A stretch of DNA of 64,000 nucleotides. Origin: Macrostomum lignano (Eukaryota). The stretch is taken from NCBI GenBank assembly GCA_002269645.1, contig NIVC01003643.1:1-64000 (forward strand), read 5' to 3'. A program made the position numbers and the translations under genes. Numbering within the stretch: the first letter of the stretch is position 1; the number at the start of each line of letters is the position of its first letter. Below, in pieces: positions 1-64,000 of the stretch. The notes beneath the pieces were generated by a model. The model was not told where the DNA came from. It saw only the letters and a program-made list of their open reading frames with translations, and made no database searches.

Positions 1-113
1 GATTCGAATGCATATACGAGTTCACATGTACATGTACAATTAATTGTACCCGTACGAACGTACGTCTTCTGTAAATGTCATACATGTACAACCATGTAAA
101 TTATACAGTAGCA

Positions 114-3100
114 TCACAACTCATTGAAGGTGACCCCCATCCCTGCACTGTTCCGAATGCCAACGCCGCTCGGCTGTTTGATAGTTCCACAGTCAGCATC
201 ATCGTCTGCACTTTTACTATTCCGAGTTGCTGGTCGCCCGCCGGCCAATGAAACGCAGGCGACCGCCTTCCCGACCGCGCCTTTTGCGACGCCGACGTCC
301 AGCAGCTGATCTGCTGATTGCCGCGGCGTGCTCCGGCGACGCCTTGACGATGCCCAGCGCCTGCCTAACCGCCGGACCTTTTGAATGGCCTCCTCTTGCA
401 TCAGCTTGAAGCACATGGCGAATACGGACAAGGCGACGGCCACGTAGATGCAGGTGGCAATCAGCTTCTCTTTGGGGTTCTTTGGATCGATCTCGGTGCG
501 CAGAAGTGTTAAAAAGAGTTTTGAATTACATTCTGGTATAGTAAAGGAGATTTCTAAACTCTCCGCATGGCGCCACCCAAACTGTCAGCATGGCGCCACC
601 CAAACTCTCCGCATGGCGCACCCAAACTCTCCGCATGGCCCCACCCGAACTCTCAGCATGGCGCCACCCAAACTCTCCGCATGGCGCCACCCAAACTCTC
701 AGCATGCGCGCACCCAAACTCTCAGCATGGCCCCACCCAGAACTCTGCGCATGGCGCCACCCAAACTGTCCGCATGGCGCCACCCAAACTCTCCGCATGG
801 CGCCACCCAAACTCTCCGCATGGCACCACCCGAACTCTCCGCATGGCGCCACCCAAACTGTCCGCATGGCGCCACCCAAACTCTCCGCATGGCGCACCCA
901 AACTCTCGCATGGCCACCACAAACTCTCAGCATGGCCCCCCAGAACTCTGCGCATGGCCCCACCCAAAACTGTCCGCATGGCGCCACCCAAACTCTCAGC
1001 ATGGCCCCACCCGAACTCTGGCATGGCGCCACCCAAACTGTCCGCATGGCGCACCCAAACTGTCCGCATGGCGCCACACCAAACTCTCCGCATGGCGCCA
1101 CCCAAACTGTCCGCATGGCGCCACCCAAACTCTCAGCATGGCCCACCCGAACTCTCAGCATGGCCCCACCGAACTCTGCGCATGGCGCCACCAAACTGTC
1201 CGCATGGCGCCACCCAAACTGTCCGCATGGCGCCACCCAAACTCTCCGCATGGCGCCACCAAACTGTCCGCATGGCGCCACCCAAACTCTCAGCATGGCG
1301 CCACCCAAACTTCAGCATGGCGCCACCCAAACTCTCCGCAGGGCGCCACCCAGAACTCTGCGCATGGCGCCCCTAAGCTCATGTTTCATAAAGCGTATCG
1401 CCGATTCATATCCAAGCTTTTTTAGCAGCAAGAAGACTTAAAAGTACGTGCTCGATGTATTGCAGCTATACTGTAATGTTATTTGTCGACATAATTAGTA
1501 CATGCTGAAGGTATTTCAGGCTTATGGCTGGGTAATAGTAGTCTTTGGTTTTAGATTGAGTTTATTAAAAGTTCTCACGCTATTAGAACTATCAATCTCA
1601 GCTCAAACAAACCCGCCGAACAGTTCGGAGTTGTTTGAAGACAATCGTGTGCATCTTTGACTGCACTGCTTTTGCTGCAAAAGCAACAAATTCTCAGCAA
1701 ATTAACTGCGACTCAGTTGGCTTTTAAGCAAGGCGTCAGAGAAAAATGTCTCACTGTGTTTTAAGCCCTAAAACGAGCTCAATTTAATAGCTAACAGACA
1801 CAATTGATAGCTGTCAAGAAGATGAAGCTGAGAAGCTGAGAGGCCAACAATTAATCTTGCTCGAATGGTTTCTGCATGGTCTATTTTCCTTTTATAATTG
1901 CGCTACGCTTTTGCGGCAGTAGAAAGTATGAGAAATTATTATTCATAATTGTGCTACTTAGCGGACCGTGGGAAGCGGCAGGTGGACTCTGAGACCTACG
2001 CAGCTCTAATTTGCCCCGCTGTCTCCCTTGCAGGTATCGCTGAGTAGCTGCTGCATCGTCTCTGAAGCGTGAACATTTCCTGCACCGGTCTTGGAACGCA
2101 CCGAAAGCTCCGTTGCACAAGGACTGCTACGGTTCTGAGTGACCGCGGTGATCTCTGACTCACTGACTTCGTCTCTGACTTCTCTCTTTCTATAGTTGAT
2201 TCTTTAGTATAGTGGCTTCACCCCGTCGCGCTCGCGAAGTAATTGAAACTGCCATAATGATTTTTTTAAAGAGCAAGCTTTCCTTTCTAAAAGAGCAACG
2301 AAATCATTGTACATGTTCGTCTGCATAACCATTTTTAATGGTTGCTCAGGTTACTCAGGTTGTTTTTAGTTACAAGCGTTACAAGTTACATGTTACAAGG
2401 CTTGGTCCTCAAGAGTGTTAATTTCACGAGCAGAGTCAATCGAGATTCCCAATTTAGCCCTAAGTTAATGTGACTGACGGCACTTGGAATCGAGCCTGGG
2501 CCGCTGGCACATCATAGCGCCGCGCTGGACCCTGTCTCAGAGAGAATTACTCTTTTGAAAAAAACTATTTTGGGTAGGAGTGTCACTTCCATATCTCCAG
2601 TGTTCCCAGCTCTGGGTCGGGCTCCTCCGATTCTTATTTTATTTTTCAATTTTGACATCCCTCTCAAATCTGCATGAGTTTCCAGGGCCTCGGAGCAGAT
2701 CGAACGCTGCGGGGAGCCTTCTCTGAGCGGCGGGAAAAAGCGTTAGACTTGGGAAGTAATCATTTTTCAAAGGAAATCACCATTCCATTGGCGGCCTCTT
2801 GAGAGGCATACTGTATGGCAGCGTATCGAGCGCCAGCTAAGAAGAGGGCCCTCATCGCCCTGGCTGGGCCGCTGCCGCCTTACCTGGCACAATGTCGCCA
2901 AAACCGATTGTGCTCAGCGTGATGAAGCAGAAGTAGGACCACTTCACGTAGTCCCTATTCTCCCAGATGGTGAATAGAATGAGCCCAGCACAACATATCC
3001 GACCATGAGTGTCACTGATGAGAACTCAGCGGCACCGTCACTTTGCGCAATCTCCGGCTCACAGACAGCCGCTGGAGTCGATCAGTCGACGGCGAAGATC

Positions 3101-5293
3101 AGCAGCCGCTGCATTCGGTGGTGGTTCTGTCGCCTGCGCGAGGTCTCCTGGAACAGCGACGGCTCCGGCAGCCACGGCAGCGCTGGCCGCAATGCTGCTG
3201 GGGCCAACCGAATTCTCCAAGTCATGGCTGACCGCCAGTGCTTCAATGTCCAGCGAGCCAACAATCTCCAATGGGTTGGAAGATGCCAGCGACATGGTCG
3301 ACGATGAGGATGAGTCTTCAGAAGAGGGATGCTCCGGACTTGGTAGGCTGATGTAGCTGATGCATCTGGGCAGCGGCTCGGCCTCCCGCTCAACCTCGTT
3401 AACTGTTTTGACGCCGGCTGCTGGTCCAGAAAAATCCCAATCGATGACGGTCCAATCAACCAGCGTGCCGCGCATTGTGACGGTGCTCTCGCGAGGTTAG
3501 TGGTGGTGGGCGCTTCTGGCACCGAGTGACTGCGGACAAGCGGCGTGCGGACCTGCGGACGAGCCGCCGTAGCCGGGAGAATCCTAGCTGTGGCGACGCC
3601 CGCCCGAACCCTCGTCGAGTCCTGACCGGAGGAGTCGACGGCGGCTGGGTTGATTTCGACCGGCTTCGCTTCAAACAGAAGATCCCGCTTTGTGCGCGAC
3701 GACTCTGGAAGCGGCGCCTCTCTGGCGTGAGCCGCAGATTCCGATGCCGTGCGAGACAACGGCCTAGCAAAATCGGTTTTGACGCGAACAATATCGAATG
3801 CCTCTCGGTGGCGACTCCTTCGTCGGGTTGTCTCACTGTCGTTGCCCTCTCCGTTGTCTTGCCGGTCAAAAAGGCGCATGCGTTTCAACCGCGCCGGCAG
3901 GTGTTACTGTACAGGTAGCGGAACCCGTCGGCAAGGTAGTCACCGATGTTATTCAGGTAGAGAAACATTAGCGGTATGCGAGGAACGCACAGGCCATGGT
4001 ACCCAGCATGCCCTCCAGTGTCTTCGGCACCGCGTGTCCGTAGCCTACAGATGCATATGATTTGGCTTGAAGCTGATTTGATGTAATGGAAAACTTGTGC
4101 AGTTTTGGAGTCTCTGATCCTATAGCTATATACGCTGCCTCCCAGCTGGGCGCCAGAGCAAGTCACTGCACTCTTCCCAGCTGGGTAATATTTCTGCTTG
4201 ACTTCCGTCGCTATCACCCCGGGCATAGCACAGATTGAAAATGAATAAACAAAGAAGCATATATCCCGAATGGTTCTACAGCTTTGCCGCTAATCAGAGA
4301 CTGCTTCTCGTACAACAAGGCGAACGTTTACGGCTTAAGAACATCCGGCTGTCTTTCAATCATCGTCTATTTTCAGATCCTGTCTCTCGGGCTGGCCCAG
4401 AATGATACCTATATCAATTTTGCACCATATGAACACTTTGGTTGCCCTGATGTTGCATTAATTATGATATCCTCGTCGCCAAATGAGCCGGCATGTGGGA
4501 ACGACTTCTACCCCACTGCTTAAAGAAGTAGCCTGAGAATCCCGGACAGTGCACTGCTTCGCTGCAGCGAAGAGCGGTATAAACGATATGCAACAGCATA
4601 TTTTATGTCTATTAGCAGCTATTTTTTAGGGCACAGTAATATCGATAGCAGCCGTCATGCTAGTTATAATAAGTCTGCCACCCCGTCACTGCAGTCAGTT
4701 GAAAAGTGCAACCAAGGGAGCGGTCAAGAGCTCGACAAACTCACCGATAGTTGTGATAATTGTGACCACAAACAGCAGCGCCCCCGGCAAGTTCCAAGTG
4801 TACTCGTGCTCCTGCAAGCTGCCATTCCAACCGTCCTCCTTCACATACTTGGTAATGTTGGCCACAACCTGAGCGAGGGTCTCGTTGGCCAGGTGGCCCA
4901 GTTTAGCCAGCTGACTGTCGGTCAGGAAGCACCTGCTGCTCGAATTTTCTCGAATTTCCACGACACTCTCGAGCAGAGCAGCCGCTTCTGCCTGCTAAGA
5001 AACGTCGCCAGAGTGTTATTCTTGAACCGCCGAATCTGCTCACGCAGACTGAGCTCGAAAGGCAGCTCGATGGCTTGGAAGGCGAGACCGCCAGCTAGGA
5101 TGTAGGCGACAATGAGGCAGGACAGTCCAATGTGGCTGAAAGTGAAGGCCAGAAACTTCTTGCAGAAGGTGCCCGCTTGTCGGAGTTGTCTCCGTCGGCG
5201 CTCGCGCTTCTTCAATCGGCGCCGTTCCAGCCGGGACAGACGCTGACGTCGCGATGATGACGACGCCACCGACACCTGGCGTTCAGTGGGCAT
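114..5293 (-). pseudogene. Two-pore-domain (K2P/TWIK-type) potassium channel; reading frame broken by several 1-nt deletions (pseudogene or assembly error). Exons approx. 5293-4745, 4044-2884, ~500-114
   Basis: TM1 FSHIGLSCLIVAYILAGGLAFQAIE; P1 WNLPGALLFVVTIITTIG|YGHAVPKT across a GT-AG intron (4744..4045); TM2 IPLMFLYLNNIGDYLADGFRYLY; P2 SYFCFITLSTIGFGDIVPG (donor at 2883); TM4 KLIATCIYVAVALSVFAMCFKLMQEE. Frame changes are needed at ~4995, ~3979, ~3890 and more. Confidence 0.85.
545..1372. repeat. Minisatellite, ~23-nt unit CATGGCGCCACCCAAACTCTCCG, ~36 copies, in K2P intron
   Basis: Directly visible tandem units; many carry single-base deletions. Confidence 0.95.
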
Positions 5294-6429
5294 TTGGATT
5301 TGTCGCTTGCAGGACTGAGGGTGCTACCTACCGGGGATTCAGCATATTTTCCACCTTAATCCGCTTTCAACTCAGCTCGGTCTTCCCATCCACCGCGCCT
5401 ATGCAGCCAGCCAATGAAAGCGAGGCTGTCATTCCCCAAGCGAAGTCTTTCTTCCTTCCCGACGACTGCTGCAAGCTTGCAGTGTCAGCCCAGCAAAGCA
5501 GTGTTTGTCGGAGGCAAAGTATTGCATAGCAAACTCTGCCGGGGCGACTAAACTCTCTTAGCATGATTTCAGCTTCACATAAGCAATGAAGTTATTCAAC
5601 TCAACTGGAGGGGTTGGGGGCAAGCATTGTATACCGAATGCAAACACTTTGCAGTGTTGCAGGTGAGCAGAGTACGAGTATTTTACAGTTTTGCACTCGC
5701 TGCTTTCTCAAATAGCGTGATCCATTAGTTACAATGCATTTTGCAGCCGCCCACTCAAGAAGCTAAGACTACATTAGAGTCTGACTAGCAATGCATTTGA
5801 GCAGTTTCAGAGTCAGAAATAGAGTATCACGCCTATTTTCGATGCTCTCATCACGCCGCATCGCGCACTGGTCATTGTGAGTGGAGATGTAGCTATAGAA
5901 CAAGAATAGCCTAGCGGTCCACGCGTCCAGCCGTCTAACAGGCCCAGCGCACCTTGAGCAGTGCGTCACAGTAAATTATACCTATCCAACCCACACGCAG
6001 AGTGCCGAGTAAGTCCATGAGAAGCAGCGAAGGCTTTGCGCTTTTTATCTAGATGAATGCTAACTGTTCGCTACTAGACCCTGGGCAATTGTCACTACGG
6101 CAGTCGCAGAATAATAAAAAGAACTTCAGTCTTTCAAACCATTTTTTAAGCCTCCCAGGCCCATAAAATCACTCAGCAGCATCGTGATGTCCCTCGGTCC
6201 ACGCCACGCCACTTCGTACCCCATTAACGGAGCAATTTCGCTCGCTTAATGAGGGCTGCCCAATAGCTTTAACCAGCTGCGACAATGTAGCCGTCGCATT
6301 GTCTTACTCGTCTGTCTGCTCTATTCAAGATGGCGATTATAAAAGAAGGGCAGATTATGAACTCTGTTAGAGACTACTTGAGCCCACTCAGACTAAGGAG
6401 TCTGACATCATATTTTTAATGCTATTACA

Positions 6430-8915
<2,486 letters not shown>

Positions 8916-9388
8916 ATGCGCAAATGACGCTACTGACTACCGAAAAATAGTAGTATGATTGAGTCACTCCCGTCTTGCCTGACACATCATCAGCACCTTC
9001 CCGTGATTTTCTCAACCATTTTCTCCCTCATTCTTCATCCTCAATTGTTTCGTTTTCAATAACAAAATGCCTGCCGTCCAACGATGCTAGCAACAAGCTG
9101 TAAAGTTTGCTTCTAAATTCTTAATTTTAGTTTTTGCAATTGCCTAGTAGTGCAGCCGCCATGTATTCATGAGCAGCTTGAGTTGCCAAGCCTTCGGTAG
9201 AGACTTCTCAGTAAAGCGCTTTGAAGAACGAGATTCTCAAGGACCTCGAGTGCAGATGGCAAAGCGTAATTCGGGGAAAACAAAGGAGAGCAACTGCAGC
9301 TCGTAGGCATGCCGAAATGTCAGAGCGCTTTTGAGATATTTGAGTATGTAAACAGTATCTCCATTGATTAAAAGTACTTAATTTATAA

Positions 9389-9691
<303 letters not shown>

Positions 9692-10574
9692 CCTCGTAGA
9701 TAGATGGATAGATAGACAGGCAGGTAGACAGACTGGCAGACCGACAGAAAAGCACTTTTAATTGAAGCAGAATGGATGAGAGATCTTTCGTGTTTTGTTT
9801 CAAGTGCACTTGTCTCTCCTAGGGGCCAAGAATATTCGACCCTCCGCTCTGCGCATCTCTCCTGCGCTCACTCCAGTACTTTTTTGAGTGCCGATGAGCT
9901 GCCAGCTGTGCCTCATCAAGATCGCTCTTAAGATTTGAAGATTTCCAGCCAGAGGGACTGCTCGGGTAGCGCATTCTGGAGAACTCGTGCAGAGTCTACG
10001 GTAGAACTGTACTATAAATTTTACTCTATGTAAAAGATCTCTTATTGAGATTCAAGCGTTGCGATAATTCGGTCTCAACCCATCTCATCTATCTAATGCA
10101 TAATTGAGAAGCCTCAATGCCGCTCCCAAAAAGCAACACCAAAGGCTCTTAAACCCGAAAAAAGCCAACTCACGAAAGAAAAGTTACTATTGAGACTTTT
10201 TAGCCGGCTTAGCGAATTCCATTCAAGCAATGGGTCTCGAAGAAGCAGAAGCAGATGTCAGGGGATGGCTGCAAGCATAGATGGAATAATGCTCAAGCAG
10301 CAAGGAACTTTCTCACGCACTATAGCAGACTGGCTGAGTGAGCAGCTACTCAAGGGGACTCATTTGCCCCAGCAGTATTGGATTAATGCGGCATCCTCAC
10401 TGGCACTGGGCCTGAGGGCGGTGATCGATCACTGCATGGCAAGTCCATCATTCGACACGCTCTCAGAATCCTTTTCACTCCATTATGAGAATCATCTTAC
10501 ACAGTCGGCTTCATGAGCATCATCGATTATTGAGGCATTGCGGAGGCTGCTTAAGCTTCTCACGCTGTTACCTG

Positions 10575-10878
10575 TCCATAGACATGTCACACATGCCTTC
10601 ACTATAGACAAGACACATATCACAGTGCCATAGACACATGTCATAATGTACCATAGACACATGCCAGTACCATAGACACACGCCATATGTACCATAGACA
10701 CACGCCATATGTACTATAGACACATGCCAGTACCATAGACACACGCCATTTGTACCATAGACACACGCCATATGTACCATAGACACACGCCGTATGTACC
10801 ATAGACACATGCCAGTACCATAGACACACGCCATATGTACCAAGACACACGCCATATGTACTATAGACACATGCCAGT
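10575..10878. repeat. Minisatellite, 19-22-nt unit GTACCATAGACACACGCCATAT
   Basis: Directly visible tandem units. Confidence 0.9.
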
Positions 10879-10937
10879 TCCAAATCAGACGTATCAAATA
10901 GCATCTGCTCCGAACTACGGCAAGGAATTCAGTATTG

Positions 10938-10975
10938 ACTAGCAATCTAGTGCGGCCCCCCTTCGGGGCGCCCAA
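10938..10975 (-). mobile_element. Possible Helitron-type 3' terminus (GC-rich hairpin then CTAG, followed by T)
   Basis: Minus strand reads GGGCGCCCCGAAGGGGGGCCGCACTAGATTGCTAG-T: an imperfect hairpin shortly upstream of CTAG. No 5' end or Rep/helicase seen. Confidence 0.35.
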
Positions 10976-11164
10976 TAAGAAAGGAGCAAAAATAGTTCAT
11001 GGAAAAGAATAAAAAAACACATTTTCTTAAACACTAATTCCTTCTTCACATTTTAAAAATCACCTTATTCGTGTAAAATTGTCACGGACTAAGATGTTTG
11101 CAAAATTAAAAAATCACTTTTTCTCTAAAATTAACAAACAGTCAACAAAATATCGTTTCCCTAA

Positions 11165-11480
11165 ATAGAAAATATTCCCAAGACAGCAAGCAACCCCCTC
11201 CAAAAGTGAACAATCGCAGATAGCAAGCATCCTCTAATGCTCATAGCAAGAATCACCACAGATAGCAAGCATCTGCAGATTAGCAAGCACCCCCCAGATA
11301 TTATAGAAGCATCCACCCAGATAGCAAGCATCCACCCAGATAGCAAGCATCCTGCAGATAGCAAGAATCCCTAAATAGCAAGCATCCCTGGATAGAAAGA
11401 ATCCCATGCATGTAGCCAGTACCCCCTCTCCCAAATAGCAAGTATCTCCCCTCGAGAGCAAGCATCCACGAGACAGCAAG
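11165..11480. repeat. Degenerate tandem repeat with core GATAGCAAGCATCC
   Basis: Recurrent core about every 20 nt. Confidence 0.75.
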
Positions 11481-11499
11481 TAGCTAGTGCAAATGTTAC

Positions 11500-14400
11500 T
11501 TCCGCTAATGCAATAATCGCTTTCTCAGGTTGTGCAACAATCCACGTCTCAGCGAGCGCAATAATCTCTTTTTTAGACAGCGCAGTAATCAGCTTCTCAG
11601 CTAATGCAATAATCCTTGGTTTATCAAGTGCAATATTTGTTTATCAAGAGCAATAATCCTTGGTTTTTCAAGTGAAATAATCCTTGGTTTATCAAGTGCA
11701 ATAATCCTTTATTTATCAAGTGCAATAATCCTTGGTTTATTAAGTGCAATAATCCTTGGTCTATCAAGTGCAATAATCCTTGGTATATTAAGTGCAATAA
11801 TCCTTGGTTTATCAAGTGCAATAATCCTTGGTTTATTAAGTGCAATATTCCTTGGTTTATTAAGTGCAATAATCCTTGGTTTATCAAGTGCAATAATCCT
11901 TGGTTTTTCAAGTGCAATAATCCTTTGTTTATCAAGTGCAATAATCCTTGGTTTATTAAGTGCAATAATCCTTGGTCTATCAAGTGCAATAATCCTTGGT
12001 TTATTAAGTGCAATAATCCTTGGTTTATCAAGTGCAATAATCCTTGGTTTATTAAGTGCAATAATCCTTGGTTTATCAAGTGCAATAATCCTTGGTTTAT
12101 TAAGTGCAATAATCCTTGGTTTATCAAGTGCAATAATCCTTGGTTTATCAAGCGCAGTAATCCTTGGCTTATCCAGTGCAATAATCCTTGGTTTATCAAG
12201 TGCAATATTTGTTTATCAAGTGCAACAATCCTTGGTTTATCAAGTGAAATAATCCTTGGTTTATCAAGTGCAATAATGCTTGGCTTATTCACTGCTATAA
12301 TCCTTGGTTTATCAAGTGCAATAATCCTTGGTTTATCAAGCGCAGTAATCCTTGGCCTATCAAGTGCAATAATCCTTGGCTTATCAAGTGCAATAATCCT
12401 TGGTTTATCAAGTGCAATAATCCTTGGTTTATCAAGCGCAGTAATTTTTGGCCTATCAAGTGCAATAATCCTTGGTTTATCAAGTGCAATAATCCTTGGC
12501 TTATCAACTGCAATAATCCTTGGTTTATCAAGTGCAATAATCCTTGGTTTATCAAGCGCAGTAATCCTTGGCCTATCAAGTGCAATAATCCTTGGCTTAT
12601 CAAGTGCAATAATCCTTGGTTTATCAAGTGCAATAATCCTTGGTTTATTAAGTGCAATAATCCTTGGTTTATCAAGTGCAATAATCCTTGGTTTATCAAG
12701 CGCAGTAATCCTTGGCTTATCAAGTGCAATAATCCTTGGTTTATCAAGTGCAATATTTGTTTATCAAGTGCAATAATCCTTGGTTTATCAAGTGAAATAA
12801 TCCTTGGTTTATCAAGTGCAATAATCCTTGGCTTATTCACTGCTATAATCCTTGGTTTATCAAGTGCAATAATCCTTGGTTTATCAAGCGCAGTAATCCT
12901 TGGCCTATCAAGTGCAATAATCCTTGGCTTATCAAGTGCAATAATCCTTGGTTTATCAAGTGCAATATTTGTTTATCAAGTGCAATAATCCTTGGTTTAT
13001 CAAGTGCAATAATCCTTGGTTTATCAAGTGAAATAATCCTTGGCTTATCAACTGCAATAATCCTTGGTTTATCAAGTGCAATAATCCTTGGTTTAACAAG
13101 CGCAGTAATCCTTGGCCTATCAAGTGCAATAATCCTTGGCTTATCAAGTGCAATAATCCTTGGTTTATCAAGTGCAATAATCCTTGGTTTATCAAGCGCA
13201 GTAATCTTTGGCCTATCAAGTGCAATAATCCTTGGTTTATCAAGTGCAGTAATCCTTGGCCTACCAGTATCAAGTGCAATAATCCTTGGTTTATCAAGTG
13301 CAATAATTTTTGGTTTATTAGGTGCAATAATCCTTGGTTTATTAAGTGCAATAATCCTTGGTTTATCAAGCGCAGTAATCCTTGGCCTATCAAGTGCAAT
13401 AATCCTTGGCTTATCAAGTGCAATAATCCTTGGTTTATCAAGTGCAATAATCCTTGGTTTATCAAGCGCAGTAATCTTTGGCCTATCAAGTGCAATAATC
13501 TTTTATTTATCAAGTGCAATAATCCTTGGTTTATTAAGTGCAATAATCCTTGGTCTATCAAGTGCAATAATCCTTGGTTTATTAAGTGCAATAATCCTTG
13601 GTTTATCAAGTGCAATAATCCTTGGTTTATTAAGTGCAATATTCCTTGGTTTATTAAGTGCAATAATCCTTGGTTTATCAAGTGCAATAATCCTTGGTTT
13701 TTCAAGTGCAATAATCCTTGGTTTATCAAGTGCAATAATCCTTGGTTTATTAAGTGCAATAATCCTTGGTTTATCAAGTGCAATAATCCTTGGTTTATCA
13801 AGCGCAGTAATCCTTGGCTTATCAAGTGCAATAATCCTTGGTTTATCAAGTGCAATATTTGTTTATCAAGTGCAACAATCCTTGGTTTATCAAGTGAAAT
13901 ATTCCTTGGTTTATCAAGTGCAATAATCCTTGGCTTATTCACTGCTATAATCCTTGGTTTATCAAGTGCAATAATCCTTGGTTTATCAAGCGCAGTAATC
14001 CTTGGCCTATCAAGTGCAATAATCCTTGGCTTATCAAGTGCAATAATCCTTGGTTTATCAAGTGCAATATTTGTTTATCAAGTGCAATAATCCTTGGTTT
14101 ATCAAGTGCAATAATCCTTGGTTTATCAAGTGCAATAATCCTTGGCTTATCAACTGCAATAATCCTTGGTTTATCAAGTGCAATAATCCTTGGTTTATCA
14201 AGCGCAGTAATCCTTGGCCTATCAAGTGCAATAATCCTTGGCTTATCAAGTGCAATAATCCTTGGTTTATCAAGTGCAATATTTGTTTATCAAGTGCAAT
14301 AATCCTTGGTTTATCAAGTGCAATAATCCTTGGTTTATCAAGTGAAATAATCCTTGGCTTATCAACTGCAATAATCCTTGGTTTATCAAGTGCAATAATC

Positions 14401-16782
14401 CTTGGTTTAACAAGCGCAGTAATCCTTGGCCTATCAAGTGCAATAATCCTTGGCTTATCAAGTGCAAAAATCCTTGGTTTATCAAGTGCAATAATCCTTG
14501 GTTTATCAAGCGCAGTAATCTTTGGCCTATCAAGTGCAATAATCCTTGGTTTATCAAGTGCACAATTCCTTGGCCTATCAAGTGCAATAATCCTTGGTTT
14601 ATCAAGTGCAGTAATCCTTGGCCTACCAGTATCAAGTGCAATAATCCTTGGTTTATCAAGTGCAATAATTTTTGGTTTATTAGGTGCAATAATCCTTGGT
14701 TTATCAAGTGCAATAATCCTTGGTTTATCAAGCGCAGTAATCCTTGGCCTATCAAGTGCAATAATCCTTGGCTTATCAAGTGCAATAATCCTTGGTTTAT
14801 CAAGTGCAATAATCCTTGGTTTATCAAGCGCAGTAATCTTTGGCCTATCAAGTGCAATAATCCTTGGTTTATCAAGTGCAGAATTCCTTGGCCTATCAAG
14901 TGCAATAATCCTTGGTTTATCAAGTGCAGTAATCCTTGGTTTATCAAGTGCAATAATCCTTGGTTTATCAAGTGCAATAATTTTTGGTTTATTAGGTGCA
15001 ATAATCCTTGGTTTATTAAGTGCAATAATCCTTGGTTTATCTAGCGCAGTAATCCTTGGCCTATCAAGTGCAATAATCCTTGGCTTATCAAGTGCAATAA
15101 TCCTTGGTTTATCAAGTGCAATAATCCTTGGTTTATCAAGTGCAGTAATCCTTGGCCTATCAAGTGCAATAATCCTTGGTTTGCCAAGAGCAATAATCCT
15201 TAGTTTATCGAGTGCAGTAATCCTTAGTTTTCCAAGTGCAGTAATCCTTGGTTTATTAAGAGCAATAATCCTTGGCTTATCGAGTGCAGTAATCCTTGGT
15301 TTGCCAAGAGCAATAATCCTTTGTTTATCAAGTGCAATAATCCTTGGTTTATCAAGTGCAATAATCCTTGGTTTATCAAGTGCAATAATCCTTGGTTTAT
15401 CAGATGCAATAATCCTTGGCTTATCAACTGCAATAATCCTTGGTTTATCAGATGCAATAATCCTTGGCTTATCAACTGCAATAATCCTTGGTTTATCAAG
15501 TGCAATAATCCTTGGTTTATCAAGCGCAGTAATCTTTGGCCTATCAAGTGCAATAATCCTTGGTTTATCAAGTGCAATAATCCTTGGTTTATCAAGTGCA
15601 ATAATCTTTGGTTTATCAGATGCAATAATCCTTGGCTTATCAACTGCAATAATCCTTGGTTTATCAAGTGCAATAATCCTTGGCTTATCAAGTGCAATAA
15701 TCCTTGGTTTATCAAGCGCAGTAATCTTTGGCCTATCAAGTGCAATAATCCTTGGTTTATCAAGTGCAGTAATCCTTGGCCTATCAAGTGCAATAATCCT
15801 TGGTTTATCAAGTGCACTAGTCTTTGGTTTATCGAGTGCAGTAATCCTTAGTTTTCCAAGTGCAGTAATCCTTGGTTTATTAAGAGCAATAATCCTTGGT
15901 TTATCGAGTGCAGTAGTCCTTGGTTTATTAATATCAATAATCCTTGAATAATCCAGTGCATTAATTTTTGGCTTATCAAGTGCAACATTCTTTACTATCA
16001 AGTGCAATAATCCATGGCTTATCAAGTGCTATAATCCTTGGCTTATCAAGTGCAATAATCCTTGGTTTATCAAGTGCAATAATCCTTTGTTTATCAAGTG
16101 CAATAATCCTTTGTTTATCAAGTGCAATAATCCTTTGTTTATCAAGTGCAATAATCCTTGGTTTATCAAGCGCAGTAATCCTTGGCTTATCAAGTGCAAT
16201 AATCCTTGGTTTATCAAGTGCAATAATCCTTGGTTTATCAAGCGCAGTAATCTTTGGCCTATCAAGTGCAATAGTCCTTGGTTTATCGAGTGCAGTAATC
16301 CTTGGTTTTCCAAGTGCAATAATCCTTGGCTTCTTGAGTGCAGTAATCCTTGGTTTGCCAAGAGCAATAGTCCTTGGTTTATCGAGTGCAGTAATCCTTG
16401 GTTTTCCAAGTGCAGTAATCCTTGGTTTATTAATAGCAATAATCCTTGGCTTCTTGAGTGCAGTAATCCTTGGTTTGCCAAGAGCAATAGTCCTTGGTTT
16501 ATCGAGTGCATTAATCCTTGGTTTTCCAAGTGCAATAATTCTTGGCTTCTTGAGTGCAGTAATCCTTGGTTTGCCAAGAGCAATAGTCCTTGGTTTATCG
16601 AGTGCAGTAATCCTTGGTTTTCCAAGTGCCGTAATCCTTGGTTTATTAATAGCAATAATCCTTGATTAATCAAGTGCAGTAATCTTTGGTTTGCCAAGAG
16701 CAATAGTCCTTGGTTTATCGAGTGCAGTAGTCCTTGGTTTATTAATAGCAATAATCCTTGGCTTATCGAGTGCAGTAATCTA
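11500..16782. repeat. Large satellite array, 24-nt unit ATCAAGTGCAATAATCCTTGGTTT, ~220 copies
   Basis: Directly visible; explains the LSSAIILG / INQGLLHL / DKPRIIAL pseudo-ORFs. Confidence 0.98.
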
Positions 16783-16853
16783 AGTGTTTTTATTTAGTCC
16801 TTTAATAAAACCTTTTAATAAAAAATTTTACACTACTACTTTTAAACTACTTA

Positions 16854-16912
16854 GATTCGAACCTAGGTCGCTGCATTAGCAGTCTGGTCTGTTCAGCTCT
16901 AGGCTAGCTCTC
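16854..16912 (-). other. tRNA-derived fragment (SINE head or tRNA pseudogene)
   Basis: Minus strand ...CAGACTGCTAATGCAGCGACCTAGGTTCGAATC has a B-box (GGTTCGAATC) and an anticodon-loop-like GACTGCTAAT; no complete cloverleaf. Confidence 0.3.
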
Positions 16913-17339
16913 ATCGAAGTTATCAGTGATGTTGTACCACTTATATAATTCAACACTCACACCAAGTCAGGTAGAGTAAAAAGTCTCACGAAGCAGTTAT
17001 GACATAATCAATTTCTTAGGCAAGTCAGTACCAGTGTCTATGAAAGTTTACAATATGGTTACGTAATATAAATTCAGTACTGCGCTATGCTTTCACACTC
17101 AAAGCTGTGACGCAATTCAATTGAGTGTCAAATTCAGCCAGTACACAGACGATAAATAAAGTGTATTGTGATGCAATCTATTTCAGAATCAGAATTCAAC
17201 CAGTCAGTTTTTCTGCTAGCATTCTTACGATGCATTTCAAGTCGAAAGAGCTGCTTGACCTTTGCAAAAAAGCATGTTTTTCGAATATTTAATCCCTTTA
17301 GCATCAAGCAATTTCTTAGCCACGATGCATGTACTGTCA

Positions 17340-17466
17340 CGGGAAAATTTCTGATCGAACAGTGCAAGTTCGAAGAAAATCGGTTGAGCCGTTTTTGCTA
17401 AAATCGATCACACACACACACATACACACACACACATACCGACAGACCATTTTTAGTATATTGGAT
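17340..17466 (+). mobile_element. Possible non-autonomous Helitron-like element end with internal (CA)n
   Basis: CAAGTTCGAAGAAAATCGGTTGAGCCGTTTTT followed by (CA)n, GACAGAC and TTTTAGTATA; from memory this resembles microsatellite-carrying Helitron derivatives. Not verified. Confidence 0.25.
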
Positions 17467-17504
17467 GAAAGTTATAGAAATTCTGGCTGCAGAAGTTCTG
17501 CATT

Positions 17505-17549
17505 CTGATTGGCTGAATCCAGCACCAGATGTCGTATCTGCTGTATAAG
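17505..17549 (+). promoter_or_regulatory. Candidate core promoter of the neuropeptide-precursor gene (Y-box CTGATTGG at 17505, TATA-like TATAAG at 17544)
   Basis: Motif spacing fits a start site near 17575, about 50 nt before the ATG at 17628. Motif match only. Confidence 0.3.
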
Positions 17550-17627
17550 TAGCCCCGTTGGATACTAATGATTTGCTAAATTTCCAAAATCAGTACAAGA
17601 AAGCTCACCTATTACAAGCCTGTTAAA

Positions 17628-18089
17628 ATGCCACCCACCGTAAAACTGGCCCTCGCTCTGATAGCTCTGATTCACCTGATTGATTACCCAGCTCTCGCCT
17701 TGAACCAACCGGGTAAGACAGCGAGAACTTCTTTCAAACTTAATATCAAGAAAAATTCTCATTTTTCTACCCTAGTTGATTCTGTCCCAATTTATTAAAT
17801 TTCAGATTTTTCACCTGAAGAAATTGCCAGCCTTAATGAGGCTATGGAAAAGCGATTTGCAGGTAAACACCTATTCTGTACGGCGTAAACACGAGTCTGT
17901 TTTGTAAATACCTTGATTTTAAGCAAGAATTATGGATTTATCGCTCCTCCTGCAGACCCGGAGAGCCTGTTCGGCAGTCCGCTGCAGTGGAACAGCGAGG
18001 ACATCGAGTTCCGGCCGGCCTCCAGCACTGCGGGCTTCAAGCCGCTGAGAGGCAAGAGGACCCGAGGCCGAGGCAGACCTGACAACTGA
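17628..18089 (+). CDS. Putative neuropeptide precursor; join(17628..17712,17806..17862,17956..18089), 91 aa
   Basis: MPPTVKLALALIALIHLIDYPALA-LNQPDFSPEEIASLNEAME-KR-FADPESLFGSPLQWNSEDIEFRPASSTAGFKPLR-G-KR-TRGRGRPDN*. Signal-peptide-like N-terminus, dibasic KR and amidation signal GKR. Two 93-nt phase-1 introns (GTAAG..TTCAG, GTAAA..TGCAG); total 276 nt = 92 codons. Confidence 0.78.
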
Positions 18090-18279
18090 GCAGCTTATTA
18101 GACTGCAGACTAAACTACTCACACCTGTACTCGAGCTTAACACCTTCGATTATCTAAGGAGCTCATTAAAGTTTCATGCCAATTCGGAAAACTTTGAATT
18201 AAAACTAAGTAGGATCCCTGCAAGAATTGGCTCGCATATTTTAATTAGCGTTTTGTCTTACTATAAGTAGAGAAATAAG

Positions 18280-18605
18280 CAAAATGCATAGAAATGGCGC
18301 CAACATGCATAGAAATGGCGCCATGCCCATAATGCATAGAAATGGCGCCAAAGTGCATAGAAATGGCGCCAAAATGCATAGAAATGGTGCCATCATGCAT
18401 AGAAATGGCGCAAAAATGCATAGAAATGGCACCAAAATGCATAGAAATGGCACCAAAATGCATAGAAATTGCGCCAAAATGCATAGAAATGGTGCCAAAA
18501 ATGCATAGAAATAGCGCCGAAATGCATAGAAATGGCGCCAAAGGGCATAGAAATGGCGCCGAAATGCATAGAAATGGCGCCAAAATGTATAGAAATGGTG
18601 TCATA
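18280..18605. repeat. Minisatellite, 21-nt unit GCATAGAAATGGCGCCAAAAT
   Basis: Directly visible, ~15 copies. Confidence 0.95.
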
Positions 18606-19123
18606 ATGTACACAATTTAGTCTAGGAGTGCACATATGAAACTCCATGAAATGAAGACCTATTCCCTCCCATTCATTCCTCGCCAACAGTAATTCAAGTG
18701 CATCGGAAATCTCAGTGCAAACGTTTAGGCTAATTTTTTAATAAGGCTAATCGTTTAAACTTGTGCCCGTTTTAACTATGCACCTCAGCACAGAGCCGCA
18801 CAGGTTAAGTCCCCCCTGTCCGCAGCGAATATTGAATGGGAATTCAGTCAAGTTTGTATGGCACGCCTGCATGGGCCACAGTGCCTTATCTTATCAGTTC
18901 TGGCGCACCCTCCAGGGCAAACGGCCTCACATAAGGGTGGGAGCAACCCCCTCCAACCTCCAACTGATAAGGAAAGTGGGGACGCCAGGTGTGCAGTCTG
19001 AGTAGGCCCAATAATAGCTATCTGTATGCACATGCATTTTATAGCGGACTCATCAAGAATCAGGGAAGCGAGGCGCACAAGAATTGTCTTCGGTCTTTTC
19101 ATCTGTCAGTCTGTCGAGTAAAA

Positions 19124-19901
19124 ATGCAAATCACAGCATTTGTCTTTGCACTGCTGTCCCTGCCTGCTCTGGTGGCAGCGCAGGCGGCCTCGGCCGGCAT
19201 CCAGTACATCATTGTGATCGACGCTGGCAGCACGGGCACCCGGCTGAACGCCTACAAGTTCCAGCTGGACGGCAGCCACTCCACCGGGCTGAGGATCCTC
19301 GAGCTGAGGGACAAGAAGATCTCGCCAGGCATGTCGGCCTACAAGAACTTCCCGGGCCGCCTGCGGCAGGCTCTCAGCCCGCTGATGAAATTTGCCGAAG
19401 CTTACGTGCCGGCCAGTTTCCATGGCAACACCACGGCGATAGTGCGAGCGACTGCCGGCCTGCGACTGCTGGCGCCGAGGGATCGAGCCGCGGTGTCCCG
19501 GGTTGTCGTTGAAGTGCTGCGCAAGTCGCCATTCTTGGTGCCGGCCGCGGACGACAGGGCTGTGCGAGTCATCTCGGGCAGGGAGGAGGCCGAGTACGGC
19601 TGGGTGTCCGTGAACTTCCTCATGGACACCTTCGACCAGCCGGGCGAAGAGACTTACGGCATGTTGGACATGGGAGGCGGCTCCACCCAGATCACCTTTG
19701 TGCCTAAGGAGGACGACTTGCAGGTGCGTAGTATCCTCAGATTAGTTAGTTAGTCAGTCAGTCAGTCAGTAGTTAGTTAGTTAGTTAGTTAGCTAGTTAT
19801 TTATTTATTTATTTATTTATTTAGTAAGTTAGTTAGTTAGTTAGCTAGTTATTTATTTATTTATTTATTTATTTAGTTAGTTAGTTAGTTAGTTAGTTAG
19901 C

Positions 19902-19932
<31 letters not shown>

Positions 19933-19969
19933 CTAGTTATTTATTTATTTATTTATTTATTTAGTTAGC

Positions 19970-20040
<71 letters not shown>

Positions 20041-20109
20041 CTAGTTAGTTAGATAGTTAGTTAGTTAGCTAGTTATTTATTTATTTAGTTAGTTAGCTAG
20101 TTAGTTAGC

Positions 20110-20146
<37 letters not shown>

Positions 20147-20147
20147 G

Positions 20148-20196
<49 letters not shown>

Positions 20197-20197
20197 C

Positions 20198-20248
<51 letters not shown>

Positions 20249-20293
20249 CTAGTTATTTATTTATTTATTTATTTATTTACTTAGTTAGTTAGC

Positions 20294-20356
<63 letters not shown>

Positions 20357-20401
20357 CTAGTTAGTTAGTTAGTTAGTTAGCTAGTTAGTTAGTTAGTTAG
20401 C

Positions 20402-20448
<47 letters not shown>

Positions 20449-20449
20449 C

Positions 20450-20504
<55 letters not shown>

Positions 20505-20505
20505 C

Positions 20506-20560
<55 letters not shown>

Positions 20561-21372
20561 CTAGCTAGCAACCGGCCGCCATCACAACCTGCCAGGACAG
20601 CTACCGAGTCGTGTTCGAAACGGTGCGGGGCCGGAACTACGCCCTGCACCAGCACAGCTACCTGGGCCTCGGCATGTCGCAGGCCATCCTCACAATGCTC
20701 GGCCACATCGACGCCACCGCGGAGCCGACAGCCAACCTCAGTCGCTACGTGTCGCCCTGCCTTCACCCGGACTTTTCATCGACCTTCAGCTTCGGCAGCG
20801 TCACTGTAGACGTCGCGGGAGATCCCGACGTTGCTCCGGCTGACCGGCTGTCCGTCTGCCTCCGCGCCGCCCGACGCGCCCTCGCCGGCGGCAACGTGCA
20901 CCAGCCGCCGGGCGTGAAGCACGCCAAGTTCGTGGCCGTCAGCTCATTCTTCTATGTGGCCCGCCAGCTGGTTGACTCGGACCCGCAGTGGCGCGCCGCT
21001 GTTCCCGGCAACGTGACGTTGATGCAGCTCGCCCAGGCCGCCGGGCGGATGTGCGCCAATCCGCCAACCTCTGGCAGGTACGCGCCCTACCTGTGCTTCA
21101 ACCTGGCCCACATTATCACCCTGCTCAGGGAGGGCTACCGCTTCCAGGACGAGCAGGCGCTATACGTCACTGACGCAATCGACGGCTACTCGGCTGGCTG
21201 GTCTCTGGGCCTGGCAATCCACTACCTGACCTGCCACGACCCCGTCATCGTCCGTTGTCTGGTGCCGAACTCGAGCCGCGGCTCCGCTGCCGCATCCCCG
21301 GAACTCTGGAGCTTCTTCATGACGGCTGCCGAGCTGCTGCTGCCTTCCGTCATCAACGCCGCTGGCGCTTGA
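19124..21372 (+). CDS. GDA1/CD39-family ecto-nucleoside triphosphate diphosphohydrolase (NTPDase5/6-like); join(19124..19723,20569..21372), 467 aa
   Basis: Signal peptide; ACR1 IDAGSTGTR, ACR2 ATAGLRLL, ACR3 SGREEAEYGWVSVN, ACR4 LDMGGGSTQ, HSYLGLG, ACR5 GWSLG. Phase-0 intron CAG|GTGCGT ... CTAG|CAA gives a continuous frame. Confidence 0.92.
19740..20568. repeat. (TTAG)n microsatellite with (TTTA)n and CTAG interruptions, filling the NTPDase intron
   Basis: Directly visible. Confidence 0.98.
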
Positions 21373-21715
21373 CGAGCTTCTTAATTGGCTGATTGGGTTG
21401 CTTTTTTTACCTGTACAGACGGACAGGGACAAGTCAGGGAAGGTGACCTCTGGTTTTCTGAGGGTTGGCTCTTTATTTTACATGAGAAAAAATGTTTTTG
21501 CAATAATACATTGCTGCAAATAACTTCGGATATCTACTATCCTTTTGGACCTAAACTACAATTTATAATAGCGATTCAGAGACTAAGCCTGCCTACTTAC
21601 AGTAGCTTTATCGCAACTTTACTTTCTATCAGTACAAATTGACTTTCTCAGAGAACATGATCCCGGCCCATTTTACTAGGGGTCAGCTACCCCTGTCCAA
21701 AAGGTTGGTGGAAAG

Positions 21716-21729
21716 AGAGACAGACAGCG

Positions 21730-21778
<49 letters not shown>

Positions 21779-21801
21779 CTAAGACAGACAGACAGACACT
21801 A

Positions 21802-21838
<37 letters not shown>

Positions 21839-21839
21839 T
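21716..21839. repeat. (GACA)n microsatellite
   Basis: Directly visible. Confidence 0.95.
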
Positions 21840-22254
21840 AAATCTCTCCGAGGCGCACTTCAAGCTGGCAGCATCTACTCAGCGCGGTCGGAAATGTGTT
21901 TGCAGCTGCACTGTGCTCGAATTCCTGTTCTGAAAAATATCATAAATTATCCCAGGCAGAGAGACCCAGACGGCTCGCATTGTCAGAACTAAGTTTATGG
22001 GACTCTGGTGGCTCATAGCGATTCGAATCACGACTTAGCTTGAGCAGACGAAGGATAAATAGTGAGCAGTCAGCTGAGTGCTCCTCAGCCTACCTCCAAA
22101 GATAACAAACAGGATTGGCAACTGTGTCTTTGAATAGGGCTTCAAGTTTATGCACTCCCTGTGAAAACATTAATTTCTACCTAACTTTGTAGCTTCCGAT
22201 ACATGCAGAGATTCAGATTGATTCAGAGCATTGTGATATTTATGGAACTGAAAG

Positions 22255-25200
22255 CTAAGTTGGATAGAATAGGATAGAATCGACTAAATAGGACAGAATC
22301 GATATTATAGGATGGAATAGTATAGAATCGATTAAATAGGATATAATCGATATTATAGGATAGAATAGTATAGAATCGATTAAATAGGATAGAATTAGTA
22401 TGATATGATAGAGTAGTATAGAATCGATTAAATAGGATGGAATCGATATTATAGGATAGAATAGTATAGAATCGATTCAATAGGATAGAATTGATATTAT
22501 ATGATGGAATAGTATACAATCGATTAAATAGGATAGAACCGATATTATAGGATAGAATAGTATAGAATCAATTAAATAGGATGAATCGATATTATAGGAT
22601 AGAATCGACTAAATAGGATAGAATTGATATGATAGGATAGAATAGTATAGAACCGATTAAATAGGATAGAATCGATATTATAGGGTAGAATAGTATAGAA
22701 TCGATTAAATAGGATATAATTGATATTATAGGATGGAATAGTATAGAATCGATTAAATAGGATAGAATCGATATTATAAGGTAGAATAGTATAGAACCGA
22801 TTAAATAGGATAGAATCGATATTATATGATGGAATAGTATAGAATCGATTAAATAGGACAGAATCGATATTATATGATTGAATAGTATAGAACCGATTAA
22901 ATAGGATAGAATCGATATTATAGGGTAGAATAGTATAGCATCGATTAAATAGGATATAATTGATATTATAGGATGGAATAGTATAGAATCGATTAAATAG
23001 GATAGAATCGATATTATAGGGTAGAATAGTATAGAACCGATTAAATAGGATAGAATCGATATTATATGATGGAATAGTATAGAATCGATTAAATAGGACA
23101 GAATCGATATTATAGGATGGAATAGAATAGTATCGATTAAATAGGATAGAATCGATATTATAGGGTAGAATAGTATAGAACCGATTAAATAGGATAGAAT
23201 CGATATTATATGATGGAATAGTATAGAATCGATTAAATAGGACAGAATCGATATTATAGGATGGAATAGTATAGAATCGATTAAATAGGATAGAATCGAT
23301 ATTATAGGATAGAATAGTATAGAATCGATTAAATAGGATAGAATTGATATTATATGATTGAATAGTATAGAACCGATTAAATAGGATAGAATCGATATTA
23401 TAGGGTAGAATAGTATAGAATCAATTAAATAGGATATAATTGATATTATAGGATAGAATAGTATAGAATCGATTAAATAGGACAGAATCGATATTATAGG
23501 ATGGAATAGTATAGAATCCATTAAATAGGATAGAATCGATACTATAGGATAGAATAGTATATAATCGATTAAATAGGATAGAATTGATATTGTAGGATAG
23601 AATAGTATAGAATCGATTAAATAGGATGGAATCGATATTATAGGATAGAATAGTATAGAATCGATTCAATAGGATAGAATTGATATTATATGATTGAATA
23701 GTATAGAACCGATTAAATAGGATAGAATCGATATTATATGATGGAATAGTATAGAATCGATTAAATAGGACAGAATCGATATTATAGGATGGAATAGAAT
23801 AGAATCGATTAAATAGGATAGAATCGATATTATAGGATAGAATAGTATAGCATCGATTCAATAGGATAGAATTGATATTATAGGATGGAATAGTATAGAA
23901 TCGATTAAATAGGATAGAATCGATATTATAGGGTAGAATAGTATAGAACCGATTAAATAGGATAGAATCGATATTATATGATGGAATAGTATAGAATCGA
24001 TTAAATAGGACAGAATCGATATTATAGGATGGAATAGTATAGAATCGATTAAATAGGATAGAATCGATATTATAGGATAGAATAGTATAGAATCGATTCA
24101 ATAGGATAGAATTGATATTATATGATTGAATAGTATAGAACCGATTAAATAGGATAGAATCGATATTATAGGGTAGAATAGTATAGAATCAATTAAATAG
24201 GACAGAATCGATATTATAGGATGGAATAGTATAGAATCCATTAAATAGGATAGAATCGATATTATAGGATAGAATAGTATAGAATCGATTCAATAGGATA
24301 GAATTGATATTATATGATTGAATAGTATAGAACCGATTAAATAGGATAGAATCGATATTATAGGGTAGAATAGTATAGAATCAATTAAATAGGATATAAT
24401 TGATATTATAGGATAGAATAGTATAGAATCGATTAAATAGGACAGAATCGATATTATAGGATGGAATAGTATAGAATCCATTAAATAGGATAGAATCGAT
24501 ACTATAGGATAGAATAGTATATAATCGATTAAATAGGACAGAATCGATATTATAGGATAGAATAGTATAGAATCGATTAAATAGGATAGAATCGATATTA
24601 TAGGGTAGATTAGTATAGAATCGATTAAATAGGATAGAATCGATATTATAGGATAGAATAGTATAGAATCGATTCAATAGGATAGAATTGATATTATATG
24701 ATTGAATAGTATAGAATCCATTAAATAGGATAGAATCGATACTATAGGATGGAATAGTATAGAATCGATTAAATAGGATAGAATCGATATTATAGGGTAG
24801 AATAGTATAGAATCGATTAAATAGGATATAATTGATATTATAGGATGGAATAGTATAGAATCTATTAAATAGGATAGAATTGATATTATATGATTGAATA
24901 GTATAGAACCGATTAAATAGGATAGAATCGATATTATAGGGTAGAATAGTATAGAACCGATTAAATAGGATAGAATCGATATTATATGATGGAATAGTAT
25001 AGAATCGATTAAATAGGACAGAATCGATATTATAGGATGGAATAGTATAGAATCGATTAAATAGGATAGAATCGATATTATAGGATAGAATAGTATAGAA
25101 TCGATTCAATAGGATAGAATTGATATTATATGATTGAATAGTATAGAACCGATTAAATAGGATAGAATCGATATTATAGGGTAGAATAGTATAGAATCAA

Positions 25201-27600
25201 TTAAATAGGATATAATTGATATTATAGGATAGAATAGTATAGAATCAATTAAATAGGACAGAATCGATATTATAGGATGGAATAGTATAGAATCCATTAA
25301 ATAGGATAGAATCGATATTATAGGATAGAATAGTATAGAATCGATTCAATAGGATATAATTGATATTATATGATTGAATAGTATAGAACCGATTAAATAG
25401 GATAGAATCGATATTATAGGGTAGAATAGTATAGAATCAATTAAATAGGATATAATTGATATTATAGGATAGAATAGTATAGAATCGATTAAATAGGACA
25501 GAATCGATATTATAGGATGGAATAGTATAGAATCCATTAAATAGGATAGAATCGATACTATAGGATGGAATAGTATATAATCGATTAAATAGGACAGAAT
25601 CGATATTATAGGATGGAATAGTATAGAATCGATTAAATAGGATAGAACCGATATTATAAGATAGAATAGTACAGCATCGACTCAATAGGATAGAATTGAT
25701 ATTATATGATTGAATAGTATAGAATCGATTAAATAGGACAGAATCGATATTATAGGATGGAATAGTATAGAATCCATTAAATAGGATAGAATCGATACTA
25801 TAGGATGGAATAGTATAGAATCGATTAAATAGGATAGAATCGATATTATAGGGTAGAATAGTATAGAATCGATTAAATAGGATATAATTGATATTATAGG
25901 ATGGAATAGTATAGAATCGATTAAATAGGATGGAATTGATATTATATGATTGAATAGTATAGAACCGATTAAATAGGATAGAATCGATATTATAGGGTAG
26001 AATAGTATAGAACCGATTAAATAGGATAGAATCGATATTATATGATGGAATAGTATAGAATCGATTAAATAGGACAGAATCGATATTATAGGATGGAATA
26101 GTATAGATTCGATTAAATAGGATAGAATCGATATTATAAGATAGAATAGTATAGCATCGATTCAATAGTATAGAATTGATATTATATGATTGAATAGTAT
26201 AGAACCGGTTAAATAGGATAGAATCGATATTATAGGGTAGAATAGTATAGAATCGAATAAATAGGATATAATTGATATTATAGGATGGAATAGTATAGAA
26301 TCGATTAAATAGGATAGAATCGATATTATAGGGTAGAATAGTATAGAACCGATTAAATCGGATAGAATCGATATTATATGATGGAATAGTATAGAATCGA
26401 TTAAATAGGACAGAATCGATATTATAGGATGGAATAGTATAGAATCGATTAAATAGGATAGAATCGATATTATAGGGTAGAATAGTATAGCATCGATTCA
26501 ATAGGATATAATTGATATTATAGGATAGAATAGTATAGAATCGATTAAATAGGATAGAATCGATATTATAGGGTAGAATAGTATAGAATGGATTAAATAG
26601 GATAGAATCGATATTATAGGATAGAATAGTATAGAATCGATTCAATAGGATAGAATTGATATTATATGATTGAATAGTATAGAACCGATTAAATAGGATA
26701 GAATCGATATTATAGGGTAGAATAGTATAGAATCAATTAAATAGGATATAATTGATATTATAGGATAGAATAGTATAGAATCGATTAAATAGGACAGAAT
26801 CGATATTATAGGATGGAATAGTATAGAATCCATTAAATAGGATAGAATCGATATTATAGGATAGAATAGTATAGAATCGATTAAATAGGATAGAATTGAT
26901 ATTGTAGGATAGAATAGTATAGAATCGATTAAATAGGATAGAATTAGTTTGATATGATAGAGTAGTATAGAATCGATTAAATAGGATGGAATCGATATTA
27001 TAGGATAGAATAGTATAGAATCGATTAAATAGGATAGAATTGATACTATAGGGTAGAATAGTATAGAATCGATTAAATAGGATAGAATCGATATTATAGG
27101 GTAGAATAGTATAGAATCGATTAAATAGGATATAATTGATATTATAGGATAGAATAGTATAGAATCGATTAAATAGGATAGAATTGATATTGTAGGATAG
27201 AATAGTATAGAATCGATTCAATAGGATAGAATTGATATTATATGATTGAATAGTATAGAACCGATTAAATAGGATAGAATTGATATTGTAGGATAGAATA
27301 GTATAGAATCGATTCAATAGGATAGAATTGATATTATATGATTGAATAGTATAGAACCGATTAAATAGGATAGAATTGATATTGTAGGATAGAATAGTAT
27401 AGAATCGATTAAATAGGATATAATTGATATTGTAGGATAGAATAGGATAGAATAGGTTAAATAGGATAGAATCGATTAAATAGAATATAATCGATATTAT
27501 AGGATAGAATAGGATAGAATCGACAGAATAGGATAGAATCGATATTATAGTGTATAATAGGATAGAATCGATTAATAGGATGAAGTATAATTGATGGAAT
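22255..27600. repeat. Large AT-rich satellite, 48-nt unit AGGATAGAATCGATATTATAGGATAGAATAGTATAGAATCGATTAAAT, ~110 copies
   Basis: Directly visible; the 16-aa periodicity of the minus-strand pseudo-ORFs matches 48 nt. Confidence 0.98.
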
Positions 27601-28357
27601 AAGAAGGAACAGTTGTAAGATATATTTAAAAAATGAATTGAATAGGATACACGTCAGTCCCCAGTCAGCGGTTCAGTGATTTTCATATACTATTGCAATG
27701 ATGGACAGAGAGAAGCCATTATGCATGCATGCAGGGCGGAGTCCTGGAGAGCCGTTAATAACGCTACTCTAACTCTACAGAAGTACCGCATTACGCTCGT
27801 AATAATTTCCAGACTTGGTTGCGGAAATCCGATCTTCACAGCTACTGCAAAACTAAGAAATGAGAACACTCAGAGAAAAATCTCTTTAGTTACTTTTCAA
27901 CAGGCAGGTGGCTCTCGCCAGATTCTTACAGTAACTCAAGATTTTCGAAGGCTCGAGCCATCTCTCCATGAGCCTTGGAATTGTGTATATATTCCGCTAA
28001 AAACGGCCACTATTGTCTTTGTACGCCCGCAGTCTGTTGTTGAAGTCAGGCTGTTTGAAAAATTACATCTCTTCTGGCATCTGCCGCCCCTGCACTCCTC
28101 ATTAGGGCAGGGCGAGGAGGCCTGAGAGATACCGACAGCCAATGACGATGAGAGAAGAAGGGAAAGAGGGGGCAGAGAGGGTGAAAGACAAGACAAGAGG
28201 GTGAAAACTTGCTACATAAGCTGCAGTCGTGATGCTTCAATGCAAGACTATACCCATGTGCAGCGGTGTTTTATACTGCACAGCTCAATTTGACTGCACT
28301 ACTCGAACTATTTTGTTCATAAGGCCCCGAAGACCATCAAGTTTGTTAGAGGAACCT

Positions 28358-31097
28358 ATGCAGTTTGGCATGCCGCTCCGGCAACCTGAGTCGGTCGGCA
28401 TGCCCTCAGTCAGCAGTCGCTCGTCCAATCGACAGGCGCACCAGGGGTCCCGAAACAGATGGACTTCGCGGCTCTGCGGCTGCTTCTCCGCCAACTCGGA
28501 AGCAACTGTCGATGCGCGGACGAATGGTAAGTACATTTATGTCCCTAAAAGCTCACCTTATCGCGGTGTTTAGATAACATTTACAAATGTTTTTGATTAC
28601 ATGTAGTACGTAGCGGTAGCTAGATATCAAAGCGTACAAGTGCCGAAGGCCATTATAATCATCCCTCAGCGATCCTCCTCAACTGCCGTGCTTGTGTATC
28701 AGCACACGTAGGCTGGTTATAGTTCCTCTCCTTTTTATGCCTAACAGCGTGTTTTTAAGCAAACTATAGAGTTTCTCTAGTTTCCCCGTAATCCTCCGTC
28801 TCGTTGATTTCCGCCATTATTTTGGAGCCCTTCAGATCGTGAAGAGGAATCTATAGCGAGTAATAAACATTCGCCAATGCCGTATTTAACCCTTATTATG
28901 CTTTCGATGCCCACGCAGCGAAGCGAAGCGGGCATGCCTTAGACTGGCTGCCCCCGCAGTGAGCTTGATAGTGTTTCTCCCGCGGCCACCCAGCCTGCAG
29001 ATGCTGCCGTGCTTTTCCAGCTGCGTCGAGACAAAAGTACATATCCCGTATGAGGAGATTTGGCTAGAAGATCGGCCTAGCTATGTAGGAATTCCTAGGA
29101 GACATCAAATGCAATGAAGCCCTCCTCGCCTAGCGCCTAATCAACATTCTACTTTTTGCCAATACTTGCTACCAACTGTTCTCTACTTGTCACAGTGTTG
29201 CCTCTGACAATGCAAATTTTTAGGCAGGCCCCTGCTGAACAGGCCTGATCGTCCATTGCAACAGAATTCCGAGCACTTAGAAGAGAATTCAATGCAGAAT
29301 TCAGAGAAAAATCGTCCAGAGCAGCGTCCAGACCAGTGCTCGGAGCAGCATCCAGACCTGTGCTCGGAGCAGCGTCCAGACCAGTGCTCGGAGCAGCATC
29401 CAGACCTGTGCTCGGAGCAGCGTCCAGACCAGTGCTCGGAGCAGCATCCAGACCTGTGCTCGGAGCAGCGTCCAGACCAGTGCTCGGAGCAGCGTCCAGA
29501 CCAGTGCTTGGAGCAGCGTCCAGAGCAGTGCTCGGAGCAGCGTCCAGAGCAGTGCTCGGAGCAGCGTCCAGACCAGTGCTCGGAGCAGCGTCCAGACCAG
29601 TGCTCGGAGCAGCGTCCAGAGCAGTGCTCGGAGCAGCGTCCAGACCAGTGCTCGGAGCAGCGTCCAGACCAGTGCTCGGAGCAGCGTCCAGACCAGTGCT
29701 CGGAGCAGCGTCCAGACCAGTGCTCGGAGCAGCGTCCAGACCAGTGCTCGGAGCAGCGTCCAGAGCAGTGCTCGGAGCAGCGTCCAGACCAGTGCTCGGA
29801 GCAGCGTCCAGAGCAGTGCTCGGAGCAGCGTCCAGACCAGTGCTCGGAGCAGCGTCCAGACCAGTGCTCGGAGCAGCGTCCAGACCAGTGCTCGGAGCAG
29901 CGTCCAGAGCAGTGCTCGGAGCAGCGTTCAGACCAGTGCTCGGAGCAGCGTCCAGACCAGTGCTCGGAGCAGCGTCCAGACCAGTGCTCGGAGCAGCGTC
30001 CAGAGCAGTGCTCGGAGCAGCGTCCAGAGCAGTGCTCGGAGCAGCGTCCAGAGCAGTGCTCGGAGCAGCGTCCAGAGCAGTGCTCGGAGCAGCGTCCAGA
30101 CCAGTGCTCGGAGCAGCGTCCAGAGCAGTGCTCGGAGCAGCGTCCAGACCAGTGCTCGGAGCAGCGTCCAGAGCAGTGCTCGGAGCAGCGTCCAGAGCAG
30201 TGCTCGGAGCAGCGTCCAGAGCAGTGCTCGGAGCAGCGTCCAGAGCAGTGCTCGGAGCAGCGTCCAGAGCAGTGCTCGGAGCAGCGTCCAGAGCAGTGCT
30301 CGGAGCAGCGTCCAGACCAGTGCTCGGAGCAGCGTCCAGAGCAGTGCTCGGAGCAGCGTCCAGACCAGTGCTCGGAGCAGCGTCCAGAGCAGTGCTCGGA
30401 GCAGCGTCTAGAGCGGAATCCAGAAAAGCGTCCAGCTCATTCAATGCAAATTTCGATGCAACATTACCAACCAAAATCACAGCTACATGTTGGCAACTAC
30501 GCCAACTTGTCAGTCAGTCAGAGGGCAAAAAAACCAGGTCACGAATACGTCAACCTGCCGCAGATAGGTCAGCGTGCTCAAGTGGCTGGCCACGTGGAAC
30601 CGTGCTCAGCCTACATGGACATCGATTACTCAACCGGCGTTGGCAGGCCGGCTGCGACCGACTGGCAGAAGCAGCACGCAGCCGTTTTGAGGTGATTTTT
30701 CATAAAATTTCTCGTAGTTTAAAATCATTAGAAATACTCCGAGCTATATATACACCAGAAGCTTAAGCTTAAATTTGTAAAGTCAGACCCGATTATCAAA
30801 TTTAGGTCGATTTCGGCATATCCGTCATGCGATTCGATACCTCATTTGATGGCGGTCTAATCAAGCCTTTACCGCTAAGCTACTCTGCACCCCAACCCCT
30901 AATTAGCAGGTGCTCTGCCAGTTCTTGCCAGCATCAGCAGCAGGGACACCAGCAGCTGGACTATGCTCAGCTTGACAACATTCAAGCTGCATCTTCTAAT
31001 GACACCAAGCCGAAACCAGAAGCCGCGGCAGCAGGGGCTGTTGTCTACTGCGAGATCGACCTGCGAGCTACCGCCGCCCTTGCGGACACGCTTCGAG

Positions 31098-31148
<51 letters not shown>

Positions 31149-31279
31149 CATCAGACAGTCGAGACGCTCCTCAGCGGGCCTCCTCATTCACGCGCATCCG
31201 GTCCACCGTGAGCCGGTCCCTCAGCCGCCTCTCGGCCCGGCGTCAGCTGAGCTCGCCATCTTCGGGAGCGGAAAATTGA
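28358..31279 (+). CDS. Putative phosphotyrosine docking/adaptor protein with FRS2-like C-terminus and coding tandem repeat; join(28358?..28526,29224..30691,30910..31279)
   Basis: Phase-consistent splices (AAT G|gtaagt..ttttag|GC; TTG AG|gtgatt..tagcag|G). Tyr motifs NYANL, EYVNL, AYMDI, LDYAQLD, VVYCEIDLRATAAL (recalled FRS2 tail: LNYIQVD and LYAVIDIERTAAM). No PTB domain found; 5' end uncertain. Confidence 0.6.
29315..30410 (+). repeat. 24-nt minisatellite GAGCAGCGTCCAGA(C/G)CAGTGCTCG, ~45 copies, in frame inside exon 2 of the adaptor gene (EQRP[D/E]QCS)n
   Basis: Directly visible; the frame is open from the acceptor at 29223 to the donor at 30692. Confidence 0.95.
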
Positions 31280-31579
31280 ATTTTAATAAATTATTTCCAA
31301 TGCTTTTCTGCTGTTTCTCTTCACCGAACTTAACCTGCCGTCGAGGCGCGTCCTTTCTCTCTGTATTAACAAAGTCTGTCTGTTGTGTCGCAATGTTTTG
31401 CATTCTCACCTTTTCGTCTCGTTGAGTCATCAGGTCGACCTGACTACCAAGTCCTACTGTACATGTAAGTACATGGATAGACTGAATGTTGTCTGCATTC
31501 GAATAAGAAAATATAGAATCTGTCTTTTGATTATCGCTCAACTTTTCCTGCTTATACATCAGTGCATCAGAGCCTCACA

Positions 31580-32790
31580 TTCATGACAGCACCCCTCACA
31601 TTCATGACAGCACCCCTCAAATCCATGACAGCACCCCTCAAATCCATGACAGCACCCCTCACATCCATGACAGCACCCCTCAAATCCATGACAGCACCCC
31701 TCAAATCCATGACAGCACCCCTCAAATCCATGTTAGCACCCCTCACATCCATGACAGCACCCCTCAAATCCATGACAGCACCCCTCAAATCCATGACAGC
31801 ACCCCTCACATCCATGACAGCACCCCTCAAATCCATGACAGCACCCCTCGCATCCATGACAGCACCCCTCAAATCCATGACAGCACCCCTCGCATCCATG
31901 ACAGCACCTCAGACATCCATGACAGCACCCCTCGCATCCATGACAGCACCTCAGACATCCATGACAGCACCTCAGACATCCATGACAGCACCTCAGACAT
32001 CCATGACAGCACCTCAGACATCCATGACAGCACCTCAGACATCCATGACAGCACCTCAGACATCCATGACAGCACCTCAGACATCCATGACAGCACCTCA
32101 GACATCCATGACAGCACCTCAGACATCCATGACAGCACCCCTCGCATCCATGACAGCACCTCAGACATCCATGACAGCACCCCTCGCATCCATGACAGCA
32201 CCTCAGACATCCATGACAGCACCCCTCACATCCATGACAGCACCTCAGACATCCATGACAGCACCTCAGACATCCATGACAGCACCCCTCACATCCATGA
32301 CAGCACCTCAGACATCCATGACAGCACCCCTCGCATCCATGACAGCACCTCAGACATCCATGACAGCACTCCTCACATCCATGACAGCACCTCAGACATC
32401 CATGACAGCACCCCTCACATCCATGACAGCACCCCTCGCATCCATGACAGCACCTCAGACATCCATGACAGCACCCCTCGCATCCATGACAGCACCCCTC
32501 GCATCCATGACAGCACCTCAGACATCCATGACAGCACCTCAGACATCCATGACAGCACCCCTCGCATCCATGACAGCACCTCAGACATCCATGACAGCAC
32601 TCCTCACATCCATGACAGCACCTCAGACATCCATGACAGCACCCCTCACATCCATGACAGCACCTCAGACATCCATGACAGCACCCCTCGCATCCATGAC
32701 AGCACCTCAGACATCCATGACAGCACTCCTCACATCCATGACAGCACCTCAGACATCCATGACAGCACCTCTGACATCTTTAACAGCACT
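31580..32790. repeat. Minisatellite, 21-nt unit ATCCATGACAGCACC(TCAGAC/CCTCAA/CCTCGC)
   Basis: Directly visible; variant types are polarised along the array. Confidence 0.97.
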
Positions 32791-33769
32791 CCCATCGCCC
32801 CATATAGTGACCAGCCTGACAAAACCACAATATCTCCATGGCACCCATAAAAACTTACCCTGACAACGAATTCTGCCTCATATTTCACTACACCGAGCCA
32901 ACAACGTCCTGTACAATCGCGCAGGGTTACGTGTACTCATTTATATATCTCAAAGCCGCAGAGGCACCTGATTGAATTCTGCAGATCGCAATCTGACTAA
33001 TGCAAAACTTCCTCAGTCACTAAGCAATCAATCACAGCGGTTAGCAACTAAAACTGGAATTTCTATCTATCAGTCCCCGAGCGGCAAGCCGCATTCTTCA
33101 GATAGAATTTCGCCGATCAATTTGAGTACAGAAACAAGTCCCCAGACTCCCCTGTCCCCTGGCAAAAGTGCAGCGGCTTCCCAGCCAAGAAGTAAACAAT
33201 AAATGAGTTAACAAAATAGCGGAAAATTAAGAAAACTTTTTTATTAAATGTGAGAAGCATCTAAAAATCATAAATGTTTGTTCGGTGCGGTGCATTCCAG
33301 CTGTTTCCTGCATGAAAACGGGGGGCATTCAATGGTGACGAGGCGCTTTACAAACGATCGCATACATAGGAGCAACTAAAGGAAATATTTTTGAAACTCT
33401 ATGCTCAAAAGTCGCTACTAACGATTCTCTCATGCGAGTAGTGCAATCAGCGTTTAGCTTAAAATTGAATAACTTGAAAAAAACGATTTTTTGTAAAAAA
33501 AACAAGCAGCACCGTACAAATATGTGAACGCATTAATACGGCTACCACCCACCCCCCACGGAGTTGTTAAAACTTAAATTCATAAAACAAATTCTATAGA
33601 AACAAACTAAAATCAACATCTTTTCTTTAAAAAGACAATTTGACGACGACAAAAACTGTAAAAAACGGTACAAAAATACAGCGACGGCAGCGCACCAACA
33701 CTCTGATGAATTCTGGAACATCTTGCTCTGCTAGCAGAACTTTAGCCTCTTTTTTTCAGCCAGGGGTCC

Positions 33770-34350
33770 GAGGTAACTAATTAGGGTATCGATTTTACCC
33801 AAAGGTAACTAATTAGGGTATCGGTTTTACCCAAAGGTAACTAATTAGGGTATCGATTTTACCCCAAGGTAACTAATTAGACTAATTAGGGTATCGGTTT
33901 TACCCAAAGGTAACTAATTAGGGTATCGATTTTACCCAAAGGTAACTAATTAGGGTATCGATTTTACCCCAAGGTAACTAATTAGGGTATCGATTTTACC
34001 CCAAGGTAACTAATTTGGGTATCGATTTTACCCCAAGGTAACTAATTAGACTAATTAACGTAGCGATTTTACCCAAAGGTAACTAATTAGGGTATCGGTT
34101 TTACCCAAAGGTAACTAATTAGGGTATCGATTTTACCCAAAGGTAACTAATTAGACTAATTAGGGTATCGGTTTTACCCAAAGGTAACTAATTAGGGTAT
34201 CGATTTTACCCAAAGGTAACTAATTAGACTAATTAGGGTATCGGTTTTACCCAAAGGTAACTAATTAGGGTATCGATTTTACCCAAAGGTAACTAATTAG
34301 GGTATAGATATTACCCAAAGGTGACTAATTAGGGTATCTATTTTACCCCA
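33770..34350. repeat. Minisatellite, 32-nt unit GGTAACTAATTAGGGTATCGATTTTACCCAAA with internal palindromes
   Basis: Directly visible; some units carry an extra ACTAATTAG. Confidence 0.95.
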
Positions 34351-34615
34351 AGTTACGAGTAACTATGGTAACCATCTTATCCCAAAGAACCTACGCTTCT
34401 ACAAGTCAGATCAAAAGTAAATAAAAAACTATGGAACAGTTAATTCCCGCTGACTATATGAACTCACTAAAATTCGAAAAGGAAGATGTCACTTTAAACA
34501 CGGAGCTTTCATTGAAATTCAACAAATTCTGCCTTCTGCGGTGAAGCAAGTTAAAAGTAGAAGAAAATTATGGGAAAAAATAGAATTTTTGGTGCAATTT
34601 TTTTTGTGCTTTTAT

Positions 34616-37600
34616 TCACTGCTGCTGCTGCTGATGGTGCCTCCCGTCCGGTGCCTGCTGGGCCTGCAAAGCAAGGCCGCGATGAGGTCGGGGTCTCCCG
34701 GAGCTGGGTAAATACACTGACGCCTTGGCTATGGGCTGCTGGCCGCCTGAACCTCCCTGCAGTTTGTAGGGTAGATTGTGCAGTAGTTTGTGGTGTAGAT
34801 TGTGCAGTAGTTTGTGGTTTAGATTATGCAGTAGTTTGTGGTGTTGATTGTGCAGTAGTTTGTGGTGTAGATTGTGCGGTAGTTTGTGGTGTTGATTGTG
34901 CAGTAGTTTGTGGTGTAGATTATGCAGTAGTTTGTGGTGTAGATTATGCAGTAGTTTGTGGTGTAGATTGTGCAGTAGTTTGTGCTGTATATTGTGCTGT
35001 AGTTTGTAGGGTAGACTGCAGTAGTTTGTGCGACAGATTGTGCAGTAGTTTGTAGGGTAGATTGTGCAGTAGTTTTTGCGACCGATTGTGCAGTAGCTTG
35101 TTGTGCAGTAGTTTGTGGGGTAGATTTGAAATATTTTTTGAGATAGATTGTGAAGTAGTTTGCTTGGTAGCTCATAGATTTGTGTTTTTCTACGGTAGAT
35201 TGTGCAGTATTTTTATTGTAGATTTAGCGGTTATATATTTTATTGTTTTGCAGTTTTTATGATTGTTTCTGTGATTATAGTTTTGGTGCAGTAGATTTTT
35301 TAGCATTTTACTAAAGCTAAGGTAGATGCATGGCAGATTTTAAGTAGTTTGTTGATTATGCGAGGCTTGCATTCTTCAGGCTAAATTTTATTGTGAGCGA
35401 AGGCGCTCTGCACTCACGAGCTGCTGTGGCGAGGCAGTCCTAGGCGAGTTTTCAGCCGATGCGTTTCCGAAACCGACCGGCGGCGGGATGAAGCCTCCAG
35501 CTGCCACCAGGGACGCCGCGTCCGCAGCTGTTGATGCCGACATTCGACCGGACACCGCCGAGCGCGGAGTGACGGGCGGCGGAAGGTCGGAGGGCCGCTG
35601 GTAGCCCTGCCAGCCACCGATCACGGCCGGGCTCAGGTGCTGCGGACTGCGGGTCGGCGGGGGCTTTGGTAGGGGATTCTTGGCCGGGGATTCTCCTGGA
35701 AGGAGATTCTGGAGGGGATTCTCCTGGATGGAGGGGATTCTCCTGGAGGGGATTCTCATGGAGGAGATTCTCCTGAAGGGGATTCTCCTGGAGGAGATTC
35801 TAGAGGGGATTCTCCTGGAGGAGATTCTGGAGGAGATTCTCCTGAAGGGGATTCTCCTGGAGGAGATTCTAGAGGGGATTCTCCTGGAGGAGATTCTGGA
35901 GGAGATTCTCCTGAAAGAGATTCTCCTGGAGGAGATTCTAGAGGGGATTCTCCTGGAGGAGATTCTGGAGGAGATTCTCCTGAAGGGGATTCTCCTGGAG
36001 GAGATTCTAGAGGGGATTCTCCTGGAGGAGATTCTGGAGGGGATTCTCTTGGAGGGGATTCTCCTCGAGGAGGTTCTTCTGGAGGAGATTCTCCTGGAGG
36101 TGGTTCTCCTGAAAAGAATTCTCTTGAGAGGTAATTTTCGGTTGGGGAATTTCCCAGAAGAAAATCCGTTATAGGGGATTGTCAGTTTGAGATTCTCCTA
36201 GAGAGGATACTCGGATGGAGATTCTTTTAGAGGGGATGCTCAGGTAGGACTGAGATAAGGAATTTTTTGGAGTTCTTGGGAATTAATTCTTTGATAAAGT
36301 TTTCTCGCTTGATTTCCTGCTTTATTAAAAATATTACAGATAATAGTAAAATATAGCTTACGGTTGCAGAGGTTGCAGAGGCGCCGTTGAGCTGGAAAAG
36401 CCGTTCTGACCCGGACTGCTGGACAAAGCCGTGGGCAGAGAGGGAGAAGGCGATTGCTGGCGACCTCCGCTGCCTCCACTGCCGCCTCGCTTGCCTTTTG
36501 CTTTTTTCTTCTTCCGAGTTGGCGCCAATGCAGACGGTGGCAGCTGCTGCGCCTGAAGCTGCTGGGGCGGCGGCAGATGCGGCGGCGTCGGCTCCGTGTG
36601 CAGCTGGTGACGCAAAACTGCGGCGCCTCCGCCACCTGAATAATTCAGCGGCATCAGCTGCGGCGGCGGGCCGATGAGACGCTGCTTGTCCGGGGGAGTT
36701 CGCGGAGCTGCATGGAGAGCCGGTTTTTATTAAAGGTGTGAGGGGTTGGCTGGGTGAGGGGTTGGCTGGGTGAGGGGTTGTCTGTGTGAGGGGTTGGCTG
36801 GGTGAGGGGTTGGCTGGGTGAGGGGTTGGCTGGGTGAGGGGCTGGCTGGGTGAGGGGTTGGCTGGGTGAGGGGTTGGCTGGGTGAGGGGTTGGCTGTGTG
36901 AGGGGTTGGCTGGGTGAGGGGCTGGCTGGGTGAGGGGTTGGCTGGGTGAGGGGCTGGCTGTGTGAGGGGTTGGCTGGGTGAGGGGTTGGCTGGGTGAGGG
37001 GTTGGCTGGGTGAGGGGTTGGCTGTGTGAGGGGTTGGCTGGGTGAGGGGCTGGCTGGGTGAGGGGTTGGCTGGGTGAGGGGCTGGCTGTGTGAGGGGTTG
37101 GCTGGGTGAGGGGTTGGCTGGGTGAGGGGTTGGCTGGGTGAGGGGTTGGCTGGGTGAGGGGTTGGCTGGGTGAGGGGCTGGCTGGGTGAGGGGTTGGCTG
37201 GGTGAGGGCTGGCTGTGTGAGGGGTTGGCTGGGTGAGGGGTTGGCTGGGTGAGGGGTTGGCTGGGTGAGGGGTTGGCTGGGTGAGGGGTTGGCTGGGTGA
37301 GGGGTTGGCTGGGTGAGGGGTTGGCTGGGTGAGGGGTTGGCTGGGTGAGGGGTTGGCTGGGTGAGGGGTTGGCTGGGTGAGGGGTTGGCTGGGTGAGGGG
37401 TTGGCTGGGTGAGGGGCTGGCTGGGTGAGGGGTTGGCTGGGTGAGGGGCTGGCTGTGTGAGGGGTTGGCTGGGTGAGGGGTTGGCTGGGTGAGGGGTTGG
37501 CTGGGTGAGGGGTTGGCTGGGTGAGGGGTTGGCTGGGTGAGGGGTTGGCTGGGTGAGGGGTTGGCTGGGTGAGGGGTTGGCTGGGTGAGGGGTTGGCTGG

Positions 37601-40600
37601 GTGAGGGGTTGGTTGGGTGAGGGGTTGGCTGGATGAGGGGCTGGCTGAGTGAAGGGTTGGCTGGGTGAGGGGCTGGCTGGGTGAGGGGCTGGCTGGGTGA
37701 GGGGCTGGCTTGGTGAGGGGTTGGCTGGGTGAGGGGTTGGCTGGGTGAGGGGTTGGCTGGGTGAGGGGTTGGCTGGGTGAGGGGTTGGCTGGGTGAGGGG
37801 TTGGCTGGGTGATAGATTTGACAGGTTTATCAGTTTTTTACTGAATTAGCCATTAATAGTGATAAAGAAGCAAAAAATGGCGTGGAACTAACGATGACCT
37901 CCAGCAATGGAATCTCCGTCGCTGCCAAACTGCGCAGGAGGCGGTGGTGCCGGCGCTGGCAGCTGCGATGACAACGTCACCGGTGGCTGTTGCTGCGAGG
38001 CTTCTGAAGCTGCGTAGCCGCCTCCAGCCGCCGCGACGGCATCCACCGAGCCGTTGTTTTCAGCCATCTGGCGCTGCAGTTTGTAGGGCGGCTGCGACCG
38101 CGTCAGCCGACGATCGGGATGGGGTGGCTGCTGCGGAGACTGCGGAGTTTGCGGCGTCTGCGGCGTTCGGCTCCTCGGCGAAGCCGTCGGCCGCAGGCCG
38201 CCCCTGGCCGCAGTTGGCCGCCTGGACTCTTGAGCCACCGATGATGCCGCGTTGAAATCTTCGCTGTCCATCGTGCGATAGGACTCGAGCAGCTGCAGCT
38301 GCTGCTGCTGGGGCTGGCGATGCTGCTGGGACGGGTCCGGCTCGCGGCGCTCGAATCCGTTTTCTGCGTCACAGGCGTCTGCCGAGTCTTGATGGCCCTC
38401 CCGCTGCTCCTCCTGCTGCTGTTGAACTGGTGCCACGACGCCTCTGAGACGGCGCCGGGTAGACGAAGACGGCGACTTTGACCGGCTGGAGGGGGGTGTC
38501 GCTGGTGGCCTGGGCTGAATGTCCTGCGGGAGTGACAGAGTGACACATTGGCTGAGTGACACATTGGCTGAGTGACACATTGGCTGAGTGACACATTGGC
38601 TGAGTGACACATTGGCTGAGTGACACATTGGCTGAGTGACACATTGGCTGAGTGACACATTGGCTGAGTGACACATTGATAAAGTGGGACCTGAACTAAA
38701 TGAAATTCAGATTAATTCATTCACTCGTAACTGAATGCTCTCATGCTTATAAAAACACTTAAATTTGTTGTTAGGGTGGTTATAAACGTTATAAAAGTAA
38801 AAGGCTAGCTATAAATTAACAAAAAAACAAATCTTTATGAGCATTATGAGCAGTTTGTCTCACTGCCGGGTCGTTCGTGTCAGCTGAGAGTCTTCGGTCT
38901 CCCAGTTGTGCCGGCTGCTCACCGCCAGATTCGTAGCAGGAGGCGTCCAGCGAGACGGTCCTGGTGGAGCAGTGCAGCATCGGCGGCCTTCTGCTGGCGC
39001 CACCTTCAGCCAGCTGTGCGGCCTGAGTCCCCTGATCCGCTTGTTCTTCATCAGAACCGTCATCCTCTTCATCATTGCTTGAGCAGCTGCTTTCGTTCCG
39101 TTGTTGCTGCTGTGGCTGTTGCTGGGGTTGAGTTTGAAGCGTGTTAGAGCTGTGTGTTAGAGCTGTTAGCTGCGCTTGTCAACTACTGTTAGGGTTGGGG
39201 TTGGGGTTAGGGTTGTTTATGGTTAGGGTTAGGGTTAGGGTTAGGGTTAGTGTTAGTGTTAATGCTACAGTGGCATTTGGGTTGCGCTACTAATGAAAAG
39301 TGCATGTACTACTGTACTCGTAAGTACCAAATTGACAGACGCTCGCATCTGATCCTGCAGCGAGTTCTGGCTGGCCAGTTCGAGGTCCTTGCACCGCTGC
39401 CTGTAGTGGCTGGCCAGGATCAGCTTGCAGTAGTTCAGCTGCCGCTGCTTGGCGTAGTCCCACGGGGTGGCGTGGTCCCGGTCCCGCGCCTCCATGTCGG
39501 CTGCGGAGCGGTTCGGGAGACTGATGGAGTGACAGACTGATGGAGTGACAGGCTGATGGAGTGACAGGCTGATGGAGTGACAGACTGATGGAGTGACAGA
39601 CTGATGGAGTGACAGACTGATGGAGTGACAGACTGATGGAGTGACAGGCTGATGGAGTGACAGGCTGATGGAGTGACAGACTGATGGAGTGACAGACTGG
39701 TGGAGTGACAGACTGGTGGAGTGACAGGCTGATGGAGTGACAGGCTAATTGGGTGACAGGCTGATAGAGTGACAGGCTGATGGAGTGACAGGCTGATGTA
39801 GTGACAGGCTGATGGAGTGACAGGCTGATGGAGTGACAGACTGGTGGAGTGACAGACTGATGGAGTGACAGACTGATGGAGTGACAGGCTGATGGAGTGG
39901 CAGGATGATGGAGTGACAGGCTGATGGAGTGACAGACTGATGAAGTGACAGACTGATGGAGTGACAGACTGGTGGAGTGACAGGCTGATGAAGTGACAGG
40001 CTGATAGAGTGACAGGCTGATGGAGTGACAGGCTAATTGGGTGACAGGCTGATAGAGTGACAGGCTGATGGAGTGACAGACTGATTGAGTGACAGGCTGA
40101 TGGAGTGACAGGCTGATAGAGTGACAGGCTGATGGAGTGACAGGCTTATAGAGTGACAGGCTGATGGAGTGACAGGCTGATGGAGTGACAGGCTGATTGG
40201 GTGACAGACTGATGAAGTGACAGGCTCCGAACTCACCACCCTGGTCCAGCAGGAAGTTGAGCACTTCGCCGTGGCCACCGATAGTGGCGAGGTGAACAGC
40301 GGACCGGCTGTCCTGGTCGCGGTAGTCAATGATGGACTTGCCGCCCACCTCCATGATGATCTTGCAGGCCGGGAGCGACCCTGCAAGCGGTTGGTTTGGT
40401 TCCGTGAAAATACGAGCCAATTCGCTTGCTTGCTCGTATTGCTTGCATTCGGTGTCTTCTAAAAGAAAGTGTTTCTTCGAAACAGAAACAGATTCCTCAC
40501 CCTGCTCAGCGGCCACCATCAAGACGTTTTTTCCGCTCATGTCTGTCACGACCGCGTTTTCCTCCGTGATGAGGGTCTGCAATTGAGATGAGCTGCGTTA

Positions 40601-43600
40601 GCAAGAATTCTCCCAGAATCTCCACTGAGATTTCCCCTGGGACCCCATGGAATTCCCCTCAGAATTCCCCACTGACAATGTTGCTCTAAAAGATTTCTGA
40701 AGAAAATCGATATTGATATTGAGCTGACCCTCAGGCACTCCAGCGGTTCCTGGCGCCTGACGGCCCAGTGCAGGAAGGTCCAGCCGGAGGCGTCCCGCTC
40801 CATGCCGTCGGCGAATTCGTTGACTTGGACCAGCCGGCTGAGGATGGCGAAGTGGTCGATGTTGTCGAGACGGCAGGCCCACATGGACGGCGTGGTCAGG
40901 TCTCTGTCCCGGACGCTGGGGTTGGCCCGGCTCTTCAACAGGATCTGCGGGGTGCGGCGATTCTCAGGATGAGACGATTCTCAGGGTGAGACGATTCTCA
41001 GGGTGAGACGATTCTCAGGGTGAGACGATTCTCCGGGTGAGACGGTTCTCGAGAGGAGATGATTCTCAGGGTGAGACGATTCTCGAGAGGAGATGATTCT
41101 CAGGGTGAGACGATTCTCAGGGTGAGACGATTCTCAGGATGAGACGATTCTCAGGGTGAGACGATTCTCAGGGTGAGACGATTCTCAGGATGAGACGATT
41201 CTCAGGGTGAGACGGTTCTCAGGGTGAGACGATTCTCAGGATGAGACGATTCTCCGGGTGAGACGGTTCTCGAGAGGAGATGATTCTCAGGGTGAGACGA
41301 TTCTCGAGAGGAGATGATTCTCAGGGTGAGACGATTCTCAGGGTGAGACGATTCTCAGGATGAGACGATTCTCAGGGTGAGACGATTCTCTGGGTGAGAC
41401 GATTCTCAGGGTGAGACGATTCTCAGGATGAGACGATTCTCAGGATGAGACGATTCTCCGGGTGAGACGGTTCTCGAGAGGAGATGATTCTCAGGGTGAG
41501 ACGATTCTCAGGGTGAGACGATTCTCCGGGTGAGACGGTTCTCGAGAGGAGACGATTCTCAGGGTGGGACGATTCTCAGGGTGAGACGATTCTCAGGGTG
41601 AGACGATTCTCAGGGTGAGACGATTCTCAGGGTGAGTTGATTCTTAGGATAAGACGATTCTCAGGATGAGACGATTCTCAGGATGAGACGATTCTCAGGA
41701 TGAGACGATTCTCAGGATGAGACGATTCTCAGGATGAGACGATTCTCAAGATGAGACGATTCTCAGGGTGAGACGATTCTCAGGGTGAGACGATTCTCAG
41801 GGTGAGACGATTCTCCGGGTGAGACGGTTCTCGAGAGGAGATGATTCTCAGGGTGAGACGATTCTCGAGAGGAGATGATTCTCAGGGTGAGACGATTCTC
41901 AGGGTGAGACGATTCTCAGGATGAGACGATTCTCAGGGTGAGACGATTCTCAGGGTGAGACGATTCTCAGGATGAGACGATTCTCAGGGTGAGACGGTTC
42001 TCAGGGTGAGACGATTCTCAGGATGAGACGATTCTCCGGGTGAGACGGTTCTCGAGAGGAGATGATTCTCAGGGTGAGACGATTCTCGAGAGGAGATGAT
42101 TCTCAGGGTGAGACGATTCTCAGGGTGAGACGATTCTCAGGATGAGACGATTCTCAGGGTGAGACGATTCTCTGGGTGAGACGATTCTCAGGGTGAGACG
42201 ATTCTCAGGATGAGACGATTCTCAGGATGAGACGATTCTCCGGGTGAGACGGTTCTCGAGAGGAGATGATTCTCAGGGTGAGACGATTCTCAGGGTGAGA
42301 CGATTCTCCGGGTGAGACGGTTCTCGAGAGGAGACGATTCTCAGGGTGGGACGATTCTCAGGGTGAGACGATTCTCAGGGTGAGACGATTCTCAGGGTGA
42401 GACGATTCTCAGGGTGAGTTGATTCTTAGGATAAGACGATTCTTAGGATGAGACGATTCTCAGGATGAGACGATTCTCAGGATGAGACGATTCTCAGGAT
42501 GAGACGATTCTCAGGATGAGACGATTCTCAAGATTAGATGATTCTCAGGGTGAGACGATTCTCAGGGTGAGACGATTCTCAGGGTGAGACGATTCTCAGG
42601 GTGAGACGATTCTCAGGGTGAGACGATTCTCAGGGTGAGACGATTCTCAGGATGAGACGATTCTTAGGATAAGACGATTCTCAGGATGAGACGATTCTCA
42701 AGATTAGATGATTCTTCGGGTGAGACGATTCTCAGGATGAAACGATTCTCAGGATGAGACGATTCTCAGGATGAGACGATTCTCAGGATGAGACGATTCT
42801 TAGGGTGAGACGATTCTCTGGGTGAGACGATTCTCTGGGTGAGACGGTTCTCGAGAGGAGACGATTCTCAGGGTGGGACGATTCTCAGGATGAGACGATT
42901 CTCAGGATGAGACGATTCTCAGGATAAGACGATTCTCAGGATGAGACAATTCTCAGGATGAGACGATTCGAACCTTACCTTCAGACACTCTGTGGTGTGC
43001 GTGGTGACGGCCCAATGCAGCGGTGCGCGCCCCATGCTGTCCTGACAGTCAACACTTGCCCTATGATTGACAAGCAGCTCGGTGAAATTCCACAGGCCTT
43101 TGTGAACGGCCAGGTGCAACGCTGTTGACTGATCTGGAAATATTGGATTCGAAGTTTACAGCTGCAAATCAGAGTGTCAAAGTCTGAGTCGAAGTCAAAT
43201 AGGGCTCAACTATTCGACAGATGGTGTAAACTTTTGGGACACCCGAAAGAAGGAAGCTGAGGACATCACTAGTCTATACGTAGTCTTAGGTATAGTCTCG
43301 CCTCAAACTGCACAGGCGCGCTTATGCAGCACACCCTACTGAACAAGCTGAGCTTTCAGTAGAGAAGCAAGAAAATTCAAAGAATTTTTAGCGGTGCAAT
43401 GCAAAAAACTGGAGTAAAATAAAATGCGAAACAGACCGTGCGCGACAGAGTTGACATCGGCACCGTGGCGGAGCAGCCAATCCGCGGTGTCGAACTGCTC
43501 GAACTGCACGGCGTACATCAGCAGGCCGCGGCCCATGCCGTCGCACTCGTCCAGGCAGGCCGGGTCTGCCACGGAAAGGAGAGAGAAGGGAGAGAGAGAG

Positions 43601-46600
43601 AGTGAGAGAGAGAGCTCGAGAACAATGGCAGCTCGGTGGCAGCAAATGGACTTGGCAATTTAGAGAAAAGAAGAGAAGTGACAGAAGGGTGACGAGAGGT
43701 GCGCGCACCCGATATTTGTATCAAACAATTGAATCAAGAGCAGTGTGAGAGAGAGAGGCAGTGAGTGTGGCAGAGCAGAGCCAGACCCGACCGTTTTTTT
43801 AAGACTTTTATGCAGTCATTTTTCTCTCATTTCTGATTCCGCTCCGTCACCCCACCCTCGCATATATGCGGCTGCCTGCTGCCTATTATTGGCGAGTCAA
43901 AGGCGCTCTCAGTGTGGCGGCCCCATGCTGAGCTTTTCATTGCTTTCCCGCATGCTGTAGGCCCCGTGTCTGGTTAATAGGCAGCTGCTTATTAGATATG
44001 AATCTGGGCTGCACTCAGGTGTGAATTGCATTAATGCGTTATTCCTAGAAATTGATGAAATATTGCAGTTTACACCTGCACCAGTCCAACCAGTCCAACC
44101 GGTATCTAACCAGCACCTATGGGTGTCCAACCAGTATCTAAACAGCACCTATGGGTGTCCAACCGGTATCTAACCAGCACCTATGGGTGTCCAACCGATA
44201 TCTAAACAGCACCTATGGGTGTCCAACCAGTATCTAAACAGCACCTATGGGTGTCCAACCGGTATCTAACCAGCACCTATGGGTGTCCAACCGATATCTA
44301 AACAGCACCTATGGGTGTCCAACCGGTAGCTAAACAGCACCTATGGGTGTCCAACCGGTAGCTAAACAGCACCTATGGGTGTCCAACCGGTATCTAAACA
44401 ACACCTATGGGTGTCCAACCGGTATCTAAACAGCACCTATGGGTGTCCAACCGGTATCTAAACAGCACACCTAACAGAGCTTTGCAGCAACCCACGGCAC
44501 CGCATAATCCAACAAACTCTAGAAATATTCGCTCTGGCCTTAGCTGTCGCCATTGAGTACTTCTAACAATGCATTTATCTGTACTCAACAGCATATTATG
44601 CCCCAAAAATTACAACTCCGCCAATCAACTTTGAGTGGCGGACTCAAGACTTCTAGGGCGCATTTGTTTTTACTAAAATCGAAAAATGGTAAAGATCTCT
44701 GCCAAAACACCCAGTGTTTTGTCTCCCGCCCCTGACCCGCCTTTGGTATCCCACCCCTGGTAGCCCCTGGTCTCCCGACCCTGGTCTCCCGACCCTGGTC
44801 TCCCGACCCTGGTCTCCCGACCCTGGTCTCCCGACCCTGGTCTCCCGACCCTGGTCTCCCGACCCTGGTCTCCCGACCCTGGTCTCCCGACCCTGGTCTC
44901 CCGACCCTGGTCTCCCGACCCTGGTCTCCCGACCCTGGTCTCCCGACCCTGGTCTCCCGACCCTGGTCTCCCGACCCTGGTCTCCCGACCCTGGTCTCCC
45001 GACCCTGGTCTCCCGACCCTGGTCTCCCGACCCTGGTCTCCCGACCCTGGTCTCCCGACCCTGGTCTCCCGACCCTGGTCTCCCGACCCTGGTCTCCCGA
45101 CCCTGGTCTCCCGACCCTGGTCTCCCGACCCTGGTCTCCCGACCCTGGTCTCCCGACCCTGGTCTCCCGACCCTGGTCTCCCGACCCTGGTCTCCCGACC
45201 CTGGTCTCCCGACCCTGGTCTCCCGACCCTGGTCTCCCGACCCTGGTCTCCCGACCCTGGTCTCCCGACCCTGGTCTCCCGACCCTGGTCTCCCGACCCT
45301 GGTCTCCCGACCCTGGTCTCCCGACCCTGGTCTCCCGACCCTGGTCTCCCGACCCTGGTCTCCCGACCCTGGTCTCCCGACCCTGGTCTCCCGACCCTGG
45401 TCTCCCGACCCTGGTCTCCCGACCCTGGTCTCCCGACCCTGGTCTCCCGACCCTGGTCTCCCGACCCTGGTCTCCCGACCCTGGTCTCCCGACCCTGGTC
45501 TCCCGACCCTGGTCTCCCGACCCTGGTCTCCCGACCCTGGTCTCCCGACCCTGGTCTCCCGACCCTGGTCTCCCGACCCTGGTCTCCCGACCCTGGTCTC
45601 CCGACCCTGGTCTCCCGACCCTGGTCTCCCGACCCTGGTCTCCCGACCCTGGTCTCCCGACCCTGGTCTCCCGACCCTGGTCTCCCGACCCTGGTCTCCC
45701 GACCCTGGTCTCCCGACCCTGGTCTCCCGACCCTGGTCTCCCGACCCTGGTCTCCCGACCCTGGTCTCCCGACCCTGGTCTCCCGACCCTGGTCTCCCGA
45801 CCCTGGTCTCCCGACCCTGGTCTCCCGACCCTGGTCTCCCGACCCTGGTCTCCCGACCCTGGTCTCCCGACCCTGGTCTCCCGACCCTGGTCTCCCGACC
45901 CTGGTCTCCCGACCCTGGTCTCCCGACCCTGGTCTCCCGACCCTGGTCTCCCGACCCTGGTCTCCCGACCCTGGTCTCCCGACCCTGGTCTCCCGACCCT
46001 GGTCTCCCGACCCTGGTCTCCCGACCCTGGTCTCCCGACCCTGGTCTCCCGACCCTGGTCTCCCGACCCTGGTCTCCCGACCCTGGTCTCCCGACCCTGG
46101 TCTCCCGACCCTGGTCTCCCGACCCTGGTCTCCCGACCCTGGTCTCCCTCCCTGGTCTCCCGACCCTGGTCTCCCTCCCTGGTCTCCCGACCCTGGTCTC
46201 CCGCCCTGGTCTCCCGACCCTGGTCTCCGCCCCTGGTCTCCCGACCCTGGTATCCCGCCCCTGGTCTCCGCCCCTGGTCTCCCGCCCCTGGTCTCCCGCC
46301 CCTGGTCTCTGCCCCTGGTCTCCGCCCCTGGTCTCCGCCCCTGGTCTCCGTACTGTTGCTGTGCAGAGCTTTCAGAGTCTCCAAGTCGCCAGTTTTGCTG
46401 GCGCTGAGTGCCAGAGACATGCCCAGAGGCAAGCCAGGCTCCTGAGACCGCAGCAGGCTCATCCTCCGGCCTTCGAGGTCCTGCCAGCGCCACTCGAATC
46501 GTTCCGGCCGTTCCACGGGCGGCGTCATTGGCGACAGTCCCCGCAGAGACGAGTTGCTTAGCGACGCGTTGTCTTTGTCCCGGTTTTCTAAGCGGCGACG

Positions 46601-46696
46601 CAGGTACCGATAGTACTTCTGCATGTGCAGCAAAGCCAAGTTCAGGGCGTCGCGGACTTCGGCGCATTCCGGTGTAGAGTCGAGTTTCAACAGAAA
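34616..46696 (-). CDS. Ankyrin-repeat protein, inversin/ANKRD55-like; exons 46696-46354, 43565-43437, 43133-42979, 40944-40729, 40576-40501, 40380-40237, 39500-39328, 39121-38864, 38523-~37893, 36707-36362, 35646-35418, 34756-34616; 5' end unresolved
   Basis: Spliced repeats SASKTGDLETLKALHSNNPACLDECDGMGRGLLMYAV, DQSTALHLAVHKG, GRAPLHWAV, SGWTFLHWAV, GKNVLMVAAEQGSLPACKII, SRSAVHLATIGGHGEVLNFLLDQGAD resemble the inversin N-terminus. Twelve exons join with GT-AG and consistent phases into a Q/P/S-rich tail ending HHQQQQQ*. Confidence 0.82.
34760..35110. repeat. Minisatellite, 24-nt unit GTAGATTGTGCAGTAGTTTGTGGT (last intron of ankyrin gene)
   Basis: Directly visible. Confidence 0.9.
35675..36235. 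repeat. Degenerate 12/15-nt repeat with core GATTCTCCTGGAG (intronic)
   Basis: Directly visible. Confidence 0.85.
36737..37812. repeat. G-rich minisatellite, 16-nt unit GTGAGGGGTTGGCTGG, ~67 copies (intronic)
   Basis: Directly visible. Confidence 0.98.
38535..38677. repeat. 16-nt tandem TGGCTGAGTGACACAT, ~9 copies (intronic)
   Basis: Directly visible. Confidence 0.95.
39189..39260 (+). repeat. Short interstitial telomere-like (TTAGGG)n tract
   Basis: GGTTAGGGTTAGGGTTAGGGTTAGGGTTAG plus degenerate flanks. Confidence 0.8.
39518..40223. repeat. 16-nt minisatellite GGAGTGACAG(G/A)CTGAT (intronic)
   Basis: Directly visible. Confidence 0.97.
40960..42968. repeat. 17-nt minisatellite GGGTGAGACGATTCTCA, ~118 copies, with a 782-bp higher-order duplication (intronic)
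   Basis: Directly visible; the diagnostic variant GAGTTGATTCTTAGGATAAG recurs 782 nt apart. Confidence 0.97.
44090..44470. repeat. 32-nt minisatellite GGGTGTCCAACCGGTATCTAAACAGCACCTAT (intronic)
   Basis: Directly visible. Confidence 0.95.
44755..46349. repeat. 14-nt minisatellite CTGGTCTCCCGACC; ~98 apparently identical copies then a degenerate tail (intronic)
   Basis: Directly visible; 14-aa periodicity in the pseudo-ORFs equals 3 x 14 nt. Confidence 0.98.
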
Positions 46697-48571
46697 CTGA
46701 TGGATGTAAGCAGATGTTTTCTGAAAGTCTGAAAAGGTAACCGTGTATTTTAGGGTGAATTATTTGAATTATTAGATACGCTTTAGCCAATTTTGAGAGT
46801 TATGGCTCAAAAGCTCAGTAGCCATTTTGAGAGTTGGTATGAAAATAAAACACGACAAAACAAACGATTCGTTGCTAAAACTATTTTATATTCATAGCAT
46901 TATCAAAAACTTTGTGTAATTTTTATTCTTTTATAATTTACACTCTAATCATTTTAAAGTTTTTCCCTATTCTCTGGTAATTACTGACAAAGGCCTTGAG
47001 GCGCCTTATAAGCCGACTAATCTACCAACCAATTAAATTTGAGTATAATGGTCACAAACATAAAGGCCATATATTTGTCCGCAAGTCCTTTAATTTGTAG
47101 GGCTATGCAGAAAAATACACCAAAATGTTGCTCACATAGGGGAAAAAGTTGACGCAGGGAATTATTATCCACGACCACTTTACACTTACCTTTTCTTTTC
47201 ACTGCCATAGTAAGCCGTGAGCGTTTTACTGTGTGAAATAACCTGACTCGAATGATGACTTTTTAGCCATCGATAAGGGATGGTGACAAAGTCACCTGAA
47301 TTGCAGTGTTTGTTTTTATCAGTGACAATATTGTGATAGCGGTGGTAAGATTTTTTTTAAATAATTTTTCAACAGAACTGAAGTTAAAAATTAGGTTTCG
47401 TAAACAACCTAAAGAAACTTCGTTTTTTAACAAATTTTTATTTAAAACTTTTGCAAACTTGTGTTTATTTATTAAGTTCTAAAGATAGTTTAAAATAATT
47501 ATTTTCATGGCTAACTACGCCACTGTTTTAGTAAAACTAATTTAAAATTCACGTAATAATTCAAAGTGTACATTCAGATCTAGATGTGTCCGGCGTGTAA
47601 AATTCTACTTAATTAGAATTAATTTAATTCGTATATTCGTAGATTGGAGATTTAGTAAATTTGATTGGGCAATGGCCTAAATAATTGTTTGCTTGAGCAA
47701 GAGTACGAAATGCTACTACTAACACCACTAGGCCGTCTAGGGCCAACCCTCCTAGACTTGCTTCTGACTCCGAAAAAATAAAAATAGTAAGAAGAAAAGT
47801 GTTATTCTGGTCGTTGGGGCCAGAGCTACGTGTCTGAAATATTAGTTTTGTGTTTTTAGCAATAAATAATAAAACTAAATAATATTTAATTAGGTGGTAT
47901 GCAAGACAATGACTTAATAAGTCAAGAGAGGTGAAGCACATGTTAACACAATGCCAATGGCTACCAATATCACTGAATGCACATGTGACATAGCACATTA
48001 TATGCCCTGGTTATCAAAAAATCGCATATTTCTCAGAATGTCTGTTGGCTAGTTTTATACTAGAGGATTCTAACCTTAAATAGACCAATAGGTCAGAATT
48101 AGTAAGAACTATTATTATTATAGGCCTAGTCATATAAAACTTTGGCCTAGGCCCTAGTCATTGTAAATTACATAGGCCTAGGCCCTAATCAACTTCAACT
48201 TGCTATATATAAATATATAGAGTCTAGGTTACCTGTATTTCAATTTATTTTTTAGCATTAGAATCTTTATCAAGCAGTGGTATTAAAATAAAAAAACCAA
48301 AATTTCAAAAAAATATAAAATAACTAGGCTTATATTAAAAAGAAAATTTCAAAAAAGTATTTTAATTTGTTTTTTATGTTTATATTGGTAAATATTACAG
48401 TTTAAAATAAATTGTTTTTTAATCCCCATTTATAAAAAAAAAACATTTTTAGCTATGAACCATATAAAATTGTTTATCTATATTTATAGTTTTTTATTTC
48501 AACTTTATTTACATTGTAGGATTTTTTAACTATAGTAGGCCCTAGTATAGATACAACTACAAAAGGTTACA

Positions 48572-48864
48572 CATGCATGCGCAACAGTCGGGTGAGTCGG
48601 CCGAGTCGGCCAATCCAGCCGACCAATTTGGCGGCCAACCAAGGAAGTCACAAAAATGCCCACCCGAAAAAAGAATATAGTAGTACTAAGTAGCTACTAA
48701 GTAGCTGATGAGGCATTTTGGCTTAATAAGACAGTCATAGTTACTCCTGCCGTTTACCCAAAGTTGAGTTAATTTAGCTTTAGGGTTTTTTTACATCTAA
48801 GTTGCATTTTTGGCCAAAAACTAAGTCGCATGGCCGACCGAATTTTGGAGGTTGCGCATGTATG
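48572..48864. mobile_element. hAT-type MITE, 293 bp
   Basis: 14-bp TIRs CATGCATGCGCAAC / GTTGCGCATGTATG (1 mismatch), flanked by an exact 8-bp TSD AGGTTACA (48564-48571 and 48865-48872); subterminal TCGGCC/GGCCGA motifs. Confidence 0.88.
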
Positions 48865-49511
48865 AGGTTACAGATATGGAAATTTTTAGACAAAGCATAT
48901 AGATATGATTATAATTATATAAACACATTTTCTATCTAGTTCCTATATCTAATAGTACAATTCAACTGAGACTTGAAAGACCATTGGAGCTGTTGATTTG
49001 ATAGGGTTAGAGATGAATGAAAGTTGCCCCTAGCTTTTAATGATGTTAATCTCAATGGCAAAGTGCCTCTATCATTCCCAATTATATAGTAAGAAAGTAA
49101 AGAATGGCAGCAATAATTTAACCTATCACTCATTGACAGTGTCTCATTTATGAATTGTATAGGAAAATAGCTGAGATTGTCTTCATCTTAACTTTAGCCT
49201 CCACCACCATTGAAAATCTCTGTTGCTTGAGTCCCCAACTACAATGAAAGTGAGAACAGTGGATGCATGGGCAATGCTACTGGATATGGCAGACTCTACT
49301 AACTAACATCTATTATAGACTCCAAGCTGACTTCCCAAGATCCAGTGATCCTTGATCCTTATTTCCATGCTGAATCCCAATTATCCCCTTGTCCCAAAGA
49401 ATCGCAAAGTGCAAAATCCTTACTGGATCGCATGCATGCTTTAGGCACAGTGCAGCTGCGGTGTGAAGGAGAACCCACCTGAGTATCGATAATTATCCAG
49501 TCCGCCAGTCC

Positions 49512-51039
49512 ATGGCCTCCCGCGCCGGGCCCAGGGCCGCCGGTTCTGATGGCTCAGATTTTGTTCACCGCGAAGTCATCGAGCTGCGCCATCGGATCAG
49601 CTCGGTGCTCAAGCCCCGAGTTCGCGTGCTCAGCTTCATCCACTCGCTGCTGCTGCTGGCCGCCGGGGCCAGGGTCTTCGCCCGTCCGGCCAGCCTGCCC
49701 TCAGTGACCCCGGCTGACCTCGCCTGGCTGGCCTCCGGCCTGGCGCCAATGGCCGCCCTGCTTGCGCTGCCGAGGAACCGCACCTGGCCTCTCCGGTGCG
49801 CAATCGCCTGCCACCTGGCCTGCGGTCTGGCGCCAATCGTTTGGACTGTCTGGCGCCACGCCGCCGATCTGCACGATTTTGTGTCCACCAGGCGGGATGA
49901 GTACCGCCTGCCCTTGGGAGACCTGCCGTACACGCCTGTGCTCTACCTGTTCCTGTCGGTCTGTCTGCAGGTGAGATTAGGTTTTGGCTGGGGCGATGAG
50001 CAAATAGGTTAAGTAATTACTTCTGATTCCTATCTCCCGCCCACCAGATTCCTAGAATCGCCCTCTCCTGACCAGATCGCTAGAATCGCCCTCTCCTGAC
50101 CAGAACGCAAGAATCGCCCTCTCCTGACCAGATCGCTAGAATCGCTCTCTCCTGACCAGATTGCTAGAATCGCCCTCTCCTGACCAGATTGCTAGAATCG
50201 CCCTCTCCTGACCAGATCGCTAGAATCGCCCTCTCCTGACCAGAACGCTAGAATCGCCCTCTCCTGACCAGATCGCTAGAATCGCCCTCTCCTGACCAGA
50301 TCGCTAGAATCGCCCTCTCCTGACCAGATCGCTAGAATCGCCCTCTCCCGACCAGATCGCTAGAATCGCCCTCTCCTGACCAGATCGCTAGAATCGCCCT
50401 CTCCTGACCAGATCGCTAGAATCGCCCTCTCCTGACCAGATCGCTAGAATCGCCCTCTCCTGACCAGATCGCTAGAATCGCCCTCTCCTGACCAGATCGC
50501 TAGAATCGCCCTCTCCTGACCAGATCGCTAGAATCGCCCTCTCCTGACCAGATCGCTAGAATCGCCCTCTCCTGACCAGATCGCTAGAATCGCCCTCTCC
50601 TGACCAGATCGCTAGAATCGCCCTCTCCTGACCAGATCGCTAGAATCGCCCTCTCCCGACCAGATCGCTAGAATCGCCCTCTCCTGACCAGATTGCTAGA
50701 ATCGCCCTCTCCTGACCAGATCGCTAGAATCGCCCTCTCCTGACCAGATCGCTAGAATCGCCCTCTCCTGACCAGATCGCTAGAATCGCCCTCTCCTGAC
50801 CAGATCGCTAGAATCGCCCTCTCCTGACCAGATCGCTAGAATCGCCCTCTCCTGACCAGATCGCTAGAATCGCCCTCTCCTGACCAGATCGCTAGAATCG
50901 TGAATCAAGCCAGCACCCCAATAACTGCCAGGTGCACGGGTTCAGCCTATACTACTGCTGGCGTCTGTTGCGCGCCTGGTCGCCCCGTGCCGCAACAAGT
51001 TCAGCCGCCGCGAATTCTGCCGGAAAGAAGCGATCTTAA
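49512..51039 (+). CDS. JAGN1: Jagunal homolog, ER membrane protein; join(49512..49970,50932..51039), 188 aa
   Basis: N-terminus MASRAGPRAAGSDGSDFVHRE is nearly identical to JAGN1; FPRN-like LPRN; spliced CLQ|VHGFSLYYCWRLLRAW; C-terminal KKxx ER-retrieval signal (GKKRS*). Confidence 0.95.
50045..50900. repeat. 28-nt minisatellite GACCAGATCGCTAGAATCGCCCTCTCCT, ~30 copies (JAGN1 intron)
   Basis: Directly visible. Confidence 0.97.
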
Positions 51040-51549
51040 AAACGCTTTGTCAAATTGTCAGCCAATCTGGTCTGGATGAAATCGGACTGAAGTTTTGCTA
51101 ACAGCGCTGCTTGCTGCTTTAATAATAAAATTTAGTCTGTTTTATTTTACTTTACTTTCAGCAAACCGAATAGCGATAAAGGAATTGTATTAATTAAGAT
51201 TTGACTGTATTCAAATTTTTAGTCTGACCCTTGCTTCTCTTGCTTGTTGGCTATTTATAAATATACCTGTGCATGTTGCTGCGGCAACCAATCCCGGGCG
51301 GTGGGTGCGCTTGCTCTGCTATCAATAGTTGGGGCAGCTTTCGGTTTCTGACTTAAAACCAAAGTTTCCTTTGCATCCGTTGGTTTTTGTTGTTAACCAG
51401 TTGCTTATAGTTGATATAAATTTGAATGCCTAGTGTCGATTATTGAAGTGCAGCTTCTACCGACTATTGCCATATTATTTATCGGCTCGGGTTGTGTAAA
51501 TCACATATTGTTGAAGTATGTTGATTTATTGACGTTATCAAAATAAGTA

Positions 51550-52170
51550 GACTCGCTCCTCTGAGCAGTTCTCCCCGAAGACTCGCCCCTATGAGCAGTT
51601 CTCCCCAAAGACTCGCCCCTCTGAGCAGTTCTCCCCAAAGACTCGCTCCTCTGAGCAGTTCTCCCCGAAGACTCGCTCCTCTGAGCAGTTCTCCCCAAAG
51701 ACTCGCCCCTCTGAGCAGTTCTCCCCAAAGACTCGCCCCTCTGAGCAGTTCTCCCCAAAGACTCGCCCCTATGAGCAGTTCTCCCCGAAGACTCGCTCCT
51801 CTGAGCAGTTCTCCCCGAAGACGCCCCTATGAGCAGTTCTCCCCAAAGACTCGCCCCTCTGAGCAGTTCTCCCCAAAGACTCGCCCCTCTGAGCAGTTCT
51901 CCACAAAGACTCGCCCCTCTGATCAGTTCTCCACAAAGACTCGCCCCTCTGAGCAGTTCTCCCCAAAACTCGCCCCTCTGAGCAGTTCTCCACAAAGACT
52001 CGCCCCTCTGAGCAGTTCTCCCCAAAACTCGCCCCTCTGAGCAGTTCTCCCCAAAACTCGCCCCTCTGAGCAGTTCTCCCCAAAACTCGCCCCTCTGAGC
52101 AGTTCTCCACAAAGACTCGCCCCTCTGAGCAGTTCTCCCCAAAGACTCGCCCCTCTGAGCAGTTCTCCCA
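51550..52170. repeat. ~30-nt minisatellite CTCGCCCCTCTGAGCAGTTCTCCCCAAAGA
   Basis: Directly visible. Confidence 0.96.
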
Positions 52171-52699
52171 AAAAATCACCCCAAAAATCACGAGACGAAT
52201 CAATGAAGTTATGCAGGTAGAGGTTTTTATATTTATAGTTTATTATATATTTACACGTACGCAGCTTTCTAGCTCAGGACTACATGTAATGGTATCGTGT
52301 ACATCGCTTAACATGACAGTGAACATTAATTCTTATGAAGTTGAAAACTAACAGATGCGATTGAATATACATGTACACACTGCCACAAACACGGACTACA
52401 CGTCTGTATATGATGGGGAATTATTGATAACAAGATTGTTGCGAGGCGCAGAACGGATGTAATTATCATGGCGGCTGTACCGCACATTTATCTACTATGC
52501 GAGTACATGTTTGCATGGTCCTGTGTACTCGTAGTTTTACTAGATGAGAAATGAGTACTCTTAAAAAACTGAAAACCTCCCATTTCATTAAAAAAGGGGC
52601 TACGAGTTTTTTTAAAACTGAAAATTTTTAAGTACTATAAATATGTAATGCTATACCAGTATACGAGTACACATGTATGTGATTCTTAGGGGCGTAGCC

Positions 52700-53115
52700 A
52701 GGAGAGACTCCGTCATCACTAAGGGGCGTCAGCATCACAAGGGCGTCATCATCATCACCACTAGGGACACCATAATCATCACCAGGGACACCATCCATCA
52801 CTAAGGGCGCCATCATCATCATCACAAGGGGCACCATCATCATCATCACTATTGGCGCTATCATCATTATCATCACTAAGGGCGCCATCATCATCATCAC
52901 TAAGGGCGCCATCATCATCATCACTATTAGCGCTATCATCATCATCATCAATAAGGGCGCCATCATCATAATCACTAGGGGCGCCATCATCATCATCACT
53001 AAGTGGCATCATCATCATCACTAGTGGCATCATCTTCATCACTAAGTGGCATCATCATCATCACTAGTGGCATCATCTTCATCACTAAGTGGCATCATCA
53101 TCATCACTAGAGGCG
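52700..53115. repeat. Degenerate (CAT)n-based repeat, CATCATCATCATCACTAAGGGCGC
   Basis: Directly visible; lies just downstream of the IRF2BP stop. Confidence 0.88.
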
Positions 53116-53263
53116 CCAGCGCCAGGGTCGCCAAAGCTAATGGTCAGCGGGCGCCACATACATGTACTTTTCCCACCCAACCGGTGGGGGGCCGCGGCCC
53201 TCCTTGCCCCCTCCCTGGCTGCGCCCGTGTCAGTCCGGGGCCCATTCGGACCCGCAGTCCAGC

Positions 53264-55455
53264 TCAGTTCGCGCACTCGCCCTCGGCATCCAGCTCCGCG
53301 CTCTCCCGCTTGCACCCGTCCGCAGTCGCGGCCGTCGCCGAATCTTCGCTTGTGCAACTCTTCGCCGTCGCCGCCTTCTCCTGCCGCTGCCGATGGTCGG
53401 TTTCGTCCTGATCGACGATTGCGGAAGTCGCCGCTGCCGAGCTGGTGGGCGCCGGCGTAGCGGTGGAGGTCGCGGAGGAGCCGCCGCCGCTGCCGTCGAC
53501 GAGAATAGCCTCGATCTCGTGCTGGATGAAGGCCCAGGGCACTGAGCTGCCAGGCAGGAGGCAGCGCTCGCCGCTCGGACAGTAGATGGATTCGGACTGG
53601 CGGTCGGGACCGGCCGAGGACTCGCGCAGGTCGCCGAGCTGCCGGTGGATGCTGTCTCTGGCGCAGGGGAAGCAGAACTTGTGCGCCGCCTCGGCCGGGC
53701 ACTGGACGAAGTGCGTCTCCTCCATGCGGCTCTTGCAGAAACTGCAGCGCAGAGTCTGCCGGATGCAGAGCCTCTTGGATGGGGCATGCTGCTGCTGCTG
53801 CTGCTGCAGTTGAAGGATTCCTGCAACTGGAGATTATTTGGATTGCTTTTAATTATTTCTGCAGTTGGCGCAAGCCACCCTACAGTACTCATTATCAGGC
53901 ATCATCCCCAATCAGTCACCCCAATAGCACCAACCCCTCCCCCAATGGCGCCACCCCCTCACCAATGGCGCCACCCCCTCACCAATGGCGCCAACCCCTC
54001 CCCAATAGCGCCAATCCCTCCCCAATAGCGCCAACCCCTCCCGCAAAGGCGCCAACCCCTCCCTAAATGGCACCACTCTCTCTTCAACAAAAGGCGCCAC
54101 CCATTTCCCCAATGGCTCACCTCCGCTGGCGCCCTTCACGGGCAGCAGTGATTTCGGCATCAGCCGAGTCTTCGGCGTCAGCTGGGGCGGCCGCAGCTCC
54201 CTGTTGGGCGCCGGCAGCCGGTCAGCCAGAGGCCGCTCTCGCAGCCGCGTCACCCGCTCGCCGACCAGCTCAGTGAGGAGGCGCCAGTCGCCGGGGCAGC
54301 GCTCGTACTCCAGCAGCAGGGCAGCGGCTGACGCGGCCGACGCGGAGGTGGCCGCCGACGTCGCAATCGAGGCGGCGTCGCGGCTCATCTGGCTGGCCAC
54401 GCCGGCGCACGAGTTGAAGACGGTCCTGGAGCCCACGGGGTACTCGAAGAACAGCTTCAGCTCCAGCTGGTCCAGCCGGGTCATCCCGGTGCCAACGTCG
54501 GCGGCGAACACGCAGCCCAGGCTGCCGCCGCTCGGCTGGCCTTTGAGGCGAACCTGGCGGAACAGGAGTTCATGAGTGAGTTCATGAGTGAGTTCATGAG
54601 TGAGCTCATGAGTGAGTTCATGAGTGAGTTCATGAGTGAGTTCAGGAGTGAGGTCATGAGTGAGTTCATGAGTGAGTTCATGAGTGAGCTCATGAGTGAG
54701 TTCACGACTGAGTTCATGAGTGAGTTCATGAGTGAGTTCATGAGTGACTTCATGAGTGAGTTCACGACTGAGTTCATGAGTGAGCTCATGAGTGAGTTCA
54801 TGAGTGAGCTCATGAGTGAGTTCATGAGTGACTTCATGAGTGAGTTCACGACTGAGTTCATGAGTGAGCTCATGAGTGAGTTCATGAGTGAGTTCATGAG
54901 TTCATGAGTGAGTTCATAAGCGCTTACATGAAACGGGCAGCATTTGCTCAGCGCATCAACAATGTCCCTGGCAACGTAGTCAGAACCGCCGCCTCCACCG
55001 CTTCCATTGCTGCTGTTGCTCCCGTTGCTGGCCTGCTGTTGCTGGACAGCGGAGGTGGACGAGCTCGCTAGCAGGTCGGGCCGCACGCCGCCACCGCTTC
55101 CTGCTGGCGGCGAGTCCGACCGAATCCCCAGCGACAGCGGCAGCGGCGGAGGCGGCGGCAGGCAGAGCAGCTGGTGCTGCAGCCCGATGGCTGAGAATTT
55201 GCTAAGCTGCGGAGGCGGTGGAGGCGGCGGTGGCGGCTGCTGTTGCTGCTGCTGTTGCTGTTGCTGTTGAGCGGCCGCGGACGAGCCGCCGGCCATCTTC
55301 AGCAGACGGGCCCGCTCGATCACCAGCTCCACTCGGTCGGCGCCCTCGTAGTTGACGCAGCCGCGGCAGACCAGCTCGGAGAAGTCGGTGAGCAGAGCCC
55401 AGGGCGGCCGGGGCAGATCGCACAGGTAGCACTGGCGGCGGAGCAGGAAAGACAT
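53264..55455 (-). CDS. IRF2BP: Interferon regulatory factor 2-binding protein family (IRF2BP/IRF2BPL-like); complement(join(53264..53820,54121..54553,54928..55455)), 505 aa
   Basis: N-terminal zinc finger [42 protein letters not shown]; middle [12 protein letters not shown] and [13 protein letters not shown]; C-terminal [41 protein letters not shown]. Phase-consistent introns; 1518 nt total. Confidence 0.95.
53915..54065. repeat. Degenerate ~20-nt repeat CCAATGGCGCCACCCCCT (IRF2BP intron 2)
   Basis: Directly visible. Confidence 0.8.
54566..54917. repeat. 12-nt minisatellite GAGTTCATGAGT filling IRF2BP intron 1
   Basis: Directly visible. Confidence 0.97.
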
Positions 55456-55511
55456 CCCGGATGCTGCCTGCGGGCTGGGGTGGGCGAGGGGACTGAGGCA
55501 TCGGGCCTGAC

Positions 55512-55517
55512 ACAGAC

Positions 55518-55590
<73 letters not shown>

Positions 55591-55592
55591 GG
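55512..55592. repeat. (GACA)n microsatellite upstream of the IRF2BP ATG
   Basis: Directly visible. Confidence 0.95.
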
Positions 55593-56549
55593 CAGAGTTC
55601 CGAAAGCTGCAGCAAAACAGTAGACAAACTCACCTGGGCAAAATTGTGGGGAAAATGATAGAAAAAGCAGCAAAGCCGGTCAGCCAGACGCGGTCCAAAG
55701 ATCTCAGGTGCGCTCGTAAATACCGATTAACGGATAGGATTCGAACTCATGACCTGAAATCGAGTATATTGCCAATCGAAGCCTGGGACAAGGACTGCTG
55801 GCTGCTTCACAGGGCGCAGGCATATATAGGGATACCGGCACGCATATCGGTGAAGGCCCGCCCGTGACGTGCGACGCACGCGCTACAAACACACAGAGAG
55901 CAGCCGAGGAAGCGACCTCGATGGCTGTTGGAACTGCGCGGGGCAGCAGCGGCAGCGGGGAGGGGAGGGGAGATTTCCGAGGAAGGCACGCACGAAGAGG
56001 AGGAAGCAGAGCAGAAGAGACGGGGGTGGTGACTGGCCAGGACCAAAGGGAGAATAAGAGGGAGAAGGGGAGACAGACAGAGCCCAGCCTGCAAGTGGGG
56101 CGATTCGGACACGCAACCGCGGGGCCCCCCGGTCCCCTGGGCTTGGTCACGCAATCGCGCGTGACTCCGCGCCGGGACGCCGCCGCCGCGGCAGCCCCCC
56201 CCCCCCCCCCCCGACTATCAATTATTGGCCCGCCCCGCTGAAGGTCTGTGGCGCGCGCACGCACACAGCTGAGGCCTGAGAGAAGGGGCGCAAGTGCGTG
56301 ACTGCGTATTGAACTGAGAGGCCCCGCCGGAGGTCTAAGTTTAAACCTGGGCAGCTGCTTGCTTTTTCACTCTGAGATCTCCTCGTTTCTTTTCTCCTCA
56401 GGCCGGCCTTCTAATTTTAATTCTCGCTAGGGGGAAGCGAATGCTGTAATTGAGATTGCATCCCAATTAGCCATTGTTGGGAGCAAGCAGATTAATCCTA
56501 TCGTACTGCATGCGACTCTTTGGCGTCTCGGAACAGAATCACGATCCAC

Positions 56550-57125
56550 AGATGTCAGAGGGGAGAGGGGATGAGAGGAGAGGAGAGGAGATAGGGAAGA
56601 GAAGCTGGGGGAGATAGAGGGGGAGAATAGAGATGGGAGAGAGGAGGAGGGAAGAGACAGGAGAGAAGAGAGGAGAGAAGAGAGGAGAAATACCCTCGTG
56701 GAGGTGAAGAAAAAAGTTAAAGAGCAGAGAGAAGTAGGGGAGGGAAGAGTAAATAAAAGTAGGGGGGAGGGAGAGCAGAGAGAAGTAGGGGGAGCAGAGA
56801 GAGTAGGGGGAGGGGAAGCAGACAGAAGTAGGGGGGAGGGGGAGCAGAGAGAAGTAGGGTGAGCAGAGAGAAGTAGGGGGAGGGGGAGCAGACAGAAGTA
56901 GGGGGGAGGGGGAGCAGAGAGAAGTAGGGTGAGCAGAGAGAAGTAGGGCGAGCAGAGAGAAGTAGGGGGAGGGGGAGCAGACAGAAGTAGGGGGGAGGGG
57001 GAGCAGAGAGAAGTAGGGGAGCAGAGAGAAGTAGGGTGGAGGGGGAGCAGAGAGAAGAAGGGGGAGGCTGAGCAGAGAGAAGTAGGGTGAGCAGAGAGAA
57101 GTAGGGTGAGCAGAGAGAAGTAGAC
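56550..57125. repeat. Purine-rich repeat, core GAGCAGAGAGAAGTAGGG
   Basis: Directly visible. Confidence 0.9.
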
Positions 57126-57574
57126 CAAGGCACAGAAAGGCCCCAATCCCAGTCGCAGATGAGCGCAACCCGTGAAAATGATATTCGTCCACACGGAGAC
57201 GGGGCTGGAAGGCTCACTATTGATGTAGGCAGTCGGTCTAAAACCGGCCCTGCAGCATGCATAACAGGTGTGAATAATAACGAGGGCGCACGCACCAGCC
57301 TGTTTTATAACCCCCCCCCCAAATAGGCTGACGCTGAACTAAATTTCATAATCTGAGCCGGGGAGTCAATTTCATATTCCGCGACACGCGCCTCGCCTTG
57401 GGCCAGCCGGGTTCGAGGCGCGTGAGCGGCAATCCCCGGGATCCCCCACGGCAAATATCCACTGCAGACCTGCTGTGCCGCACTTCTGCCGGCAGGGGAC
57501 TGCCCGGCTTTAATGCCTTTGTTGTCACTGATGACTTGGCGACTCCAGTCTGACTGACTGACCGCCCGACTGCC

Positions 57575-59350
57575 GGTGTCTGACCTCCCATCTGACTGTC
57601 TGTCTGACCTCCTATCTGACTGCCTGTCTGACCTCCTATCTAACTGCCTGCCTGCCTGTCTGACCTCCTATCTGACTGTCTGTCTGACCTCCTATCTGAC
57701 TGCCTGTCTGACCTCTTATCTGACTGCCTGTCTGACCTCCTATCTGACTGCCTGTCTATCTGTCTGTCTGACCTTCTATCTGACTGCCTGACCTCCTATC
57801 TGACTGTCTGTCTGACCTCCTATCTGAATGTCTGTCTGACCTCCTATCTGACTGCCTGTCTATCTGTCTGACCTCCTATCTGACTGCCTGTCTATCTGTC
57901 TGACCTCCTATCTGACTGTCTGACTGACCTCCTATCTGACTGCCTGTCTGACCTCCTATCTGACTGCCTGTCTGCCTGTCTGACCTCCTATCTGACTGCC
58001 TGCCTGTCTGTCTGACCTCCTATCTGACTGCCTGCCTGCCTGTCTGACCTCCTATCTGACTGTCTGTTTGACCTCCTATCTGACTGCCTGTCTATCTGGC
58101 TGACCTCCTATCTGACTGTCTGTCTGACCTCTTATCTGACTGTCTGTCTGACCTCCTATCTGACTGTCTGTCTGACCTCCTATCTGACTGTCTATCTGAC
58201 CTCCTATCTGACTGCCTGTCTGACCTCCTATCTGACTGCCTATCTGTCTGACCTCGTATCTGACTGTCTGTCTGACCTCCTATCTGACTGTCTGTCTGAC
58301 CTCCTATCTGACTGTCTGTCTGACCTCTTATCTGACTGCCTGCCTGTCTGTCTGACCTCCTATCTGACTGCCTGTCTATCTGTCTGACCTCCTATCTGAC
58401 TGTCTGCCTGACCTCCTATCTGACTGTCTGTCTGACCTCCTATCTGACTGCCTGACCTCCTATCTGACTGTCTGTCTGACCTCCTATCTGACTGTCTGTC
58501 TGACCTCTTATCTGACTGCCTGTCTATCTGTCTGACCTCCTATCTGACTGTCTGTCTGACCTCCTATCTGACTGTCTGTCTGACCTCCTATCTGACTGCC
58601 TGTCTGACCTCCTATCTGACTGCCTATCTGTCTGACCTCGTATCTGACTGTCTGTCTGACCTCTTATCTGAATGCCTGCCTGTCTGTCTGTCTGACCTCC
58701 TATCTGACTGCCTGTCTATCTGTCTGACCTCCTATCTGACTGCCTGTCTATCTGTCTGACCTCCTATCTGACTGCCTGCCTGTCTGTCTGTCTGACCTCC
58801 TATCTGACTGTCTGTCTGACCTCCTATCTGACTGCCTGTCTATCTGTCTGACCTCCCATCTGACTGTCTGTCTGACCTCCCATCTGACTGTCTGTCTGAC
58901 CTCCTATCTGACTGCCTGTCTATCTGTTTGACCTCCTATCTGACTGCCTGTCTATCTGTTTGACCTCCTATCTGTCTGTCTGTCTATGTCTGACCTCCTA
59001 TCTGTCTGTCTGTCTGACCTCCTATCTGACTGCCTGTCTATCTGTTTGACCTTCTATCTGACTGTCTGTCTATCTGTTTGACCTCCTATCTGTCTGTCTG
59101 TCTATGTCTGACCTCCTATCTGACTGTCTGTCTGACCTCCTATCTGACTGTCTGTCTGACCTCCTATCTGACTGCCTGTCTATCTGTCTGACCTCCTATA
59201 TGACTGCCTGTCTGATCTCCTATCTGACTGTCTGTCTGACCTCCTATCTGACTGTCTGTCTGACCTCCTATCTGACTGCCTGTCTATCTGTCTGACCTCC
59301 TATATGACTGCCTGTCTATCTGTCTGACCTCCCATCTGACTGCCTGTCTG
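57575..59350. repeat. Compound minisatellite TCTGACCTCCTATCTGACTG plus a variable number of TCTG/CCTG tetramers
   Basis: Directly visible. Confidence 0.96.
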
Positions 59351-59817
59351 ATTGACTGCCAGAGCACAGGGAAGGGAGTGACGCAGGTGGCTGCAACAGC
59401 CAATATAATTGAGCTGAAGCGAGAAGCACAGGCGGTATGCATCAAGGATCTCAGGGAAGAAGTGGCGCAACTGATGAATGAATGCTATTTGAAGTGTTGC
59501 CAAATGTTTATCGAATGGAATTCAAATGCTCATTTGCAAAGAAGCATGAGAACAGGCATTTAAATATGCTTTAATTTTATATTTGAATTTGTTTGACAAA
59601 ATACACTACTTGTCCCACAGTAGAGCATGCGGCTTTTTGATTACATATAAAAATCATGTTTACAATGCTTATCGTAGACGCAACTCCAATGCCTTTCCGG
59701 TTAGCATTAATATATTTGAATTGAATATTTGATTTTGTTTGGTGTTTTACAGCGGCTACTTTAGCATCAGGCGCGAAAATACCCTTATGACCCAAGGATA
59801 CGACCAGGCATGACTGT

Positions 59818-61052
59818 CAAGGAAATCATGACCCATATGATCAACCAGGAAATCATGACCCATATGACCAACCAGGAAATCATGACTCATATGACCAACC
59901 AGGAAATTATGACCCATATGACCAACCAGGAAATCATGACCCATATGATCAACCAGGAAATCATGACCCATATGACCAACCAGGAAATCATGACCCATAT
60001 GACCAACCAGGAAATCATGACCCATATGACCAACCCGGAAATCATGACCCATATGATCAACCAGGAAATCATGATCCATATGACCAACCAGGAAATCATG
60101 ACTCATATGACCAACCAGGAAATCATGACCCATATGATCAACCAGGAAATCATGACCCATATGACCAACCCGGAAATCATGACCCATATGACCAACCAGG
60201 AAATCATGACCCATATGACCAACCAGGAAATCATGACTCATATGACCAACCAGGAAATCATGACCCATATGATCAACCAGGAAATCATGACCCATATGAC
60301 CAACCAGGAAATCATGACCCATATGACCAACCAGGAAATCATGACCCATATGACCAACCAGGAAATCATGACTCATATGACCAACCAGGAAATCATGACC
60401 CATATGATCAACCAGGAAATCATGACCCATATGACCAACCAGGAAATCATGACCCATATGACCAACCAGGAAATCATGACCCATATGACCAACCAGGAAA
60501 TCATGACTCATATGACCAACCAGGAAATCATGACCCATATGATCAACCAGGAAATCATGACCCATATGACCAACCCGGAAATCATGACCCATATGACCAA
60601 CCAGGAAATCATGACCCATATGACCAACCAGGAAATCATGACTCATATGACCAACCAGGAAATCATGACCCATATGATCAACCAGGAAATCATGACCCAT
60701 ATGACCAACCAGGAAATCATGACCCATATGACCAACCAGGAAATCATGACCCATATGACCAACCAGGAAATCATGACTCATATGACCAACCAGGAAATCA
60801 TGACCCATATGATCAACCAGGAAATCATGACCCATATGACCAACCAGGAAATCATGACCCATATGACCAACCCGGAAATCATGACTCATATAATGAACCA
60901 GGAAATCATGACCCATATGACCAACCCGGAAATCATGACTCATATAATGAACCAGGAAATCATGACCCATATGATGAACCAGGAAATCATAACCCATATG
61001 ACCAGCCAGGAAATCATAACCCATATGACCAGCCAGGAAATCATGGCCCATA
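59818..61052. repeat. 27-nt minisatellite AACCAGGAAATCATGACCCATATGACC with 135-nt (5-mer) higher-order period
   Basis: The ACTCAT variant recurs at 60101, 60236, 60371, 60506, 60641 and 60776. Confidence 0.98.
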
Positions 61053-61205
61053 TCAATCCCTCAGGAAATGATAATTGATCATGAAGTGAGCAATGACCAA
61101 TAGGGAACTATTATAGAAAAGCTGAATGTAAGAAAGCGAGAAATGTCACAATAATCGCATTTGAAAAATCAATGCAGATGCCGGGGTTGAAGGCGCGCCC
61201 GCGCT

Positions 61206-63721
61206 CTACGATGCGGAGCCTGCGGTGGCGGCTGTGTCGGAGGCTGAGGGCGCGCCGGCCTCGGCAGCGGCGGCCTCCTCGCGGCGGGCGAGTCGCAGAG
61301 CGTCCAGCCGCAGGCGCAGCCGGTCGTACTCGGTCTGCAGCTCGGACTCGCGACGGCACTGCCGCTGCACGTCGTCTTCGAGCGACTCAAGCCGGCTGGC
61401 GATGGCGCCGAGCTCGTGCTGGCGCAGGCGCTCGTAGGTCTCGAGTTCGATCGCCGCCTGGTCCAACGCTTCCTGACCTTCGGCCAGCTGCTTGGCGAGA
61501 GTCTTCGCCCTGGCCTGGTAGCCGCCAAGAAGTACTTTAAGCTTGCGCTCCAACTTGGCAGCCTGCCGAGCCTCCAAGTTCATGTGGTTCCGGTTGGCGT
61601 TGAGCGCGTTGTCAAGCGACTCGATTCGCTCCTTCTTGCTGGCCAGGTTGGCCCGGGTGTAGCGGCCCTGCTGCGGCAGGTAGAGCACCTGGGCCAGGCA
61701 TTCGTCCCACACCTTGCAGTAGGCCTCTGCGGTCAGGCGGCCGTGCTGCATGCCCTCCGCAACCGCCCGCTTCTCCGCCTCAAGCAGCTCGGCTGCCTGG
61801 GCCAGCTCCGCTTGGTCGAACTGCTCAGCCAGGGCCGCGGCCGGGTCTTTAGGGCGGATATCGTATCTGGGGGAGGGGGCGGATGTCGGATTTGGATTAG
61901 AAACTAGGGGGCGGATATTCTCCAGTCGGATGTCCTTCTGGGGGGGGATGGAAGGGGCGGATGTCCTGTCTGGGAGAGGATGAAAGGGGCGGATGTCCTG
62001 TCTGGGAGAGGATGAAAGGGACGGATGTCCTGTCTGGGAGAGGATGAAAGGGACGGATGTCCTGTCTGGGAGAGGATGAAAGGGACGGATGTCCTGTCTG
62101 GGAGAGGATGGAAGGGGCGGATGTCCTGTCTGGGAGAGGATGAAAGGGGCGGATGTCCAGTCTGGGAGAGGATAGAAGGGACGGATGTCCAGTCTGTGAG
62201 AGGATGGAAGGGGCGGATGTCCTGTCTGAGTGGATGGAAGGGCGAATGTCCTGTCTGGGAGAGGATGAAAGGGACGGATGTCCTGTCTGGGAGAGGATGA
62301 AAGGGACGGATGTCCTGTCTGGGAGAGGATGGAAGGGGCGGATGTCCTGTCTGGGAGAGGATGGAAGGGGCGGATGTCCTGTCTGGGAGAGGATGAAGGG
62401 GCGGATATGAAACAGGTGCGGGGGTCAGCGGCTCACTTGATCATCTTCAGAGCCTCGGCCTTGACCAGCTCTTCCGCCCTCTGTAGTTCCAGCAGGCCGT
62501 CAGGCCGGCGCAGCACGGAGGTGTTGCACTCGCTTGGCACCGGCAGGCCGCGTCTGACTGGCTCGCTGCGTCTGGCCCAGGCCTCCGCCTCCGCCCGCCG
62601 GCGCTCCTCCTCTCGGCGACGGTCGGCGTCCGCCTGGGAAGGGATGGGGAGAGACCAGCGACTGGGCAGTTAAGACTCTGCTAAGCGGGTCTCGGTATTC
62701 CTGATTAACTGTACTCTGGTATTGCCGTCTCCGCATAACCTGTCCTCCTCTGTCTACCCTCCCTACTTCTCTCTCTACCCTCCCCACTTCTCTCTCAACC
62801 CCCCTTCTCTCTCTACCCTCCCCACTTCTCTCTCTACCCTCCCCATTTCTCTCTCTACCCTCCCCACTTCTCTCTCTACCCTCCCCACTTCTCTCTCTAC
62901 CCTCCCCACTTCTCTCTCTACCCTCCCCACTTCTCCCTCTACCCTCCTCACTTCTCTCTCTACCCTCCCCACTTCTCTCTCTACCCTTCCCACTTCTCTC
63001 TCTACCCTCCCCACTTCTCTCTCTACCCTCCCCACTTCTCTCTCTACCCTCCCCACTTTTCTCTCTACCCTCCCCACTTCTCTCTCGACCCTCCTCACGT
63101 CTTTCTCTACCCTCTCCCTCCCTTCTCTCTATCTGGAGCCTCCTCTCTACCCCTGCACTCTCCTCTCTACGCCTGCACTCTCCTCTCTACCCCTGCACTC
63201 TCCTCTCTACCCCTGCACTCTCCTCTCTACCCCTGCACTCTCCTCTCTACCCCTGCACTCTCCTCTCTACCAATGCACTCTCCTCTCTACCCCTGCAGCC
63301 TCCTCTCTACCCCTGCAGCCTCCTGTCTGCGCTACCACCTCTACTCTCTACAGTGCTAAGCACGCAGCTGCGGAGCTCCCAGCCGAACCATTGCATGCAA
63401 GCTCACCTGATCCTCCTTAATCGCCGCCTCGCTCTCCTCAGCGTCCAAATCGACTCCGTTGCCGGTGGCGTCAGCCTCCGCCTCATCCTCCGGCTCCATC
63501 AATTCGAAGTCGTTTTTCGGCTTGGGCAGATTGGCCAGCTGGTCTTTGAGACTGGCCAACTGGTCGGCCGCGTCAGCGGCAGCTGCCGTGCCGCCGGCGC
63601 CACCAACCGAGGTGGCCGGAGTTCGCAGCTCGGTGCGCGGCGTCTCGCCAATGCCGGCGGTCAGGCCCGTCCTGGCGCTCTCCTCGGCCAGGTCGCGAGC
63701 GTGCGCGCCCAGTTTTGCGGC
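61206..63721 (-). CDS. CDC5L: Pre-mRNA splicing factor CDC5L/Cef1, 3' part; complement(join(61206..61866,62437..62633,63407..63721)); 5' exons lie beyond the window
   Basis: LPKPKNDFEL; GLPVPSECNTSVLR; AEELVKAEALKMIKYD; AYCKVWDECLAQVLYLPQQGRYTRANLASKKERIESL; KLKVLLGGYQARA. Phase-consistent GT-AG introns. Confidence 0.95.
61925..62410. repeat. 32-nt minisatellite GGATGTCCTGTCTGGGAGAGGATGAAAGGGGC (CDC5L intron)
   Basis: Directly visible. Confidence 0.95.
62735..63345. repeat. Two abutting pyrimidine-rich arrays (CTCTACCCTCCCCACTTCTCT and CTCTACCCCTGCACTCTCCT) in a CDC5L intron
   Basis: Directly visible. Confidence 0.92.
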
Positions 63722-64000
63722 CTGCAAGGTTTTATTATTAAAATTAAAAACAATAAACAGAATGTTCGTAGGTAGTCTACTGTAAGTAGCTTGAGAGCAA
63801 ACATTTGTTAGCAAAATTTTCTATGGAATTGAAGGGAAACTTACCAAGAATCCAAATATTTGAGACGCTCACTAAACTAATCAGAAAAGAGCAGAAAATG
63901 ATGCATTTCTACTGTAAGTAGCTTGAGCGCGTCTTGCTAGATATTAAAATAAGGCGCTCACTAAACTACGACTAATCGGAATAGAAGAGAAAATGATCGC

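Follow-up and report, generated by a model that had tools for sequence, protein, structure and literature searches.

A gene at positions 17628–18089 (Mlig008231.g3; contig NIVC01003643.1, assembly GCA_002269645.1) of the 64,000-nt stretch of Macrostomum lignano DNA analysed here, the opening 64 kb of that contig and hereafter the window, is a real, transcribed, three-exon gene. Judged from its sequence, it is probably, though with ample room for doubt, an expressed, lineage-restricted M. lignano gene for a small precursor, destined for secretion, of the peptide-hormone or neuropeptide type. To our knowledge, routine transgenesis is available in no flatworm other than M. lignano, and the neuropeptides of this species are poorly catalogued. 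A candidate precursor whose gene has exact coordinates, whose amidated product is predicted and whose short 5′ flank putatively bears a promoter is a ready experimental target.

A three-exon gene encodes a 91-residue protein

Joining 17628–17712, 17806–17862 and 17956–18089 gives a coding sequence of 276 nt, which translates into a 91-residue protein (MPPTVKLALALIALIHLIDYPALALNQPDFSPEEIASLNEAMEKRFADPESLFGSPLQWNSEDIEFRPASSTAGFKPLRGKRTRGRGRPDN, then the stop). The exons and introns are as follows.

17628..17712, + strand: coding exon 1; predicted signal peptide (residues 1–24, MPPTVKLALALIALIHLIDYPALA) and start of the spacer
17713..17805, + strand: intron 1; 93 nt, phase 1, GTAAGA...TTTCAG, GC 0.30
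17806..17862, + strand: coding exon 2; 57 nt, phase 1-1 symmetric; acidic spacer DFSPEEIASLNEAME, K44-R45 and the first residues of the peptide
17863..17955, + strand: intron 2; 93 nt, phase 1, GTAAAC...CTGCAG (CTCCTCCTGCAG), GC 0.39
17956..18089, + strand: coding exon 3; remainder of the 34-residue peptide, G80-K81-R82, tail TRGRGRPDN and TGA stop

Both introns (93 nt each, phase 1, GT..AG) contain in-frame stops; hence the 91-residue protein cannot be encoded without splicing. Intron 1 fits both M. lignano cis-splice motifs, GT[G/A]AG and CAG (PMC8629364). GC content is 0.54, 0.40 and 0.66 in exons 1, 2 and 3, against 0.30 and 0.39 in introns 1 and 2. The K44-R45 codons lie at 17850–17855, R79, the last residue of the peptide, at 18048–18050, and G80-K81-R82 at 18051–18059. 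That the two introns are duplicates of one another was considered and rejected (alignment score −8, compared with −11.4±4.9 for shuffles). Since the introns are mutually dissimilar, their equal length is a coincidence.

We also enumerated every model in the window, on both strands, with an ATG, two introns of 40–200 nt, GTRA donors, YAG acceptors and a product of 60–200 residues. Among the 11,123 models, a signal-peptide-like N terminus combined with a dibasic site and a downstream G-dibasic site occurred only in those starting at ATG 17628. The rules were set after the candidate had been seen, so the enumeration serves as a sanity check and carries no P-value.

Transcript-based public annotation agrees with the exon model

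The protein is 100% identical over 91 residues to GenBank PAA50402.1, ‘hypothetical protein BOX15_Mlig008231g3’ (UniProt A0A267DPB9). Annotation of this assembly rests on transcripts alone, namely StringTie/TACO RNA-seq assemblies, a de novo transcriptome and TransDecoder (PMC5730564). Its agreement with the exon model therefore provides independent, if indirect, support for the junctions 17712/17806 and 17862/17956. Three exons, two canonical 93-nt phase-1 introns and a 91-residue product were all reproduced exactly as the earlier note on this DNA had drawn them, the product being PAA50402.1. The same note had called the gene hidden, which is apt in that a prokaryote-style list of open reading frames misses it, but not otherwise, the gene being publicly annotated (PAA50402.1, PAA92305.1 and A0A267DPB9).

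An older, independent UniProt model of 72 residues, A0A1I8H6M5, agrees on the donor of exon 1 and the acceptor of exon 3 but splices exon 1 straight to exon 3, skipping exon 2. As exon 2 is 57 nt long and phase-symmetric, the reading frame is preserved in this model, which either reflects a genuine isoform or arose as an artefact of annotation. The gene has been called coding by two annotation pipelines.

Flanking signals and the 5′ end

The following signals lie around the coding region.

17505..17514, + strand: Y-box/inverted CCAAT CTGATTGGCT; read directly, identical in the second genomic copy described below; putative promoter function
17544..17549, + strand: TATA-like TATAAG; read directly, conserved in the second copy; ~45–50 nt 5′ of the annotated 5′ end
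17594..17627, + strand: 5′ UTR as annotated; its 5′ end is directly 3′ of a CAG (17591–17593)
18165..18170, + strand: ATTAAA polyadenylation signal variant; read directly, conserved in the second copy

The Y-box, the TATA-like motif and the downstream ATTAAA had been proposed before, and each is present in both copies. The 5′ UTR contains no upstream ATG, and an A occupies position −3 of the main ATG. The model of the second copy, PAA92305.1, is 5′-partial, opens with TRKLTYYKPVKM and maps from 17595 onwards.

Transcription may start at the annotated 5′ end, within a TCAGT-like initiator, or else this end is a spliced-leader (SL) acceptor. The distance of the 5′ end from TATAAG exceeds the usual 25–35 nt, which makes a short outron with SL trans-splicing possible. 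The sequence at this end fits the SL acceptor motif of M. lignano, YTNCAG (PMC8629364), only in part. The M. lignano spliced leader ends in ATG (PMC8629364). Were the transcript trans-spliced between CAG and T (17593/17594), the leader ATG would open a hypothetical 11-codon upstream reading frame, in another frame than the main one, that would end at TAA 17624–17626, one base 5′ of the main ATG.

The protein has the layout of an amidated-peptide precursor

In order, the protein comprises a signal peptide, an acidic spacer, KR, a Cys-free peptide of 34 residues, RGKR and a basic tail of nine residues. In the leader, the n-region reads MPPTVK (with K6), the hydrophobic core spans 12 residues and positions −3 to −1 are A-L-A. 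A hydrophobic core of 12 residues is too short to anchor a protein in the membrane. With a Kyte–Doolittle 9-mer maximum of 3.29, the leader passes a heuristic signal-peptide rule, and residues 1–24 read as a textbook signal peptide with predicted cleavage between ALA and LNQP. Net charge is −5 for the spacer and −2 for the 34-residue peptide. The peptide is preceded by K44-R45, and on its C-terminal side a glycine, G80, stands directly before K81-R82 within R-G-K-R. R-X-K-R is the optimal context for prohormone convertases, and R-G-K-R in exon 3 would provide such a site. The spliced translation therefore bears out the succession of hydrophobic leader, acidic spacer, KR, 34-residue segment and GKR given in the earlier note, and with it the combination of signal peptide, KR and G-KR on which a prohormone had been proposed: by sequence, a classical arrangement for a cleaved and amidated peptide. 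By our rough, composition-based estimate, around 3% of random secreted proteins of such a length would contain a G-dibasic site together with another dibasic site.

A Pfam search with the 91-residue protein gave no match. The AlphaFold single-sequence model is of low confidence (pLDDT 64, pTM 0.25), with helices confined to the signal peptide (residues 3–19) and the spacer; such a model is compatible with a disordered or non-globular precursor and hardly discriminates. The lack of Cys, of a Pfam domain and of any confident fold beyond these helices is expected of a prohormone rather than of a globular protein. Two other assignments were set aside. A relationship to NPF/NPY is ruled out, since the peptide lacks both the RPRF-amide ending and the Tyr spacing, and an antimicrobial peptide is unlikely given the predicted net charge of −2.

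We infer from this layout secretion, cleavage and amidation, as well as the type of cell and a role in signalling. The 24-residue signal peptide would be cut off on entry into the ER, at the junction of ALA and LNQP. In the regulated secretory pathway, a prohormone convertase would cleave after K44-R45 and after R-G-K81-R82, carboxypeptidase would trim the basic residues, and peptidylglycine amidation would convert G80 into a C-terminal amide. The predicted product is FADPESLFGSPLQWNSEDIEFRPASSTAGFKPLR-NH2, a net acidic peptide of 34 residues with a monoisotopic mass of about 3794.87 Da, and the acidic spacer peptide and the short basic tail would be by-products. Outside the cell, the amidated peptide would signal through a receptor, most probably a GPCR. 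At least the convertase step is documented for the species: an M. lignano pc2 homologue is expressed in the nervous system, is lethal when knocked down and is needed for post-embryonic development (PMC4490696). Two features speak against a prohormone, namely that the peptide is long and acidic, and that cleavage might also occur at K-P-L-R, as a monobasic site, with loss of the substrate for amidation. A prohormone is nonetheless a plausible reading of the sequence and the best available.

A second genomic copy is nearly identical

A twin copy, Mlig031932g1 (Mlig031932.g1; protein PAA92305.1), is located on contig NIVC01000056.1. M. lignano is a recent polyploid and its assembly is redundant (PMC5730564). 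Both copies lie between the same neighbours, a gene for a 644-residue protein kinase upstream and a GDA1/CD39 apyrase gene downstream. The two copies compare as follows.

Coding sequence: 1/276 nt differs, a synonymous GAC>GAT in exon 3 (99.6% identical)
Introns: 1/186 nt differs, in intron 2
Conserved 5′ flank: 5/166 nt differ
3′ UTR: about 10/186 nt differ

Homology between the copies starts only ~165 nt 5′ of the ATG (about 17462). Divergence of the flanks is about 3–5%, as against a single synonymous change in 276 coding nucleotides. As the introns are as conserved as the coding sequence, however, this low coding divergence is no proof of purifying selection; the two copies are too alike for selection to be measurable from them.

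No homologue outside M. lignano

A word-indexed search of 5.8 billion proteins with the full-length query gathered four word-sharing candidates, among which only M. lignano models scored. So small a harvest means that proteins sharing the C-terminal words should probably have surfaced. An exhaustive phmmer search of 1.84 billion cluster representatives found no homologue, its one extra match being a spurious low-complexity repeat protein. Orthologues in which conservation of KR, GKR and the C terminus could be followed were sought, and none was found outside M. lignano; the sole relative is the twin copy. No described family matches, which does not imply that the gene is species-specific, since the databases evidently hold no other Macrostomum transcriptomes.

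In the literature searched, neither the gene id nor the peptide strings are mentioned, and the one match to a PLRamide string, a paper on ant sNPF, is unrelated. The motif xP[LIMVF]R-G is absent from the planarian (PMC2953531), Schistosoma mansoni NPP and Taenia prohormone supplements searched, and the gene ids are absent from the searched supplements of four M. lignano papers, which for Brand et al. 2020 covered the complete list of transcripts validated by in situ hybridization. The suggestion of an undescribed peptide family stands in so far as neither a description nor a homologue was found, but ‘family’ is premature for two near-identical copies in one species.

Comparison with known peptide families

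Many lineage-specific prohormones of such a layout are known from flatworms (PMC2953531). Those of Schmidtea mediterranea, Schistosoma and cestodes (npp/spp; PMC2953531) share with the M. lignano precursor a signal peptide, a spacer, dibasic-flanked peptides and G-dibasic sites, together with a restricted taxonomic range and an expected dependence on PC2 for processing. They differ in that no sequence similarity was detected and in that they carry several short copies, whereas the M. lignano precursor has a single long (34-residue) acidic peptide. Further flatworm prohormone sets are reportedly to be found in McVeigh et al. 2009 and Koziol et al. 2016. The sequence is most likely that of a new candidate among the lineage-specific flatworm peptide precursors, its protein being already in GenBank as hypothetical.

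The F-x-P core near the predicted amidated end resembles that of the pyrokinin/PRXamide peptides (FXPRLamide). Unlike these, the M. lignano peptide ends in L-R and not R-L, so that the defining PRXamide is missing. A pyrokinin-like prohormone, ppl-1, has been described in planarians (PMC2953531).

The C terminus also brings to mind natalisins and tachykinins, to which the earlier note had likened the peptide. Taken literally, this would place the precursor in the tachykinin/natalisin superfamily, as the member so far lacking in flatworms; its peptide, present once and extended at the N terminus, would be an FxPxR-amide ligand of a tachykinin-type GPCR. We hold this to be very improbable. The protostome tachykinin consensus is FX1GX2Ramide and that of natalisin FXXXRamide, with FXPXRamide in Drosophila (PMC6880623). 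The sequence GFKPLR followed by GKR fits both natalisin forms, and the Arg-amide end and the Phe at −5 are common to protostome tachykinin-related peptides. Moreover, the niche is empty, a tachykinin never having been found in flatworms; tardigrade natalisin precursors are likewise single-copy, and vertebrate tachykinins include N-terminally extended long forms, NPK and NP-gamma (PMC6880623). The protostome consensus itself is nevertheless not matched, F-K-P-L-R-(G) having Pro at −3 in place of the diagnostic Gly. Natalisins, moreover, are considered the outcome of a panarthropod duplication and are reported only from arthropods and tardigrades (PMC6880623), whereas M. lignano is a platyhelminth, outside Panarthropoda. 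Arthropod natalisin precursors carry 2–15 paracopies of 15–24 residues and the M. lignano precursor one copy of 34, a length that also far exceeds that of usual tachykinin-related peptides. Flatworm peptide GPCRs have weak or insignificant similarity to tachykinin receptors, leaving no confident tachykinin-receptor orthologue in the phylum (PMC3261222), and no natalisin-receptor orthologue is known from flatworms. At the level of the precursor, phmmer and Pfam reveal homology neither to natalisins nor to anything else. The proposed kinship thus comes down to an F-x-P-x-R ending, that is, to two fixed residues and an Arg-amide picked afterwards among dozens of C-terminal motifs, for which a fit is fairly often expected by chance. 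This is weak evidence, and we place the gene in neither family. By analogy, the precursor may still work as tachykinin and natalisin precursors do, through an amidated peptide acting on a GPCR.

Gland product or orphan reading frame

The main alternative is that the small secreted product comes from a gland outside the nervous system or from reproductive tissue (prostate or seminal fluid, pharyngeal, adhesive). Its clusters of basic residues would then be cut by furin or be there incidentally, and no neuropeptide would arise. Macrostomum is rich in small, fast-evolving, lineage-specific secreted reproductive proteins (PMC7336406; PMC5977470), the orphan status of the gene fits rapid evolution, and part of the planarian ‘prohormone’ genes are expressed in gland cells and testes (PMC2953531). 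We nonetheless consider it unlikely: both gene ids are absent from the complete list of antrum, prostate and gonad transcripts validated by in situ hybridization in Brand et al. 2020 (PMC7336406), and the succession of spacer, KR, peptide and G-KR near the C terminus is a specific amidation layout that goes beyond a basic patch. This alternative also overlaps with a prohormone, in that an amidated peptide made in a gland would be a processed peptide signal too. Less likely again is a young or de novo orphan reading frame in a transcribed, repeat-rich region, with a fortuitous resemblance to a prohormone and a non-functional peptide. The failure to find homologues is what such a frame would show, as are the large satellite arrays that flank the gene, tandem repeats making up 47% of the window, and the start of homology between the copies so close to the ATG. 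Set against this are the well-formed splice sites, good start context, poly(A) signal and GC contrast between exons and introns, the uniqueness of the feature combination within the window, the coding call by two annotation pipelines and the intactness of both genomic copies, in which the sole coding change is synonymous.

Should the peptide prove to be a true tachykinin-type ligand, it would bear on the evolution of that ancient signalling system in Spiralia; as a true ligand of the tachykinin/natalisin clade, it would fill the reported platyhelminth gap, and FxPxR-amide would predate the panarthropod duplication. If not, the phylum, which already has dozens of lineage-specific peptide genes, gains one more, a useful and unsurprising addition.

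Surroundings of the gene in the window

Other protein-coding genes identified in the window are as follows.

6430-8958, + strand: exons of the protein-kinase gene (Pkinase, E = 4.6e-40), the 644-residue gene found upstream at both copies
18989-21372, + strand: GDA1/CD39 nucleoside phosphatase (apyrase) gene, 502 residues; starts ~800 nt 3′ of the poly(A) signal of the peptide gene
49512-50012, + strand: Jagunal-family ER protein (PF07086, E = 3.9e-26), an uninterrupted open reading frame

Rfam detected no RNA family in the 64,000 nt. About 47% of the window consists of dozens of mini- and microsatellite arrays with periods of 4–48 bp, some longer than 5 kb (for example 11605-16780, 22262-27581, 40950-42969, 44765-46349 and 57577-59358). 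The 24-bp array at 11605-16780, upstream of the peptide gene, is apparently missing, along with its flanks, at the matching place in the second copy, which has an array of the 22-bp unit CCATAGACACACGCCATATGTA within about 250 bp of the peptide gene. A 21-bp minisatellite of ~15 copies (CAAAATGCATAGAAATGGCGC; 18280-18598) starts ~100 nt past the poly(A) signal and is absent there in the second copy. An intron of the apyrase gene contains a (TTAG)n microsatellite (19742-20568), and amid other satellites, at 39188-39261, lies a short interstitial stretch of TTAGGG repeats of the telomere type, in which some units are degenerate (TTGGGG, TTAGTG).
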